NCBI GenBank assembly: GCA_964594835.1 | Contig: CAZQNA010000003.1 | Location: 133,295-197,294, forward strand | Direction: 5' to 3' | DNA length: 64,000 nt | From: an uncultured Nitrososphaerota archaeon | Lineage (GTDB): Archaea; Korarchaeota; Korarchaeia; Korarchaeales; Korarchaeaceae | Program-made: the position numbers and the translations under genes | Notes under the pieces: generated by a model | What the model was told of the DNA's origin: nothing | The model's input: the letters and a program-made list of their open reading frames with translations, nothing else | Database searches by the model: none | Shown here: positions 1-64,000 of the stretch, in pieces | Position numbering within the stretch: the first letter of the stretch is position 1 | Layout: every line of letters starts with the position of its first letter

Positions 1-662
1 AAATAGCCCGCGAGCGGACCCGCGAGGTGGTGGCGCTGGCTCGGCGTCCAAGCCGGAACGACGGCCTCGACGAACCTCTTCCACCACCTCGCCATCTCCA
101 CCTTCTTTAGAAGTCTCTGAAGCGCCTCCTCGTCCACGCGCCCGATCGGCGTCCTTTCGGGGTCGCTCAGCCACGTATACGGGCGTCCCGACGGGTGAAT
201 CGATGGAGGGGCCGTCACCAGGAGGCCATTCGTGCGGATCTCAACCCAACCCTCAACCTTGACGGGCTTGCAACTCCGCGGGAGCCTCAGGTAGACGTGA
301 TAGCCCTTCCCGGTCTTCACGACCCATGTAAATTGTGCTATCTCCTCGATTGAGCCATTGAAGAAAAGGGAGAAGGGTTCGGGCCCCTCGAGGTCGACGA
401 CCGCTACTCCCCCGGGGATTACGAGGCCGATTCCGACCTCTTCAGGGCTTTTACCAGCGAACCAAGTCTCCAACTCCTCGTCCGTCGGCAATCGCTCCCG
501 CGCGGGCTCCCAAGTCGGCCGACCGTCCTCCTTGAGCCAGCCGACGGCCGCTAGGAGTTTGCCGTGGGGCCTCTTCTCCCTTGGACGAAGCGGAATTACC
601 GGGAAGCCGCGCGAAACGTATAATTGAGCCCATCCGAGAACGCTCCGCTGTTTAGTCTCCAC
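1..662 (-). CDS. Bifunctional DNA primase-polymerase (prim-pol, AEP superfamily), runs off the window edge
   Basis: Not in the ORF track. Manual translation from GTG at 662 (SD GAGGTGG upstream): VETKQRSVLGWAQLYVSRGFPVIPLRPREKRP...GIGLVIPGGVAVVDLEG...VVKTGKGYHVYL...VEIRTNGLLVTAPPSIHPSGRPYTW...WTPSQRHHLAGPLAGY. Shows DxE, sxH and PPSxH motifs plus a PriCT-like start; open to base 1. Confidence 0.9.
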   Translation of the reverse strand, partial: METKQRSVLGWAQLYVSRGFPVIPLRPREKRPHGKLLAAVGWLKEDGRPTWEPARERLPTDEELETWFAGKSPEEVGIGLVIPGGVAVVDLEGPEPFSLFFNGSIEEIAQFTWVVKTGKGYHVYLRLPRSCKPVKVEGWVEIRTNGLLVTAPPSIHPSGRPYTWLSDPERTPIGRVDEEALQRLLKKVEMARWWKRFVEAVVPAWTPSQRHHLAGPLAGY

Positions 663-999
663 AATCCCCCACCTCGCTCAATTGGACCCAACCACCCGCA
701 ATGACGAAGCCCTTGGCCTCCAGGAACTTCCTAGCCTCCTCGTAGGCTTTCTTGAAGGCGGCGAAGGTTCTCTGATGATCCTGAAGATCTCGTGGGCGAG
801 GACGGAACTCGCGAGAAAAACAGACGACGATTCCGCCCGGGCAGACGACGTAGAAACGGAGCGTGGCACACCCCAGGAGCCGTAGCCGCCAGTTCACTGG
901 CGGCCACGAGGCGTCAACTGCAACCTTGGCCCCGTTCAGCTCTTCGACCAGTCTAAGGAAGGCCTCAAGGCTGTCAACGGCGACGATCACGCCCATCAC
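652..999 (-). CDS. Hypothetical mobile-element protein (115 aa)
   Basis: Overlaps the neighbouring start/stop codons in the element's operon; SD upstream. Confidence 0.7.
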   Translation of the reverse strand: MMGVIVAVDSLEAFLRLVEELNGAKVAVDASWPPVNWRLRLLGCATLRFYVVCPGGIVVCFSREFRPRPRDLQDHQRTFAAFKKAYEEARKFLEAKGFVIAGGWVQLSEVGDCGD

Positions 1000-1232
1000 T
1001 CTCCCCTCCTATCCTCTGGCTTTTCGGCTGACGCTGACGCTTGTAGGAGAAGTCCAACGAATTTGGCTTCTATGGGTCCGAGGACTGAGCGCAAGGCCTG
1101 ACGAAGCGCCTCGTCGTTCCTGAGTTCGTTCGCGAGGCTCCTGGCCCGATCCACAACGTTTAAATCGACCAACCGCCGGTGATACCGGCGGGGAGGCGGG
1201 TCCGGGTGGGAATGCGCGCACGGGTGGCTCAT
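996..1232 (-). CDS. Small hypothetical mobile-element protein
   Basis: ATG at 1232 directly follows the RHH stop; its stop overlaps the next start. Confidence 0.55.
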   Translation of the reverse strand: MSHPCAHSHPDPPPRRYHRRLVDLNVVDRARSLANELRNDEALRQALRSVLGPIEAKFVGLLLQASASAEKPEDRRGE

Positions 1233-1233
1233 C

Positions 1234-1425
1234 TCACCCCTCCCCTCCCCCGCTCCCGTCCTTCTCCGTGAATAAGCCAAGACGGCGAAGCTCTCGCCGA
1301 ACGGCCGCTCGGACTAATTCGGAAATCGAGAAGTAGTAGCCAGCCCCGATCGCTTGTTTCACGGCCTCGTCTAGCGATTTAGGCACGAGTATGTCCCACC
1401 GACCAACCAACCTCTTCCTCCCCAA
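1234..1425 (-). CDS. Ribbon-helix-helix CopG-family regulator
   Basis: WDILVPKSLDEAVKQAIGAGYYFSISELVRAAVRREL is a typical RHH pattern; first gene of the rep operon. Confidence 0.85.
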   Translation of the reverse strand: MGRKRLVGRWDILVPKSLDEAVKQAIGAGYYFSISELVRAAVRRELRRLGLFTEKDGSGGGEG

Positions 1426-1723
1426 CTTCAGACAACCTCCCGAGGCCCCGCCAAGGGGCCCGGGATCCTCCCGGGCGTGGAGTTTTTTTCCTTTTCTGTT
1501 ATCACATCCATACCGTAACTTAAACGAAGTTTATTAAATCAAAGAGGCTTATTAATTTATTAAATGGAGTTGAATATCACAAATTTTGACGCGCCCTTCG
1601 CCCGTTCCGACGTTACGCACAGGGCCGTTTTACAATATCTCAACATGTAAGAAATTTAGGAAACAGATTCACTAATTTCGTTGAAAGAATGGCAATAACC
1701 GCCAAACTTCCCGAAATCAAAAT

Positions 1724-1751
1724 GATTTAGATAACTGAGGTTTTCTCGAAA
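1724..1751. promoter_or_regulatory. Candidate tyrosine-recombinase core (dif/att-like) site
   Basis: GATTTAGATAA-CTGAGG-TTTTCTCGAAA: 11-6-11 layout with imperfect inverted arms (AGATAA / TTTTCT), about 110 bp downstream of the integrase stop. Confidence 0.35.
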
Positions 1752-1776
1752 AAATGTTGATGATTTTGTGGAAATT

Positions 1777-1828
1777 TTGGCGCCACGGCGCCAATATGTC
1801 GGCGACGGCGCGCCGAAAAAATCGCCGA
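1777..1828. repeat. Nested palindromes / hairpins
   Basis: TTGGCGCC-AC-GGCGCCAA (1777-1794); TCGGCGA...TCGCCGA (1799-1828) enclosing the palindrome CGGCGCGCCG. Confidence 0.7.
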
Positions 1829-1861
1829 GTTGTATGTAAATGTTCCGGGTGCTGATCCGAT

Positions 1862-3010
1862 TCAGTCTTGGGACCCCTCCCCCCGGGTCAGGGCCTCGAG
1901 GAGGGCTTCCCTCACCTTCGGGTCGTTCAGGAGGGCCACGATCAGCTCGTTCAACTCCTTCCTCTTCTCCGCGACCCTCCTCCTGGCCCCCTCGGTCAGC
2001 GGATAGCCGCACCTCAGGCAGAATTCTGCGTCTCTCGGGTTCACGTAACCGCAGTTCGGGCATGCCTCTGGCCTCAGGGGGCTCTCCTCGACGCGCTCCT
2101 CCTCGGGCTCGATGTGGTGAACCTTCCTCAATATCGACTCCTCCACGTCCCTCCCGCTCAGGTGGACGTAGACCGCGGCCATGTCGGACGACTGGGTCCA
2201 GCCCGCGAACACTTTCAACTCCTGCTCGGTGAGTTCCCGGGCGAGTTCGGTCAGCCTCGTGTGCCTGAGCATGTGGGGGTGGACCCTCTTCCCGAGCCCC
2301 GCCTTCTCCCCCGCCCTCCTCACCATCTGGTAGAGGGCCGCCCTGGTCAGAGGACTCCCCGCCCTGTCCAGGAAGAGGGGGGCGTCGGGGTCCCCGGGCC
2401 TTGGGTGCACCTGGAGCCAGGCCCGAAGGTAGGGGGCGGAGTCGTGGAGGGGAATGGTCCTGACCCCCGTCTTCCCCCTCACCCTGATCCTGAACCCGTA
2501 ATCCGTGAACTCCAAATCTCGCATCCTCAGCGAGCACAGCTCACTCGCCCGCAGGGCGCCCTCGTAGAGCACGGCCATCGCCGCCTTGTGCATCGGGCTC
2601 CTGCCAGCCTTCACCAAAGCCCTGACCTCCTCCGGGCTGAGGACCTTGTCCCTCAGGTCGGTCCTCTTCGGGACCCTGAGCCTGACCTCCCCCCACGCCT
2701 CGGGGGGCTTGCCACCGTTCTTCCACCTCACGAGCGCGCTCAGGCGGGCGTGGTACTGCCAGGCGGTCCTCTCGCTCCTCCCTCCCGCCTTCAACTCCGA
2801 GAGGAACCTCCTTATCGTCTCCGAGTCGGCTTCCCACGGCGCGGTCCGGGTGATCCGCCACCAGGCGAGGGCCGCGTTCAGCAGGTTGACCTGAGAGTCC
2901 AGGGACAGGCTCCTCTCCAGCGAATAGGCTCTGATGGCATCTGAGATCTCCTCGGGGAGTTCCCTGAGCCTCCGCTCCACCCTCCCCGACAGGCCCGTTT
3001 CCCCGCCCAT
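1862..3010 (-). CDS. Tyrosine recombinase/integrase (XerA-like) with C-terminal zinc ribbon
   Basis: Catalytic R (GALRASE), K (RGKTG), HxxR (HMLRH), W (AGW), Y (AVYVH); CPNCG...CLRCG Zn ribbon. Confidence 0.95.
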   Translation of the reverse strand: MGGETGLSGRVERRLRELPEEISDAIRAYSLERSLSLDSQVNLLNAALAWWRITRTAPWEADSETIRRFLSELKAGGRSERTAWQYHARLSALVRWKNGGKPPEAWGEVRLRVPKRTDLRDKVLSPEEVRALVKAGRSPMHKAAMAVLYEGALRASELCSLRMRDLEFTDYGFRIRVRGKTGVRTIPLHDSAPYLRAWLQVHPRPGDPDAPLFLDRAGSPLTRAALYQMVRRAGEKAGLGKRVHPHMLRHTRLTELARELTEQELKVFAGWTQSSDMAAVYVHLSGRDVEESILRKVHHIEPEEERVEESPLRPEACPNCGYVNPRDAEFCLRCGYPLTEGARRRVAEKRKELNELIVALLNDPKVREALLEALTRGEGSQD

Positions 3011-3245
3011 CGGGCGGGGCGTCGGACCCCTCCGTTATTAAGGTTGTGGTAACATTAACAATTGGTAGCAATTAACTTTCTAACCTTCAGACTAGGCACT
3101 CGCGGTCGAAGGGCCGACTGGGGCCCTCGCCGAGGTGGGTCGAAAAACTCTCGATCTTATCCCGACGGGCTCCCACACCGAGTTCATGGGCGGCTAAGAC
3201 GGGCGCGGACAGGGAGAAGGATGAGAAAAAGGGGAGGAGGCGGCA

Positions 3246-4853
3246 CTACGGCCGCTTCGCCCCACCGGGGGAGGGCGGGCAGGGCGGGCACTCCTCGCAC
3301 GTGCAGCACTCCTCAGAGATCACCGCGTTCAGATAGGCCTCCACCCCGGCGGTCACCTGCGTCAGGCTTTCGAGGGCAGCCTCCGCGGACGCCGCAGCCT
3401 GCGTCGCCGCCTGGGCCTGCGCCCATGCCATCGATATCGCCTCGGCGGCCGCCTCCATCGAGGTCGTGGCACTTGCAATGGCCTGCGCGTGTGCCTCCGC
3501 CTCCGCGCTGGCCTCCACAGCCGCAGAGGCCTCCACCCACGCCCTCATGGCCGCGTTCAGGAAGGCGCTCAGGTCCGATGCGGAGACCGTGAAGAAGTGC
3601 CTCCCGCCCACCACCTCGTGGGACTGGACGTGAGCCGTCGCCTCCGCCCAGGCCTCGGCCGCGGCCTCCGCGTGGGCTGATGCCCGCGCGCTGGCCTCCG
3701 CTATCGCCTCCGCGGCCGCCTGGGCGTCGGCGAGGGCTCGCGCCATCGCGGAGACGGCGGACTGTGCCTCAGCCCCGGCAGACGCCAGAGCCTGGTCGGC
3801 AGCCTCCGCCTGAGAACGAACGTAGCCGAACGCGCTCGCCAGGGCCTCGGCCATGCTCCGGGACGCGAACTCCACTGTGTAACACTCGGTGGTCTCCGAG
3901 AGGTTTGTGATGGCTTCCGCGCGGGCCTCGGCCATAGAGGACCGGTTCGCGACGGCTCGAGCCATAGCCATGGCCTCAGCGCGCATATCCCCGATCGCGG
4001 AGGCGTTGGCCTGGGCCCGCCTTAGCTCCTCGGAGATGGCCCGGGCGGCAGCTCTGGCCTCCGACATCCTCCTCTCCGCCGCCTCGGCCGCCCTGTTCGC
4101 CACCTCGGGCGGCACCTCGTCCATCACTATCTCCACCGCCTGGCCGGCGCCTGAGAAGGCGCCCACGCCGTACAGGTAGTCCTCAACCTCCCCCTCCCGG
4201 AACTCGCCGCTCCCGTCCCAGCCGCCCACGTCCGCGAAGGCCGACTCGTCGACGGGCTCGCTGGTGAGGGCTATCCTCATCCAGGCCGGGGGGAACGGGG
4301 GAGGCACGTTGAGCTCCACCTCCTGCGAGGCGCCGGGCGTCAGGTTCAGCACCTGGTTCCTGACGAACCACTCGTCCCTCCACTCGCCGTCGTGGTTGAC
4401 GTCGACCAGGACGTTGAGGTACCAGGTGGTCCTCCCCGCGCCGGGTCTCAGGCTGACGTTCAGGTAAAGGGGAAGGGGCCGATCCACGGATAGTCCGTCG
4501 TCGTAGGCGTCGTCGTCCACCATGTTGTGCATGCCGTCCGGATCTCCCGGGTCCAGGGCCCCCCTCTCGGAGCTCACCCGCAGGCCGAGGGTGGCGGCGC
4601 CGGGGTTGAGCACCACGATGCCGTGCCCCCCGACCCGGCTGTTCGGGGTGTCGTACCTGGTCGGGAACCTGCCCACCACATCGCCGTAGGGGCGGGCGTA
4701 CCCGGCGAGGAAGCCGTCTGGAGCGTCTCCGTAGTCCCCAGACGGTGGGCCAAAAGCGCGCGCGGGGTTGACAGCGGAGCCTAGGAGGAGACCGCTCAGG
4801 AGACCCAGGACTCCGACGAGCCCCAGCAGGGCTTGGGTTGACAGGCTCTTCAT
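3246..4853 (-). CDS. Secreted GEVED-domain protein with long Ala-rich region and Cys/Pro-rich tail
   Basis: Signal peptide; GDYGDAPD and GEVEDY motifs; AxAxA-rich C-terminal half; ECCTCEECPPCPP end; T-rich terminator at about 3220-3235 on the minus strand. Confidence 0.8.
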   Translation of the reverse strand: MKSLSTQALLGLVGVLGLLSGLLLGSAVNPARAFGPPSGDYGDAPDGFLAGYARPYGDVVGRFPTRYDTPNSRVGGHGIVVLNPGAATLGLRVSSERGALDPGDPDGMHNMVDDDAYDDGLSVDRPLPLYLNVSLRPGAGRTTWYLNVLVDVNHDGEWRDEWFVRNQVLNLTPGASQEVELNVPPPFPPAWMRIALTSEPVDESAFADVGGWDGSGEFREGEVEDYLYGVGAFSGAGQAVEIVMDEVPPEVANRAAEAAERRMSEARAAARAISEELRRAQANASAIGDMRAEAMAMARAVANRSSMAEARAEAITNLSETTECYTVEFASRSMAEALASAFGYVRSQAEAADQALASAGAEAQSAVSAMARALADAQAAAEAIAEASARASAHAEAAAEAWAEATAHVQSHEVVGGRHFFTVSASDLSAFLNAAMRAWVEASAAVEASAEAEAHAQAIASATTSMEAAAEAISMAWAQAQAATQAAASAEAALESLTQVTAGVEAYLNAVISEECCTCEECPPCPPSPGGAKRP

Positions 4854-4989
4854 TAAAGATCGGTTTTCTTAAGGGTTTCTTATAACCCTACACGCGCGGA
4901 GGTTCAGGCACCTAACCCCAGAGTCCCGCGAGCCTCCTGCCACGTTGCGTTTCCAGGGGCCTGCCCCATAGGTATGCGCAAACCACCGG

Positions 4990-5613
4990 TCAGTCAACCC
5001 CGGAACCGCCGACCGCTGCCCTCGTGAGTTCGATGGCCACGTCCACAGCCCTCCTAAGCGTGGCCCCCGGTAGGCTCGGAACCTCCCTGTCCATCCTTGA
5101 GGCCACCTCTGAGGAGTAGGGGACGTGGATGAACCCCGCGGGGGATCTCAGCCCGAGCGCGTCGATCTCTCTCATGACGAGGTAGGCGATGTAGTTGCAC
5201 AGGAACGTGCCGGCGTGGTGGGACAGCCTGGCCGGGATGCTCTCCCCCCTCAGGACCCTCACGATCTCTCCCGCGGGGAGCGTCAGCCGATAGGCTAGAG
5301 GTCCATCCGGATCTATGGGCTCGTCCCAGGGGGTAGCTCCGTCTGAGTCCGGGGCCTCCGTGTGGGCCACGTTCAGGGCTATCCTCTCGACCCTGATGAG
5401 GGCGCTCCTCGGGGCGAGGCCGAGGGAAATGACCGCGTCTGGCCTCTCCGACCTGATCAGCCCCCTGATCACCTCGCCGGCCCTCCGGTAGGAGACCGGA
5501 AGCACGATCCCAATCACGTCGCCCTCGGCCGCGTCCGCCTCCCTGACGAGGGCTTCGGTCGGATTCTCCGGGACGTCGTCCCAACTCTCGAAACCCGTGA
5601 GGAGTATCCTCAT
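4990..5613 (-). CDS. pcp: Pyroglutamyl-peptidase I
   Basis: MRILLTGFE...NPT, ERIALN, GTFLCN, FIHVP; ATG at 5613. Confidence 0.95.
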   Translation of the reverse strand: MRILLTGFESWDDVPENPTEALVREADAAEGDVIGIVLPVSYRRAGEVIRGLIRSERPDAVISLGLAPRSALIRVERIALNVAHTEAPDSDGATPWDEPIDPDGPLAYRLTLPAGEIVRVLRGESIPARLSHHAGTFLCNYIAYLVMREIDALGLRSPAGFIHVPYSSEVASRMDREVPSLPGATLRRAVDVAIELTRAAVGGSGVD

Positions 5614-5740
5614 GGCCTTCCCTCCGGATCGAGCGCCGGGCAGACCTAATGAGCCTTCCGGAGGGCCGGGCCAGGGCGCCCGCCCCACCAACTTACCTGG
5701 GGACGGATCCGTCTCAGAGGGGTCCGCGACCGCGTCGGCG

Positions 5741-6325
5741 TCACCTGGGCAGCCTCGGGTCGAACTCGAACCCGAGAACCGCCAGCAGGGCGGGCTGATG
5801 TCGGCCCCTGGAGTCGCCAGAACCGCCCCCCTTCTCGCCAACGGCCGCGAGGAAGCTCGTGAGGTCGATCCTCGGGAGGGTGCCCCTCCTGGCCCTGTCT
5901 ATAAGCGACCCCCGGATGAACCTGGGTAGGAAGGCCCACGCGAGCTTCCCCTCGTCGTCGGCGGCCACCACCCCCCACCTCATGGCGAACGCCCTGAACC
6001 TGCCGAGGTTGACGGAGGCGACCACGTGCGACAGGAGGAGCCTAAGCTCCCTGTAGGGCAGCCACTGAACCCTGAGAATCCTCTTGTTCACGTACACGCG
6101 CACGGAGCTCCCGACCGGCGGAGTCACCTTCCAGGCGCCGAGCCCCGGCAGGTCCCACAGGGATATCTCCATGAGTTCCCCGCTCTGAATGACCTGGACG
6201 GACCGCTGATAGTTCAGTATCCGAAGGCGGGCCAGCTTTATCTCCCCGACGTATCGGTACCCTCCCACGGGCCTGAAGCGTCGGAGTGAGTCCCTGAATC
6301 TCTGGTCGTAGGGCATCACTATCAT
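5741..6325 (-). CDS. Hypothetical basic protein (194 aa)
   Basis: Host-like codon usage, AT-rich promoter upstream; no recognised motif. Confidence 0.6.
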   Translation of the reverse strand: MIVMPYDQRFRDSLRRFRPVGGYRYVGEIKLARLRILNYQRSVQVIQSGELMEISLWDLPGLGAWKVTPPVGSSVRVYVNKRILRVQWLPYRELRLLLSHVVASVNLGRFRAFAMRWGVVAADDEGKLAWAFLPRFIRGSLIDRARRGTLPRIDLTSFLAAVGEKGGGSGDSRGRHQPALLAVLGFEFDPRLPR

Positions 6326-6645
6326 GCCCGTGACCCCGGCGGCGCGGAAACTGCTTGTTGTTTAAGTGATCGGTTGGCACAATCTATGTAGGGTAACGGC
6401 CATATAATTTACTAAACTTCTTCAAATGGGTGGACGGCACGTGAGGGCATATAAGAAAGGCTCGAATTACATTTCCCGATACAAATCAAATGATCAAAAT
6501 TGGCAAGATCAACCCTCTAAAACTTCTGTTAAAGTCGAGCTAAGCGCTGAATTTGAGTCAACATTGGGGGGATGGCTTGAACTCCGCGGAGTGGAACCGC
6601 GGGGGCAGCACTTATAGAGGCCCGCGGGCCAGGCAGGAGGGCACC

Positions 6646-7398
6646 CTGAAGATCGGGAGGATTGAAGGCAGGGTCCCGTGCACTGGTTCTCTCGTTCCAG
6701 TCTCCCTTGAGAAGCTTTGGACGCGCGCGAGAGAAATTGAGAGCAGGCTAATACTCGCCATAGACTTCCTGCGGCCGTCAGGCGGCGTGAAACGAGCCGC
6801 CAGAGACCTTCTCAGGGAAGTGGCCGAGTTTGCGGCCGGGGTGAAGGTCGGCCTGCCCCTCTCCCTAGAGGTGGGCTGGAACGGGGTGGCCCGGCTGGTC
6901 TCCGAGTTCACCGAGGTGTACTGGCTGGCCGACCTGAAGCTCGCCGACATCCCCGCCGTGGAGGCCAGAGTCGTCCAGAGGCTGGCTGAGATGGGCTTCG
7001 ACGGGGCGATCGTGCACCTCTTCCCCATGGGGCTGGGCGAGGTGGTGGACTCGGCGGCCGAGGCGGGCCTCGACGTCGTGGGCGTCGCGGCGATGAGCCA
7101 CGCGGGATCCAGGCTGTTCGAGGAGAACCTCGAGGCGCTGATCTCCCACGCAAGAGAGGTCGACATCCGCGGGATCGTCGTCGGGGCCACCAGGCCCGAG
7201 CTCGTCTGGGCCGTCAGGAGACTGCACCCACTCGCGACGATCCTGTCGCCCGGAGTCGGGGTGCAGGGGGCGAGGCCGGGGGATGGGCTCAGGGCCGGGG
7301 CGGACTTCGAGATAGTCGGCAGGGCGATAACGCTCGCAGAGGATCCCAGGGCGGCGGCGAAATCCGTGGTCGAGGCCCAGAGGGGGTGGGTGTGTTGA
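6646..7398 (+). CDS. pyrF: Orotidine-5'-phosphate decarboxylase (start uncertain)
   Basis: LILAID, DLKLADIP, SPGVG, VGRAI motifs; first gene of the pyr operon. Confidence 0.92.
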   Translation: MKIGRIEGRVPCTGSLVPVSLEKLWTRAREIESRLILAIDFLRPSGGVKRAARDLLREVAEFAAGVKVGLPLSLEVGWNGVARLVSEFTEVYWLADLKLADIPAVEARVVQRLAEMGFDGAIVHLFPMGLGEVVDSAAEAGLDVVGVAAMSHAGSRLFEENLEALISHAREVDIRGIVVGATRPELVWAVRRLHPLATILSPGVGVQGARPGDGLRAGADFEIVGRAITLAEDPRAAAKSVVEAQRGWVC

Positions 7399-7958
7399 CG
7401 CTGGCCGAAGAGATCGTGAGGCTCGGCCTCCTGAGGTTCGGCAGGTTCAGGCTCTCGTCGGGCATGGAGAGCCCTGTCTACGTGGACCTTAGGGGCGCCT
7501 GCTCCCACCCTCCCCTATTCAGGGCCATGGTGAGATCCCTCTCCGACCTCGTGAGGCGGGGCCGACACGACGCCGTGTGCGGGGTCGCGGTCTCCGGCCT
7601 CCCCCTGGCGACCGGGGTTGCCCTCGAGCTGGGGCTCCCTCTGCTGTACTGGAGGCCCAGGAGGAAGGACCACGGGACCATGGCCGAGCTCGAGGGGATC
7701 GCCGAGGAGGGGTGGGACGTCGCCGTGGTGGACGACGTCTCCACCACCGGCTCGTCCATACTCCGGGCGGTCTGGGCGCTGAGGCGCGCCGGTGTAAGGG
7801 TGCGCTCGGCCTACGTAGTCGTGGACAGGGGGGAGGGGGCCGAGGAGAGGCTAGGCTCGGAGGGGGTCAGGCTGAGGTGGATCCTGAGGCTGGACGATCT
7901 CCTGGAGAGGGTTTCTCCGGGGGCCCCGGCCGGTCCGGCTCCCGAGGGGGGTGAGTGA
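7386..7958 (+). CDS. pyrE: Orotate phosphoribosyltransferase
   Basis: FRLSSGMESPVYVDLR, KDHG, VVDDVSTTGSS PRPP motif. Confidence 0.95.
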   Translation: MGVLTLAEEIVRLGLLRFGRFRLSSGMESPVYVDLRGACSHPPLFRAMVRSLSDLVRRGRHDAVCGVAVSGLPLATGVALELGLPLLYWRPRRKDHGTMAELEGIAEEGWDVAVVDDVSTTGSSILRAVWALRRAGVRVRSAYVVVDRGEGAEERLGSEGVRLRWILRLDDLLERVSPGAPAGPAPEGGE

Positions 7959-8727
7959 CGTGCACAGGCCGGCGGAGGTCAGGGAGGCGGTGAGGCTCAC
8001 GGACCGGGTGAACCTCTACGTCCTGGAGCTGGAGGAGCCGCTGGGGTCTGACCCGGGCCAGTTCGTCATGGTCTGGCTACCAGGAGCAGGGGAGATCCCG
8101 ATAAGCGTCGCGAGGGAGGTTGGACGCCGAGTCTGGCTCCTGATCGCCAGGGTCGGTGGGGTGACGGGGGAGATCCACGGGTCGGTGGGGTCCGGGTCGA
8201 GGCTCTGGGTGAGGGGGCCGTACGGCAGGGGCTTCAGCGTTGGACCGGGAAGGAGGCTGCTGGTGGGGGGAGGGTACGGGGCCGCCCCCCTGCTCAGGCT
8301 GGCGGACGCCCTCCGGGGGCTTGGGAGCGGGGTGGAGCTGACCGTCGCCCTGGGTTTCAGGGCGGCCCGGGACGCCCTCCTGATCGAGGAGTTCCGGGAG
8401 TTGGCCGATCGGGTGGTGGTCACCACGGAGGACGGATCCGCCGGCCTGAGGGGGCTCGTCACCGACTTTCTGGATCTGGATCGGGTGGACCTGGTCCAGG
8501 CGTCCGGCCCCGAGCCGATGCTGAGGGCGCTCGCTGGGCTCTGCCTGCCGAGGGGGGTCAGGCTCGAGGTGAGCCTGGAGAGGAGGGTCAGGTGCGGCCT
8601 GGGGCTCTGCGGCGCCTGCGAGGTCGGATCCACCGGGCTGAGGGTCTGCAGGGATGGCCCGGTGTTCGACGCCCGGCTGCTGGGCGCCGACTGGCTCTCG
8701 GGTCGGCTGGTGGAGGTGTGGGCTTGA
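7951..8727 (+). CDS. pyrK: Dihydroorotate dehydrogenase electron transfer subunit
   Basis: PGQFVMVW, RGPYG, GGGYGAAP, GPEPM, CGLGLCGAC...CRDGPVF. Confidence 0.93.
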   Translation: MSDVHRPAEVREAVRLTDRVNLYVLELEEPLGSDPGQFVMVWLPGAGEIPISVAREVGRRVWLLIARVGGVTGEIHGSVGSGSRLWVRGPYGRGFSVGPGRRLLVGGGYGAAPLLRLADALRGLGSGVELTVALGFRAARDALLIEEFRELADRVVVTTEDGSAGLRGLVTDFLDLDRVDLVQASGPEPMLRALAGLCLPRGVRLEVSLERRVRCGLGLCGACEVGSTGLRVCRDGPVFDARLLGADWLSGRLVEVWA

Positions 8728-9707
8728 GGCCAGCGAGCCCGATCGAGGACTCGGCCCTGAACCGAGCCAAGGGTGTGCGAGCAGGCGCCGGGCTGGAGGT
8801 CAGGCTCGCGGGCCTGAGGCTCGTCAGCCCGGCTGTTCTAACCTCGGGGGTGCTCGGAAACTCGGCGGCGCTGCTCACGAGGGCGGCGAGGTCGGGGGCC
8901 GGGGCCGTGACCACGAAGACGCTGACCCGCCGCCCGAGGGAGGGAAACCCAAACCCGGTGGTCGTCCGGCTGGACGTGGGTCTGCTCAACTCAATGGGCC
9001 TCCCCAACCCCGGGATCGAGCCCTTCATGGGCGAGATCAGACGCTACAAGTCCCTGAACCTCGGGAGCCCGCTCATCGTGAGCATCTGGTCCGAGGACCC
9101 CTCGGAGGCCGCCGAGATGGCCTCCATGGCCCAGGAGGCCGGCGCCGACGCCCTGGAGGTGAACGTGTCCTGTCCGAACGTCCCCTCCAGGAGGATCAGC
9201 TCGGAGTTCGCCGAGGGGGCGGTCAGGGAGCTGGTCGGCTCGGTGAGCGGGGCGACCCGCCTCCCCGTCTTCGTCAAGCTGCCTCCCCTCCACTGGGGGC
9301 TCCCAAGGCTCGCCGTCGCGGCCGTGGAGGCAGGGGCGGAGGTCCTCGTGGCCACCAACACCCTTCGGGGGATGACCATCGACGTTTACGCGAGGCGCCC
9401 CATCCTGTCCAGCGGGATAGGGGGGCTCTCAGGCCCGGCCCTGAAGCCGGTAGCCCTGAGGGCAGTGTACGAGCTCTACGAGGAGTTCGGCGGATCGGTG
9501 CAGATCGTGGGTGTCGGAGGGGTCGGCGGCTGGAGAGACGCTGTGGAGTACCTCCTGGCCGGGGCCTCATGCGTCGGGATCGGAACGGCGATCCTCTCGA
9601 GGGGACTGGGGGTGTTCAGGGATGTCGCCGCCGGAATAGAGAGGTACGTGAGGGAGGAGGGCCTCTCCTCGATCTCTGACCTGGTCGGCGCCGCCCACAG
9701 GCGCTGA
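8724..9707 (+). CDS. pyrD: Dihydroorotate dehydrogenase (class 1B catalytic subunit)
   Basis: TTKT, GNPNP, NSMGLPNPG, NVSCPN, VKLPP, GGLSG; TTG start overlaps the pyrK stop. Confidence 0.95.
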   Translation: MRPASPIEDSALNRAKGVRAGAGLEVRLAGLRLVSPAVLTSGVLGNSAALLTRAARSGAGAVTTKTLTRRPREGNPNPVVVRLDVGLLNSMGLPNPGIEPFMGEIRRYKSLNLGSPLIVSIWSEDPSEAAEMASMAQEAGADALEVNVSCPNVPSRRISSEFAEGAVRELVGSVSGATRLPVFVKLPPLHWGLPRLAVAAVEAGAEVLVATNTLRGMTIDVYARRPILSSGIGGLSGPALKPVALRAVYELYEEFGGSVQIVGVGGVGGWRDAVEYLLAGASCVGIGTAILSRGLGVFRDVAAGIERYVREEGLSSISDLVGAAHRR

Positions 9708-9794
9708 CGCGAGTCGGCGAGGCCTTCGAAAGAGGAACAAGAAAGTCGGCCGGGGAGGCCCCCGGCCGAGCGACGGCCCAGCAGACCCGCGGGC

Positions 9795-10454
9795 TCAGGA
9801 GACCTTCTTGTGGCAGAGCCACCAGTCGAAGCACTCGATCTTCCCGGTCTTGGCCTCCTCGAGCCTCTTCTTGGCGGTCTCCTCGTCGGAGGCGGGCGGG
9901 ACGATCACATGGTCGCCGACCAGCTCGTTCTCGGGCCAGTTGGCGGGAATGGCCACGCCGTGCTTGTCGGACACCTGGAACCCCCTGATCATCCTCAGTA
10001 TCTCGTCCATGTTCCTTCCGAGCTCCTGCGGGTAGTAGAGGATCGCCCTGATGATGCCCTTGGGGTCTACTATGAAGACGGCCCTGACGGTGTTGGTCCC
10101 CTTGCCGGGGTGGATCAGGCCGAGGGCGCTGGAGACCTTGCCCAGGTCGTCCGCTATTATCGGGAACTTGATTTCGACCCCCAGATTCTCCTTGATCCAC
10201 TCGACCCACTTGATGTGGCTGAAGACCTGGTCGATGCTGAGTCCGATGAGCTCGGTGTTGAGCTCCTTGAACTTCTCGTACCTCTTCTGGAAGGCGACGA
10301 ACTCGGTGGTGCAGACTGGCGTGAAGTCGGCGGGGTGACTGAACAGGATGAACCACTTGCCCGCGAAGTGGTCGGGGAGCTTGATCTTGCCGTGGGTCGT
10401 CTGGACCTCTAGGGTCGGGAACTTCTCACCCAGTAGTGGAATCCTTCCCTCCAT
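9795..10454 (-). CDS. Archaeal peroxiredoxin (Prx6 type)
   Basis: [13 protein letters not shown] and C-terminal CFDWWLC. Confidence 0.96.
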
Positions 10455-10599
10455 GATACCACCTGCTAACCCCCTAGGTTATGATATTATAAGTATTGCC
10501 TTCGCCGTCCTAACTGACGGAGGGCCACGGGACCGTTTCGGGGAAATGGGTCCACCTTCGATCTCTTTCTCAGGAATAGCGTGAACGTTTATCCCTAGA

Positions 10600-10622
10600 G
10601 AAGGGAAAAAGAGAAAAATTAG
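10600..10622 (-). terminator. T-rich archaeal terminator after cydA'
   Basis: Minus strand reads TAATTTTTCTCTTTTTCCCTTC just after the stop. Confidence 0.55.
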
Positions 10623-10628
10623 GGGGGC

Positions 10629-11855
10629 CTAATCGCTCTCTCCAAGTTCCTCAACAACCTCCCCCTGGGTGGCCGGGGGCCTCTCGGCCCCCTCCCCCGA
10701 CACGGCGACGTAGATCAGGGCCCCGACAGCCACCAGGAGCGGTGCGAGGGCTGCACCCGTTATGACGTACAGGCTCGGAAGGTTGGTGAGGGGGTTGACG
10801 GCCTCGGTCGACAGGGCGTCGACCATCCAGCCCGGTAGCATGTTTAGGAGGTCAGGCCTGGCTATGAAGTAGGGCAGCTGGCTGTACATGTTCAGGAACT
10901 CCCCGGTTATCACGGCCCCGAGGGCTGAGGGCCCGAGCGTGACGATCCACCTCATGGAGTCCTCGTTGAGGGATCCCCGCCTGATCAGCGACCTCAAGGT
11001 GATCAGTATCACGGCGAACTGAGCGGCCACGAACCCCATCTTCACTAAGAAAAGCCAGGAGAAGTCCTTTGCCGGCTCCGCACCGAGGAACCTTCCGAAG
11101 ATGTTGACGAACTTGTACTGGGAGACGGAGAGCAGGCTGAGGGTGTACCAGAAGCCGAAGATCAGCATCAGGAAGAGGGATAGGGCCCCGCACGGGAGCA
11201 GGGCCCCCACGACCTCGGCGTACCTGTCCCTCAGCTCCCCCTCGCTGGCGGCGTGCCTCCAGGCGTAAGCGGAGGCGACCACGAACGCACCGGTGGCCAG
11301 GGCGCCGAACACGCTCTTCAGGTACAGCGGCATCAGGGTCGGGTTGGAGAGGGCCTCTCCCAGGACGAGGTGGAGCTTGGGCTGGAGCCTGAGCCCGAAG
11401 GGCGCGTTGAGGAACGCGAAGACGGCTCTGAACCCCAGGGGTATCAGCAAGCCAGTGGCGGCCATCGCGGCCCCTATGAGCAGGTGGACCCCCTTCGAGA
11501 CCCGGTCCCAGAGGTACCAGTAGCCCGCGACGGACAGGAACCTCAGCGCGATGAGCAGCACGGCGAGGCCGAATGGCACCCAGGTCAGGTGACCCGCCAG
11601 GCCTATGAACGCCGGGTAGAAGGCCAGGAGGGCCACGGTGAAGGCCGTCCCGAAGACCCCCGCAACCGCGTAGGTCATTGCGTAGTACCTCATGAGGCCC
11701 CTGGCCCTCTCGACCAGGAACTCGTCCTCCCTGCGCTCCCCCAGCCACTTCATGACGGGTATGAGGGTGGCCAGTCCGATGTCGAGGTTCACCAGGGCTA
11801 TGTGTAGGCCGAAGGCAAGCGAGAGGATGAAGACCACGGCGACCGGCTCCGGCAT
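10629..11855 (-). CDS. Cytochrome bd-type oxidase subunit CydA' (CydA paralogue)
   Basis: Multi-TM CydA homologue (FGLHIALVNL, GVFGT, YSQLPY) lacking several heme/quinol motifs; directly downstream of cydA. Confidence 0.8.
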   Translation of the reverse strand: MPEPVAVVFILSLAFGLHIALVNLDIGLATLIPVMKWLGERREDEFLVERARGLMRYYAMTYAVAGVFGTAFTVALLAFYPAFIGLAGHLTWVPFGLAVLLIALRFLSVAGYWYLWDRVSKGVHLLIGAAMAATGLLIPLGFRAVFAFLNAPFGLRLQPKLHLVLGEALSNPTLMPLYLKSVFGALATGAFVVASAYAWRHAASEGELRDRYAEVVGALLPCGALSLFLMLIFGFWYTLSLLSVSQYKFVNIFGRFLGAEPAKDFSWLFLVKMGFVAAQFAVILITLRSLIRRGSLNEDSMRWIVTLGPSALGAVITGEFLNMYSQLPYFIARPDLLNMLPGWMVDALSTEAVNPLTNLPSLYVITGAALAPLLVAVGALIYVAVSGEGAERPPATQGEVVEELGESD

Positions 11856-11863
11856 GGCTCAAC

Positions 11864-13492
11864 TCACCTCCTCCCCTCCTCCGCGGTCGCGGCCGCCCTC
11901 CTCCACAGGTAGAGGTAGACCATCGAGAGCAGGAGGGCCAGCAGCGCGACCAGGTAAAGGGCGACCAGCGCCAGCTGCCAGGCGGGTGGCGGGTTCACCG
12001 TCACCTCCGTCTGGACGTCCATTATGCCGTAGATGGCCCAGGGCTTCCTCCCGATCTCCCTCACCGCCCACCCCAGGAAGCTGACGAGCTGGGCCAGGAT
12101 GGGAGACAGGGACGAGGCCCACAGGACCCACCTGGGGGGCTCGTCGGCCCTCCTCAGCTCGAGCGCCGCGGCCAGCGCTGTGAGGCCGAGCAGAACTCCG
12201 AGGCCGACCTTCCCGTAGTAGAGATAGTGTACAACCAGCGGCGGCCTGAAGTCGGGGTGTATCAGGTCGTAGGAGGGCAGCACGGCGCTGGAGCTCCCGT
12301 AGGCGAGGAGCGGCATGAGCCTCCCGTGAACCAGGCCCTCCGCGTGGATAAGCTCCGGGAGGCTGGTTATCTGCTCGCTCGTCCCCTCCATGGCGGCGAG
12401 CTTCTCCGGGTTGAACTCAGCCACGGCGGCGCCCATGGCGTGGCCAGACCCGGTGCCCTGGATGGCCACTGCCACCAGGGCAGCAAGGGCCGCGAACCTG
12501 AAGGCCCTGAGGAAGTACTCCCTGTCCGGATCGTCCTCCGCCGTCCTTAGGAGCCTCAGCGCGTAGGCCCCCATGACCGTGAAGGCAGACACTGTGACGG
12601 CCGCCCCCACGGAGTGCACGAAAGTGGCGACGTAGGTGCCCGACTTGAACGTGATCGAGTAGACCCCGGCGTGCCTGACGGTGTTGGCGACTATCGAGTC
12701 GAGGACACTCTTGAGCGGGACGGAGGCGAGGGCCTGGGCCGCCTCTGGTCTGGCGACGGCCGCCAGGAGGCTGTCTCCCACCGTGTACCCCGCGAAGGCC
12801 TGAGACATGAGAGCCCTTACCAGCCCGGCCGGCAGGGAGACCAGGACGTAGTCGGCCCCGCTGTCGAGTATCCTCCCCCCGACCTCGGCGAGCCTCTGAG
12901 CGTCCAGGGCCTGGGCCACCTGTGTGGGGACGTAGAGGAGGACCTCCGGAGGGGCCCACGCCCCGGTGGACGGGTCGTAGTTGGCCAGGACGTTGGCGGG
13001 GGACTGCATGAAGGAGTTGACGCTCAGGATCATGGCCCCGGAGAACCAGGCGCCGGCCAGGGCAGCGACCCCCATGAGGAGGTGGACCCTGGGAGAGACC
13101 CTGCCGTCGGCGTAGAAGTAGAGGTAGATGAAGGCCACCTCCGTCATGAACGCGAAGATCTCCAGGTAGAGGGGGAAGTAGATGTACCTGCCCGCCGCCT
13201 CGGTCAGGTTGGGCCACAGCAGAATGAGGCCGAACTCCGAGGCGGTGCCGGAGGCGGCGCCGACCGCGAAGACCACGGTGAAGCCCTTCGCCAGATTCCG
13301 CGAGAGCCTCTTCCAGTACTCGTTCCCGGTCCTGAGCCAAATCGCCTCGGCAAAGACCGCCAGGAGCGGCAGCCCGAGGACGTACTGGAGTATCGCCCAG
13401 TGAACCTCTATCCCGACCAGGGACAGGAGCCGCTCGCGGCCCGCGGGATAGCCCCTCAGCCAGTCGAGAATCAGGTCGACGAGACCCGGCAT
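11864..13492 (-). CDS. cydA: Cytochrome bd-type quinol oxidase subunit I
   Basis: EVHW, FAVGAASGT, LEIFAFMTE, NSFMQSP, FVHSV, PEKLAAMEG, REIGRKPW. Confidence 0.92.
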   Translation of the reverse strand: MPGLVDLILDWLRGYPAGRERLLSLVGIEVHWAILQYVLGLPLLAVFAEAIWLRTGNEYWKRLSRNLAKGFTVVFAVGAASGTASEFGLILLWPNLTEAAGRYIYFPLYLEIFAFMTEVAFIYLYFYADGRVSPRVHLLMGVAALAGAWFSGAMILSVNSFMQSPANVLANYDPSTGAWAPPEVLLYVPTQVAQALDAQRLAEVGGRILDSGADYVLVSLPAGLVRALMSQAFAGYTVGDSLLAAVARPEAAQALASVPLKSVLDSIVANTVRHAGVYSITFKSGTYVATFVHSVGAAVTVSAFTVMGAYALRLLRTAEDDPDREYFLRAFRFAALAALVAVAIQGTGSGHAMGAAVAEFNPEKLAAMEGTSEQITSLPELIHAEGLVHGRLMPLLAYGSSSAVLPSYDLIHPDFRPPLVVHYLYYGKVGLGVLLGLTALAAALELRRADEPPRWVLWASSLSPILAQLVSFLGWAVREIGRKPWAIYGIMDVQTEVTVNPPPAWQLALVALYLVALLALLLSMVYLYLWRRAAATAEEGRR

Positions 13493-13561
13493 CCCTCCTC
13501 TGAGGCGGTACCCCGTCGGTTTCTAATTTAAATATCGATAGTTTGGATTCAGAACTCAAGT

Positions 13562-13577
13562 GATGAGAAATCTCATC
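13562..13577. promoter_or_regulatory. Perfect palindrome upstream of cydA (candidate operator)
   Basis: GATGAGA-AA-TCTCATC, just upstream of the AT-rich TATA region (13524-13541). Confidence 0.55.
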
Positions 13578-13592
13578 GAAGTCCTCGGAATG

Positions 13593-13886
13593 TCAACCGA
13601 TGGATCTTGGGTTCGCGGGTCTGCCGACCCTGTAGAGGGCCAGGTACTCGTCCTCGCCTATCATCTCGACGGCCTCGACGACCACCTCCCCCCTCAGCCT
13701 GTCCCTGAGCCTCCAGGCGAGGTCGTCGAAGTAGTCGTAGAGGCCGCAAGAGGCGCAGAACGGCCCCCTCACCCTGACCACGCCGACCTCCCCCTCCACG
13801 TGAACCAGCTCCGCCACCGCCTCTGGGCTTCGCATCTCGTTGAACTCGTCGATTGACTCCTCGAAGATCCTCCTCAGGTCCCTCAT
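13593..13886 (-). CDS. Small archaeal CxxC protein (NifU-C-like)
   Basis: VVRVRGPFCASCG motif. Confidence 0.7.
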   Translation of the reverse strand: MRDLRRIFEESIDEFNEMRSPEAVAELVHVEGEVGVVRVRGPFCASCGLYDYFDDLAWRLRDRLRGEVVVEAVEMIGEDEYLALYRVGRPANPRSIG

Positions 13887-13928
13887 CGGGCCTAGGGTGC
13901 GGCCGGGCTAAATAAGGCCCCCGCCCGC

Positions 13929-14657
13929 CTACACCTCAACGGGTACCGGCCCCGCTGGCTCGATGGACCTCCCCCTGAGCCTGAATCGGTGGGCGGCCAG
14001 CTCGACCCCCTCCCGGGCCGCCCTCCTCAGGGCCCTCGCGAACTTCGGGTCGGTCTCCTCGTTGGGAGAGAGCCTCTCCGCGTCGGGCCTCATTATGAGG
14101 AAGAGGACGAACGCCCTGAGTCCGGATCGGACGGCCCGGATGAGGTTGAGAACGTGCCTGGTTCCCCTCTCGGTGGGGGCGTCTGGGAAGAGGGCGAGCC
14201 CGTCGACGACCAGCGTGCACCCCTTCACCTCCACAAGCGTGGGGGGCGAGGTCTCCAGGAGGAGGTCAACCCTGCTGTCCCCGAACCTCACCTCCCTCCT
14301 GAACCCCGCGGTCGGCGGGAGGCCCGGGACCCCTCCGGACCTTATGAGCTCGACCGCCAGGTCCGAGTGGAGGCCGGAGTTTACGACCGTCCACCACGCC
14401 CCCGACCAGACCGCCAGGACCTCGCAGTCGGTCCTCCTCCCGGCCCCCTCTCTCTCGAGGAAGAGGGTCCTGGCGCCAGGCACGAGCAGCTCCCTGAGCC
14501 TCCCGGGATCGCGGAGGTGGCACCTCCTGATCCCACGAGACGTCTTCAGCAGCGCGGTGAACCGGTTTGGCCTCGACCTGAACAGCCCGAACCCGAGACG
14601 GCCCTCGATCCTCAACGACTCCCATCCGGGTAGTTCAGGTTTTTCAGCTTTCCCCAC
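13929..14657 (-). CDS. sfsA: Sugar fermentation stimulation protein A family (PD-(D/E)xK fold)
   Basis: RPNRF, HLRDPGRLRELL, SRVDLLL, VEVKGCTL, FPDAPTERGTRH. Confidence 0.93.
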   Translation of the reverse strand: MGKAEKPELPGWESLRIEGRLGFGLFRSRPNRFTALLKTSRGIRRCHLRDPGRLRELLVPGARTLFLEREGAGRRTDCEVLAVWSGAWWTVVNSGLHSDLAVELIRSGGVPGLPPTAGFRREVRFGDSRVDLLLETSPPTLVEVKGCTLVVDGLALFPDAPTERGTRHVLNLIRAVRSGLRAFVLFLIMRPDAERLSPNEETDPKFARALRRAAREGVELAAHRFRLRGRSIEPAGPVPVEV

Positions 14658-14676
14658 CGGCAGGCTTGGTGGTAGC

Positions 14677-15861
14677 TTGAGCTGGGTCAGAGCGGAGGTC
14701 GCTCCCGGCGTAACCCTCGTCAGGATCCTGAACACGACCTTCGAGAGGTTTGAGAACTTCTGGCCCATTCCTAGGGGGACCTCCTACAACTTCTACGTGG
14801 TGAGGGGGTCTGACGGCGTCGCGCTAATAGATGGGGCCGACGAGAGGGTATCGGACGTCTTCTGGGAGGCCCTGGAGAGCGTGGTCGACCCGTCAGAGAT
14901 AACCCTGGTGGTCTCCCAGCACACCGAGCCCGACCACTCCGGCACCCTCGCCGAGGTCCTGAGGAGGGCCCCGAGGGCGACGCTCGTCGGCACCAGCCAG
15001 GCAATCCAGATCGGGGCGTCCCTCTCCGGGTACCCCACGGACAGGTCGAGGCCGGTGGCCGACGGGGAGACCGTCAGCCTGGGGGACAGGACCCTGAGGT
15101 TCATCTCCGCCCCCTTCGTCCACTGGCCCGACACGATGATGACCCTGTTGGAGGAGGAGGGTATCCTGTTCACGTGCGACCTCTTCGGCTCCCACGGGGC
15201 CAGCAGGGCCGTCTACTACGACGAGGACCCCGACGGCTTCGAGCTGAGGGACTACTACTCCTCCATCCTGATGGTCTACTCGTCGATGGCGGCCAGGGCC
15301 GCCGCCAGGGCCCGGGAGCTCTCGCCCAGGGTGATTGCCCCCGGGCACGGTGCCCTCCACAGGGACGTCGACTGGATACTCGAGACCTACGAGAGGTGGA
15401 CGTCCTGGAGGCCGCTCAAGAGGGCCCTGATAGTCCTGGGAAGTCAGTACGAGCGGACCCAGAGGCTGGCGGAGGCGGCTGCGGAGGGCCTTAGGGGAGA
15501 GGGGTTCGAGGTCGTCACGATGGACACGGCCGAGGCCGACTACGACGACCTGCTCTCTGAGACCCTGGAGTCGGCCGCCCTGATCATAGCGTCGAGCACG
15601 CACAACGGCAGGCCCTTCCTGGGCGTCACCTTCTACCTGGACCTCCTCTCGGAGTACAAGCCGAAGAACAAGGTCGTTGCCCTGTTGGGGACGTACGGCT
15701 GGACCGGTGGGGCCCTCCGGGCCGTCAGGCAGGTGATCGAGGGGCTGAAGCTCCCGGTGGTGGGTGAGGTGTCCGTCAAGGGGACGCCGACCGGGGCAGA
15801 CCTGGAGGCTGCCCGAGACCTCGGCAGGAGGCTTGCTGAAGAGGCCCTCAAGCTCCTGTGA
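14677..15861 (+). CDS. fprA: Flavodiiron protein (A-type flavoprotein; O2/NO reductase)
   Basis: GTSYN, HTEPDHSG, HWPD, CDLFGSH, PGHG, followed by a flavodoxin domain (GTYGW). Confidence 0.93.
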   Translation: MSWVRAEVAPGVTLVRILNTTFERFENFWPIPRGTSYNFYVVRGSDGVALIDGADERVSDVFWEALESVVDPSEITLVVSQHTEPDHSGTLAEVLRRAPRATLVGTSQAIQIGASLSGYPTDRSRPVADGETVSLGDRTLRFISAPFVHWPDTMMTLLEEEGILFTCDLFGSHGASRAVYYDEDPDGFELRDYYSSILMVYSSMAARAAARARELSPRVIAPGHGALHRDVDWILETYERWTSWRPLKRALIVLGSQYERTQRLAEAAAEGLRGEGFEVVTMDTAEADYDDLLSETLESAALIIASSTHNGRPFLGVTFYLDLLSEYKPKNKVVALLGTYGWTGGALRAVRQVIEGLKLPVVGEVSVKGTPTGADLEAARDLGRRLAEEALKLL

Positions 15862-16168
15862 GACCCTGACCCCGGTCTCGGTTCCGGCGAATCGACCGGC
15901 CTCGCTCCCAGATCGACTCGCCCCTCACCCTGACCTCCACGATCCTGTGCAGGGGGATGACGGTCCCGTCCGGGAGCACCATCCTGTCTGACCTCACCTC
16001 CAGAAGCTCGCTCCCCCTGACGGAGTCCAGGCCGGTCTCTGTGCCCCTCGAGATGTAGAGGATCTCGTAGTCCTCGGGCCTCTCCCCAGGCTTCCACAGC
16101 ATGGCGCTGAGTATCTCCCTTATCTCGGCCTTTCCCTTCCCGGTCCTGGCCCGCCTGCGTCGAGTCAA
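15848..16168 (-). CDS. DUF504 / MJ1316-like RNA-repair domain protein
   Basis: IREIL..LW, YISRG, IPLHRI, IWER. Confidence 0.85.
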   Translation of the reverse strand: MTRRRRARTGKGKAEIREILSAMLWKPGERPEDYEILYISRGTETGLDSVRGSELLEVRSDRMVLPDGTVIPLHRIVEVRVRGESIWERGRSIRRNRDRGQGLTGA

Positions 16169-16198
16169 GTTGGGCCCGATCCCCCTAACTCCCCCACC

Positions 16199-16618
16199 TC
16201 AGAACATGGAGACGATGATCGCCCCAGCCACTATCAGGAGGCTCCCGACCAGCTTCGGCAGCGTCAGCCTCTCTCCGAGCACGAGGGCCGCGAGCACGAC
16301 CCCGAAGATTACGCTGGTCCTGTCGATGGGGATCACCCTCGACGCCTCGCCCACGCTGAGGGCCTTGAAGTAGGCCATCCACGAGGCCGCGCCGAAGAGT
16401 CCGGCTAGGGCTATGTATCCCAGGGCCCTCGCGTCCACCTTGCTGAGGTCCGTCCTCCCTATGGCCACGGCGAAGAGCGCCGACAGGATCGCCATGATCA
16501 CGGCCCTGATGGCCGTGGCCGTTATGGGGTCCACCTCCTCGACCCCTATCTTGCCCACCACCCCGACGAGACCCGCGAACAGCGCGGAGAGGAGCGCGTA
16601 GAAGAGCCACGTGGCCAT
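16199..16618 (-). CDS. EamA family transporter
   Basis: Multiple TM helices; YFKAL, PIDRTSV, LGERL. Confidence 0.92.
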   Translation of the reverse strand: MATWLFYALLSALFAGLVGVVGKIGVEEVDPITATAIRAVIMAILSALFAVAIGRTDLSKVDARALGYIALAGLFGAASWMAYFKALSVGEASRVIPIDRTSVIFGVVLAALVLGERLTLPKLVGSLLIVAGAIIVSMF

Positions 16619-16693
16619 CTAACCACCTCGCGACCCCTCCTGGGCTGGAGGACAAAAAGTCATGCGGCGGGGTCGGGGGCGAGTATCCTGCAC

Positions 16694-19390
16694 TCAGACG
16701 TCCAGCCTCCTCTGGGCCCCGGCCATCCTGCGCCAGGCCTCGCTGGGCCTCGCAGAGGCCTTGGCGGGGAATGCCTCCACCTCGACCCTCACCACGACTG
16801 GGAACGGGATGGGGCTGGCCATCCCCCATATGACCGCCTCGTGGTCTCTGAGCGAGGGAAGGAACCTCACGACGGCCTCCCCGGCCTCGGTGTACTTCGC
16901 GATGGCCTCCTGGTCGTTGCCGCTCTGCAGCCTGAACGCCGCCACGGTGTTGCACTGGCTGATGACGCCCTTCGAAACGTAGCTGGGCCTCTGGGTCACG
17001 ACTATGAAGCCCAGGTTGTACCCGCCGGCCTGGCTCACGGCCTCGGTCAGGGCGGACGCGATCCCCGAGCCGTATGGGTCTCCGACCACCGGGGAGCCCC
17101 TCTCCGGCGCCAGGTACTGGGCCTCCTCGACCACCACTATGGCGGCGAAGTCGCCGGCCCTCCTCCTGCTGACGGCGTGGGAGACGAGCCTGCGTATGAT
17201 CCTGCGGAGGGCGACGAACTGATCGTCGTAGTGGTTGTCCAGGCTCAAGTCCACGACGACGGCCGGGAAGTCCCCCAGGACCCTGACCACGTCGACGCCC
17301 TCCCCCCTCGACCTCTCTATGTCTCCCGCCGCCCTCCTGAGCCTGGCCTCGAGTCGGCGGAGCAGGGCCGTCCTGTCCCTGAGGGCCATCCTGGCGGCCA
17401 GGGTTCTGGCCCTGGAGATTATCCCGTCGACGGTCATGTCCCCGGCCTCGGCGGCCTCCTCGGCCGCCATGACGGTCAGCTCCCAGGCCCTCGTGCCGCG
17501 GTCGATCCCGGCCCTCCTCGCCACGTCCTCAGGTCTCAGGGCCCCGGACGTCGGGAGGAACGCCCTGTACTCCATCACCACGCCGCCCAGGTCGGCCAGT
17601 CCCTCGTACTCCCCCCTCCTGTCCAGCACGAGGAACCTGGGGCCGGGGGCGGCCTCCATCCCCCTCCTGATCAGGTTCAGGGTGAAGCTGCTGTTGTGCA
17701 CGAACGCCCCGTTGGCCAGGAAGTTCTCGTGCCTGTCGACGCTAAGGTCGTAGACCAGGTCCCCCTCGGCGTCCACCTCGATGACCGCCACGATCCTCTC
17801 GAACGTGACCTTCGCGTTGAGCACCCTGCTCACGAGCCTCAGGAGCCTCTCCAGGAGGGCCCTCTCACCTGGGTCCCTCGCCCTCTCCGCCGCCTCGACC
17901 AGCCTCTCCCTAGCCCTGATCAGCCTCTCCTTGTCTACGAGGTCCTCAGAGCCGATCATCCTCTTCGCCAGGAGCCTGAGCCTGCGCGGACCGTCCAGGG
18001 GAACCCTGAGGGTCGCGAGGCCCGCCCCGCTGAACCTCCCCGCGACCTCCTCCCTGAGGACCTTGAGGTCCCTCGAGTCCAGGACGAGGTAGTCATCCCC
18101 GAACTCGACGGTCCTGACCCCGGCCACCGCGGCAAGCGTGGAGGCGGCGGTCAGCTCCTGCCTGGACCTTGAGAGGAGGAAGAACTCCCCGTTGCCGTTG
18201 CAGCCCGTCCCCATGCAGCCAAGGGCTGAGGCGAGGGCGGCCCTGACGGTCCTCCCGTCGTACCTCAGCGCGAACGCCGGCCCCTCCCTCGCCGCCAGGT
18301 CGAGGACTCCGTCTGCCTCTATCAGGAGGCTGGAGGGATCCCGGAGGTCCGTCCAGCCTACGCCCAGGGACATGAGGCTCAGCCTGAAGTCGTCGGGCGC
18401 GCCTATCACGTAGATCTCCGACCTGTCCCTCCTGTGGCCCTGCGCGGCCACCACGCCGGCGACGGACGCGAGTTCTGGGTCCAGGGATCCCCTGCCCAGC
18501 TCCCCCCCTCCCCAGGGGACGACCAGGAAGTCCCTGCCGACCCTGACCGACTCCGGCCTGGCCGTCGCGACCCTCCCTCCCCTGAAAACGAGGAGGGAGT
18601 GATCTCCTGTGACCCTCAGCCTCCTTCCCGTCTCGGTGACGATCTCGTACATCCTCTGCGGTGAGGGGTGGGCCAGGATCGCCTTCACCGGGGCCCACTC
18701 CGGCTGGAGGGTCCTCCTGTTCAGGGCGAGGGTGAAGTACCTGACGCCCCCTACCTGCCCCCTCACCACCGCGAAGAAGTCCCCTATCGGGCCCAGCCAC
18801 ATCATGTCCTCGGCGACGTCGTATATGGCGATCACGGTGTCTCCGGAGACGCTCTTGCCCGACCTCGTCATTCCGGCCACGAACATGTGACCCCTGGCCA
18901 CGGCGTCGAGGTCCAGGTGCAGGGGGGCCCCGAGGCCCCTCATCCCACCCACCCTGACCGGCGTCCCCCCGGTGGCGGTGTCGCCCACGAAGTGCGCCAG
19001 CTCCTCGGCCGTGGGCTCAACCACGGGGGTCATGGTGGAGGGTGGAGCCTCGAGCGGAGATATCTCGCCCGACAGCGGGTCTCTGTACCCCAGGACCTCA
19101 GACTCTGCGAGCAGGTACTCCAGCTCGCTCGGGTAATCAGGCACGAGGCCCGACGAAGACGCGAGGACCGCGGCCCTCCCGGACTCCATCTCCTCGTTGA
19201 TCGCCGTGATCTCGTAGACCCTGACGAAGACCGTGGGCCCGTCAGGTCCGAAGAAGGGGTGCCTGAACCCGTAGTACCTACCGACGGCTACTCTCCTGTC
19301 TCTTCTTACCACGAAAGCCACTCTGGTGGGCGTGGATCCTGACATCACGTAGCCCACGATCCTCGCGTCCTCCAATCGAGCGCACCTCAC
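16694..19390 (-). CDS. herA: HerA/FtsK-family ATPase (DUF87) containing an intein
   Basis: HAS-barrel-like N-terminus; H-x-F-V-A-GMTRSGK|S Walker A split by the intein; LVLDRRGEY; Walker B VVEEAQ; VTQRPS; directly downstream of nurA. Confidence 0.9.
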   Translation of the reverse strand: MRCARLEDARIVGYVMSGSTPTRVAFVVRRDRRVAVGRYYGFRHPFFGPDGPTVFVRVYEITAINEEMESGRAAVLASSSGLVPDYPSELEYLLAESEVLGYRDPLSGEISPLEAPPSTMTPVVEPTAEELAHFVGDTATGGTPVRVGGMRGLGAPLHLDLDAVARGHMFVAGMTRSGKSVSGDTVIAIYDVAEDMMWLGPIGDFFAVVRGQVGGVRYFTLALNRRTLQPEWAPVKAILAHPSPQRMYEIVTETGRRLRVTGDHSLLVFRGGRVATARPESVRVGRDFLVVPWGGGELGRGSLDPELASVAGVVAAQGHRRDRSEIYVIGAPDDFRLSLMSLGVGWTDLRDPSSLLIEADGVLDLAAREGPAFALRYDGRTVRAALASALGCMGTGCNGNGEFFLLSRSRQELTAASTLAAVAGVRTVEFGDDYLVLDSRDLKVLREEVAGRFSGAGLATLRVPLDGPRRLRLLAKRMIGSEDLVDKERLIRARERLVEAAERARDPGERALLERLLRLVSRVLNAKVTFERIVAVIEVDAEGDLVYDLSVDRHENFLANGAFVHNSSFTLNLIRRGMEAAPGPRFLVLDRRGEYEGLADLGGVVMEYRAFLPTSGALRPEDVARRAGIDRGTRAWELTVMAAEEAAEAGDMTVDGIISRARTLAARMALRDRTALLRRLEARLRRAAGDIERSRGEGVDVVRVLGDFPAVVVDLSLDNHYDDQFVALRRIIRRLVSHAVSRRRAGDFAAIVVVEEAQYLAPERGSPVVGDPYGSGIASALTEAVSQAGGYNLGFIVVTQRPSYVSKGVISQCNTVAAFRLQSGNDQEAIAKYTEAGEAVVRFLPSLRDHEAVIWGMASPIPFPVVVRVEVEAFPAKASARPSEAWRRMAGAQRRLDV
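17693..18853 (-). mobile_element. Intein (387 aa) at the HerA Walker A motif, with degenerate LAGLIDADG endonuclease
   Basis: Starts SVSGDT; block B VTGDHSL; ends VYDLSVDRHENFLANGAFVHN followed by +1 Ser. Splicing would restore GMTRSGKSSF. Confidence 0.92.
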
Positions 19391-20547
19391 GACTCACCGT
19401 GCTGAAGGGCCAGCAGGGTGAGTATGTCGACCCTCTCGGTCCCCAGCCTCGAGGCCAGGGTCGAGAACATCCGGCGGTGGAGCAGGGCGGCCTCACGGTT
19501 GGTCACCCGCGTGAGGCGGTCCACCGCCACTATGGGGACGGGGAGGCCAGCCGGGGGAACCCTGAGAGAGTACAGCCTGCTGACCACCTCGTGCACCCTG
19601 TCGAGGGCGAACTCCGGGACGTCCAGTCTGTAGGACTGGCCCCCTGTCCCCGACCTCACGATCACGGAGTGGGGCCTCAGGCCCGAGGGGTCGACGTCGG
19701 CCTCCCTGAGGTGCCCGAGCAGGTCGGCCCACGCGGACTCCATTGGGAGCGGGGAGGTGTACTCTCCGGGGGACAGGCAGAGCGCCGCCAGGGCGGAGTC
19801 GCCCGTGGAATCGAGGCCTATCATTCTGGCGACGTGGGTGGACCTCACCCGCTTCACCACGCCCACGACCGGGACCCCCCTCTCCCTCGCCTCCTCGAGC
19901 AGGAGGGAGAGCGACCTCCAGGCGGACCAGTAAGCCCTCAGGTAGGTCCTGCCGTAGTGCCTACCCCTAGGGCCGTAGGCGCTCCTCCTGAGAACGAGCG
20001 GACCGTCGATCAGGATGCCGTCGCTGGACTCCTCCACGATCCTCCTAGCCAGCTCGAACTGCAGGTAGTATCCCACGAGCGTGGAGAGCTTCTTGGCCTC
20101 CTCCTCGTCCCCGTAGAGCCTCGGGAGCTTTGCCGTCGCGGACCTCGGTCCTGAGATCATGGTGGAGCCCCTGAAGGTCGCCCCGACAGCCGTCACGATC
20201 GGGTAGACCCCGACGAGGAGGTCTCTGCCGTTGGCGCCAGCATCAACGGCCCCGAAGGTCGAGGAGGAGGGATCCACCGGCTCAACCCTCTGGATGCCCA
20301 CCGAGGAGCGGAGGGCCGCCCTCAGGCGGCGTATCTTCTCGGCGAGCCTCATGGTCTCGTCGGCGTGCTCGACTGCCTGCTCGGCCAGCTCGGCCCTCAG
20401 CCTATCGTAAGGCACCAGCTTGTACTCCAGCGGAGCCTCGCCCAGGTAGGGCTCCAGCGGGCCGCGCCGGTCGACCCCGCGCCTGACGGCCTTGGCCAAC
20501 TCGCATCCCCGAGATCGCGTAAGTTTGACGATACTTTCCTCCTCCAT
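19387..20547 (-). CDS. nurA: NurA-family 5'-3' nuclease
   Basis: FGAVDAG, ILIDGPL, VGVVKR, GLPVPIVAVD; overlaps the herA start. Confidence 0.88.
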   Translation of the reverse strand: MEEESIVKLTRSRGCELAKAVRRGVDRRGPLEPYLGEAPLEYKLVPYDRLRAELAEQAVEHADETMRLAEKIRRLRAALRSSVGIQRVEPVDPSSSTFGAVDAGANGRDLLVGVYPIVTAVGATFRGSTMISGPRSATAKLPRLYGDEEEAKKLSTLVGYYLQFELARRIVEESSDGILIDGPLVLRRSAYGPRGRHYGRTYLRAYWSAWRSLSLLLEEARERGVPVVGVVKRVRSTHVARMIGLDSTGDSALAALCLSPGEYTSPLPMESAWADLLGHLREADVDPSGLRPHSVIVRSGTGGQSYRLDVPEFALDRVHEVVSRLYSLRVPPAGLPVPIVAVDRLTRVTNREAALLHRRMFSTLASRLGTERVDILTLLALQHGES

Positions 20548-20688
20548 GTAGATAAATTATGATACTCAGCCTTCATGTGTAAATCCAAAACTTAACTTCA
20601 AAATGCGCGCGTGCCGCTTGAGGATCGCTTTGACGTTAGAAGACTTTTTTAGTTATCAAAATTGATTTTGCAGCGGAAGGCGACCACC

Positions 20689-21450
20689 TTGGCCAGGGGC
20701 ACGTACCTGGTGTTGGCCGAGAACGGCTCGATTGAGGAGCTGACGGCGGTACACAGGAGGCTGCCCCCGAGGGTGGTCTACGGGCTCGTTCAGAGGGGAT
20801 CGAGCGGGGACTCGGCGGTGAGGGAGTACTGCGACAGGGTCGGCCCCTTCGTCGAGAGGGTGGTCCTCCAGGAGGTCAACCTCTACGACCTCGACGAGGT
20901 CCTCGACGTTGTCCAGCACGCCGCCCACGAGGCCGAGAGGGACGGGGCAGAGGTTTACCTTCTGCTCAACTCCGTATCTCCCGTCGTTCCCGCGGCCTTC
21001 CAGCTCGCCGCCTCCTTCTTCGGCCTGAGGGTGGTCGTCGCCTACGGGGACTCGGTCGACGAACTCCCAGTCCCGCCAGCCGGCGTGCTGGCGATGCCCA
21101 AGAGGGTCCTGGACATAGTTGAGGCCCTCGCGAAGAGCCCCGAGGGGATGAAGCTCAGCGAGCTCGCCTCCGCGGTGGAGCACAGGGAGAGGGTGAGGGG
21201 AAAGAGGAGCAAGACGGACGAGCTGAGGAGGAGGGTCGCGACGGTCGACTACTACATCAACAGGTACCTCAAGCCGCAGGGCCTCGTCGAGGTGGGCCCC
21301 GGCCAGGGTGAGGGGCGGGGGTTCAGGATAAGGCTGACCCAGAGGGGCAGGGTCGTGGCCAGGCGGGTCGAGTACTTCAAGGAGGCCATCTCAAGGCTAG
21401 AGGGCGCGAAGAAGCCTGAGGGCCCAGCTCTCGTGAGCGTGAGCGGGTGA
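20689..21450 (+). CDS. CARF/Rossmann-like + winged-helix transcriptional regulator (Csa3/DUF6293-like)
   Basis: N-terminal alpha/beta domain (VNLYDLDEV...VYLLLNS...AFQLAA) then wHTH (ALAKSPEGMKLSELA...YLKPQGLVEV...IRLTQRG). Confidence 0.7.
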   Translation: MARGTYLVLAENGSIEELTAVHRRLPPRVVYGLVQRGSSGDSAVREYCDRVGPFVERVVLQEVNLYDLDEVLDVVQHAAHEAERDGAEVYLLLNSVSPVVPAAFQLAASFFGLRVVVAYGDSVDELPVPPAGVLAMPKRVLDIVEALAKSPEGMKLSELASAVEHRERVRGKRSKTDELRRRVATVDYYINRYLKPQGLVEVGPGQGEGRGFRIRLTQRGRVVARRVEYFKEAISRLEGAKKPEGPALVSVSG

Positions 21451-21469
21451 GGCCGGGGAGTCGGGGGGC

Positions 21470-23440
21470 TCAGTCAGCCCCCCTCTCCAGCTCGTACCTG
21501 AGGAGCCTCTCCAGGTCTCTCCTCACGATGGGCTCGATCCTCCTGTAGAGATCCGGGTTGATCTCCCTCAGCTGCTCGACCTTTATGGCGGCCTCGATTA
21601 TCTGGTACCTGCGTCCCTCGAGGGACGTCCTCTCGAGCTCCTCCCGCAGCGAGGAGACCACGGGCGTGAAGGCCCCCTCGAGTGACCTCAGCCCCCTCCC
21701 AGCCAGCCTCAGGAAGTCGTACCACACGTCCCTCAGCCTGAGCCCCACGAGGGCCTGCACCAGGTAGGCGGCGGCCAGCAGCAGAAGGACGGTCCCCAGC
21801 CTCTTCGTCACCCAGACTCCCAGGAACGCCTGGGCCAGCTGGACCCGCTCTATCACCACATAGGTCGTGAGGGTGAGGGTGGCCATGAAGAGGTTCACGC
21901 CGACTCCGAGCCTGAACACCGAGAAGATGAACCAGTTGAGGACGAGGAACATGATGCCGAGGATGAATGTCTGGGGCTCAATCAGATAGTAGGCCGTCAG
22001 GACGATGAGGCAGGCGGCCGAGACGGTCAGGTCCCTGACCGTGCCCAGCGGGCCAATGGTTCCCCTCCTCAGCTGGAAGTCGGCCAGCGAGATCAGGGCG
22101 AGCGAGAGAAGTATGCCCACGTCAGCTATGCCTACGAGGGTGTTCGTCTCCAGGAGGCCCATTATCAGCGCCATGGCGAGGGTGAACATCCAAGAGTGCC
22201 TCGTTATCGACTGGGGGATCAGCCCGTCCCTGCCCAGCTCCTCGAGGTGCCTCTTGGCGGCCATGTAGGAGGGGGTGAGGGTGGTCACGGCCGCCAGTAG
22301 GACCAGGGCGGAGTTGACCAGCACGGCCGTCTCCCCGATCCCGAAGGATATCTCCAGCGGGGGGATGTCCCCCGACAGGTCGAAGGGCGATATGACGATG
22401 GAGTAGGCGGCGAAGATCACCGTCGACAGGGCCACGGTGAGCATCATCACCCAGCCCACGTACCTCTCCCTCGGTACCCTGCCGACGAGCGGTATCGATA
22501 TCTCCGGCCTGCTCTCCTCGAAGAGCGCCTGGACCTCTTGGAAGCCGAAGAGGACAAGGTAGATGTATCCGGCGTTGAACACGACGTCCCTCAGCGCGAT
22601 CCCGCTCTCGGCGAGGACGTCGATCGGAGACGACGGGGAACTCTCAAGGAAGCTGGACAGGCTGATGAACAGGAGGGCGAGGAACGTTATGATCAGAACG
22701 GCCTGGACCGCGGTGACCTCCCTCCTGTGCGTACCCTCGTACTTGAACAGGAGGGCCGCCCAGAGGAGGACCGCGCCGCCTATCCCCATGATCATGAGCT
22801 CGGCCCCCTCGCCCCAGAACCCCAGGGTGGAGAGCACCTCCGGGAGATAGGAGGCCAGGAACTTCACCGACATGACGAGGTTGAAGGCGGTGAGCGCCGT
22901 CGTCCCGACCCACATGCTGAGCCTGCTGAGGAAGTAGGACGCCCCGGGGCCGTAGGCCGACTTGACGAACGCGGGCCCACCTACGGACCTCTCCCCCCTG
23001 CCCGAGAGGAGCCTACCCATGGTGCCGTAGGCCTGCGCCAGCAGGAGAGAGATGGCCCCAGAGACGGCGATGGCCGCCAGGGTGGAGGCCACCGAGGAGG
23101 ACCTTATCGCGTAGGGGAGGACCGTGAGCATGGATATGCCCATGGTCGACCCCAGCCCAGCCACCAGGAGGGAGAGGAACCCGTAGATGGGCTCCGGCGC
23201 CGCCTCCCCCATCTTCAGCTCGAGGCCACCGACCAGCCTGCGGAATATCCCCCCGAGGAATATGAGCCCCCCGATGCCGTAGACCATGGCGAGGGTGGAG
23301 CCCAAGATGAGGGAGACCGGGTTCCTGTCCCTGAAGAGCGCGAGCCCCACCAGGAGCGCCGCGGCCAGCATCAGGCTCAGCGCGCCGGCGAATAGCCTCA
23401 CGACCAGCAGGGCCCTCTTGAGCTGATCGGTCACCACCAC
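21470..23440 (-). CDS. APC-family amino acid permease
   Basis: GSTMGISM TM1 motif, GGPAFVKSAYG, FGFQE, many TMs. Confidence 0.82.
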   Translation of the reverse strand: MVVTDQLKRALLVVRLFAGALSLMLAAALLVGLALFRDRNPVSLILGSTLAMVYGIGGLIFLGGIFRRLVGGLELKMGEAAPEPIYGFLSLLVAGLGSTMGISMLTVLPYAIRSSSVASTLAAIAVSGAISLLLAQAYGTMGRLLSGRGERSVGGPAFVKSAYGPGASYFLSRLSMWVGTTALTAFNLVMSVKFLASYLPEVLSTLGFWGEGAELMIMGIGGAVLLWAALLFKYEGTHRREVTAVQAVLIITFLALLFISLSSFLESSPSSPIDVLAESGIALRDVVFNAGYIYLVLFGFQEVQALFEESRPEISIPLVGRVPRERYVGWVMMLTVALSTVIFAAYSIVISPFDLSGDIPPLEISFGIGETAVLVNSALVLLAAVTTLTPSYMAAKRHLEELGRDGLIPQSITRHSWMFTLAMALIMGLLETNTLVGIADVGILLSLALISLADFQLRRGTIGPLGTVRDLTVSAACLIVLTAYYLIEPQTFILGIMFLVLNWFIFSVFRLGVGVNLFMATLTLTTYVVIERVQLAQAFLGVWVTKRLGTVLLLLAAAYLVQALVGLRLRDVWYDFLRLAGRGLRSLEGAFTPVVSSLREELERTSLEGRRYQIIEAAIKVEQLREINPDLYRRIEPIVRRDLERLLRYELERGAD

Positions 23441-23446
23441 GGGTGA

Positions 23447-23872
23447 TCATCCCTCCTCCATCACGCCCAGACCCTGCATCACCTCACCGGCGTTCGAGAG
23501 GCTGTTGACGCACATGACCAAGAGGGCGAGGCCCACGAGGAAGGTGAGGAACCTTATGCCGGAGACGTTTGCTTGGGTCAGGAGGTCCAGGAACTGGTAC
23601 ATGGCCCCCTGAAACTCCTCCTCACTCGACGGTACCACCAGCAGCAGGCCGACCACGAGGAATATGGCCGACAGGAGGAACTGCATCAGCACGTATAGCA
23701 GGCCAAGGAACTTGCTACCGTAGAGTAGGGGGTGCCTTATCGCGAAAACCAGCCTCGAGAGGGCCGGGTCCCTCTCCATCCTCTTGATCAGGCTGGCGAC
23801 CTCTGAAGGATCGTCGAGCCTCCCCCTGACCGCCTCAGCCAGCCTGTCAACGGTGTCGTCGCCTGAATCCAT
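23447..23872 (-). CDS. Hypothetical 2-TM membrane protein
   Basis: Two hydrophobic helices; co-oriented with the permease. Confidence 0.7.
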   Translation of the reverse strand: MDSGDDTVDRLAEAVRGRLDDPSEVASLIKRMERDPALSRLVFAIRHPLLYGSKFLGLLYVLMQFLLSAIFLVVGLLLVVPSSEEEFQGAMYQFLDLLTQANVSGIRFLTFLVGLALLVMCVNSLSNAGEVMQGLGVMEEG

Positions 23873-23980
23873 CGGAAGTCGAAGGGGTCCCTCCGGTCAC
23901 CGGATAAACGTTCTGCGGCGCGCGCCTCCCCCAGCCCGGAGTCCGTGAATATTTTTGACGTTGGGGTCGCATGTCAACCG

Positions 23981-25189
23981 ATGGGCCGCCCCGGCGGAGA
24001 CAACGGCTCGGCAAGGTTCACGCTCTACTACCTGGCGTTCATCGTCACCCTGGCCCACGGGACCGTGACGACGCTCCTCTCCCTCTACCTCAACGCCATG
24101 GGCTACGGGGGCTCACAGATAGGGCTCTTCAACGCCGGATTCACCGCCGCCTCCGCGCTGGCCTCCTGGGCCGCCGGCCGCGTGTCGGCGGCGAGGGGCT
24201 ACGTGACCGCGCTCCTCCTATCCCTCATCCCGCCCGCGGCCCTCGCCCCGCTGTTCCCGCTCGCCATGACGCCGGCGGTGACCCTGACGGCCGTGCTGGT
24301 CTACGGCCTGTCCAACGGATCCTTTGGGACGGCCGCCGTGGGCCTGCTCTCGGAGATTCCGGGGGAGAGAGGCGCTGCCGTCTCGTTCGGGGCGTTCTAC
24401 ACCGCGGTCGTCCTGGGGAAAACGGCCTCCGGCGTGCTGGCGGGGGCCATCGTGGAGGGGGCGGGCTACCCCCACCTGCTCCTGGCCGGGGGACTCCTGA
24501 TGGCGGCCGCGGCCCCCTCGGTCGTCCTCCTCCAGGGCAAGGTGGGGAGCAGGGGGACGAGCCCCGTAAGGAGCCCGGCAGACAGAGCACCCCGCTCAGG
24601 CGGGGGAATCTCGCGCTCGATGGCGATCCTGCTCGTCGCCCTGTTCCTCCACACGATGGGGTTCATGGCGGTCAGCCCGTTCTTCTCCCTGTACGCCCTG
24701 AGAGAGCTGGGGCTCAGGGAGGGCCTCGTCGGAACCCTTATGTCCGTCCGGAGCTCGGGGGTCCTTCTCTTCGAGCTGGCCGCCGGGTACCTGGCAGCGC
24801 TCGCCGGCTCAACGGAGGTCTTGACCGCCCACGTCCTCCTGTCCTCGGTGGCCTGGTCGGCCTTCACACTCTCCCGGGGATTCTGGTCGGCCGCCGTCGT
24901 CCTCCTCTTCGGTGGCGTCGTGGGGGCGCTCGACATGCCAGCCAGGAGGTCCCTCATCTCCGAGCTGAGCGCCCCGGGGGAGGAGAGGGCCAGGTCCATG
25001 GGGCTCGTGGACTCCGTGACTGGAGTGGCCTCGGCCCTCGGATTCCTCGTGGGAGGCGCCCTGTGGGACGCGGTCGGTCCCAAGGCCCCCTTCTTGGTCG
25101 CCTCGGCGTACAACGCCGCGGCCGTCCCGCTCCTCATGTGGCTCAGGAGGAGGCGCCCTCGGGCGGCGCCGGGGCGGGACCAGTCCTGA
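23981..25189 (+). CDS. MFS transporter
   Basis: About 12 TMs; ARRSLISELSAPGEERARSMG, GGALWD. Confidence 0.9.
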   Translation: MGRPGGDNGSARFTLYYLAFIVTLAHGTVTTLLSLYLNAMGYGGSQIGLFNAGFTAASALASWAAGRVSAARGYVTALLLSLIPPAALAPLFPLAMTPAVTLTAVLVYGLSNGSFGTAAVGLLSEIPGERGAAVSFGAFYTAVVLGKTASGVLAGAIVEGAGYPHLLLAGGLLMAAAAPSVVLLQGKVGSRGTSPVRSPADRAPRSGGGISRSMAILLVALFLHTMGFMAVSPFFSLYALRELGLREGLVGTLMSVRSSGVLLFELAAGYLAALAGSTEVLTAHVLLSSVAWSAFTLSRGFWSAAVVLLFGGVVGALDMPARRSLISELSAPGEERARSMGLVDSVTGVASALGFLVGGALWDAVGPKAPFLVASAYNAAAVPLLMWLRRRRPRAAPGRDQS

Positions 25190-25201
25190 GGGTGACGGGG
25201 G

Positions 25202-25648
25202 TCAGCGAGATCCTGCTCGGGTGAGGAACCTCTGGAGGGGATTGAGAGACCAGAGGAGGGAGTCCAAGAGGATCCAGGCCGCCAGGATGTCCCTCATTGG
25301 GGTGAGGTCGACCTCCACGGTACCCCCGGGGATCGCCGCGGCTGCCCTCCCCGGGGCCCGGAGGGCGAAGGCCGCGAAGTAGGCCCCGGCTGCCGCGGAG
25401 AGTACGGGGGACAGCGGCGTCTCCCTGAGGGCCCCCGACAGGAAGGAGATCACCGCGTAGACCGCAAGGTCGACCGTCAGAAGCTCGGTCAGGGGAGGGA
25501 GGCTCGGCCCGAGCCCCTCCCCCGGGGCCGGGAGGAGGGACGCCAGGAGGCTAAGGGTCAGCCAGAAGGCCGCGGCCAGGAGCGCCCTCCTGGCGCCCTC
25601 CCTCAGGTCGACCGGTCGTCCCCCGCTCAGCCCCCTCTCAGGCTCCAC
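25202..25648 (-). CDS. Hypothetical membrane protein
   Basis: Hydrophobic; overlapping three-gene operon. Confidence 0.65.
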   Translation of the reverse strand: MEPERGLSGGRPVDLREGARRALLAAAFWLTLSLLASLLPAPGEGLGPSLPPLTELLTVDLAVYAVISFLSGALRETPLSPVLSAAAGAYFAAFALRAPGRAAAAIPGGTVEVDLTPMRDILAAWILLDSLLWSLNPLQRFLTRAGSR

Positions 25649-25977
25649 CTGGCCCTCACCTCCACCACGCCCATGGATCTGAGGACCATCTCGGCCCCGT
25701 CGGCCGCCGCCAGTAGAGCGGGGTCCAGCTCAACCCCTCGGCTGCTGCCCGGGGGGAGCGTCATCTCTACGGCGCCCACTAGGTCCCGATCCGAGTAGAA
25801 GGCGAGCCGGATCTCCACCTCCATCGGTGAGGAGTTCCTGACGACGAGGCCGCCTGACGGGGATGGCTCGATCGCTATGTCGCCCTCGTAGAGGGAGTAC
25901 GCCAGCAGCAGCCACGGGACGAGGTAGAGCAGGAAGAGAGCCCCTGCAGCCAGTCTAAGGGGAGTAGACGGATTCAC
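25627..25977 (-). CDS. Hypothetical membrane-anchored protein
   Basis: GTG start overlaps the upstream TGA; N-terminal TM followed by a beta-rich domain. Confidence 0.6.
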   Translation of the reverse strand: MNPSTPLRLAAGALFLLYLVPWLLLAYSLYEGDIAIEPSPSGGLVVRNSSPMEVEIRLAFYSDRDLVGAVEMTLPPGSSRGVELDPALLAAADGAEMVLRSMGVVEVRARWSLRGG

Positions 25978-26240
25978 GACCCCTCCTCCCCCTCCCTCAG
26001 CTTGAGGAGTCCCCAGAGTCCCCTGTCTAGCAGGTAACCACCGGCGGTCATTCCGACGGCGAGCGGGACGAGCCTGATTATGGTCGACACGAGGGTGGAA
26101 AGTCCGCTCTCCAGGTCCCCGCTGGGAGGGGGCGAAGAGAACATCTGAACGCTGTAGTAGAAGCCCGCCACGACCATTCCGATCCCGAGGAGGGCTGACA
26201 CCGTGGCCACCACCAGCGCGAGCCTCGAGGGAGTCACCAT
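25974..26240 (-). CDS. Hypothetical 2-TM protein
   Basis: Two TMs; operon context. Confidence 0.65.
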   Translation of the reverse strand: MVTPSRLALVVATVSALLGIGMVVAGFYYSVQMFSSPPPSGDLESGLSTLVSTIIRLVPLAVGMTAGGYLLDRGLWGLLKLREGEEGS

Positions 26241-26353
26241 CGTCCCACCTCCCGTGCAGATTCGTCACCGGTCGAGGGTCGGCTCCTTTTATCTACCTGA
26301 CCCCCGCGGGCCTGCGGGGTAGGGAGACGTCGCGGAGGGCCCTGGTCGCGCTG

Positions 26354-27109
26354 ATGGCCTGCTCGCTGCTGCTCCTCACGGCGGTCGAGGGGGTGCGAAG
26401 GACAGCGCGACCACGAGCCGGCAGCCCCCGTGGGGAGGCCGCCCTCCTGGACTCCCTGGCCATAGAGTTCCCCAACCCCCAGCTGGAGGGGGAGATCCGC
26501 GAGGCCCTTGGGCGGGTCAACCTCTCCCTGGACGTTTACACCCACTGGAACGTCTCGGTCGACCTGTATCGGAGGCTCCCCACTCTGGGCTACAGGCTCG
26601 TGGTCTTCCGCGTCCACACGGCGGCCTACTACCGGGAGGGCGTGCCTGTTCACGTCGCCCTCGGGACCGGGGAGCCGTACTCCCCCGGCAGGTACGTGGA
26701 CCTGCAGGTCTCCAAGAGGCTGGGCGCGCTGGTTCTCCTCAAGTCTGACGACCGGTACTTCGCGGTCCCGCCGGAGTTCGTGAGGCACGAGATGGAGGGA
26801 GGCTTCGACGGCGCCGTCCTGATACTCCCGGGCTGCGCGGGGCTCATCACCAACGTCACGGCCCAGGCCCTGGTGGATCGGGGGGCGTCCGTCGTCATCG
26901 GGTGGGACGGGGACGTGTCGGTCTCCCACTCCGACGCTGCGGCCGCGGCGCTCGTGAGGCTGCTGGCCGACGGGAAGACCGTCGAGGAGGCCGTCAACGA
27001 GGTGATGAGGACCCTGGGTCCAGATCCCCAGTACGGGTCGAGGCTCCTCTGGTATCCCCGCGATGCCGGGGGCGTCAGGCTCGAGGGGTCCGGCGCGGGA
27101 ATACCTTAA
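26354..27109 (+). CDS. Secreted/anchored protein, possible caspase/gingipain-like fold
   Basis: VFRVH...LILPGC...VIGWDGDV pattern. Confidence 0.6.
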   Translation: MACSLLLLTAVEGVRRTARPRAGSPRGEAALLDSLAIEFPNPQLEGEIREALGRVNLSLDVYTHWNVSVDLYRRLPTLGYRLVVFRVHTAAYYREGVPVHVALGTGEPYSPGRYVDLQVSKRLGALVLLKSDDRYFAVPPEFVRHEMEGGFDGAVLILPGCAGLITNVTAQALVDRGASVVIGWDGDVSVSHSDAAAAALVRLLADGKTVEEAVNEVMRTLGPDPQYGSRLLWYPRDAGGVRLEGSGAGIP

Positions 27110-27134
27110 ATCCCCGCACGCCTCCGGCCTTGAG

Positions 27135-28145
27135 GTGGTCAAGAGGCGCAAGATTACCGAACTGCTCACCCTTTCCCTGATTCTCCTACTCCTGGCTGCG
27201 GTACCCGACCTCTCGGGGCCCATCGCCCGGGTGGAGGGCTCGCCCCAAGGTGTGGCGATCATCGCCAACTCGTACGACCTTCCTGCCGCCCAGGCCATAC
27301 AGGAGCGCCTTCAGGCGGCTGGGGTCGAGGTCGCTCTCCTGAGCCCAGATAGCGCCTCAGAGGTGGGTGATAGGTTCCCCCTCATCCTGGGCGGGCCTGA
27401 CGCCTACGAGGGGGTTGGAGAGATCTCAGCGGAGGTCCTGAACGACACCGACGAGGACTGGCTCAGGCAGGTCGAGGGGGCGCTCATCGTCTACCTCGGG
27501 TACTGGGGGAACCGGACGGCCGTCGTCATAGCCGGCAGGACGAGGAACGAGACCCTGCTGGCGGCAAGGCTTTACGCCACCTCCGGCTTCCCCGGCTCGC
27601 CGGTCTCGGCCGCCATGACCAGCCTGGAGCCGAGGGGCATCTCCGCCGGCCAGTACGCCAACTACTCCACCATGATAATCTCGCCCTACGGGGACAACGT
27701 GACGGGGTTCATGCTCTACACAGTCTCCTCCGGCATCCTCGCCGGGGTGCGGGGGATCGTGATAGTTCAGAGCGCGATAAACGTCTACGCCCCCCAGTCG
27801 AACGCGACCAGCGTGGCCTACTACCTCGCGAACGGGTCGATATGCACGTACGCCTCGATCACTGGCGCCGGGGTAGGCAGCTTCACCTCCAACCTTACTT
27901 GCCAGCCGTGGGAGCCGCCGAACCTCACGGGTCAGGAGATCCCTCGCGTACTGGGGAGGGCCACGGCCGAGTACAGGGAGGTCCCGGCGGGCAGCTTCTA
28001 CTGCGCCAAGTTCTCGAGGGAGACCGGGGCCGTCTGGGTGAGCCCGGACATCCCGATAACCGGGATAGTCGAGGTGGTCGACTACCAGCCCGGGGGCCCG
28101 CTGTCGGTCATGACCCTGATAGAGTACTCCTGGGGCGGGGGGTGA
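27135..28145 (+). CDS. Secreted surface protein (S-layer/cell-wall-binding-like domain)
   Basis: Signal peptide; ILGGPDAYEGVG, IAGRTRNET; EVPAGSF repeat-type motif; many NxT/S sequons. Confidence 0.7.
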   Translation: MVKRRKITELLTLSLILLLLAAVPDLSGPIARVEGSPQGVAIIANSYDLPAAQAIQERLQAAGVEVALLSPDSASEVGDRFPLILGGPDAYEGVGEISAEVLNDTDEDWLRQVEGALIVYLGYWGNRTAVVIAGRTRNETLLAARLYATSGFPGSPVSAAMTSLEPRGISAGQYANYSTMIISPYGDNVTGFMLYTVSSGILAGVRGIVIVQSAINVYAPQSNATSVAYYLANGSICTYASITGAGVGSFTSNLTCQPWEPPNLTGQEIPRVLGRATAEYREVPAGSFYCAKFSRETGAVWVSPDIPITGIVEVVDYQPGGPLSVMTLIEYSWGGG

Positions 28146-28477
28146 GCGTGGAGGGCTTTGGAGGGGAGGGGACCGTCAGGCAGAGGATCGTGAGGATCCT
28201 CTCCTCCGCCGATCACCCGATGACCGCAGCGGAGATAGCCCGAGAACTCGGGCTGCCGCCGGGAGAGGCGAGATCCGTCTACTCTCACCTGGAGCACGTG
28301 GCCAAGACGCTCAATCGGACCTACGGCGGGTCCCTCGTCCTGCTTATGGAGCCCCCGTACTGCAGGAAGTGCGGCTACGTCTTCAGGAGCCTCAAGAAGC
28401 CCAGGAGGCCCAGCAAGTGCCCAAAGTGCGGGAGCGAGTGGATAGAGCCCCCCAGGTTCATAGTCGGTCGGCCCTGA
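28142..28477 (+). CDS. HTH + Zn-ribbon transcriptional regulator (COG3357-like)
   Basis: TVRQRI, HLEHVAKT, CRKCGYVF, PSKCPKCGSEWIEPPRF. Confidence 0.9.
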   Translation: MSVEGFGGEGTVRQRIVRILSSADHPMTAAEIARELGLPPGEARSVYSHLEHVAKTLNRTYGGSLVLLMEPPYCRKCGYVFRSLKKPRRPSKCPKCGSEWIEPPRFIVGRP

Positions 28478-29015
28478 CGGGCCCCCTCGCCCCGGACCCC
28501 AGGAGGAGGCCCACGAGAGACTCGGCCTTGGGGACGAGGAGCGAGAAGGTCGCGGCGTTCGACAGCTCGTGGATAAGGGCGAAGGGGATCCCAGCTACCA
28601 GCGCCGCCCGAACGGGGAGGCCGAAGGTCAGGGCGAACGCCGCGTTCGTAAGGATGTCGTAGGCCAGGGTCGTCAAGAATCCGACTGCCGCCAGCGTCGA
28701 GGACCTGACCCCGCCCCCCGCCCTGCCGGAGATCCACCCGGCCAGGGCGTAGACCCACTCCCCTAGGACGGTGGCCACCCAGACCGTAGGGACGAACCCG
28801 TACGGGTTGAAAAATCCATAGACGGTCCAGGTGAGGCTCGCCACGGCTATGCCGTCTATCGGCCCGAGGGAGAGGCCAGCCAGGAAGACCACCGAGTCCA
28901 TGAGCTTCACGTTGGGAACGCCCGTAAGGGCGTAGTTGGTCGCGATGGAGAGGGCGGAGAGCAGGCCTATGATGGCCGCCCTCCTGGTCTGATCCCCTCC
29001 GCGGGTCAACAACAT
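28458..29015 (-). CDS. ECF transporter S component (CbrT-like)
   Basis: PNVK, GIPFALIHELSN; hydrophobic. Confidence 0.8.
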   Translation of the reverse strand: MLLTRGGDQTRRAAIIGLLSALSIATNYALTGVPNVKLMDSVVFLAGLSLGPIDGIAVASLTWTVYGFFNPYGFVPTVWVATVLGEWVYALAGWISGRAGGGVRSSTLAAVGFLTTLAYDILTNAAFALTFGLPVRAALVAGIPFALIHELSNAATFSLLVPKAESLVGLLLGSGARGPVRADRL

Positions 29016-29030
29016 CCCCTCACGATCGCG

Positions 29031-29501
29031 TCACGGCGGCGTCGGGAGCGGGCTCTGGGAGGTGTCCTCGTAGTACCAGAGCAGGGTCTCGCCGTCGGCC
29101 ACCACGTACCTGTCGGCGGCCACAGGACCCTCCTGCCACCCTCCCCACTCGGTCCACATCCACCACATCCAGTAGTAGGGGTCCTTGTTCTCGATCCCGT
29201 TGATGGACTGCACGAACGCCCCCATCCCCGGATAGACCGTGAAGTTCACCTCCGCCACCTCGCTCGTCACGTCCAGGAGGGTGGAACCCCTCGTCACCCT
29301 GGTTCCGTTGTGCCAGGTCACTTCCCCGCCCTGAACTCCGATCCCCAGATTGACGGTGATGTACTCGGTGGATCCAGACCCACCGGAACTCTCAAGACGT
29401 TTATTCGCCTCGATCAGGTTGCTCCTATAGTAGACTGCCAACATGGACGCTGAGATGGCCCAGACAAGTAGGAGGGCCGAGACGGCGACCCACCGCTCCA
29501 T
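29031..29501 (-). CDS. DUF4430-domain membrane-anchored protein
   Basis: GAFVQSING...YWMWW...VAAD...GETLLWYY. Confidence 0.85.
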   Translation of the reverse strand: MERWVAVSALLLVWAISASMLAVYYRSNLIEANKRLESSGGSGSTEYITVNLGIGVQGGEVTWHNGTRVTRGSTLLDVTSEVAEVNFTVYPGMGAFVQSINGIENKDPYYWMWWMWTEWGGWQEGPVAADRYVVADGETLLWYYEDTSQSPLPTPP

Positions 29502-29569
29502 CGGATCACCGGATGGATAATCCATCCATACTCATATTAAGTTTCCCTCCGGGGCGTCTGGTGAAGGAG

Positions 29570-30268
29570 ATGAGGGAGTCCCCGCCCCTGAAGGATCTGA
29601 TCCTCACGCTCGAATCCCTTGTCGAAAAGAAACCAGGTCCAGAGGCCAGGTTTCGGGCTGAACATGCTCTACTCGCCCTGATCAAGCTGCGGCGCAGGAG
29701 GATCGGGAGGAGGTCCCTGGCGGCGGAGCTGGGCCTGGGGGAGGGGAGCGTCAGGAGCCTCCTCCGGAGGCTGGGGTCAGCCGGGTTAGTCGAGAGCTCC
29801 AGGTCGGGGTGGGGACTGACTCGGTCCGGCGAGGAGTTCGTCCGCCAGCTGGAGGCGCTCCTCCAGGGGCCGGTCAGGGTGGGGGCGGGGGATCTGACCG
29901 TCAGCTCCAGGGACGCCGCGATTCTCGTGAGGGGAGGGGCAAGGGGGGTCACGACGGGCCTGGGGATAAGGGACGCGGCGTTCAGGGCCGGCGCGGACGG
30001 GGCCACGGTCCTCGTCCTGGAGTCGGGCGATGTTTACTTCCCCGACGGGGTGAGGTGCCCTGACGACCTCCAGAGAAGGGCCCGGGAGATATCGAGGATC
30101 CTCGGCGCCGGGGATGGAGACGCCATCATCATCGGGACGTCCGAGGACCAGAACCTCGCCGAACTCGGGGCAGCGGCCGGGGCCCTGAGCCTTCTGAGGA
30201 GGCTCGCCTCACCTGGCCCTGGCCGTGAGGGCGTCCGCCAGCGCCACCAGGGCGGCCCTCTCCCATGA
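29570..30268 (+). CDS. HTH regulator (DUF4443-like)
   Basis: IGRRSLAAELGLGEGSVR HTH; GIRDAAFRAGADGATVL. Confidence 0.8.
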   Translation: MRESPPLKDLILTLESLVEKKPGPEARFRAEHALLALIKLRRRRIGRRSLAAELGLGEGSVRSLLRRLGSAGLVESSRSGWGLTRSGEEFVRQLEALLQGPVRVGAGDLTVSSRDAAILVRGGARGVTTGLGIRDAAFRAGADGATVLVLESGDVYFPDGVRCPDDLQRRAREISRILGAGDGDAIIIGTSEDQNLAELGAAAGALSLLRRLASPGPGREGVRQRHQGGPLP

Positions 30269-30895
30269 GTCCTGGGGCTGCTCCCAGGCTCGCCTCTCCA
30301 GCCCGGCCGCCAGCCTGACGGCGTACTCCCTGGGCGCCCCCTCCGCCAGCGCCTTCAGGCCTATCAGGATCGCCTCCAGCGCCTCGCTGCTGGAGGAGAT
30401 CTTAAGGACCACGTTGGAGAGCTCCTCGTAGGCCCTTTCCACGTCTCCGCCGTGAGCTATCGCCAGGGCCGTCCTTATCCTGCTGAGCGACCTGGTCTCC
30501 GCCTCCAGGTCCTCCAACTGGAAGGCCCTCTTGGAGATCTCCCTCTCCAGCTCTGACCTCCTCCCCTCCAGCCTGGATGAGCCCAGCCTGAGGATGCCCC
30601 AGAGGACGAACGCCCCCGCCAGCGCGGCCAGCGTCACGAAACGCTGGAGCCAGGGCGGGACCCTCCCGGAGGGCATCAGCATCATCGACGCTATCACTAT
30701 GGCCGCTAGGAGGACGGTTCCCTCGAGGACCCTCCTCACGAGCCTGTCCACCTTGTCCGACAGGGAGGACTCCTCCTCCCTGAGCCTCGATATCGTGTTC
30801 TCAAGGGATGCCAGCCTCGACTCGAGGTCGTCGATCCTCTTGTCGAGGACGGCCAGCGCCAAGCTGAGGTCCAGCCCCGTCAACTCCGACGACAT
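30209..30895 (-). CDS. Coiled-coil 2-TM hypothetical protein
   Basis: Heptad-rich segments flank two TMs. Confidence 0.7.
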   Translation of the reverse strand: MSSELTGLDLSLALAVLDKRIDDLESRLASLENTISRLREEESSLSDKVDRLVRRVLEGTVLLAAIVIASMMLMPSGRVPPWLQRFVTLAALAGAFVLWGILRLGSSRLEGRRSELEREISKRAFQLEDLEAETRSLSRIRTALAIAHGGDVERAYEELSNVVLKISSSSEALEAILIGLKALAEGAPREYAVRLAAGLERRAWEQPQDSWERAALVALADALTARAR

Positions 30896-30956
30896 TCCCG
30901 ATCAGCCGCCGTCACACAGGCAAAAAGGTATTCCCTCGGCCCTCGACGGGGGCTGG

Positions 30957-31352
30957 TTACCTACCCTTCCTACCGAGGTACCTCTGGAACAGCGCCCTGT
31001 GCCTCTCGTACACCTCGGCCCTGAGCCTGTTGAACTCCTCCTGCGTTATCGCCCCCCTCTCGAGCCTCATCCTGAGGTCCCTCATCTCTTCCATGAACGA
31101 GAGGAACTCGGGGTCGAGCCCCCTGCGGGCCCCCGGCTCCTCTGGGGACGGGAGCGCCGCCCCAGCGAAGAAGGCGGCGGCACCCAGAGCGCCGAGCACC
31201 AGGGGGACCTTGGTGCTTGACGCGAGGAACCCCTCGACGAGGCGGTTTTGACTGGTCTGCAGGTCCGGGAGGGTGGCCTGCCTGCTGAGAGAGAGCAGGA
31301 ACATGGCCGACACCATGAGGACGAGTCCGGCGAGCGCCACGAGGGGACGCAT
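30957..31352 (-). CDS. SHOCT-domain membrane protein
   Basis: LRMRLERGAITQEEFNRLR. Confidence 0.75.
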   Translation of the reverse strand: MRPLVALAGLVLMVSAMFLLSLSRQATLPDLQTSQNRLVEGFLASSTKVPLVLGALGAAAFFAGAALPSPEEPGARRGLDPEFLSFMEEMRDLRMRLERGAITQEEFNRLRAEVYERHRALFQRYLGRKGR

Positions 31353-31472
31353 TTTTCGCGGCGGGCCCTGCCGGTAAACTAAAAAACCTGAGGTCCGACG
31401 GAGTCGAGCTGGAGTCTCCTTTAAACCATCTCCTTGAATAAGTCCCTCACAAACAATAGTTTCCCCCGGCGG

Positions 31473-32396
31473 TCATCCGATCAGTCTCTTCACCAAGTCA
31501 ACCCACGCCGAGGCCAGGGCTGAGCCGAGGTACCCTCCCCCTCCGACTGCGACGACCCTTCCGGCCGCGTGGTCGTTTGCGACCATCAGGACAGCATCGA
31601 CAAAGCTCAGGTAGCCGGAGACGCTGTACTGAAGGTGAGTCAGGGGGTCACCGGCCAGTCCGTCGGCCCCGGCCTGGAGGAACACGATCTCCGGCCTGGC
31701 CAGCGCCGCGAACTCCTCCAGCTCCCGCGCGGCCTCCGCAAGCTCCTCGTCCCCGGCCCCTGGGGGGAGGGGGACGTTTCTCTTGGTCCCCTCAGCCTCT
31801 CCGGCGCCCGTCTCGCGCCTGAACCCCGTCCCCGGGTAGAGGTACCTCCCGTCCTCGTGGACGTCGAATATCCAAACCCTCGGATCCTCGTAGAACCCGT
31901 AGAAGACCCCGTCCCCGTGGTGTGCGTCCAGGTCCACGTACAGGACCCTCTCCACGCCTGACCTCAGGGCGAACTCTATGGCAACCCCGACGTCGTTGAA
32001 GACACAGAAGCCGGCGGCTCGGTCCCTGCGCGCGTGGTGAAATCCGCCCACCGGGTTGAATGCCCTCAGGCTCTCCCCCTCCAGGACTGATTCAGCGGCC
32101 CGGAGCGTGGCCCCGACGACCCACAGCGCGGCCTCGTAGACCCCGGGATAGGCGGGGGTGTCCCCGTAGTCGAGGTACCCCCTCCCGAGCCTCGACGCCC
32201 CCTCGACGAACTCGACGTAGGAGGGGGAGTGGAAGAGTTCCACCTCCTCCCTTCCGGCCATCCTGGGGCTGCAGAGCGTCACCCCGGGCAGGCGGTCCAC
32301 TCCCTGATCCTCCACCGCCCTGGCGAAGGCCTCGTACCTGTCCGAGCGGAGCGGGTGGGGTTTGGGAAAGGAGTACAGCTTCAGCTCCTCCCCCAT
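31473..32396 (-). CDS. Histone deacetylase / AcuC-family deacetylase
   Basis: GGFHHA, GFC, DLDAHHGDG, GADGLAGDPL, GGGGY. Confidence 0.93.
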   Translation of the reverse strand: MGEELKLYSFPKPHPLRSDRYEAFARAVEDQGVDRLPGVTLCSPRMAGREEVELFHSPSYVEFVEGASRLGRGYLDYGDTPAYPGVYEAALWVVGATLRAAESVLEGESLRAFNPVGGFHHARRDRAAGFCVFNDVGVAIEFALRSGVERVLYVDLDAHHGDGVFYGFYEDPRVWIFDVHEDGRYLYPGTGFRRETGAGEAEGTKRNVPLPPGAGDEELAEAARELEEFAALARPEIVFLQAGADGLAGDPLTHLQYSVSGYLSFVDAVLMVANDHAAGRVVAVGGGGYLGSALASAWVDLVKRLIG

Positions 32397-32422
32397 AACG
32401 AGGCAGAGCCTGTGGGAGGACT

Positions 32423-33595
32423 TCAGGCCCGTATCTCCTCCCTCCTCACGGTGTACTTCTCCACCCTCTCCTCCAGGACCTCAACACCTATCCCCGGTCC
32501 AGTTGGAACGCTGAGGGTTCCGTCGGCGTTCAGGTACCAAGGGGGATCCACGAGGTCCTCCTCGTAGTACCGGTCGCTGGCGGAGATGTCGGAGGGCATC
32601 ATCACTCCTGGCAGGGAGGCAGCGGCCACCTGAAACGCCCTACCGATCCCGGTCTCCAGGAGTCCGCCGATCCACAGGGGCCTGCCCGCGGAGGATGCCC
32701 AGAGGTCGTGGATCTGGAGGGACTCCACGAGGCCGCCCACCCTCGCCGGCTTGAGGTTCAGGATCATTGCCGAGTCCAGCTGGAGGGCTTCCACGGCATC
32801 ATCCACGCTCTCCACGCTCTCGTCGAGGCACAGCGGGGTCTCGAGGCGCCTCGCGAGCTCAGCGTGGGCCAGGAGGTTCCGGGGCCTCAAAGGCTGCTCT
32901 ATCATCATGAGGCCGAACCCGTCCAGGGCCCTTAGCCTCTCCACGTCCGCGAGCGTGTAGGCCCCATTGGCGTCCACCATCAGCCTAAGATCCGGGTGGG
33001 CGTCCCTCACCGCCTTGACCGGCTGCCGATCCCAACCCGGCCTTATCTTGAGCTTTACCCGCCTGTACCCCCTCTCGAGGTAGCCCTCGACCACCTTGAG
33101 GGTCTGCTCCGCGTCGGGCTGGATGCCCACGCTCACCCCCACCTCGATCCTGTCTTTCGTCCCCCCTATCAGGTCCCTCAGGGGTCTCCCCTCCAGCTTC
33201 GCCCTCAGGTCCCAGAGGGCGAACTCCAGCCCGGCCCTCGCCATCCTGTGCCCCCTGACCCTCGAGGTCCTCTGCAGAAACTCCTCCGGCCCGTCGATCT
33301 CCGACCCGACTATCGGGGGGATTAGGAAGTCCCTGGAAACGTGCCAGGCGGTCGAGACGGTCTCCGGACTGTACCACGGTCCTATCGAGACCGGGGCCTC
33401 CCCCCAGCCCACCTCTCCTCCCCTCTCCTCCACTCGGAACAGCAGGGTGTGTCTAACGTTCTCGACCCCGAAGCTGGTCTCGAAGGGCTCAACGAGACCC
33501 ATGGCAACGTGAAACATCTCCACGCTGCGCACCAGCACGAGGCGAGGGCGGCGAGAATACGTAATAACCCGTTCGTGGCGCGGGCCGAACCTCAC
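32423..33595 (-). CDS. menC: o-succinylbenzoate synthase / N-acylamino acid racemase (enolase superfamily)
   Basis: PFETSFG, KLKI, DAN, IEQP, LDES, NLKPARVGG, SDISAS. Confidence 0.88.
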   Translation of the reverse strand: MRFGPRHERVITYSRRPRLVLVRSVEMFHVAMGLVEPFETSFGVENVRHTLLFRVEERGGEVGWGEAPVSIGPWYSPETVSTAWHVSRDFLIPPIVGSEIDGPEEFLQRTSRVRGHRMARAGLEFALWDLRAKLEGRPLRDLIGGTKDRIEVGVSVGIQPDAEQTLKVVEGYLERGYRRVKLKIRPGWDRQPVKAVRDAHPDLRLMVDANGAYTLADVERLRALDGFGLMMIEQPLRPRNLLAHAELARRLETPLCLDESVESVDDAVEALQLDSAMILNLKPARVGGLVESLQIHDLWASSAGRPLWIGGLLETGIGRAFQVAAASLPGVMMPSDISASDRYYEEDLVDPPWYLNADGTLSVPTGPGIGVEVLEERVEKYTVRREEIRA

Positions 33596-35736
33596 GGAGG
33601 TCCCATCGGAGGCCTAACCCCGAGCGCCCAGGCGATGTCCGCCAGGGCGGCCGGGTCGGCCACCTCTATCAGGACCGTGCAGCCCGGCATGCTCGTCGAT
33701 AGCCCGCCGAGGAGCGCCTGAAGCGCCCTCGACCTCGCACCTGGGGGCGCGAGGGTCAGGTCCACCTGCACTTCGAGCCTGCCGCCGGCCTCCCAGGCCA
33801 GAGAGAGTGGGCCGACCACCTCTGGAGTGGGTGGGACGTGAATCACGACGTAGTCCGCGACCTCGAGGGCCCTCCGGAGGTCTCCGGGGTCGATCCTGCC
33901 TATCAGACCGACGCCGAACTCCTGCCCCCCGGACCTCACCTCCCCTCCCACCGCCTCAACGTCGACGGACCTCAGGACGCGGGCGGTCCCGGATATCCTC
34001 ACGGCGTCTGCGATTCCCCTCAGCTCGGCGGAGGCGAGCGCCGCGAGCTGGCCAGCGGATCGGTCCCTCGCCACGAGCACCACCTCGAGCCTCTGGACGT
34101 AGGGAGAAGCCGCTCTGGTGAACTCCAGGGCCGACTCCACCCCCTCGGCTGTCGCCGGCGCAGAGATGGAGAGCCTCTCGGGCCTCAACTCTCTGATCGG
34201 CCCCAGCCACTCGATCGGATCCGAGCCGGGGCGGAGCCTAACCAGCAGCCCGACCTCCAAGGACTCCAGACTGACGGCCCTGGAGGGAGGGGCGGCGTAG
34301 AACACCACGAACGGACCTATCTCAGCCAGTATGTCCACCTCCCTATCCCTAGCCTCCCTGGGGAGGTCTCGGCGCAGGGACACAAAGATGCCACTCTTCC
34401 TCCCCTCCGCGACGGCCCGGAGCATCTCCTCCGTCCTGACCTCCCAGTACATACCGCCGTCGGTGAGCCTGCCGGAGAGGAGGGTTATGCAGTCGGCCAG
34501 GGAACCGACGCCGACGTGAATTATCTCCCCCTCTGGCACGTTCTCCTCTATCCACCTGGCCAGCTCATGCACGTAGGGGTTGGTCACGCTGTACAGCCTC
34601 CACTTGGGTGGTATCACCTCCTCCATCCCGCCGCCAAGCTCCCTGATGATTGGCGTCGGCCCGCCAGCCATGGGCCCCAGGGCGCGCCCCGCGACGGACG
34701 GGGCGAACACCGATGAGATCAGGGCAAATGAGGCTACAAGTCCGTAGACGACCCTTCGGCCCAGGCGATGTCGGATCCCGTCCACCAGCCAGCCGAACCC
34801 GACGGCGGCGATGGCGCAGTTGACGGGCGGGGAGTGGAGGAAGTACCTCGGGCCGTAGGTGGGGAGGATCGCCAGAAAGGCGGCGCCCGCGCCCAGGAGG
34901 ATCCTGCCCCTGGTCCCAGCCCTGTAGGCCGCGTATATCCCCGCGGGGAGGAGGAGAAGCACGAAGAGGTCGACGGTCAGGAGGCCCAAGAGGGTCCTCC
35001 CGCCGGCCGCCATCTTACCGGCCTGGATCGCCTCGCTGTTGGACAGGACGTGGAGGGCCCAGGGGGTGAAGAGGAGGAGCGACGCCCCGCCGACCTTCAG
35101 GGCCTCCCTGATGTAGCCGGAGTCCAGCGGCAGGGACAGCAGCCCCCCGAAGATCAGCGAGATGAGGACGACGTACGGGAGGCCCAGGTGGGAGTACAGG
35201 AAGGCCGTCATCAGCAGGACCGCCGGGACCGTTTTCTTCCGCCAGAAGAAGTAGAGGAGAGGCATGAAGAGCGCCATAATCATGGCCGTCGGGGCTACGG
35301 AGAGCTGCCAGGTCCAGAACCTAGGGTCGGCCGACAGCAGGCCGGCATACACTGCGCCGATCTCGGGGCCGAACATCTTCCTGACCGCGATCCACGAGAG
35401 GAGGAGCGACGTGGGATACTGGGCAAGGGCTATGAGCCTGCCGACGGAGACGAAGTCCAGCCCGGTCAGCGAGTGGATCCACCAGATTATGACGTGAAGG
35501 AGGGGCGGGTAGAGCTGGGGCCTGCCCACCGGAGCGTACTCGTAGTAGTCCCAGAGGACGACCCTCCCGAAGTCGGAGTACATCTTCCCTATCAGCAGGT
35601 GGTAGGGGGTGTCGTAGGAGAAGGGGAGCTTGTCCCTGTTGACCAGCAGAAGCGCGGCGTGAAGCGCCACCAGTCCGAGGGGTATGAGGTCTAGTGGGTG
35701 TACCCTAAGGCTGAACTCAAGCTTGAGACGCCTCAA
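33592..35736 (-). CDS. GT-C-type integral membrane glycosyltransferase-like protein with soluble C-terminal domain
   Basis: DTPYHL and YEYAPVGRPQLYPPLLH after TM1; many TMs. Confidence 0.7.
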   Translation of the reverse strand: MRRLKLEFSLRVHPLDLIPLGLVALHAALLLVNRDKLPFSYDTPYHLLIGKMYSDFGRVVLWDYYEYAPVGRPQLYPPLLHVIIWWIHSLTGLDFVSVGRLIALAQYPTSLLLSWIAVRKMFGPEIGAVYAGLLSADPRFWTWQLSVAPTAMIMALFMPLLYFFWRKKTVPAVLLMTAFLYSHLGLPYVVLISLIFGGLLSLPLDSGYIREALKVGGASLLLFTPWALHVLSNSEAIQAGKMAAGGRTLLGLLTVDLFVLLLLPAGIYAAYRAGTRGRILLGAGAAFLAILPTYGPRYFLHSPPVNCAIAAVGFGWLVDGIRHRLGRRVVYGLVASFALISSVFAPSVAGRALGPMAGGPTPIIRELGGGMEEVIPPKWRLYSVTNPYVHELARWIEENVPEGEIIHVGVGSLADCITLLSGRLTDGGMYWEVRTEEMLRAVAEGRKSGIFVSLRRDLPREARDREVDILAEIGPFVVFYAAPPSRAVSLESLEVGLLVRLRPGSDPIEWLGPIRELRPERLSISAPATAEGVESALEFTRAASPYVQRLEVVLVARDRSAGQLAALASAELRGIADAVRISGTARVLRSVDVEAVGGEVRSGGQEFGVGLIGRIDPGDLRRALEVADYVVIHVPPTPEVVGPLSLAWEAGGRLEVQVDLTLAPPGARSRALQALLGGLSTSMPGCTVLIEVADPAALADIAWALGVRPPMGPP

Positions 35737-35923
35737 TGCCTCCCCGCCCCCCTCCCTCGGTACTGAAGGGGGATATAGAGGATTGCGCGAAACGGGAGAG
35801 AAACGCCGAAGGCGGCGGGTAGTGCTGTCGCCATCCTCCCTGGCTCGGCGCTCTTCGGCGTGGTTGACGTCAGGGTGATTTTCAGTGGAGGATTGGCCCT
35901 CAGCCAGCGGCCGACCTGCCTTC

Positions 35924-37981
35924 TCACGCTGTCTGGAGTGGCTGGCCTGTGAGGGGCCGGCGGCAGAGGTTAATCAACTCTCTGAACGGCCTGGCCGCCC
36001 TCTCGAGCCACGCGAGGTATCTCTCCACCGAGTAGCCCCCGGGACCCAGGTCTATCGGGTAAGGCGTCTTGGCCTCCACGTACCTGATGGCTCCAGTCGA
36101 CCCAAGCCCGGGTCCGAGCCCCCGAGCCGCCACGACGTGGGGCAGGGACCTCTCGTACCTCTCCGGGTCCCGGGACAGCCTCCTCTCCACCACGAGGTCG
36201 GCGAGGTCCACGTCCCCCCGCGTCAGCCTCCGGCCCCAGGACCTAAAGACCCTGACGGTCTCGACCAACACCCCCGCGAGTTCCTCGGGAGACTCGGCCC
36301 GCTCCAGCCGGGTGAGGGCCTCTCTGGCAGCCTTTCTCACCATAGGAGGGGCGTCCCTCCTAGAGAACTCCAGCCCCTTGACCTTGAAGGGGCCCCACTC
36401 CGTCTCCCCGGACCGGAGCCTCCCCAGGTACCTTGAGGGCACCCCCTCCCCCGTCGTGGCGCCTGAGAAGAAGGCGACCCACTCGTACTCGGCCTCCACC
36501 TTCAGGCCGTACCCAGTCTCCCGCTCTATGGCCCGGACGAGCTCGTCAACATCCACGGCTGCGGAGGTGGGCTGGACGAACAGGGAGTCCACCAGCACGT
36601 GGAGCACCCTGTAGCCAGCCCTCTCGGCGGCCTCGATGGCCCTTCTGGCGACGTCCCTCGCCAGAGCGGTGACGCACTCGTAGGCCTCTATGCTCCCGAA
36701 CCTGGCGTTCCTGTATCCCAGGTACCCGAAGCACGCCACGAGCACCCACTTGACCGCCGCCTGGGCGGACTCGTACCTCCCGGCGTCCGGGCCTCCCCTC
36801 CAGACTAACTCCCTCAGCCTGGCCCTCCTCTCCACGAGCCTCCCCACGGCCTCGGATACGAGCCCCCTCCTGTCGAGGCATATTCGGTGGCCGACCTCCG
36901 GGACCGTCCTGCACGGGCCAGGGCACGAGGGGTCGTTCACCGTCTCGGGGCTCACGTTCTCCCTGGCGATTATGGAGGGGTAGAGTGAGTTGAAGTCGAG
37001 CTGGTAGACGTCCCAGTAGACCCCCGGCCTGGGCGTGAGCACGAGCCCTCCCCTGTCGGCGGCCAGGAGCTGGGAGGGGCTCTTCCAGGCCTCCACGAAC
37101 CTCCTCACCCTCGGTATCAGGTACCTCCTGCGGAGGGCAACGAAGGCCTCCGCGCTGGTGAGCACCTGGCCTATGGTGGCGTCGACCACCCGGCTCAGCG
37201 GGAGGGAGGAGATGCGGGACCACTCCACGGCCCCCCAGAGGTCGATCCCCAGAGGAGGGGGCCTTCGCAGGACGACCGCGCCTGCAGCCTTCAGCCCCCG
37301 CGCCACCCCCGGGTCCCCCAGAGCGAGCTCAGCCCAGCCCGGCGAGTCAAACGCGACCACGTGGGGGAGGAGCGACCTTATGGCGTCGGCCAGCCCGCCG
37401 GACTTGGCCCGCTCGACAGGGAGCTCGGTGGGCTCCCCCCGGAGCGGAGAGAGCCTGACTCGATCCACGGTCCGCCAAGAGGGAACGTTGGGCGCGCCGG
37501 CCCACCCCAGGAAGGACACCCTCACGGCCCTGATCTCCGGGACTTCGTAGGGGACGGAGTCGGGGTCCTCCAGGGGCCTCACCTCCCCGCCCCCGACCTC
37601 GACCCAGGAGCACGCCGTCGCCCCCCTGTCCCGGATCGCCCTCTGAATCGGGGAGGGGAACCTGTTCCACGCTTCCGCCAGGCCCAGCTCTTGAACCCTC
37701 CTCAGTATCAGGCGGGCCTCCCCCAGCTGGCAGTCCACGACGAGCACGTCAGTCTCCTCTCTATACCTCAGGGGCAGGAGCCACCGCTCCACGTCGACGG
37801 AGAGGACGCCCTCTAGCTCGGACAGGGAGTCCGCGAGCCTCTCGAGGCCTACTGACCTGGGCGTGAGGTAGAGCCTCTCCCTCACCGGCACGTCCACCTC
37901 AGACAGGCCGCCGGACTCGCCCAGGAGGGTCAGCCTCAGCGATTCCCCATTCACTCGGGCGTCTAGGAGCCAGCCCCTCAA
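35924..37981 (-). CDS. Family B DNA polymerase, PolB2 group
   Basis: MRGWLLD start; DFNSLYPSII; KWVLVACFGYLGY; HVLVDS in place of YGDTDS; degenerate exonuclease domain. Confidence 0.9.
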   Translation of the reverse strand: MRGWLLDARVNGESLRLTLLGESGGLSEVDVPVRERLYLTPRSVGLERLADSLSELEGVLSVDVERWLLPLRYREETDVLVVDCQLGEARLILRRVQELGLAEAWNRFPSPIQRAIRDRGATACSWVEVGGGEVRPLEDPDSVPYEVPEIRAVRVSFLGWAGAPNVPSWRTVDRVRLSPLRGEPTELPVERAKSGGLADAIRSLLPHVVAFDSPGWAELALGDPGVARGLKAAGAVVLRRPPPLGIDLWGAVEWSRISSLPLSRVVDATIGQVLTSAEAFVALRRRYLIPRVRRFVEAWKSPSQLLAADRGGLVLTPRPGVYWDVYQLDFNSLYPSIIARENVSPETVNDPSCPGPCRTVPEVGHRICLDRRGLVSEAVGRLVERRARLRELVWRGGPDAGRYESAQAAVKWVLVACFGYLGYRNARFGSIEAYECVTALARDVARRAIEAAERAGYRVLHVLVDSLFVQPTSAAVDVDELVRAIERETGYGLKVEAEYEWVAFFSGATTGEGVPSRYLGRLRSGETEWGPFKVKGLEFSRRDAPPMVRKAAREALTRLERAESPEELAGVLVETVRVFRSWGRRLTRGDVDLADLVVERRLSRDPERYERSLPHVVAARGLGPGLGSTGAIRYVEAKTPYPIDLGPGGYSVERYLAWLERAARPFRELINLCRRPLTGQPLQTA

Positions 37982-38088
37982 GCCTGACGCGACGGCCCTT
38001 GGGAGGAGATTACGAAATCGGGTCCCGAAGTCCTGGGCAGGTCCAGGGATAGTTTTCGATTAATAGCGGCGCCCGTGGCTGCCCCGGC

Positions 38089-38508
38089 CTACTCTGTGAT
38101 CCTCGCTATCCCCGGGAGCCTGTCGAAGTCCCGGTCGAAGGAGTAGATCTCCCTTATTCCCTGAGAAAGCATGATCACGTAGGCCATCGCGTCGCTGAGA
38201 CCCACTTCGTGCTCTATGGAGACCGTCAGCGCCTCCGAGCAGATCCTGCGGTCCACCGCCAGCAGCGACACGTTGGGCGCCCTGACTAGGAACTCCTCTA
38301 CCTGCGCGGCCATCCTCCTCGAGAGGTGGGCCTCCAAGAGGTTAGCTACCTCGGCGAGCTGGACGATCGTCATGGCAACCTCCTCGCCTTCGTTTATCCT
38401 GCGGACGATCGACTTGGCGCTCTCCTTAATTCGCCTCTCGTGGGGTTGAAGCTTCCTCTTCGGCCTGAGGAACGCGTGGACGAATACGCTAGCGTCTACC
38501 AGCCTCAA
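38089..38508 (-). CDS. vapC: VapC PIN-domain toxin
   Basis: LVDASVF...E...DA...IYSFDRDFD. Confidence 0.93.
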   Translation of the reverse strand: MRLVDASVFVHAFLRPKRKLQPHERRIKESAKSIVRRINEGEEVAMTIVQLAEVANLLEAHLSRRMAAQVEEFLVRAPNVSLLAVDRRICSEALTVSIEHEVGLSDAMAYVIMLSQGIREIYSFDRDFDRLPGIARITE

Positions 38509-38746
38509 GGAGCTCCCTCCTGACCGACTTCCAGTCGGACAGATCCGAGCGGAGGTCCACCTCTATGGAGTCGAACAGCTTGGTCAGGTCCGGAGGTCTG
38601 TAGGGGGCTATCACCAGCCTGTCACCCTCCTCCTTGACGATCACCCTGTCGGTCCTGAGGTGCCTCTCCCTCCACCTCTTGGGGAGTACCACCCTTCCCT
38701 GCTTATCCACTCTCCTTACTTCTTCCACTTTCTCTTTCATTCCCAT
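38489..38746 (-). CDS. AbrB-type VapB antitoxin
   Basis: RRVDKQGRVVLPK; palindrome TTCCCA-TAATT-TGGGGAA over the start codon. Confidence 0.9.
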   Translation of the reverse strand: MGMKEKVEEVRRVDKQGRVVLPKRWRERHLRTDRVIVKEEGDRLVIAPYRPPDLTKLFDSIEVDLRSDLSDWKSVRRELLEAGRR

Positions 38747-38839
38747 AATTTGGGGAAACCCATCTACAAAAGTGTTTCTACAAGGGTGAGGGAGCGGTCA
38801 AGGGGACCTAACAGAAGGTGAGCGTAGCCTGTTGGCCTT

Positions 38840-39241
38840 CTAGGTTATTTCTCGGGGATCTACCCGCCCTGGCAGCCGTTGTGAGTTTGCTGATCGGATC
38901 CAAAACAGGCCGCGCCAACTCCACCGAGGTCTCGCGGGGTCGCCTTCGCTGATCCCTCCCGGACCCCTCTGCCACTGGTCGGGAGTTTCACGGTTCTCGC
39001 GGCCCAGTTCGCGGTATCCAGGCCCTCGCGGATCCCCTGAGGAGAACTCGTAGGCCACGCCGTCGTGAGTCCTATCGCGGGACCCGAGCATTAAGAGGAC
39101 CGCCCTCGCAGCGTTGAACGCGGCATAATACGCCCTACCCACCGCGTCCGATAGGAAGCCGGACCTGAGAAGGTGATCCGCGCTCTAAAGCTTCTCCCTG
39201 GAGAACTCGAGGAGAGACTTTGCCTAGATCAGCGGGTCCAT
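38840..39241 (-). pseudogene. HEPN-domain pseudogene
   Basis: MDPLI*AKSLLEFSREKL*SADHLLRSGFLSDAVGRAYYAAFNAARA...RTHDGV; in-frame TAGs at 39224-39226 and 39185-39187; C-terminal half degenerate. Confidence 0.85.
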
Positions 39242-39531
39242 ATCACCACGCCCTCCTGCCTCGCCCTCCTGATCACCCCCCAGCGGGCCTCCGAGAAGTC
39301 TCTCTCCGTCACCACGAGCACGGTGACCGGCACCCCTGTCTCCACGTAGACTTCTGCAGCCGCCGCGGAGGCCTCCGCCTTGGCCCTAGAGAGGAGGTCA
39401 TCTTTCACGACCAGCATCAGGTCGAGGTCGCTGTGAGGCCCCGCATCCCCCCTGGCGGCGCTGCCGAACAGCACGAGCTTCAAGGCCCCTGGGATCCTAG
39501 AGAGTCCCTCAGAGGCCCTCTCCAGGGCCAA
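39229..39531 (-). CDS. Minimal nucleotidyltransferase (MNT antitoxin)
   Basis: LFGSAARGD...SDLDL. Confidence 0.9.
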   Translation of the reverse strand: MALERASEGLSRIPGALKLVLFGSAARGDAGPHSDLDLMLVVKDDLLSRAKAEASAAAAEVYVETGVPVTVLVVTERDFSEARWGVIRRARQEGVVIWTR

Positions 39532-39740
39532 CCCCCCTCAGAAGGAACATCCGCGAGCTTCACCGTTTCCCGGTTAAAAAGGTCTTCGCGAGATCCCCTG
39601 CGGATTGTGGGGCCGTCGCCCCAGCCTCGGCCGAGTCCGCTCCGCCGGAGCGCCTGGGGAGCGCGGGGCGATGTGAAAACTTTCTCCAGGCAGTACCGGC
39701 GACTACAGGCCCGGTTTACTTTTTCCCGCGTACGTCGGAC

Positions 39741-40448
39741 ATGTGGGGGATGCTCACCCTGGCCGGCCGGCGCGGGGGCGGGGTGGCCCTCGGGACGGGC
39801 GTCGACGGGCTCGACAGGCTGCTCGGCGGAGGGGTTGAGGAGCGCTCCCTGACCGAGTTCTACTCCCCGAGCCTCAGGATCGTAAGCCTGCTGTATCACA
39901 GGATCGCCGTGCTGGCCTCGACGAGGGGGCGGACGCTGGCGATTCACGTGCAGGACTTCGGCGGGCTCGACCCCTACCTGCTCAGGTCCATGGCCAGGAG
40001 GCTCGGGGTGGGCTGGCGATCCGTGGAGGAGAACCTCAGGGTGGCCAGGGCCTTCAAGCTCGAGGACGCCCTGGACCTGCTGTTGAGGGCCTGGGGCGAG
40101 GAGGTGGAGTTCGCGCTGGTGTTTGACCCCTACCTGCACGTGGAGTGGCGGGAGGCCTGGACGGCCACGCGCCTCACCCAGCTTCTCAGGAGGCTCTCGC
40201 TCGACGGGACCGTGATCTCGTTCAACAGGTGCTCCTTGGATGGCCGGGGGTGGTCCCCCCTCGGCGGGACCTATCACGCCCACTCGGTCCACGTGGCCGT
40301 GAGGCTTGACCCCCGACCCAGAGGGCTGGTGAGGGCAACGCTGGTTAAGCACCCCTCTAGGCCCGGGGCGTCGGTGTGGGTGACGGTTGGGGAGATGGGA
40401 GGCGCGTCTCCGTGGGGAGGTCTGCCCCGACTCTCAGAGTGGCTGTGA
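39741..40448 (+). CDS. RadA/RecA-like protein with degenerate P-loop (PolB2-associated)
   Basis: TGVDGLDRLLGGG...LTEFY, VARAF, PLGG...AH, RATLVKHP; no GKT/S. Confidence 0.8.
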   Translation: MWGMLTLAGRRGGGVALGTGVDGLDRLLGGGVEERSLTEFYSPSLRIVSLLYHRIAVLASTRGRTLAIHVQDFGGLDPYLLRSMARRLGVGWRSVEENLRVARAFKLEDALDLLLRAWGEEVEFALVFDPYLHVEWREAWTATRLTQLLRRLSLDGTVISFNRCSLDGRGWSPLGGTYHAHSVHVAVRLDPRPRGLVRATLVKHPSRPGASVWVTVGEMGGASPWGGLPRLSEWL

Positions 40449-40690
40449 GGAGGGAGATCGAGAGGCTGCGGAGGATCGCTAGGTCGGAGCGCGATCCAAG
40501 GATCAGGAGTGAGTTCGAGAGACTGCTGAGGGGCGGGGAACTCCTGCTGGACGCCTTCGGAGCGGGGCCAGAGCCCCCCCAGGACGCCATGGAAGCCGTC
40601 CTGCTGGGGGTGATCGCGGGCCTGGCCCTGAGGGTGAGGGAGCTGGAGCAGGCCACTGAGGGGCAGGGTTCCAGGAAGGGAAATCCCTAG
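40412..40690 (+). CDS. Small helical PolB2-associated protein (arCOG07300-like)
   Basis: MGRSAPTLR N-terminus resembles the MGRT.PT.R pattern of PolB2-operon small proteins. Confidence 0.65.
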   Translation: MGRSAPTLRVAVRREIERLRRIARSERDPRIRSEFERLLRGGELLLDAFGAGPEPPQDAMEAVLLGVIAGLALRVRELEQATEGQGSRKGNP

Positions 40691-41086
40691 CTCAGGCCGC
40701 CGCAAAGCGCCTGCGCCATAGGCTGGGAGTCTCAACCCACCCACGCACCCTCACCAAGTGGCCCGTGCGGTTGAGGCTGAGTTCTGGGGTATGTCCGCGG
40801 ATTGGCGTTTCATGAATCCAATCTGAGACCTCTACGTCCGTCCGCCTGAAGCGTTCCTTGCCCCCCAGCATGGCGGTCCCTAGAAGGTCGTGGGCGGAGC
40901 GCTGGCGGCAGCCGTGGGTTGACGCTCCCCTCCAGGGCCCTTAGACCAATGAGGCTGGTCTTGAGCAGCAGCTCGCTGATGTTCTGAGCTTCCGATCCCC
41001 AAGAGACCGGCTTACCGCACCGTTTCGGCTCGATCCAGGGGGATCCCTCTTAGCCTGCGCTCCGCACCCCTCCTCCCCGAGCCATC

Positions 41087-44000
41087 ATGGGAAGGCGCGC
41101 GCTTGCTCTGATCTCAGCCCTCGCCCTGATCGCGGCTGAGGTGCCGTCGGTGCTCACCTCACCGGTCTGCGCGGATCCAAGCCCGGGCGAGCCTTCCGTC
41201 AACGAAGCTCAGAGGCAGGTAGAGTCGTTCTACAACCTCACCCTGATAGAGTCCCTGTCTCTCAAGGAGCTGGGGTGGGTGGAACTCCAGAGGAGCGACC
41301 GAGGGTCCGTGAGGGTTATTGAGGGAGAGTTCACGGCGGGCTGCTTTGAGGGCTACACTAGGCGCGGCGAGCTGATAGAGGTCCCACTCAGCATGAGGGC
41401 CGTCGCGATAATACCCAATTGCCCGAGCGAGAGGGGCATCGTCCTGGCCGTGCACGAAGAGTCAAACCTCGAGGGGAAGTGGTCCAGGTATGGGGAGGAG
41501 CTGATCGAGCTATCGCGAGAGACGGGAATTCCCATACTCATGTACGGCCAGGAGAGGAGGAGCATAGAGCCCTTCTCGCTGGACAGGGGCGCGCTGACCC
41601 TCGTGACGTTCTACGCCCTGACTTTCCTCAACAGGGGGAACACGGACGTGGTGACGGCCAACTTCATCCTGGCCCTCGCCAGGACGCAGAGCTACGCGAT
41701 AACCGTACTGCAGAAGCTGGTCGAGTCTCTCGGCGGCAAGGTGGAGGGGGTCGCCTTCATGGCGGGATCTAAGGAGGGCTACGCCCAGTGGATCGCCAGC
41801 ACGGTCGACGACAGGATAGAGGTCTCCTCCCCAGGGGGCTTCAAGATGGAGAACCTCACGGCGGCGATGGACGAGGGCGTCTCACAGTGGGGCTGCTACA
41901 ACCCGTACCTGGAGAAGAGGAAGGGGAACTGGAGCGAGATGCTCAGGCTTAAGACCTTTCTGGCCGAGAGGAGGGACGTCGAGGCCGAGATCTCAGTCGC
42001 CAAGAGGATCGAGCGGGGGCTGGCCAAGGCGGAACTCTACGTCGTGACCGGAGACGTCGGCGCGTACGGGACGCACGACGGGAAGCACTACCCGCTGGGG
42101 TCCGCCGAGGCCGAGTTCTTGGGGTCGCTGGACGACGTCAGCTGGGTCTACTCCCTCGACACCCCGGACGGTGAAGCCGAGCCTTCCTTCCTGAGGAAGG
42201 TCAAGACGCTGGCCTGGGTGCTGCTGAGCGACGGGAACAGGGAGGAGGCTTTGAGGTACAGGCCCGACCCAACCCTGGAAGTCGTTCCCGGGCAGTTCCG
42301 CGTCGAGGCGAGGGTGCCCTCAAGCCCAGACCGCGTGCTCCTCTACTACGCGCTCTCCGGCGACAAGGTGTGGAACTCCCCAGAGGTCTCCTGGGAGAGG
42401 GTGGAGATGAGCTTTGACCCGAGCCGGGGGGCCTGGGTCTCCCCCGTGCTCCCCTACCCGCCGGGCCTCGACCTGGCCTACGCGGTGGTCGTCGAGGAGA
42501 ACCTGACCCTGGTCAACTCCACATTCACCGCTAGGTTCTCGACGCCCCTCCAGCTCCACGAGGTCCTGCCCCCTAAGACCTGCGCCTACGACCCAGCGTG
42601 CGTGCCCGGGAGGATCTGCGTCTCCGACAGGAGCGACTACGAGCCGGGCGACGTGCTGAACGTTGAGCCCCTGGGCGTAGAGTCTCCTCGCGAGGGAGGG
42701 AAGTACGAGGTCGCCGTGCTCTACGTCGACTTCTGGAGCGAGGCCTACGGGGGCGTGCGGATAGGGGCCAAGCTGTTCTGGCCTATTGGAGAGCCTCCCT
42801 CTGATGGCTGGCCCGTGAAGATATTCTCCCACGGATACGGAGGTCCGGGCTCCGACTACTGGCACTACCCCTTCGTCGACGAGCCGAGCGGAGGGCCCAG
42901 AGGTAACTCCTGGGGAGCGACTTACGCGAGCCACGGCTTCGTGTCCCTCAACCCTTGGCAGGCCGGCGCGGGCCCCTCTGAGCCCTTCATGGGCTACTCC
43001 CCCCTATCCATATGGGAGACCAAGAAGGTCCTCTTCGACGGGCTGAAGGCGCTAGAAAAACTGCCCGAGTTCATGAGGGACAACGAGACCGCGTTGAGCT
43101 GGCTGGAGAGGCGCGGCCTCGACTCCAGCGCCCTGAGGCTGGACTTCAGCAGGGTGGTCGTGAGCACGAACTGCATCTCCACGCCCACGCTCGTGGCCTT
43201 CGCTCAGGAGCTCACATTGAACCGGAGCCGGCACCCGGAGGCCTGGGGAGTCAGGGCCTTCGTCGCCGACACCTTCAACCCGAGCGTGGCCTACATCTGC
43301 CACTGCCTGACGCCGACCCTGGCGGAGAACTACACGGGAAGGGCGGCGCTTGCCCACCTAAACATCTGGATCAGCGTCGTCTGGACACTGGCGGAGGAGA
43401 GAGGCTGGGACAAGGACTTGTTCTTCACGGACGAGCTGATCAAGCTCTACTCTGCCCCCAGGATGACCCCCGCTGGCGTGATGCCCTTAGTGAGGTCTGC
43501 GCAAGTCGAGCCTCCTAGCGAGTCCGACCTCGTGGCCCCGATGTGGTCCTACCTGACGGAGAGGTACGGGTTCAACGAGAGCACTCCAGGGATTGAGATA
43601 GCGAGGGTGCTGCTGACGGAGCCCATGCTGAGGCTCATGACCGAGGGAGAGGGGGACATGGGGGCCATACTAGAGGATCCCTTCTACAGGGCCTACTTCG
43701 CTCAGACCGACCCCTTCTTCGAGGAGAACGTGGAGCCGTTCGACCCCGGCGTGCCCCTGATCGTGCTGATGTCCGGGAGCGACTCGGAATTCTACGAAGC
43801 CGTGGGGCCCTCCTCGTGGCACGCAGAGTGCATGTCCATCCCGAGAGTGGAGACGCTCCGCTCTTGGGGGTGGGACGCGGAGTACCTGTATGAGAGGGGG
43901 AGGGACTTCAGCTCGACCGAAGGAGAGGGCTTGGAGTGGTGCCTGGAGAGGCTGAGCGAGGAGCTCTATGGCGGTGAACCGCCGAGGCCGCCTGAGGATG

Positions 44001-44137
44001 GAAGGGTGAGCTGGATCGAGGCGCTCCTAGCCCCGACACTCGTTGCCGCCGCCTTTGTGCTCGTACTGATCTGGCTCAAGATCAGGAAGGGAAGAACGAG
44101 GAGCGAGCCTGACTCCTCGAGCGTTTCGGGAGGCTGA
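41087..44137 (+). CDS. Large secreted, membrane-anchored tandem alpha/beta-hydrolase (PqaA-like plus second hydrolase)
   Basis: Signal peptide; AGSKEG elbow then W...DDRI; second domain FSHGYGG; C-terminal TM with basic tail. Confidence 0.7.
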   Translation: MGRRALALISALALIAAEVPSVLTSPVCADPSPGEPSVNEAQRQVESFYNLTLIESLSLKELGWVELQRSDRGSVRVIEGEFTAGCFEGYTRRGELIEVPLSMRAVAIIPNCPSERGIVLAVHEESNLEGKWSRYGEELIELSRETGIPILMYGQERRSIEPFSLDRGALTLVTFYALTFLNRGNTDVVTANFILALARTQSYAITVLQKLVESLGGKVEGVAFMAGSKEGYAQWIASTVDDRIEVSSPGGFKMENLTAAMDEGVSQWGCYNPYLEKRKGNWSEMLRLKTFLAERRDVEAEISVAKRIERGLAKAELYVVTGDVGAYGTHDGKHYPLGSAEAEFLGSLDDVSWVYSLDTPDGEAEPSFLRKVKTLAWVLLSDGNREEALRYRPDPTLEVVPGQFRVEARVPSSPDRVLLYYALSGDKVWNSPEVSWERVEMSFDPSRGAWVSPVLPYPPGLDLAYAVVVEENLTLVNSTFTARFSTPLQLHEVLPPKTCAYDPACVPGRICVSDRSDYEPGDVLNVEPLGVESPREGGKYEVAVLYVDFWSEAYGGVRIGAKLFWPIGEPPSDGWPVKIFSHGYGGPGSDYWHYPFVDEPSGGPRGNSWGATYASHGFVSLNPWQAGAGPSEPFMGYSPLSIWETKKVLFDGLKALEKLPEFMRDNETALSWLERRGLDSSALRLDFSRVVVSTNCISTPTLVAFAQELTLNRSRHPEAWGVRAFVADTFNPSVAYICHCLTPTLAENYTGRAALAHLNIWISVVWTLAEERGWDKDLFFTDELIKLYSAPRMTPAGVMPLVRSAQVEPPSESDLVAPMWSYLTERYGFNESTPGIEIARVLLTEPMLRLMTEGEGDMGAILEDPFYRAYFAQTDPFFEENVEPFDPGVPLIVLMSGSDSEFYEAVGPSSWHAECMSIPRVETLRSWGWDAEYLYERGRDFSSTEGEGLEWCLERLSEELYGGEPPRPPEDGRVSWIEALLAPTLVAAAFVLVLIWLKIRKGRTRSEPDSSSVSGG

Positions 44138-44142
44138 CTGAT

Positions 44143-46773
44143 ATGCAACGTTTGTTGTGGCTCATCTTGACGCTTCTGCTAGCTCTGCGATTAGTGGTTC
44201 CTGTGGAAACGGCGACCGCCGGGGGAGGCGTGTCCCTGAGCCTCGCGCCCGACGGAGGGCTGGAGTCCCTGGAGGCTCTGGGCGCTCAGGTCCGCCTCTC
44301 TGGGGATAGGATACTGTGGGTTCGGGAGCTGACGGAGGTCTTGAGCCAGCCCAGCGTCTTCGAGCTTGATCCGAGGGTCTCGCGGGCCCCGAGGGATTGG
44401 TCCGTCGAGGTCGAGGGAGGCCCCGTGAACGTCACGTGCGCCGGCCAGGGAGGGAAGGCCGTGATCAGGTTAGGTGAGGCCCCCGTTGAGGGCGGAGCGA
44501 GCTACGCGGTGAGCGCGCTGTTCTCGGCCGGGCTCGGACTAATCGACGCAGGCGTCCCTCCCATCGCTCAGCTCTGGGTCCGCTGGATCGACCGCTCTGG
44601 CGGCGAGATCAGGGAGATGATCCTGTCGGCCTCGGGCAGCGTTCCGGCGCCCAAGAGGTTTACCAACCTGACCACAGCTCCTCCGGGGGCGGCCTCGCTT
44701 GAACTCTACTTCGTCGTTGCCTGTCCGACCTTGGAGGAGCCCCTCTGGGTGGCCGTGGAATCCCCGGCGGTCGTGGGGCTGCGTGGGTCGGTCGAGTGGA
44801 GGCCGGTGCCGCTGGCCATAGAGGGCGAGGGGGAAGGCTGGAGCGAGTTCTCCGGGGAGCTGGACGGCGTGGCCTACCGGCTGAGGGTTCGGACCGCTGG
44901 AAACCCGGCGACCCTCAGTCTGGAGGTGGAGAACCTGGATGACCGCGAGAGGGCTCTGGACGTGGCCCTGGCCATCCCCATCGACCCTCGTGGGTGGCGC
45001 CTCTGGCTGGACCCTCGCACTGAGGAGCCGATCGAGGGGAGGGCGCGGGCCAGGACGGTCAACTCTCTGGTCTCGGGCGGCTACCTGCCCATCTCCATGT
45101 ACCCGCTGGCGGCCGCGTCTGGCGAGGGGGTCACGCTGGGCCTGGCGGTACCCCTGGACGAGCCGAGGATCCACACGTTCGGCCACGAGCCCGGGGTGGG
45201 GTTCGGCGCCTTCTTCCCCGTCGGGCTCACGGGGTCCGGGTCCAGGCACTCGAAGGCCGAACTCGAGGTTCACCTGTACGCCTGCGAGGGGTGGGAGGGG
45301 ATGAGGGGGATCATCCAGCGCTACTACGCGGACCACCCTGGGTGGTTCTCGCCCAGCGTGGATCTGCCGCTGTCAGAACTCCGAGAGCCCGGCAGAGCCT
45401 CAAGACCCTTCGTTCAGGTGCACCTGCAGTACCCCTCGGCGGCCAGGCGGGCCTCAGAGTACCGCGAGTACGCCTACGTGGCTCAGTACATCCTACCCTG
45501 GGAGTACGAGCCCGTGACCGGCGTGTCCGTGGAGGAGATGCCGCCGAGCTACTGGAAGACAGTCTCCAGGGTGGAGGAGCTGGCTGGCGACGCCAGCCCG
45601 GAGGGGATCAAGGCCCGGGCCGCCCTCTCCAGCGCGCCTCGCGACGAGAGCGGGTTCGCCATAGTGGCGAGCCTGCTCAGGGGGCCCAGCTGGAGGCCCG
45701 GAGAGTGGGTTCCTAGGATCCCCATGAATGCAGACCCCGACCTGCCCGGGTACAACGTGTGGAACTACACCACGGACCTGCTGACCGCGGCGCTGAGCAA
45801 CGCTGAGGCGTGGGGCCTGGAGATCGACGGCATCGAGCTAGACAACTTCATGGGCAGGAGCGGCGCCGTGGACTTGAGGCGCGAGGCCATCGAGGCCCTC
45901 GACGGGGACCTGACCTACGACCCCAACACGTTCAGGCCGGCCGCGCACCTCTCGTACGCCTCCGCGGAGTACCTGTGGGCATTGAGGGAGTGGATGGACT
46001 CGGCCATGCCCGGCGGCCTGACCGGCAACTTCATCGCCGAGGGCTACCCGAACTTCGGGCTGCCCTACCTGGACGCGCTCCCGTTCGAGTGCTCGCCCAG
46101 GGGGTTCAACTGGGGCGACGTGGAGCTCCTGTACAGGAGATTCGCGGCCGGCTCGAGGGCGGCCATCGGCGTGATAACCACCCCGCCCGCGGAGCAGCCG
46201 GGCATCCTCAGAGAGTTCGTCGACGGGCTCATCTTCTACGGCATCCTCCCGACGGTGAAAGAGGACATGGAGGTGAGCGAGGACGAGGCCTCCCTGCTGC
46301 GGGAGGCCGCCGGGGTCTTCCTAGAACTCCACTCGGCGGGTTGGAGGCCGGTGACGGGCGCCGCTGGGGAAGGAGGGCTGCTGGTGGAGAGGTTCGGCGA
46401 CTGGCCGAGCCTCTACCTAACGATCCGGAACCCCGGAGGCGAGGAGGTGCCCCTCGCCGTCTCGGTCTCTCCCGGCCTGATCCCCCCGACGGAGGGGGTG
46501 CGGGTCAGCGTCCTCTGGGGGAGCGTGGACGAGGTGGAGTGCGTCCGCTCGCCCGGCGGACCCCTCAGGCTGATGGGAGGATCGATCGGTCCCGGGGAGA
46601 CCCTCGTCATCCGCCTCTCGCCGACCGAGCCCGGCACCACACCGACCGGAGGCGGGTCGGGCCTGATCACCCGGGTGGCCCTCCCGCTGGCCGCCCTCGG
46701 GGTCGCCCTGCTCCTCGCCTGGATCGTCTGGCGCGGTGTCGGGAGGATGCCGTCGCCGGCTCCGGGCGGTTAA
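44143..46773 (+). CDS. Secreted, membrane-anchored putative glycoside hydrolase
   Basis: Signal peptide, beta-sandwich domains, DGIELDN...PFE acidic motifs, Pro/Thr linker, C-terminal TM. Confidence 0.6.
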   Translation: MQRLLWLILTLLLALRLVVPVETATAGGGVSLSLAPDGGLESLEALGAQVRLSGDRILWVRELTEVLSQPSVFELDPRVSRAPRDWSVEVEGGPVNVTCAGQGGKAVIRLGEAPVEGGASYAVSALFSAGLGLIDAGVPPIAQLWVRWIDRSGGEIREMILSASGSVPAPKRFTNLTTAPPGAASLELYFVVACPTLEEPLWVAVESPAVVGLRGSVEWRPVPLAIEGEGEGWSEFSGELDGVAYRLRVRTAGNPATLSLEVENLDDRERALDVALAIPIDPRGWRLWLDPRTEEPIEGRARARTVNSLVSGGYLPISMYPLAAASGEGVTLGLAVPLDEPRIHTFGHEPGVGFGAFFPVGLTGSGSRHSKAELEVHLYACEGWEGMRGIIQRYYADHPGWFSPSVDLPLSELREPGRASRPFVQVHLQYPSAARRASEYREYAYVAQYILPWEYEPVTGVSVEEMPPSYWKTVSRVEELAGDASPEGIKARAALSSAPRDESGFAIVASLLRGPSWRPGEWVPRIPMNADPDLPGYNVWNYTTDLLTAALSNAEAWGLEIDGIELDNFMGRSGAVDLRREAIEALDGDLTYDPNTFRPAAHLSYASAEYLWALREWMDSAMPGGLTGNFIAEGYPNFGLPYLDALPFECSPRGFNWGDVELLYRRFAAGSRAAIGVITTPPAEQPGILREFVDGLIFYGILPTVKEDMEVSEDEASLLREAAGVFLELHSAGWRPVTGAAGEGGLLVERFGDWPSLYLTIRNPGGEEVPLAVSVSPGLIPPTEGVRVSVLWGSVDEVECVRSPGGPLRLMGGSIGPGETLVIRLSPTEPGTTPTGGGSGLITRVALPLAALGVALLLAWIVWRGVGRMPSPAPGG

Positions 46774-46806
46774 TAAGGTTCGGCGGCCGAACCGGCGGGT
46801 GGTGAG

Positions 46807-47389
46807 GTGGGGAGGGCCGCCGTGTTCATAGACGGCGGGTACATTAGGGCGGTCCTGAGGCACCTCGGGGAGCCCAGGATAGACTACGAGAAGCTCTCCG
46901 ACAGGATCTGCGGAGACCTGGAGAGGGTGAGGGCCTACTACTACGACTGCCTCCCCCACCTGGCCGAGCGCCCCGGGGAGGAGGACAAGGGAGAGGTACG
47001 CCAGGATGGAGAGGTTCCTGAACACGCTCAGGAGCCTCCCAAGGTTCGAGATCAGGCTGGGGAAACAGGTGGTCAGACCCACGGACGGGGGAGCCGAGAG
47101 GTACGAGCAGAAGCAGGTCGACGTGATGCTGGCCCTCGACCTGGTCAAGCTGAGCTGGCTCGGGAGGATGGACGTGGCGGTGCTGGTGGCGGGCGACGAC
47201 GACTTCGTTCCGGCCGTGCGGGAGGCAAGGGAGTACGGGGTCGTGGTCAGGCTGTGCTACCAGCCGGGGAACGTGGGCCTTGAGCTGCTGAACGCCGCCG
47301 ACGAGAGGCTGGAACTCACGGAGAGCCTGATAAAGGAGGTCAGGCTGGGGAGGACGGGCGCCTCCCGCCGCGAGACCTCTGGGGGTTAA
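46807..47389 (+). pseudogene. NYN/LabA-DUF88 (PIN-fold) gene with +1 frameshift
   Basis: AVFIDGGY...YYYD in one frame; EQKQVDV...VAGDDDFVP in the next; one extra base near 46988-46991. Confidence 0.85.
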
Positions 47390-47413
47390 AAGGAGCGGGA
47401 GGGGGGTTGAGCG

Positions 47414-47746
47414 ATGTCCGAACTCTACGACGTCGAGGAGTTCTGGAAGTTCGACATGAGGGTGGGCCTGATAACCGACGCGGAGAGGATCCCCAGGTCC
47501 AGGAAGCTCATCAGGCTGGAGGTGGACTTCGGGGGAGAGTCCAGGACCATCGTAGCTGGAGTGGGCGACCAGTACGCTCCCGAGGACTTCGTAGGCAAGA
47601 AGATGATATTCGTCCTCAACCTGAAGCCCAAGAGGCTGATGGGAATCGAGAGCAGGGGAATGCTGGTCGTGGCTGAGGAGGAGTCCGGGAGGGTGCACCT
47701 AATAGAGGTCGGAGAGGCTGTGCCTGTAGGGGCCAAGGTGTGGTAG
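47414..47746 (+). CDS. tRNA-binding OB-fold protein (CsaA/Trbp111/MetRS-C)
   Basis: DMRVG, KLIRLEVDFG, RTIVAG, NLKPKRLMGIESRGM. Confidence 0.93.
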   Translation: MSELYDVEEFWKFDMRVGLITDAERIPRSRKLIRLEVDFGGESRTIVAGVGDQYAPEDFVGKKMIFVLNLKPKRLMGIESRGMLVVAEEESGRVHLIEVGEAVPVGAKVW

Positions 47747-47781
47747 GCAGTCCGCCTGAGTCCGCCGGGGGCCGAGGTCCA

Positions 47782-48219
47782 ATGCCGATAATAGCCCATA
47801 GGGGTGTTGGAGAGCCCGCAACACCCTCGACGCGTTCAGGAGGGCATCGAAGTTCGACGCGCTCGACAGGGTCATATTCTCAAGCACGGACCCGGGCGTC
47901 CTCTCAGGCATCAGGAGGCTGAGCGGGAGGGCCAGGCTCGCCTTCTCAATCGTCAGGGAGAGGGACGTAGCCACCTTCCCGTGGCTGAAGGCGGGGCTCC
48001 GCCCGTACCCCCCTCCACGTCCCGCTCGACGGCGTCGACCGCGTCGGCATGCCGGTCCTCAAGCTGCTGGTCAGGTGGGCCAGGCTCATCGGGCTGAGGA
48101 TAGGCTTCTGGAGCTACGAGGCGGACGAGCTGTCGTACCTCCCGAGGCTGATGGGCTACTTCGACTACGTGATCGCCGACGATCCCCTCGGGGTGAGAGA
48201 GCTGGTCGGGCGCTGGTAG
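47782..48219 (+). pseudogene. Glycerophosphodiester phosphodiesterase remnant
   Basis: MPIIAHRG, frameshift, NTLDAFRRA, then a jump to DRVIFSS (core deleted), a further shift, and the end DYVIADDP. Confidence 0.75.
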
Positions 48220-48276
48220 CGAAGGGTTGAGCGGGCGCGTGAGGCCCGCGCAGACGAAATAACCCGGCCCAGCGGC

Positions 48277-48537
48277 GTGCTCCACGTGAGGATCAGGGTC
48301 AGGGATCCCGGGAAAGGCCTCGCCGTTACCCTCGAGGTCGGGCCCGAGGCGTCGGTGGCCTCGGTGAAGCAGGCGGCCTGCTCCGCCCTCGGCCTGGACC
48401 CGGAGGGGTACGTCCTGATGGCCGGGTACAGGGCCATGCCGGAGGCCTCCACCCTCTCCTCGGAGGGGGTGCGCGAGGGGGACGTGCTGACGCTGATCCA
48501 GAGGGGCGTCTGGAGGGTGCTGAGCGGGGGAGGTTAA
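48277..48537 (+). CDS. Ubiquitin-like (beta-grasp) protein ending in GGG
   Basis: VTLEVGPEASVASVK...LGLDP...LMAGYR...TLSSEGVREGDVLTL matches the ubiquitin/UBL pattern. Confidence 0.75.
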   Translation: MLHVRIRVRDPGKGLAVTLEVGPEASVASVKQAACSALGLDPEGYVLMAGYRAMPEASTLSSEGVREGDVLTLIQRGVWRVLSGGG

Positions 48538-48561
48538 GGATCGGGCCGAGGGCTCCCCGCG

Positions 48562-49746
48562 TCACGACGGGCTCAGCACGACGGAGGCCGTCCCCTCCAC
48601 CCGGAAGGACACGTCGCTGGGCATCAGCGGCACCAGCGCCTCGAGCCCCTGCCAGGGTCCGCTGTAGGTCGCGCTCACCCGGTGGACGCCGGACTCGAGC
48701 GGGCCGACCCACTCCACCAGCGACTCGATGTGCTCCTCCAAGTAGGCCCCGATTAGCTTGGAGGGCAGGGGTCCGGAGTTCCTCGCCGAGCCGGTCTTGA
48801 GGACACAGAGGGTCTCCGCATCCCCTGGAACGTCGAAGGAGTCTGGGGTGCGGTTCTTCGAGTCAGGCAGGTTGTTGACGTCGATCTCGACTATCCTCCC
48901 CTCGTCGTCGAGCACGACGTAGACGAGGACCTCCCAGCTCCCGCTGTAGCCGTACTGGTACGTCTGGTTCGTGTCACACTGCCCCTCCGGCGACGTCACC
49001 TTGATGTGGTTCCTCGCGTTCACGTAGAGCCCCTGGAGCTCGAGCGTCCCGGTGCCCCCGTAGGTGTTGCCCGCCATGCGGGTTAGATCTGCGGTGAGAA
49101 TGAGCGTCTCCTCCCTCACGACCGAGCCCGTGGAGTGCGTCGTCACATCCCCGGCCAACATAGTCGTGGATCCCCCGCCGGTTATCGTCAGCTGGAGCAC
49201 TATCTCCAGGCTGAGGCTCTCGGCCAGAGGCCCCTCTGCACCCTCCCCTCCCGGAGAGGGCTGACCCTGTTCCCCGCCGCCCGCGCCCTCGCCTTCTCCG
49301 GCGCCTCCGCCGGGCGGCTGGGTCTGCCCGGGCGCCGGGTACTGGAGGGGCACCCTGACCTCCCCGGAGCCGTAGTCGAGCACCAAGAAGTAGCTCCCCG
49401 AGGACGCGGCGCCCCTCGGGGGCAGGGCCGTCTCGACCCTGACCTCCTCGACCTCTCCTGGGTCGAGGCTGAAGTCCGCCGGCGACGCGGCACCCTCGAT
49501 CCCCTCCACGCGCGCGTGGACGGACACCTGCTGATCGGCGACGCTCGACACCTGGGCCCTGCCCTCGGCCCTCTTCCCCGGCTTGGGGACCATGGGGATG
49601 ACTGGCGGGCTCACCTGGATCGGGGGCTCTCCCCCCGACGGGGTCGGGGATAGAGTCGGAGATCGGCGCCAGCACGCGGCGAGGAAGAGGGTGGCGGAGC
49701 CAGCGAGCGCCAGGACGATTATCGCGAGCACCACCCCGGTCCTCAC
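48562..49746 (-). CDS. Membrane-anchored secreted hypothetical protein with Ig-like domain and G/P/E linker
   Basis: N-terminal TM, Pro-rich and Gly-Glu linkers, beta-rich domains. Confidence 0.7.
   Translation of the reverse strand: MRTGVVLAIIVLALAGSATLFLAACWRRSPTLSPTPSGGEPPIQVSPPVIPMVPKPGKRAEGRAQVSSVADQQVSVHARVEGIEGAASPADFSLDPGEVEEVRVETALPPRGAASSGSYFLVLDYGSGEVRVPLQYPAPGQTQPPGGGAGEGEGAGGGEQGQPSPGGEGAEGPLAESLSLEIVLQLTITGGGSTTMLAGDVTTHSTGSVVREETLILTADLTRMAGNTYGGTGTLELQGLYVNARNHIKVTSPEGQCDTNQTYQYGYSGSWEVLVYVVLDDEGRIVEIDVNNLPDSKNRTPDSFDVPGDAETLCVLKTGSARNSGPLPSKLIGAYLEEHIESLVEWVGPLESGVHRVSATYSGPWQGLEALVPLMPSDVSFRVEGTASVVLSPS
49410..49437 (+). repeat. 28-bp direct repeat, copy 1
   Basis: CGCCCCTCGGGGGCAGGGCCGTCTCGAC, identical to 57913-57940. 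Confidence 0.85.
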
Positions 49747-49979
49747 GGTCGATCCCGGTTACACCTACCCCCCCAGACTATTTATCCCAACGGGACGCCC
49801 CGTATGGACGAAGGATCCATCCACCTGCCCCCCTCCGAGCCGCCGACAGTTCCCGGCACCAAGGGCCCCTCGCGAATCCCGAGGCGCCTCGTCCGCCCTG
49901 ACCGCCCGAGGCCGCTCCAGGCGGCGACATTCTGCGCAGCTTAAATGTACAGACATATTGTAAATACGCAGGGTGTGAC

Positions 49980-50204
49980 GTGGGGACCATCACGATAAGG
50001 GTGGACGAGGAGCTCAGGCGGAGGATGCGGAGGGTCAAGATAAACTGGTCTGAGTACCTCAGGGAGGCCATTAGGAAGAGAATTGAGATTGAAGAGAGGA
50101 GAGAGGCTGCCAAGGCGCTCTTGGAGGATTTGAGAAGTGGGAAACACGCCGTCCCGAGGGGGTTCGTGAACAGAGCGATAAGGGAGGCGAGGGAGGCCCA
50201 TTGA
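49980..50204 (+). CDS. RHH VapB antitoxin
   Basis: TITIRVDEEL...INWSEYLREAI; ATGT-ACAG-ACAT palindrome after the TATA box (49945-49956). Confidence 0.9.
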   Translation: MGTITIRVDEELRRRMRRVKINWSEYLREAIRKRIEIEERREAAKALLEDLRSGKHAVPRGFVNRAIREAREAH

Positions 50205-50632
50205 GGGCCTACGTGGTGGACGCGTCCGTGGCTGTCAGGTTCCTCCTGGTCGAAGAGCTGTCGGAGAAGGCCGCCAAGGTGCTGGAGGACTTCCTCGCCG
50301 GGTCGGTGGACCTAGCGGCCCCGGGGCTGATCGTGTACGAGGTGGGGAACGCCCTCTGGAGGGCCGTCAGGATGGGGTTCATGGGCGAGGAGGAGTCCAA
50401 GCAGAAGTTCCTCCAGTTCCTGAGGCTCAGGATATCGAGCGTGAGGCTGGGCGAGGGGGATCTAGTCGAGGTCCTCAGGTGGGCGGCGGAGAATGACGTC
50501 ACCTACTACGACGCCGCATACGTGGTGGCCTCGAGGGCTGCGAGGGCCGCGCTGCTGACCGCCGACGACGTCCTCTACGAGAGGGCGCGGGGGGAGGTCG
50601 AGGCGGTTCACCTGCGTGAGTACACTTCTTAG
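50201..50632 (+). CDS. vapC: VapC PIN-domain toxin
   Basis: VVDASV, YEVGNALW, YDAAY, LLTAD. Confidence 0.93.
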   Translation: MRAYVVDASVAVRFLLVEELSEKAAKVLEDFLAGSVDLAAPGLIVYEVGNALWRAVRMGFMGEEESKQKFLQFLRLRISSVRLGEGDLVEVLRWAAENDVTYYDAAYVVASRAARAALLTADDVLYERARGEVEAVHLREYTS

Positions 50633-50645
50633 CCGCCACGAAGTA

Positions 50646-51020
50646 TCAGGGCCGATGGCCAGTTCGACGCGCGGAAGCGGCTCCGCTGACCTCGGCCCTC
50701 GGACGTTCTAGGAAATCCGCTCTCACGCCCGATCTCACGTTAGCATCCGCCACGGTCCTGCCCTCTGGGGTCTCGTCCCAGGGGGAGAGACCCCAGACCA
50801 GGAAGTCAGTCTCCAAGAAGAGGCCCGGGCTGACCCCTTGCTCGAGCATCAGGAGGTGGGCCCTCCTGCACATCTCCAGGTGCTCCCTAGACAGGTAGTC
50901 CGGCCCGTAGTACTCGGCGAGGTCCCAGTCCCCGACGAATACGGCGGTCTTCAGGGTCCTCCTCTCGGGCAGGTCGAACCTGAACATCCTGATCCTGACC
51001 CCAGGGCCCTGGAGAGCCCC
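50646..51020 (-). pseudogene. Gene fragment (part of a larger extracellular-type protein)
   Basis: Host-like coding segment (FDLPERRTLKTA...HLLMLEQGVSP) with no clear start and a drifting C-terminus. Confidence 0.4.
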
Positions 51021-51073
51021 CTGCAGGAGACGACCCCCGGAGTAGACCCCAGCGGGCGTCCCCCTGAGAACCC

Positions 51074-54000
51074 TCAGCTCGCAGAGTGCCGTCTCTCCTC
51101 GTATCTCTTCTTGAGTTCTAGGTACAGCCCTCTACTGATCCTCCCCTCCCTATATGCCTTATCTAGCTTCTCCAGTCTCTCTCGGATTTCTCCCTCCCGC
51201 ACCCTCCTCTTCCTCACGTAGGCCGCAGCGAGGACGGCCGCGACTAGGGCCAATACTACTGGGAGGAGGAACCTCTCGAGCGCCCGGATCGCCTCCCTCG
51301 GGAGTTCCGAGAGCCGGTCCCCACTCGGGCCAGCGGGTTCTCTCGGCCCCTCCGACGTGAGGGGAGGAGCAGGCGCCGTCTCCGTGGGAGGAGAAGTCTC
51401 CTCGGGGGGTCCAGGCTGACTCACCCGCTCGAAGGGGGAGACGTAGTAGTACGTCGCGCTCCCCCCGATCACGGTGGCCGAGATGAGTGTGTGCGCCCCT
51501 CTCCACTCATCCGCAGAGGCCCACACCTCGACCGAGCCCCCTGGAGATATTCGGACTACCCTGCTGGGTGGAGAGGTGAGGTTGGCCTCCGTGAGGAAGC
51601 TGACAACCGCGGTCAGCTCCTCCTCGGTCGGGTTGGAAACTCTGGCTGTGAGCCTTCCCCCCTCAAGCCTCACCCTCGAGATCACGACGACCCTCCTGGA
51701 AGCGTCAACCCTCAGGCGTCTGAATGTGGTCGAGGCCTCGTCCAGGGACCTTTCAAGATCCCCGAGGAAGGGGGCTGGATCCTCCCCGGCTATAATGCAC
51801 GCTCTCACCTTCGCAGAGGTCAGTAATATGCCAGCCTCCGCCCGGAAGGCCGACAGAGGGTCATCCGACCTAACCCCGGCCAGCGCCATCCGCTCCACGA
51901 GCCCCTCTTCCGCCTCAGAGAACTCGTCGATGGAGACACGTTCTCCAGACTTCATCCTGTTCAAGAGATCCCTGAAGCCCTCAAAGTCGACGTCAGGAGT
52001 GATCCAGGTCCTCTCCTCGTCTGAGCTCGGGTCACCTGGGTAGAAGGCGAGGGACACGCCGTGGGCCGTCCCCTCCGCGGCGGAGACCATGCCCGCCGCC
52101 GACAGAGAGAGGGCGTAGAGGTTCGACTCGGTCTGGATCAGCGCGTTCAGCAGGGAGATCATCTCCGTGAGCTCTCCCACGACCGGCACCTTTGAGAGGA
52201 TACCGATTACCTCAGAGACCAGGTCTGTGGCGTTCGATATCAGTTCAAAGAGATCGATAGCGCTCAGGGCCGCCTCGAAGCCAGCCGTGGCGTTGCGCTC
52301 CCAGGAGTCGACCGCGGCCCTGGCCTTCTCGTAGGTCTCCCCGTACTCCCCGGCCGCAGCCTGGGACGCCGCCCAGTCGAGCGACCCCTGCGTCTCGGAC
52401 ACGTACCAGTCCATGAGGGCACCCCTGCCAGCGCTCTCTATCGCTGGGTTCACGCCCTCCTCCACGAAGAACTCGGCGATTCCCCCGACCGAGCCCGCGG
52501 TCAGGCTGACCGCTGAGCCGGCCTGCGACATGGCCTGGCCCAGATCCTCTGGAACCCCCTCGGCGGAGGAGAGGTGCTCGAGGAAGAGGGCCAGGGTCTC
52601 GGCCACCTGCCCCCTCAGGTCCCCCGCGACCTCCCTGACGACGCCAGACTCGGACGTGGTGGCGATCTCGGTGAGGCCGTCGAGCACCGCCATCATTGAG
52701 AGTATGAAGGCGGCGATGGAATCTGTGAGGGAGTCGGCGAACTCCACTCCATACGGGTAGGTGAAGTTCACGACCTCCTCGGCCAGGACTAGCCTAGAGA
52801 AGTTCTCCGCGTCTGCCGAACCCCCGCCAGACAGCCACAGAGATACCTGAGACTCGATAGAGGACTCGTCATACCCGAGAGACTTCAGCCGATCAATCAG
52901 GTTTCTCTTTCTGTCTATCAGCTCGAGGAGCTCTCTCCCCACTATCACAGAGTCCCTGCCGAACCCCGGAGGGTAACCCTCCGCGGTGGCCTCGGCGGTG
53001 AACCCGCACACACCCATGGTGTCCGGGGCCGTCCACTCGAATGAGAACTCCCCTGAACCGTCCGTGAAGCCCGAGACGTCCGTCCAGCACGTCGATCTCA
53101 CCAGGACCCTGGCGCCCTCCACCGGAGCCGTCCCGGACATGACCCTCACCCTGACAGTCCCGCTCTCGGCCAGGTCCAAGGCATCCCCCGCGTCCACGAT
53201 GACTGATAGGGCGGGAAGGGTGCTCAGAGAGACGGCTCCGCCAGCGGACGATCCGGCGAATGTGATCTGGTCGTCCCACGAGAGGAGCATGCGGTGCGAC
53301 TGGAGCGGGAGGGACCACCTGAGCTCTCCCGTGGACGGGTCGTATGCCTCCGCCCCGAGACCCTCTATCGGGAACACCACCACGTCCCCAGCTATGACGG
53401 GGCAGACACCCGAGTAGGCCACGTGAGGACTCCTCCACCAGGCCACGCTTCCGTCGGGATCTATCCTCCAGTACCCGGACCCGGGGGAGCCGACGAGCAA
53501 GAAGCCGTCTCCCTCGACGACGCAGCCGAAGTGTCCACTCCCTAGCTTGAGCCTGGGCAGGGACAGGTTCCACATGAGTTCTCCGCTCCTCGGAGAGAGG
53601 CCAGCGGCCTCCCCGCTCATGAGGACGATCAGGGTGCCCCCGACGGGTATCACACGCTGTGGTACCCCCTCGATGCGAGCGAACCAGAGCTGGTTGAGGT
53701 CCTCGTCGTAGGCCCGGATGCCATACTCGTGGTACTTGAACTCGCCCTCCCGCGTCCTCCCCCTCCCCCCTCCACCCAAGAAGTAGGTGCCGTTGCGGTA
53801 GGCGGCGGAGGTGACCAGGTACGGGAGGTCGAAGACCTCCTCGCCGCTGTCCAGGTCGACGACGGCGGTGTTGTACCCCCAGTCGTCGGCCGTCCTCAAG
53901 ACGTAGGGAATGAAGACCAGCCCGCCGGCGGTCGAGGGGCACTCACACGGGACCCTCTCCTCCCACAGCGTGCGCCCCCTCCCGTCGTAGGCGCGGGTCC

Positions 54001-55225
54001 CGTTGAACTCTGGGTTTTGGCTCAGCCAGGAGACGACGATCACGCCCTCTCGGCCCGGGAACCAGCAGTCCGCCCTCCCTGGGACCTCGAAGAACTCGCC
54101 GCCCGAGGCTATGCCCCCGGTGTATCCCTCGACGAGGACCGAGTCTGGTCCGAAGGCCGACACCGCCGGGCCCGCTCCGGGTGGGAGCGTGACGTTCCAG
54201 ATCACCCCCCCATCCCTGTTCAGCTTGACCAGGAGATCCCTCTCGCCCGCGTCCAGCACCAAGAAGGCTGCGTTGCCCCACGCCGTCCCTCCGACGGCCG
54301 GGTGGTCCAGCTCGTAGAGGAAAGCCGGCAGGCCCCTCATGGCCGACAGGTTCAGCCTCACCACCCTGACCCCGCACGCCAGGAATATGGCCCCGTCCGC
54401 GAACCCGAGTATCTTGGAGATGCCCCGCCGGTAGTAAGTGTAGAGGTAGGTGCCGCTCGAAGCGTCCGCCACGTGCAGCCCGTCGAAGTTCGCCCAGAAC
54501 AGGAGGCCACGATACTCCAGGACCTGGAAGGGCCTCCCGGACGAGCTCGTGCTCACGTCGATGTACGGGGGGTTGCCCGTGATCCTCGGGATGACCCGCG
54601 GGGGCGGGGGCTGCCCGGCCGGACGCGTCACCCCCGTGGCCGGGTCAACGGCAACCTCCTCCCCCCTCACATCGAGGCAGACCAGCTCCCTCCCGTTCCA
54701 GCGGCAACCTGACAGAAGAGTGGAATTCCAGAGGACGGAACCGCTCAGGTCAAGCGCCTCCCAGCCGACGTACTCGCCGATGTCGCCCTCCCGCGTCATC
54801 TCCCAGGCCTTGCCGACCAAGAAGTCCCCGACCAAGAAGGCATTCTCCACGTGGTGTCTGGAGAGCCAGACTATGTCCCCAGCCCTCACATCCACCGCGC
54901 CCACGCGGAGGCCCAACCTGACCAAGAGCAGGCCTCCCCTGGCCCCCAGTATGCGGGTGAACCTGCCCCCCACGGTCAGGCCCCGCCAGGTGCTCGGGGG
55001 CCTGAGAGACCACAGGACCTCCCCGCTCAGCGAGACGGCGTAGAGGGCCTCATTGGTGGCCACGAGGATCCTGCCTTCGTGAAGAGTCCCATCCACGAAG
55101 TTCGACTGATCGAGAGCGACTTCCCATTCTACCAGTGGAGCCCCGTGGGCGAGGGGGATGCAGGGGGACGATGAGAGCAAGAGCGTCAAGGTAAATACCT
55201 TTAACAGCGCTCCTGCTTTCCTCAT
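51074..55225 (-). CDS. Large surface protein: PQQ-type beta-propellers, Ig-like, helical domain, TM, SHOCT
   Basis: Repeated A.D...G...W blades, PVEGARV...TDGSG Ig motif, Pro/Thr/Glu linker, TM, YREGRIS tail. Confidence 0.85.
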   Translation of the reverse strand: MRKAGALLKVFTLTLLLSSSPCIPLAHGAPLVEWEVALDQSNFVDGTLHEGRILVATNEALYAVSLSGEVLWSLRPPSTWRGLTVGGRFTRILGARGGLLLVRLGLRVGAVDVRAGDIVWLSRHHVENAFLVGDFLVGKAWEMTREGDIGEYVGWEALDLSGSVLWNSTLLSGCRWNGRELVCLDVRGEEVAVDPATGVTRPAGQPPPPRVIPRITGNPPYIDVSTSSSGRPFQVLEYRGLLFWANFDGLHVADASSGTYLYTYYRRGISKILGFADGAIFLACGVRVVRLNLSAMRGLPAFLYELDHPAVGGTAWGNAAFLVLDAGERDLLVKLNRDGGVIWNVTLPPGAGPAVSAFGPDSVLVEGYTGGIASGGEFFEVPGRADCWFPGREGVIVVSWLSQNPEFNGTRAYDGRGRTLWEERVPCECPSTAGGLVFIPYVLRTADDWGYNTAVVDLDSGEEVFDLPYLVTSAAYRNGTYFLGGGGRGRTREGEFKYHEYGIRAYDEDLNQLWFARIEGVPQRVIPVGGTLIVLMSGEAAGLSPRSGELMWNLSLPRLKLGSGHFGCVVEGDGFLLVGSPGSGYWRIDPDGSVAWWRSPHVAYSGVCPVIAGDVVVFPIEGLGAEAYDPSTGELRWSLPLQSHRMLLSWDDQITFAGSSAGGAVSLSTLPALSVIVDAGDALDLAESGTVRVRVMSGTAPVEGARVLVRSTCWTDVSGFTDGSGEFSFEWTAPDTMGVCGFTAEATAEGYPPGFGRDSVIVGRELLELIDRKRNLIDRLKSLGYDESSIESQVSLWLSGGGSADAENFSRLVLAEEVVNFTYPYGVEFADSLTDSIAAFILSMMAVLDGLTEIATTSESGVVREVAGDLRGQVAETLALFLEHLSSAEGVPEDLGQAMSQAGSAVSLTAGSVGGIAEFFVEEGVNPAIESAGRGALMDWYVSETQGSLDWAASQAAAGEYGETYEKARAAVDSWERNATAGFEAALSAIDLFELISNATDLVSEVIGILSKVPVVGELTEMISLLNALIQTESNLYALSLSAAGMVSAAEGTAHGVSLAFYPGDPSSDEERTWITPDVDFEGFRDLLNRMKSGERVSIDEFSEAEEGLVERMALAGVRSDDPLSAFRAEAGILLTSAKVRACIIAGEDPAPFLGDLERSLDEASTTFRRLRVDASRRVVVISRVRLEGGRLTARVSNPTEEELTAVVSFLTEANLTSPPSRVVRISPGGSVEVWASADEWRGAHTLISATVIGGSATYYYVSPFERVSQPGPPEETSPPTETAPAPPLTSEGPREPAGPSGDRLSELPREAIRALERFLLPVVLALVAAVLAAAYVRKRRVREGEIRERLEKLDKAYREGRISRGLYLELKKRYEERRHSAS

Positions 55226-55528
55226 CGAACAACTTATCTTGAGTTAAATAAAGTTCTTCTCTCTCTGGGGCCTGACTCCCTGAAGTTCGCTTAGACGTGA
55301 TCCGGCACTGGGTCCGGAGAGCCGTCGGGGGGCTGGAGGGGGAGTCCGCCTCTTGGGAGGAGCTGAAGAGGGAGCCTGGGAAAAGTACTCCTCCTAAGCG
55401 GAGGATAAGGTGGTGTGGACCCTGAACCGATGACCCGGAGAACTCGAGCTGGGTGGTAATGCCGCGAACCCCACTGGGATTAAATCGCAACGAGAGTCCA
55501 CTTCAAGATTGTTGTCCCCTCGGGCGTC

Positions 55529-55660
55529 TCACCCGTACACCCTCCGCCTGTAGTGGACAGAGTAGACGTAGACGATCTTCGACTCAGGGTCTAGCCGAAA
55601 CACCACCCACCCTCAGCTTCCCAACCCGCATTCTGAGGTAGTTCTCCGCGTTCATGTAGA
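55529..55660 (-). pseudogene. RelE/ParE toxin C-terminal remnant
   Basis: YLRMRVGKLRV / frameshift / VFRLDPESKIVYVYSVHYRRRVYG*. Confidence 0.75.
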
Positions 55661-55676
55661 GCCCTGACGTAGGTCG

Positions 55677-57467
55677 TCACGTCTCCTGCGGAGATCGTAG
55701 AGGCCCCCGCCGGTTGTTGTCAACTTCAGGGTTGTATCCAGCCCCAGGCTCCTTGGTCCCTCTGAATCTCAAGTAGATGATCGCCACCGCGGCGGCCGCG
55801 GCCCCTAGCAGGGCCGTGATTGTCAGGAGGTGCCACTTCCCCTCGCGCCCCTCTGATCGCGACGGAGGCTCCCCGTACCGCTTGGCGGCAAGCATCAGCT
55901 CATCGAGCCTGCAGAACGCCACCTGATCGCCGTACCTTTGCCTTAACTTTTCAGCGATTTCTAGCACATCACTAACTTTTGGATAGTACCAGAGGCCTAT
56001 GCCAATTATTATAAACAAAGGCCTCCGGGACGTGGAGTCTATGTACCTCTCTATCGCCCCGTAGGCGGACTCGGGGTCTCCCATGAACCTGGGCACAATC
56101 CACACCTTATCGCCCACGAACCAGTACTCCTCGCTGAACTCCGGGCCGAATCCAAAGGCGAAGCCCTCCACATCCAACATCTGAGAGTAGAGCTGAAACA
56201 CCCTGTCGTCCTTCTTCCCGTGGTTGCTGAACCCCACCACCCTCAGCGAGCACCTCTCGAGGTACCCCCTCCCCCTCTCCAGGTACTCCTCAAGGTACGG
56301 AAAGTCTGAGGGCCTTATCCTCCCGCCGGCGTGGGCGGAGTAAAAGTAGTCGTTGTGGGCCCTCGTCTCGTAGTAGTACTGGACTATTCCCGGGCAGAGG
56401 TCCGTGACTATGGGGTCGAGCCACCAGCTTATTGGCAGCTCTCCCCTCCCTTCGCTCAGCCACATCCCGTAGTAGAAGTCCTGCATGGAGTTCAGGCCGA
56501 GGTCGGACACGACGAACGCCACGTATATCTTCTCGGGATCCAGCTCGACGCTGGACACGTGATCCTGCAGGTACTCCCTCTTCGCCGGAATCTTCGAGTG
56601 GAACGAGAAGTTCGGCGCGAGCCCCGTGGCCAGCACGTTGAGCAAGCCGTACCTTGACGTGAGGGAGACCCAGGCTCTCTCCAGAGCCGGATCCTCCGGG
56701 TAACCCAGGACCACCGCGAACTTGTTCATCCTCTCGTAGAACTCCCCGATCAGCTCAGCATCTTTCTCGACGCTCAGGCCTATCGAGCAAGCCCCATTGG
56801 CTATCACGTAGTCGATGACTGAAACCCTGTAGATCGCCACGCTGGGCTGAGTCGGGAACAGGTTTATCAGGCTCCTGTTGCAGCGGGGAAATACGTTATC
56901 CAAGAGCCACCTGTGGGCTGACTCCCCGTCCTCGAACATGCCCCTCAGATCATACTTCACCTCCAGGCCCGAGAGGATTGAACTTTGAGCGAGGGCGGGG
57001 TGGGCCACGATCAGCCCCTCAACGCTCGCAAGCGATACAGCCACGTTTATTGTCTCCGGGACCTCTGGGTCGTACACGACCAACCCGCCAACGAGGTCTC
57101 TGTACTTCTCCATCGCCTCGCTGAGGCTTATCCTTCTGTAACCCTGAATCCACCCCTTCTCCCTGTAGTATTCCAGCCACCTCTCGGAGGATGTGGGTCT
57201 CAGGTGCCTGCTCTCCCAAATAACGTATAGCGTGGGCCCTCTCCTGTTGACGATCCCCTGTAGGCTTAGCACGAGCAGCCTGACCTCCAGGCTCTTCCCC
57301 CTAAGGTCTATCACGTCCACCACGTTCCCGCCAGCCGAGGAGTCAACGGCCCCCGAATCCAATTCGAGGGATCCACCCGCCCTCCCCGCTGGCGTGCCAA
57401 AGCCGGGGGTTAGCGAGCACGCGAGAACGGTCAACGTCAGCCAGAGTGCTATTACTGCCCTGCTCAC
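55677..57467 (-). CDS. GxGYxYP-family putative glycoside hydrolase, secreted and anchored
   Basis: SLQGIVNR, GLVVYDP, VLGYP, NFSFHS, YVAFVVSD; C-terminal TM. Confidence 0.85.
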   Translation of the reverse strand: MSRAVIALWLTLTVLACSLTPGFGTPAGRAGGSLELDSGAVDSSAGGNVVDVIDLRGKSLEVRLLVLSLQGIVNRRGPTLYVIWESRHLRPTSSERWLEYYREKGWIQGYRRISLSEAMEKYRDLVGGLVVYDPEVPETINVAVSLASVEGLIVAHPALAQSSILSGLEVKYDLRGMFEDGESAHRWLLDNVFPRCNRSLINLFPTQPSVAIYRVSVIDYVIANGACSIGLSVEKDAELIGEFYERMNKFAVVLGYPEDPALERAWVSLTSRYGLLNVLATGLAPNFSFHSKIPAKREYLQDHVSSVELDPEKIYVAFVVSDLGLNSMQDFYYGMWLSEGRGELPISWWLDPIVTDLCPGIVQYYYETRAHNDYFYSAHAGGRIRPSDFPYLEEYLERGRGYLERCSLRVVGFSNHGKKDDRVFQLYSQMLDVEGFAFGFGPEFSEEYWFVGDKVWIVPRFMGDPESAYGAIERYIDSTSRRPLFIIIGIGLWYYPKVSDVLEIAEKLRQRYGDQVAFCRLDELMLAAKRYGEPPSRSEGREGKWHLLTITALLGAAAAAVAIIYLRFRGTKEPGAGYNPEVDNNRRGPLRSPQET

Positions 57468-57912
57468 TGGTCACCAACCTCCCTGTAAGTCCTCCTTCCG
57501 TCGAACCTCAGTCGAAAGTCGCCAGAGCCGCGTTTAGAGAGGAGTGGAAGATTAGCGTGTGATTCGCCCCCAGCATATCCCGAGGGGCGTGAAATTGCTT
57601 GCTGTCCAGCCCCTCCGCGCGTCAATCGCGATCCTGTCGTCAGGGAGAGCTTCCTGCTCATCACCCCATTCACCCTAAGCTGAGCGAGTTTAGGCGCGTT
57701 TGAATACCGCTGTCGCGAAGAAATGCGGTATGCTGCGGAACGCTCTGGAACAAGTGTTCCCCACGACAGGCCTGATGGCACATTCGAAGGTTCCAACCTC
57801 GCTTAAGGGTGCGCAGGCTGTCCCCCTCTGGAGAAACATCCTTCATCCTGACCCGCTGTCTGGTTAAAAAGGTCTCCGCGGGGATCGCCCGCGTCAACGC
57901 CCTCGAGGCCGA

Positions 57913-57940
57913 CGCCCCTCGGGGGCAGGGCCGTCTCGAC
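57913..57940 (+). repeat. 28-bp direct repeat, copy 2, in a decayed non-coding stretch
   Basis: Identical to 49410-49437; nearby AGGCTGAAGT is also shared. Confidence 0.85.
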
Positions 57941-58320
57941 GTGAAAACCAGGCTGAAGTGAGCCTAGAGGCGCCCGAAGGGTGGGTCTGGTGACGACCTT
58001 CACGGATCACGCCAGAGACGAGATAAGGACCGAACTTGAGAGGCTCGGCATTACCGAACGGGTCGTCGAAGAAAATCCCGGAGAATCCAGATGACCTGCC
58101 ATACGACACCCGAACCGCCAGGTTCGTGGCCGTAAGCTCGTTGGGGTCTCTGGCCACTAAGCAAGCTCACAATCGTCGCATACCCGAGATTCAGCCCGCA
58201 CCCCCTCGATCCGCGCGCAAGGAGATAGATAGAGGGCCCGGGGGGTGTGCTATCCAAGAGGAGTCGCGGAGGCGCTTCAATGTTATATCTGGGAGTGGGC
58301 TAACAGCCCGGAGGGTCTGA

Positions 58321-58564
58321 ATGACCCTGAGCCTTCGCGAGCTTGAGGAGCTAGTCACTTCGGAGGAAATGGCTGCCCTCTGAGATCAGGAGGTTCGAGG
58401 CGAGGTACGGCTTGAGCAGCGCCGAGTTCATCGAGTCCTAGAGGGAGGGGTTAATCCCCGAGCCCGAAGATCTGGAGGTCCACGGAGACTTCCTAGTGTG
58501 GGAGGCGCTCATAGAGGAGCTCAGAGAGGTTGAGGAGAGGCTAACCTCCGCAGGAGGAAGGTGA
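58321..58564 (+). pseudogene. TumA-like antitoxin pseudogene
   Basis: Frameshift near 58381, then EIRRFEARYGLSSAEFIES*REG...DFLVWEAL. Confidence 0.65.
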
Positions 58565-58565
58565 G

Positions 58566-58823
58566 TTGCCCTCCACGCTCGGTCAGAGAGTGACGCACAT
58601 CACGAGACTCCTCAGAGAGTTCGGCTTTACGTACGCCGTCCTGAAGGCCCTGAGGCCGGGGCCGCACCCAAACTGGAGACAGGCTTTCAGACAAAATTTC
58701 AGAGTAGTCGTGACCGAGTTCCTCAGAGATGATATGGTCAAGTACTCCTACACGCTCCTCGAAGACTCAGAGGTTCTGCTGAGGTACGACAACGCCCCCC
58801 GGTCACCCCGAGGTGCCCGCTGA
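58566..58823 (+). pseudogene. DUF6516 (TumE-like) toxin, truncated
   Basis: KYSYTLL...LLRYDNAP, after which the His-rich motif is lost. Confidence 0.65.
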
Positions 58824-58873
58824 AGTCCCTGGTGGACCTCGCCAGCTAAAGGCCCCGTTGAGAGCGGACGCCG

Positions 58874-59485
58874 GTGAGCTATTTATGTACTGTAGAACCT
58901 CCCTTCAGTGGGTTGGGGCTGAACGAGAGGTGGGTGAGGAAGTGCGTCGAGTGGTCGAGGAGGGAGGCCTCCAAGAGGAGGCAGGTCCTCACTCTGGCCC
59001 TGGGCACGGCGGTCTTCCTGCTGATCCTGCCAGCCCTCCTGATCACCGCGGGCCGAGGGCTGGACCACATCCTCGGGATCGCTGACCTCCTCGAGGGTTG
59101 GGCCTGGAGAGCCGTTGGGGCCGTGGCCGGGGCCTTGGGCTGGCTCTTCGCGGCGTGGTCTCTGTACGTTCAGCTCGTCCAGGGCAGGGGGACCCCGGTG
59201 CCGATCGAGCCGCCGAGGAGGCTGATCACCACCGGGCCGTACGCCCGCTGCAGGAACCCCCTGGCCCTCGGTACCCTCGTCTTCTACGTCGGGCTGGCCG
59301 TCGCATTTGGGAGCCCCTCCGCGGCGCTCCTCGCGCTGGGCCTGCTCTCCCCAGTCCTCGCACTCATCAAGCTGATCGAGGAGAGGGAACTCGAGGCGAG
59401 GTTCGGAGAGGATTACAGGGGGTACAGGGAGAGGACCCCCTTCCTGCTGCCCAGGGTGCGGCCCAAGCGCGGGGGCAGCGATTGA
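58874..59485 (+). CDS. Isoprenylcysteine carboxyl methyltransferase / PEMT family
   Basis: GRGTPVP, LITTGPY..RNP, EERELEARFGEDY..YRERTP. Confidence 0.9.
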   Translation: MSYLCTVEPPFSGLGLNERWVRKCVEWSRREASKRRQVLTLALGTAVFLLILPALLITAGRGLDHILGIADLLEGWAWRAVGAVAGALGWLFAAWSLYVQLVQGRGTPVPIEPPRRLITTGPYARCRNPLALGTLVFYVGLAVAFGSPSAALLALGLLSPVLALIKLIEERELEARFGEDYRGYRERTPFLLPRVRPKRGGSD

Positions 59486-59584
59486 GGCGGGTTTTCGCGT
59501 TGTGGCTTACGTAGAGCAGCACTCCTGACCCCGAGGGCCCGCCCTGGAGAACCAACCTCCCAGGCGCGAGGAGTCTTCGGAGCA

Positions 59585-60004
59585 CTACCGCCTCACGGAT
59601 TTCAGCTCCGCCACAAACTCCTCGAGCCTCACGGCACTTGGGCACTTCTCAAGCATGGCCTCGTCCTCCGTGACCAGCTTGATCCCCCGACCTTCCGCCA
59701 CATAGGCGTACGAGGAGTCGTAGAAGGACATGCCCCTCTCGACGGCCAGCCTGAGGACCCCGGGCAGGTCCTCGGCCTCCACCCGGATCTCCCTGAGGTG
59801 CCTCAGTACCTCCCTGAAGAGGGAGGAGGCCGACTCGAGGTCCTCTACCCTCCCCCTCCTAGCCTCCTTCCAGAGCACGTTACCGACCTCGTACTTGGTG
59901 AGGTCAAGGACTGCAAGCAGCCCTGCGTGGGCTAGAATATCCTCCCGGAGCCTGAGGATGGCCGGATACAGGGCTGAGGTGTCGATCAGGTACTCGGGAT
60001 CCAA
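59585..60004 (-). CDS. vapC: VapC PIN-domain toxin
   Basis: LIDTSALY, YEVGNVLWK, FYDSSY, LVTED. Confidence 0.93.
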   Translation of the reverse strand: MDPEYLIDTSALYPAILRLREDILAHAGLLAVLDLTKYEVGNVLWKEARRGRVEDLESASSLFREVLRHLREIRVEAEDLPGVLRLAVERGMSFYDSSYAYVAEGRGIKLVTEDEAMLEKCPSAVRLEEFVAELKSVRR

Positions 60005-60008
60005 GGCC

Positions 60009-60230
60009 TCACCTCTCCCCCCGAGACTCCCTCACCGCCAGGACCCACTCCTCCTCGCTCAGGTGCATGCCCCTGATGGCCCTCTCTAGGACCTCCCTGA
60101 ACTTCCTCTGCCTTGCCTTCAGTATCTCCCTGCTGATGGCCTCCTCGACGACCCTCCGAACGTCTATCCCCAGCTCCTCGGCTTCCCTCTTCAGTCCCCT
60201 CCTGACCCTGACCGACAGCACCTCGGACAT
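60009..60230 (-). CDS. VapB antitoxin (RHH)
   Basis: MSEVLSVRVRRGLK...EEWVLAVRESR. Confidence 0.9.
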   Translation of the reverse strand: MSEVLSVRVRRGLKREAEELGIDVRRVVEEAISREILKARQRKFREVLERAIRGMHLSEEEWVLAVRESRGER

Positions 60231-60235
60231 CGGGG

Positions 60236-60273
60236 TGTATACAGCTGCCTGCCTTATATCTTTTGTATACAAA
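60236..60273. promoter_or_regulatory. Tandem TGTATACA operators flanking the vapBC TATA box
   Basis: TGTATACA (60236-60243) and TTTGTATACAAA (60262-60273) on either side of CTTATATC. Confidence 0.75.
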
Positions 60274-60415
60274 GAGGGTCGGTAGTCCTCGGGGGATGGT
60301 ATCGGAATGACCTCATCGAGGGTTCTCACCACCGACCTAACGTTCAAGACGGTCTGGGGGTGAGCCCAAAGGCGGCGGCCATCTCAGGGGGGAACGCGGC
60401 CGACCTTGAGGGCCG

Positions 60416-61183
60416 CTAGATCTCGACGTCAACTCCCACCGGGCAGTGATCTGACCCTCTGACCTCCGGCAGGATGAATGCGTCCCACAGCCTGTCCTTC
60501 AGGGCTTGCGAGACGAAGATGTGGTCTATCCTCCACCCGAGGTTCCTCTTCCTGGCCCCGTAGCTCCGGGGCCACCGGGTGTAGTGCCCTTCACCTCGGC
60601 AGAACTCCCGGAAGGAGTCGACGAAGCCAAGCTCGATCAGCTTGGCCAGCCTCCCCCTCTCCGCAGGCATGAACATCGTGTTGTTCACGTTCTCCCTGGG
60701 CCTGGCCAGGTCTATGGACTCGCGGGCCACGTTGAAGTCTCCGGCCAGGATGATATTCGCGCTTGACAGCCCGCTGAGATACTCCAGTAGGGCGTCGTAG
60801 GCCTCGAGCTTGTACCCCATGTCCCTCTTGCCCCTGCCCCCGTGGGGCATGTAGACGTTGATCAGGACGAAGTCGGGGAAGTCCCACATCATGAACCTGC
60901 CCTCGGAGTCGAACCTGGGGTGGCCCAGGCTCCTCGAGACCCTCAGCGGTCTCAGCCTGGCCATGACGGCAGTCCCATGGAACCCCCTCCGCCTCGATGG
61001 GTTGGGGTAAGCCTGGTACCCGAGCGCGGCGAGGTCGAGCGGCAGAGCTACGCCTGAGGCCCTTATCTCCTGGAGGCAGATGAGGTCGGCGTCGATCCTC
61101 TTGAGCTCATCCGAGAATCCCTTCTCGTAGGCGGACCTCAGCCCGCAGACGTTCCAGGAGATCACCCTCATGCCCAACTTCAT
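60416..61183 (-). CDS. xth: Exodeoxyribonuclease III (AP endonuclease)
   Basis: SWNV, LQEI, EGR, GDFNVA, GWRID, GSDHCPV. Confidence 0.95.
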   Translation of the reverse strand: MKLGMRVISWNVCGLRSAYEKGFSDELKRIDADLICLQEIRASGVALPLDLAALGYQAYPNPSRRRGFHGTAVMARLRPLRVSRSLGHPRFDSEGRFMMWDFPDFVLINVYMPHGGRGKRDMGYKLEAYDALLEYLSGLSSANIILAGDFNVARESIDLARPRENVNNTMFMPAERGRLAKLIELGFVDSFREFCRGEGHYTRWPRSYGARKRNLGWRIDHIFVSQALKDRLWDAFILPEVRGSDHCPVGVDVEI

Positions 61184-61233
61184 GCTGGCATCCGCCCTTC
61201 AAAGAGCGTGACGCTGCCCTCATCAAAAAGATC

Positions 61234-61467
61234 TCAGCAATCCTCCCTGCAGAGTCGCTCAAACTCTTCCCTCGTTAGGCCAGCCTGCCTGAGTATGGCC
61301 CTGAGGGTACCTCTCGATATCTCCCTGTGGTCGGGGATCGTCAGCCTAGCTCGTGTCTCCCTGTGTCTCAAAATAATGTGACTCCCAGTTTGGTGATCTA
61401 CCTCGTAGCCGATCTTCTCGAGGATCTTAACCAGCTCTCTTCCAGACAGAACCGGGAGCCTAGGCAA
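61234..61467 (-). CDS. hicA: HicA toxin
   Basis: LSGRELVKIL...GSHIIL...IPDH...GTLRAILRQAG. Confidence 0.95.
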   Translation of the reverse strand: MPRLPVLSGRELVKILEKIGYEVDHQTGSHIILRHRETRARLTIPDHREISRGTLRAILRQAGLTREEFERLCREDC

Positions 61468-61681
61468 CTACCTCCACCGTGTCCTCCTCCACCTCTGGGA
61501 GCGGCTCCCCATGCTTCCTCAGGCTCTCTAGGTACCCCTTAATGGCGTCCTTTATGTTCTCCAAGGCCTCCTCCCTCGTTCTCCCCTGGGACACGCAGCC
61601 TGGGAGAGCGGGGCACTGAACCACGTACATCCCGTCCTCGTCCCTTTCTATGATCACTCTGAACCTCAGCCTCTCGCCCAT
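61460..61681 (-). CDS. hicB: HicB antitoxin
   Basis: PALPGCVSQGRTREEALENIKDAI. Confidence 0.95.
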   Translation of the reverse strand: MGERLRFRVIIERDEDGMYVVQCPALPGCVSQGRTREEALENIKDAIKGYLESLRKHGEPLPEVEEDTVEVVA

Positions 61682-61947
61682 TTCACTCAGAGGGAGGCGC
61701 CTTCACCTAAAAATAGTTCCGTGCGAGAAACTTCTGCCTGAGATAGAAGGCTCCAAATGGGATTAGGCCAGGGGCAGTCGCCTGTTGCACTCGCCGTCTA
61801 GAGGAGTAGTGTTTCAGCGCGTGACTCAGCATTTTTGTTCATCACGATTGAGCCAGGCTCAGAGAACGCATTATCGCAGTTTAGGAGGCTGGGGGAGAGG
61901 TCGGGAAGATCAGGCGGGAGTGGGCCTGGAAGGAGGCCTTAAAAGCC

Positions 61948-62562
61948 CTACCCGAGTGTGGGCGGAGAGATCCAGACCCTCAGCTTTGAGTACTTGGCTC
62001 CGAACCTCTTAAGCAAGCCCTCCAGGACCTTCTCTCCCCGCGACGGAACGAGAACCACTCCCCGCCCCAGCCGAGTTCCTCCAAGCTCCTCCAGCAGACC
62101 CTTGGTCTCGCTGACGTACACCCTCTCCCCACGCCTCTTCTTAGTCCTCCTACCGTATAGGGCTCTCTCGAGTCTCAGCTTCTCCGGCCTCTCGAGGTCG
62201 CTCATGTCGATTGAGAAGACGACGAAGGGCTCGAGCCTCAGGGGCCCAGCCTCCAGCGAGAGCTTCCTAGAGTAGAGCACCTCGCCTTCGCTGAGCGCAG
62301 CCTCCAGGAACTTCCTGTCCAGCCCACTCATGTGAGGATCGGTCACCAGCAGGGAGATGTCTCTGTCGAACTCCCGACCGACGTCCAGGGCTATCTCGCT
62401 GAGCGCGGCCTTCACATCATCACCCTGACCCTCGTCCAAGATCACCAAGAGGTCCACGTCGCTCCTCGCATCCGCCTCACCCCTGGCCACCGAGCCGAAC
62501 AGCAGGATCATCAGGGGCCTGTACCTGGAGGCCCGCCTGGCGAACTCAAAGGCCGCGTCCAA
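61948..62562 (-). CDS. MNT nucleotidyltransferase with extra C-terminal domain
   Basis: LFGSVARGE...SDVDL; about 95-aa basic C-terminal extension. Confidence 0.88.
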   Translation of the reverse strand: MDAAFEFARRASRYRPLMILLFGSVARGEADARSDVDLLVILDEGQGDDVKAALSEIALDVGREFDRDISLLVTDPHMSGLDRKFLEAALSEGEVLYSRKLSLEAGPLRLEPFVVFSIDMSDLERPEKLRLERALYGRRTKKRRGERVYVSETKGLLEELGGTRLGRGVVLVPSRGEKVLEGLLKRFGAKYSKLRVWISPPTLG

Positions 62563-62570
62563 GGGGTCGC

Positions 62571-62954
62571 TCAGGTCACCTCACCTCCCCGCCGAGGAAT
62601 CCTCTTCAGGCAGGCCTTCTCAATCTTCTCAAAGAGTTCCCGCGTCCTCTCTAGAGCCTCGCCGTCAATCCTGCCTCCGTAGGTCTGGCCTGGCCTTATC
62701 TGATTCTCTATTATCTGAAAGGATCTCCAAACAAGCTCTGTGTCTTCCTCGAAGAGCTCCGGGTTGGACTCTAGAATTCTCCTGACGTGTCTGTGTCTGT
62801 TTATGTGGAGATCCTTGAGAGCGGCCACGGCGTCTATCAGGTGAAAGGCCGCCTGGAAGTAGGCCTCAATTCGAGTAGGGATTGAGTTGTCCTCGTTCTG
62901 AGCGTCACGGAGGAACATCCCGTACTTGCGCATGTGCACCTCGTAGGACGCCAT
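62571..62954 (-). CDS. HEPN-like protein
   Basis: EAYFQAAFHLIDA...H...H helical pattern; upstream of the MNT gene. Confidence 0.7.
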   Translation of the reverse strand: MASYEVHMRKYGMFLRDAQNEDNSIPTRIEAYFQAAFHLIDAVAALKDLHINRHRHVRRILESNPELFEEDTELVWRSFQIIENQIRPGQTYGGRIDGEALERTRELFEKIEKACLKRIPRRGGEVT

Positions 62955-63089
62955 ATTCGTGATACTATATTACGCTTAGGAGGATTTAATCGTTTGCGTA
63001 AGATTATTTCACGGCCCTCCGCGCGAGGAACTCTGGAGGCTTGCGTAGCGCGGTATGCAGCTCAACATTTTGGCTCACCGCAATTAACC

Positions 63090-63248
63090 TACCCTCTAAC
63101 CGCTAGGTTCGTGGCCATAAGCTGGAGCCGCAACGTTGCAGTCATATAAGAGAGGTTCGGCCGCGAAGCCACCGTGATAACCGTAATATACAGCAGCCGG
63201 CTCAGAGACGTGGTGAGGAGAAGGAGGAGTGCGGGAAGGTGGATCTGA
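63090..63248 (+). pseudogene. DUF4258-like toxin remnant
   Basis: RFVAI...VAVI*ERFGREATVITVIYSS...RRRSAGRWI*; overlaps the DUF2283 start. Confidence 0.65.
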
Positions 63249-63490
63249 TCATCAGGTACGATCCTAAGGTGGACATCCTGGTCATCAAGCTCAGAGAGGG
63301 CGCCGTCAAGGACGAGGAGCTGCTAGACAGCGACGTCGTCCTGGGGCTCGGCGAGGAGGGAAGAGTAGCCACGCTAGAGATCTGGGAGGCGTTGAAGAGG
63401 GGCCTGCTTAAGGCCCTGATCGACCTAGCCAGCGAGAGGAGGGAAGTGACCGAGCTCATCCTGAGGGAGGCACGCGCGGACTCAGCCTAA
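63239..63490 (+). CDS. DUF2283 antitoxin-like protein
   Basis: IRYDPKVDILVI...LEIWEA. Confidence 0.88.
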   Translation: MDLIIRYDPKVDILVIKLREGAVKDEELLDSDVVLGLGEEGRVATLEIWEALKRGLLKALIDLASERREVTELILREARADSA

Positions 63491-63604
63491 CCCCCAATCG
63501 AGATTATCTCTGATCTGATCAGAAAGGTCCACTCCTCTGCGCCGCCTAACAAGTCTTCTGAGAGGATGTGAGCCCTCCGGGCGTCTTGAGAGAGACCAAC
63601 AGGA

Positions 63605-63912
63605 TCAGGCGCCAGTGCCAAGGGTCTCCTCCGGAAGCCTTCTGACCCTAATTCGGGCCTCTGCCTCTGCGGCGGGGAATATCTCCTCACCCTCCAAGAC
63701 CTTGGAGGCGTAGAGCAGCGCGGCCCTCAGATCCTCCTCGGTCAGGTGGGGGAAGTCTCGGAGTATCTCCTCCGCAGACAGACCCTGCGCAAGCAGGCGC
63801 AGTATCTGCTCCACCGTTATCCGGGTCCCCCTGATCACGGGCTTGCCGGCCATGACCCTGGGATTCACGGCTATATCCTCCTCAGCAGGCGCTCCTCCTC
63901 GGCGCTCAACAT
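63605..63912 (-). pseudogene. DUF433 antitoxin-like gene with 2-nt insertion near the N-terminus
   Basis: ATG at 63912 gives MLSAEEERLLRRI, then an extra TA, then AVNPRVMAGKPVIRGTRI...EEILRDFPHLTEED. It could still be expressed from GTG at 63868. Confidence 0.75.
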
Positions 63913-64000
63913 GGAGTGGATCAAGACCTTCTCTTAAGCTCTCCTCAAAACTTCCGGGATCCCGCCATCTCCAGGGCGTCCCGGTCCTTTCATCGGCCTA

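Follow-up and report, generated by a model that had tools for sequence, protein, structure and literature searches.

We describe a three-gene locus that is conserved throughout the Korarchaeota and that probably constitutes a locally autoregulated NurA-HerA module, linked to a CARF-domain regulator with a dedicated operator, carrying an intein-split HerA protein (HerA3) and serving in accessory DNA-end processing. The locus lies within a 64,000-nucleotide stretch of DNA, hereafter called the window. In the mechanism we propose, nurA3 and herA3 would form one operon encoding an accessory NurA nuclease and a HerA translocase, which would process DNA ends alongside, and not instead of, the products of the canonical nurA-herA-mre11-rad50 operon. 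A dimeric transcription factor that combines a CARF domain (CARF3/Csa3/DUF6293-like) with a winged helix would bind a single palindromic operator just after the TATA-like element of its own gene, and would thereby autoregulate, most likely by repression. The same protein may also set the level of the divergent nurA3-herA3 operon, and would respond to a small ligand bound between the CARF domains of the dimer. HerA3 would first be translated as a precursor in which a non-mobile intein, still able to splice, interrupts the Walker A loop, and therefore the ATPase activity should need protein splicing. As for the cellular role, we lean towards repair or the processing of DNA ends, which may supply CRISPR adaptation, rather than stand-alone defence. 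The intein and the operator are the two new elements at this locus beyond those described in the first-pass annotation, which had recognized a NurA-HerA pair divergent from a CARF-like regulator.

Locus layout and the accessory NurA-HerA pair

The three genes of the first-pass annotation are real, and their ORFs lie where it had placed them (16694-19390 and 19387-20547 on the minus strand, and 20662/20689-21450 on the plus strand). The locus comprises the following features.

16694..19390, minus strand: herA3 ORF, a HerA/FtsK-type ATPase gene interrupted by an intein
18854..19390, minus strand: HerA3 N-extein, covering the HAS-barrel and the start of Walker A up to ...GMTRSGK (residue 179)
17693..18853, minus strand: HerA3 intein, 387 aa, residues 180-566 (Pfam, NCBIfam and boundary mapping)
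16694..17692, minus strand: HerA3 C-extein (SSFTLN... to the stop), the remainder of the ATPase core
19387..20547, minus strand: nurA3, NurA-family nuclease (Pfam NurA and structure-model match)
20500..20688: shared divergent control region, AT-rich, with the 5' leaders of both genes (GC content and five-genome alignment)
20657..20670: candidate operator, palindrome CAAAATTGATTTTG (CAAAAT-NN-ATTTTG), present in orthologous spacers
20645..20656, plus strand: TATA-like element of the regulator gene TTTTTTAGTTAT, followed by a conserved leader ATTTTGCAGCGGAAGGCGACC (read from the sequence)
20524..20533 and 20629-20638: direct repeat, first copy TTTGACGATA and second copy TTTGACGTTA
20689..21450, plus strand: regulator, 253 aa from TTG 20689, CARF plus winged helix

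Some gene starts differ from those originally assumed. The letters of the GTGA overlap reported between nurA and herA are present at 19387-19390, but herA probably starts 15 nt further downstream, because a TTG at 19375 has GAGGTG 8 nt upstream and agrees with the 893-aa database gene call (GTG 19390 gives a product of 898 aa, this likelier TTG one of 893 aa). The two genes are tightly coupled whichever herA start is used. For nurA3, the ATG at 20547 (386 aa) is absent in two of the five same-genus loci, and a TTG at 20499, which has a G-rich stretch upstream, is present in all five and matches the 370-aa database calls, making it the likelier start. The regulator start at TTG 20689 is conserved in the same-genus loci; a start at 20662 is excluded by a 1-nt indel upstream of this TTG. 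The AT-rich divergent spacer of about 140 bp is also borne out, given that the GC content of 20548-20688 is 0.404 versus 0.652 for the window and that only 0.4% of 141-bp windows are as low, although its length of 141 bp with ATG 20547 becomes 189 bp with the likelier nurA start. Conserved blocks are visible across the control region (20500-20688) in the five-genome alignment.

The genome contains three NurA loci. A separate nurA-herA-mre11-rad50 operon resides on contig C4, where the genome's Mre11 and Rad50 are located, and a second nurA-herA pair is found elsewhere; thus nurA3-herA3 is an accessory copy beside the canonical operon, as its stand-alone position had led the first-pass annotation to suspect. 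The pair shares with this double-strand-break repair operon (herA-mre11-rad50-nurA) the same two protein families and an equally tight gene coupling, but it is not accompanied by mre11 or rad50, and NurA3 is 23% identical to the canonical NurA (23-25% across the genome's other two copies). The earlier statement that mre11, rad50 and cas genes are missing from the 64 kb holds for the 19 neighbouring ORFs (8654-30895) that were scanned gene by gene, which represent only part of the window.

The Pfam NurA model matches nurA3 at 40.1 bits (cut-off 21), and residues D102, E150, G182, K232, R233 and D250 are invariant across the three NurA paralogue types. The best solved match to the NurA3 model is Sulfolobus solfataricus NurA (2ygk, E 6.9e-12, TM 0.54/0.63), and a TdpAB chain (8wfd, E 1.8e-7) is also among its fold matches. 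Pfam matches to HAS-barrel, DUF87 and FtsK on the herA3 ORF are weak because the gene is split by the intein. Its identity is nevertheless evident from PADLOC HerA models, which match down to E 4.6e-20, from the PF01935 domain carried by its orthologues, and from the EEAQY and QRP motifs of the C-extein, which are invariant in 12 of 12 orthologues.

Of 43 Korarchaeota genomes, 37 encode the regulator, including 23 of the 25 of high quality, and in 32 of these 37 its gene faces nurA3 head-to-head; the other five loci are truncated at contig ends or have an odd assembly. The synteny is conserved phylum-wide in step with taxonomy, and the module therefore appears to be vertically inherited and near-universal in this group. 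The extra copy, the conservation of the trio in other genomes and the CARF-like N-domain, on which the first-pass annotation had depended, are all found at this locus.

The divergent regulator and its candidate operator

In an AlphaFold model of the regulator (pLDDT 81), residues 11-139 form an N-terminal CARF domain and residues 141-249, approximately, a C-terminal winged helix. The N-domain is matched by the PADLOC CARF3--CARF model (E 7.1e-21) and by the folds of Can1 (Z 15.2), Cam1 (14.4), and TtCsm6 and Can2 (both 14.1), and cA4- or cA6-binding CARF folds rank first among its structural matches (Foldseek and VIA). The C-domain matches winged helices of the MarR/HxlR type (Z 10.5-11.4). 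Of the two relatives previously suggested for comparison, DUF6293/HFX_2341 is indeed related: the Pfam domains HFX_2341_N and DUF6293_C each occur in 11 of 12 family members, although the window regulator itself falls under both gathering cut-offs (14.4 vs 30 and 20.8 vs 27, respectively). The match to Csa3 (Z 10.5-10.6, rmsd 12.5-13.7) is weaker than that to other CARF proteins.

A regulator homodimer is predicted with a score of 0.82 (best control 0.00), with at least 94% contact agreement across three runs and pLDDT of at least 81, through an interface formed by residues 102-121 and 133-147. In the tool's calibration, this mark is reached by 20 of 30 proteins whose solved structures are pairs and by 1 of 23 whose structures are single chains, and the pass may reflect similarity to solved CARF dimers. 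These models identify the product of the divergent gene as a CARF protein with a winged helix that is predicted to be dimeric. Behind strand 4 the canonical CARF signature is incomplete (the loop is S/T-rich, but no basic residue is conserved), and ligand binding is therefore uncertain. Only A19, A112 and P138 are invariant or nearly so in the N-domain, and the best-conserved stretch of the protein is VDYYINRYLKP, in the recognition-helix region.

The palindrome CAAAAT-NN-ATTTTG is located directly downstream of the regulator's TATA-like element, which is conserved in five same-genus loci and, as read from the sequence, presumably serves as part of the promoter of this gene. Its strict form occurs in 17 of 26 orthologous spacers (shuffle mean 0.0095 and maximum 1 in 2000 shuffles), with 14 of the 17 being from one genus and hence non-independent. 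It is the sole such site in the 1.82-Mb genome, even when one mismatch is allowed, and likewise the sole site in each of five other genomes (six in total), always in this spacer. The half-sites are fixed and the NN bases vary between loci whose regulators are 24-28% identical. The strict palindrome is missing from nine spacers, one of which (genome G003, locus L067) matches at one mismatch; the other eight are two loci of group g2, three of group g5, and L088-L090. Variant palindromes were seen by eye in the g2, g5 and L088-L090 spacers.

From its position, the candidate operator would in the first place let the regulator repress its own gene; the switching on of the nuclease-translocase genes that had originally been envisaged is more tentative. 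The distance to the TATA-like element of nurA is about 110 bp, a geometry that does not by itself indicate control of nurA3-herA3. The direct repeat, whose second copy (20629-20638) has a core conserved in five of five same-genus loci, is a possible further binding element, although two copies this short may occur by chance.

Alternative functions for the module

The first-pass annotation had favoured a defence system triggered by a nucleotide signal, with cyclic oligoadenylate as the candidate ligand. The module could accordingly be an ancillary arm of type III CRISPR immunity, wherein cyclic oligoadenylate made by Cas10 binds the CARF domain and switches on nurA3-herA3, such that invader DNA is degraded or prespacers are made, but we consider this unlikely. 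The genome does carry a full Cmr module on contig C8 (Cmr4-5-1-6-Cas10-Cmr3) whose type III-B Cas10 has GGDD and HD motifs, together with Cas1, Cas6 and the only CRISPR arrays detected by k-mer scan (two, of 171 and 34 repeats), and the resemblance of the regulator to cA4- or cA6-binding CARF folds is consistent with such a link. There is also precedent in Thermoproteales, whose CRISPR-associated nurA-csm6-herA cluster (Bernick 2012, PMC3396285) is called 'Cas HerA/NurA' in Vestergaard 2014 (PMC3973734) and appears as clusters 57/58 in Shah 2018 (PMC6546367). As described there, those genomes likewise have at least three NurA-HerA pairs, and the extra paralogue pair is physically joined to a CARF-domain gene, is vertically inherited within its lineage and, as in Korarchaeota, has a putative function. 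However, in that description the CARF gene (csm6, APE2256 type) lies between nurA and herA, is co-transcribed with them and adjoins CRISPR arrays, whereas the Korarchaeota gene adds a winged helix, is divergent, has its own candidate operator and, being on contig C3, is unlinked to cas genes. Csa3a and Csa3b of Sulfolobus islandicus (Liu 2017, PMC5587795; Ye 2020, PMC7480081) are similarly described as dimeric CARF-wHTH regulators that bind imperfect palindromes in the promoters of a second nurA-herA pair and of canonical repair genes, and Csa3a, which binds the promoters of the nurA-herA operon and of the canonical operon, is reported to activate nurA-herA during adaptation (PMC5587795). Yet Csa3a, by these accounts, is encoded in the cas locus and acts in trans on many promoters, whereas the Korarchaeota regulator is encoded beside its putative target and has a single candidate site genome-wide. 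Moreover, the Cmr genes have their own adjoining Csa3/CasR-like gene, which is only remotely like the module regulator (hhalign probability 64.5%). The PADLOC HerA model PDLC01055 scores the canonical copy best instead of singling out HerA3, and the NurA model PDLC01056, which we take from its adjacent numbering to represent the type III-coevolved NurA family, has no match anywhere in the genome. Nine of the 25 high-quality genomes (two of them 99% complete) retain the regulator with no Cas10 detected by the Cmr2 or Csm1 model, a count that is not decisive given that cas loci can drop out of metagenome bins; both high-quality genomes that lack the regulator (G005 and G007) also lack a Cas10 match. 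With these nine genomes set against it, cyclic oligoadenylate from the type III-B Cas10 may be a possible ligand in the host organism but could not be the general answer.

A role in defence also fits poorly with a vertically inherited, phylum-wide module whose surroundings are respiratory and oxidative-stress genes (cytochrome bd oxidase, peroxiredoxin, a flavodiiron-type protein and a transporter) and not a defence island, and whose intein-free relatives in two other archaeal lineages lack a CARF gene and adjoin repair-type genes that encode either an XPD-like helicase or a nuclease resembling Cas4. These same observations would suit a plain repair paralogue, that is, a second end-resection machine under a local repressor whose CARF-shaped domain serves for dimerization only or senses a non-immune metabolite, which we judge possible though somewhat doubtful. 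The weak conservation of ligand-site residues agrees with this proposal, as does the haloarchaeal DUF6293 protein HFX_2341, a CRISPR-independent, Csa3a-like repressor that is vertically inherited and occurs also in species without CRISPR (Turgeman-Grott 2024, PMC11434293). Both proteins are CARF-wHTH regulators that occur without type III CRISPR, but HFX_2341 is described as a global regulator, and that description links it to no nurA-herA pair. Conversely, the CARF fold is very well preserved (Can1 Z 15.2) and, in the predicted dimer, the loop that follows strand 4 falls on the axis, which suggests a retained pocket, and the window neighbours are not conserved beyond the genus (orf656 was the neighbour checked). 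We think it improbable that, instead of being a transcription factor, the CARF-wHTH protein is a ring nuclease (of the type of Crn1, Sis0811 or Sso1393) or a sensor subunit attached to NurA-HerA, a role conceivable also for the product of the csm6 gene that Thermoproteales co-transcribe with nurA and herA. The regulator's best two-domain structural matches are indeed the Crn1-type ring nucleases Sis0811 (Z 14.1 over 180 aligned residues) and Sso1393 (Z 11.9 over 191 aligned residues; PDB 7pq2/7pq3, 3qyf), which share its CARF plus wHTH architecture, and not Csa3, and three of 12 family members have a weak Cas_APE2256 match. However, the unique, conserved palindrome beside the gene argues for a DNA-binding role, as does the conservation of the recognition-helix region, and Ser12 and Lys169, which are mutated in the Sis0811 entries, lack an invariant counterpart in the regulator family (no invariant Ser at the end of strand 1 and no invariant Lys), as judged from sequence conservation rather than residue-level structural alignment. 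We regard it as highly improbable that the locus is a mobile defence island or an integrated element in which the NurA-HerA pair is present by chance. Although the best sequence matches to HerA3 among solved structures are the anti-phage HerA proteins 8xau (E 1.3e-9), 8wiv and 9c1m, ahead of Sulfolobus HerA (E 2.2e-4), and a run of ORFs at 21470-28145 is without Pfam matches, the GC content is flat across the locus, the phylum-wide synteny follows taxonomy, and the NCBIfam antiphage-HerA models give HerA3 51.7 and 40.8 bits, far under their cut-offs of 800 and 850. Sir2-HerA, DUF4297-HerA and TdpAB likewise pair a HerA-type hexameric ATPase with a nuclease-like partner, but the partner of HerA3 is a true NurA, its distribution is vertical, and no Sir2, DUF4297 or tdpC gene is located near nurA3-herA3.

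The HerA3 intein

In the autoregulated end-processing module that we favour, the intein is a possible second layer of HerA3 control. Overlooked in the first-pass annotation, this 387-aa element resides within the 898-aa herA ORF and is inserted between the Lys and Ser of Walker A (GK/S). It exhibits Ser1 (SVSGDTV), a block B TGDH, a C-terminal HN and Ser at +1, and it is matched by Pfam Intein_splicing (63.3 bits, cut-off 35.8) and by both the N- and C-terminal intein models of NCBIfam. In all 12 of the HerA3 orthologues compared, the insertion occurs at this position and the key splicing residues do not vary. The central domain is decayed, with a LAGLIDADG search returning nothing at E<=1 and no homing-endonuclease family detected, and the GC content of the intein equals that of its host gene. 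Splicing is predicted to yield a HerA3 protein of 511 aa if the GTG is taken as the start.

The Thermoproteales nurA-csm6-herA cluster is not known to carry an intein. Like the P-loop inteins of MCM, DnaB and RFC-S (Novikova 2016, PMC4760082) and the conditional RadA intein (Topilina 2015, PMC4513877), the HerA3 intein interrupts the Walker A loop of an ATPase that acts in DNA metabolism. Unlike them, it has a HerA paralogue as host ('HerA' is absent from the main text of PMC4760082), its first residue is Ser instead of Cys, and its endonuclease domain is decayed. As with these other inteins, its long-term retention suggests a possible post-translational switch.

An additional NurA-HerA pair with a divergent regulator

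The genome of origin comprises 1.82 Mb in 24 contigs at ~65% GC, with the window corresponding to C3:133295-197294, and its proteins have database relatives whose source names are Candidatus Korarchaeota or Korarchaeum. Three NurA loci are present in this genome. On contig C4, nurA, herA, a gene for an Mre11-type phosphoesterase and a gene for a Rad50-type SMC ATPase follow one another on the same strand, a row that represents the canonical repair operon. Another nurA-herA pair is located on contig C3, 90 kb upstream of the pair in the window, which is the third and whose genes are referred to here as nurA3 and herA3. The first-pass annotation had described the window pair as stand-alone, and it is indeed an extra copy rather than the genome's only one: it lacks linkage to mre11 and rad50, both of which sit with the pair on C4. 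These two genes and a divergent regulator gene facing nurA3 form the following trio.

Genes of the trio (window coordinates)
19387-20547, (-) strand: nurA3 ORF; Pfam NurA (PF09376) at 40.1 bits against a cut-off of 21
16694-19390, (-) strand: herA3 ORF, 898 aa; HerA-type Pfam matches, and PADLOC HerA matches down to E 4.6e-20
20662 or 20689 to 21450, (+) strand: regulator ORF, 253-262 aa; CARF and winged-helix (wHTH) domains

The arrangement as originally observed holds, but the start codons had to be corrected and an intein added. The GTGA overlap of nurA3 and herA3 is literally present in the sequence at 19387-19390, though a TTG at 19375, preceded by GAGGTG, gives herA3 a better fit to an 893-aa database gene call. 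Start codons of the other two genes were judged from an alignment of the control region of five same-genus genomes. The regulator TTG at 20689 is kept across all five, and a start at 20662 is ruled out by an upstream 1-nt indel. For nurA3, the ATG at 20547 is missing from two of the five genomes, and a TTG at 20499 with a preceding G-rich stretch is found in every one, in agreement with 370-aa database calls. The spacer between the divergent genes is AT-rich, as had been noted, with a GC content of 0.404 versus 0.652 for the window; just 0.4% of 141-bp windows are equally low.

NurA3 shares 23-25% identity with the other two NurA proteins of the genome, and its PF09376 match covers model positions 81-254 only, while orthologues from another genus match positions 2-253. 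Residues D102, E150, G182, K232, R233 and D250 are invariant over the three paralogue types and D181 is nearly so (≥90%); among these, we take D102, E150, D250 and D181 to be the catalytic acidic residues. A sequence search of solved structures with NurA3 returned nothing at E≤1, and a fold search did detect NurA: with a model based on 10 orthologues (pLDDT 77), the top match is NurA of S. solfataricus (2ygk, E 6.9e-12, TM 0.54/0.63), and the NurA structures of T. kodakarensis and P. furiosus come next. HerA3 orthologues carry PF01935 and an invariant EEAQY, and the Walker A motif GMTRSGK+S would be restored by predicted splicing. The HAS-barrel and DUF87 matches of HerA3 itself fall below the Pfam cut-offs because the gene is split by an intein. 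HerA3 falls far short of two anti-phage HerA models, NF042943 and NF042944, with 51.7 and 40.8 bits where 800 and 850 are required. Whereas the partner of HerA in such anti-phage systems is Sir2 or DUF4297, that of HerA3 is NurA.

Of the 43 Korarchaeota genomes in the phylum set, 37 have a match to a profile of the regulator, including 23 of the 25 with at least 90% completeness and at most 5% contamination. In 32 of the 37, the regulator and nurA3 lie head-to-head on one contig, which answers in the affirmative the first-pass question of whether the trio recurs in other genomes. For the remaining five (G012, G044, G045, G046 and G050), a contig end or odd assembly blocks the reading, and no alternative arrangement of the two genes was seen among the regulator-positive genomes. 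HerA3 follows NurA3 wherever the contig permits. Two high-quality genomes (G005 and G007) lack both the regulator and NurA3.

A search for related loci with a narrow alignment gave 11, all from Korarchaeota-type MAGs, and in a sample of 301 genomes NurA3-like genes were found outside the phylum in five. Among these five, only G072 and G066 have an adjacent HerA3-like gene; a divergent XPD-like helicase is the neighbour in one and a Cas4-like nuclease lies nearby in the other. No CARF gene was present beside the pair in either of these two loci, in both of which the neighbour genes were scanned.

Several observations concern the surroundings of the nurA-herA pairs. The second pair (C3:60610-63190; 8610-11187 of locus L012) encodes a NurA of 54.8 bits and a 495-aa HerA-like ATPase, and upstream of it are a gene with a metallo-beta-lactamase fold and two ORFs that match no Pfam family, with no CARF gene seen there. 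One flank of the window trio, just upstream of it, holds an oxygen-handling cluster (10629-13492 and 13963-15861) of two adjacent cytochrome bd oxidase subunit-I-like genes, a peroxiredoxin (9795-10454) and a gene for a beta-lactamase-fold plus flavodoxin (flavodiiron-type) protein, along with an EamA transporter. On the other flank is a run of ORFs lacking Pfam matches, eight of which occupy 21470-28145 (656, 145, 141, 417, 148, 213, 354 and 360 aa); overlaps among them suggest that some are perhaps not genes. The ORF of 656 aa points towards the regulator in convergent orientation and, among the loci checked, is kept beside it within the genus only. Neither of the two neighbour genes scanned with PADLOC matched a defence model, and GC content is flat over the locus. 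In an 83%-complete relative (locus L101, G050:C55:1587-3204), the N-terminal 381 residues of HerA3 are in frame with a stretch resembling the winged helix of the regulator, giving a 539-aa open frame; a misassembly or a rearrangement probably accounts for it.

A CARF-type regulator and its candidate operator

The regulator gene was proposed at first to encode a CARF-like domain joined to a winged helix, and both sequence and structure comparisons agree with this description. The PADLOC model CARF3--CARF matches residues 20-242 at E 7.1e-21. On the cas-linked Csa3/CasR-like gene of the same genome, the CARF3 and Csa3 models match together, which shows the scope of the CARF3 label. Out of 1.84 billion, a single-sequence search for the regulator family picked up 7 representatives (E≤0.001), which limits how deep the alignment for folding can be; the model was built from 12 family members and has a pLDDT of 81. 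Its N-domain (residues 11-139) matches CARF proteins that bind cyclic oligoadenylate (cOA), the best being Can1 (6sce; VIA Z 15.2, 121 residues, rmsd 2.2), with Cam1 at Z 14.4, T. thermophilus Csm6 and Can2 at Z 14.1, and a Foldseek probability of 1.00. The C-domain resembles winged helices of the MarR/HxlR type (Z 10.5-11.4).

When the whole protein is compared, two ring nucleases of CARF+wHTH architecture come out on top, Sis0811 with Z 14.1 over 180 residues and Sso1393 with Z 11.9 over 191 residues; for Csa3, Z is 10.5-10.6 and the rmsd 12.5-13.7. The catalytic residues of Sis0811 are Ser12 and Lys169, and the sequence alignment of the regulator family shows no invariant Ser or Lys. At E≤1, the Pfam models HFX_2341_N and DUF6293_C each match 11 of the 12 family members (best E 1.4e-6 and 8.3e-8, respectively), and the window regulator itself falls under the gathering cut-offs of the DUF6293/HFX_2341 models (PF19810 and PF22665; 14.4 versus 30 and 20.8 versus 27).

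CARF domains typically keep a Ser or Thr behind strand 1, and their strand 4 is followed by a motif of the [DN]x[ST]xxx[RK] kind. In the family alignment of the N-domain, only A19, A112 and P138 are invariant or nearly so; the loop after strand 4 is rich in Ser and Thr without a conserved basic residue, and there is no conserved Ser after strand 1. The regulator is predicted to form a homodimer, with a score of 0.82 versus 0.00 for the best control, at least 94% of contacts agreeing across three runs, and pLDDT of at least 81. The predicted interface is symmetric and runs through residues 102-121 and 133-147. Calibration on solved proteins gave such a score for 20 of 30 pairs and 1 of 23 single chains, and the result may reflect likeness to solved CARF dimers.

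Comparison of the nurA3-regulator spacers from 26 loci revealed a palindrome, CAAAAT-NN-ATTTTG. The regulator gene has an AT-rich TATA-like element, and the palindrome follows it within a few bases.

Candidate control elements in the spacer (window coordinates)
20645-20656, (+) strand: TATA-like element TTTTTTAGTTAT, read in the window
20657-20670, in the spacer: candidate operator palindrome, from the 26-locus comparison

The strict palindrome is present in 17 of the 26 spacers, where 2000 shuffles gave 0.0095 on average and never more than 1. It occurs in three of four spacers from the same genus, the fourth having one mismatch, and in 14 of 14 from a second genus, these 14 being kin and not independent matches. 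The half-sites are fixed and the two bases between them vary (TG, TC, GT, TT, AC, CA, CG, GA, AT, CT). Beyond the genus, the regulators are only 24-28% identical to that of the window. The source genome contains a single site in its 1.82 Mb, even when one mismatch is allowed, and five others (G001, G013, G019, G024 and G006) carry the pattern exactly once each, always in the nurA3-regulator spacer. Eight spacers (two labelled g2, three labelled g5, and loci L088-L090) have neither the strict nor the one-mismatch form, and variant palindromes were read in them by eye. A reversed motif, ATTTTG-N-CAAAA, is visible by eye nearer to nurA in several spacers; its strict form is found in 2 of 26, and we make no claim for it.

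Archaeal repressors typically act at a site between the TATA-like element and the gene start. Because the palindrome lies in such a position, autorepression of the regulator gene appears to be the best-supported regulatory step. Given that the head-to-head linkage is invariant, we infer that the regulator may also control nurA3-herA3, whose own TATA-like element lies ~110 bp from the palindrome. A direct precedent comes from S. islandicus: PMC5587795 describes binding of its Csa3a to imperfect palindromes in the promoters of both a second nurA-herA operon (SiRe_0094/0095) and the canonical one, and PMC7480081 gives a 2.4- to 3-fold increase of the canonical operon on over-expression of Csa3b.

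An intein in the P-loop of HerA3

A Pfam intein splicing domain is matched by HerA3 residues 221-566 at 63.3 bits, above the cut-off of 35.8, and the NCBIfam models for N- and C-terminal intein regions match as well (TIGR01443, 30.5 versus 15.6). When HerA3 is aligned with its two intein-free paralogues and with 11 orthologues of other genomes, the insertion falls between the Lys and the Ser of Walker A, with the boundaries GMTRSGK | SVSGDTV ... FVHN | SSF.

Intein (window coordinates)
17693-18853, (-) strand: intein of 387 aa, HerA3 residues 180-566, from the alignment and the Pfam and NCBIfam matches

Splicing would yield a HerA of 511 aa with an intact GMTRSGKS loop. All of 12 orthologues share the residues S180 (Ser1), T261..H264 of block B, H565-N566 and, at +1, S567 without variation, and identities of 25-86% for the N part of the intein and 47-93% for the C-extein indicate that the splicing parts diverge roughly alongside the exteins. 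Between genera, the central part is 14-21% identical and overall intein length ranges from 240 to 397 aa. Searches of the central 226 aa for a homing endonuclease gave no LAGLIDADG or HNH match at E≤1, and the GC content of the intein (0.677) equals that of the host gene.

Intein-free forms of HerA3 exist in three genomes from the two outlying families of the phylum, in the two relatives outside it (G072 and G066), and in database relatives named Bathyarchaeia (500-530 aa, 37-46% identity). The simplest reading is that an intein entered once, long ago, in the ancestor of the main class, then lost its mobility and was passed on vertically. Two public proteins of the HerA3 family (P0065 and P0078) have 1220-1399 aa and LAGLIDADG_3, one of them with HTH domains also, and their sizes and domains indicate that intact or larger inteins occur elsewhere in the family.

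Inteins in P-loops are described as common among ATPases, and some as environmental switches, in PMC4760082 and PMC4513877. None of the papers listed by our literature search visibly describes a HerA intein; the main text of PMC4760082 lacks the word 'HerA', and its supplementary tables may list one. The invariant, non-mobile P-loop intein of HerA3 is one more candidate means of controlling a recombination-type ATPase after translation.

Signal, role and relation to type III CRISPR

Members of the Csa3 family combine CARF and wHTH domains and are encoded in or next to a cas locus. The comparison with Csa3 and DUF6293 proteins called for at the outset shows the same CARF + wHTH architecture, sub-threshold scores for the window regulator with the DUF6293-type models, and no cas linkage, the cas genes being on contig C8. 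This contig carries genes for Cmr4, Cmr5, Cmr1, Cmr6, Cas10 and Cmr3 as well as Cas1, Cas6 and the Csa3/CasR-like CARF3 protein, together with two CRISPR arrays of 171 and 34 repeats. The Cas10 ORF has GGDD and an N-terminal HD motif, and cOA signalling in this genome is plausible from its gene content. Similarity between the window regulator and the cas-linked Csa3/CasR-like gene is remote (hhalign probability 64.5%). The region C8:12000-62000 (loci L099 and L100) holds a complete type III-B locus and, in addition, a BrxC/D-like ATPase with a C-terminal wHTH domain.

Among 27 genomes of at least 90% completeness, Cas10 was detected by Cmr2 or Csm1 models in 16, all of which have the module; nine have the module only, two have neither and none has Cas10 only, and these genomes are too few and too closely related for a statistical test. 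The genomes with a regulator and no Cas10 match are G003, G006, G010, G016, G023, G028, G030, G043 and G044, two of them 99% complete. The distribution resembles that of HFX_2341 more than that of a CRISPR accessory gene, as far as metagenome bins, from which cas loci can drop, may be compared. HFX_2341 is presented in PMC11434293 as a haloarchaeal Csa3a-like repressor that is vertically inherited, that occurs even where CRISPR-Cas is absent and whose ligand is not known. The PADLOC model PDLC01056, labelled 'NurA' and, from its number beside PDLC01055, presumably the NurA family that coevolved with type III systems, has no match in the genome at E≤0.01. With PDLC01055, a HerA model, the highest score goes to the canonical copy, and HerA3 of the window reaches just E 0.0015. 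Membership in the CRISPR-associated clade of Thermoproteales (PMC3396285, PMC3973734, PMC6546367) is thus unsupported.

On balance, we consider it rather probable that the trio works as an accessory module in which NurA-HerA processes DNA ends under local autoregulation, with a CARF regulator that has a presumed ligand and a motor split by an intein. Two other explanations overlap with this account in all but the ligand and the role. The weakly kept CARF signature residues mean that ligand binding is not assured, and a plain repair paralogue, in which the CARF domain is a relic or a metabolite sensor, is possible if somewhat doubtful; on the other side stands the close fold match of the N-domain to cOA-binding CARF proteins. 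A type III-signalling model would draw on the Cmr and Cas10 genes of the source genome, and the nine genomes with the module only count against it without being decisive; we regard this model as unlikely.

The accessory end-processing module that we favour agrees in part with the first-pass interpretation of a ligand-inducible defence or DNA-processing system: the three-gene module and its CARF-like regulator are real and conserved, and the signal and the defence role are unproven. The most elaborate possibility is a 'two-key' machine, in which a Cas10-independent CARF sensor of a nucleotide signal derepresses nurA3-herA3 from one operator, conditional splicing of the P-loop intein (prompted, for example, by heat, redox state or DNA damage) then activates the HerA motor, and the whole serves as a phylum-wide stress or immune effector. 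We offer this as a speculation that is quite improbable; if true, the two gates would guard the DNA of the cell itself.

The literature already contains CARF-linked NurA-HerA pairs as well as nurA-herA operons under Csa3 control. Such CARF-linked paralogues have been on record from Crenarchaeota since 2012 with no function assigned, and control of nurA-herA by Csa3a has been seen only in trans, in Sulfolobus. Three aspects are new in that our literature search did not find them described: a cis-encoded regulator with a unique operator, phylum-wide retention independent of detectable Cas10, and an intein in the P-loop of HerA. The module joins a single regulator to a unique operator of 14 bp and a single target operon and is conserved across the whole phylum, Cas10-undetected genomes included, and as such it offers the cleanest case so far. 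What a non-CRISPR DUF6293-type CARF-wHTH protein senses, and what extra NurA-HerA pairs do, can be tested here with three purified proteins and one DNA probe. Two more weak matches to the regulator profile, mainly to its winged-helix part, are found in the source genome at C17:2377-2637 (E 2e-6) and C1:205465-205869 (E 1.9e-4), and these may be additional regulators of this type.
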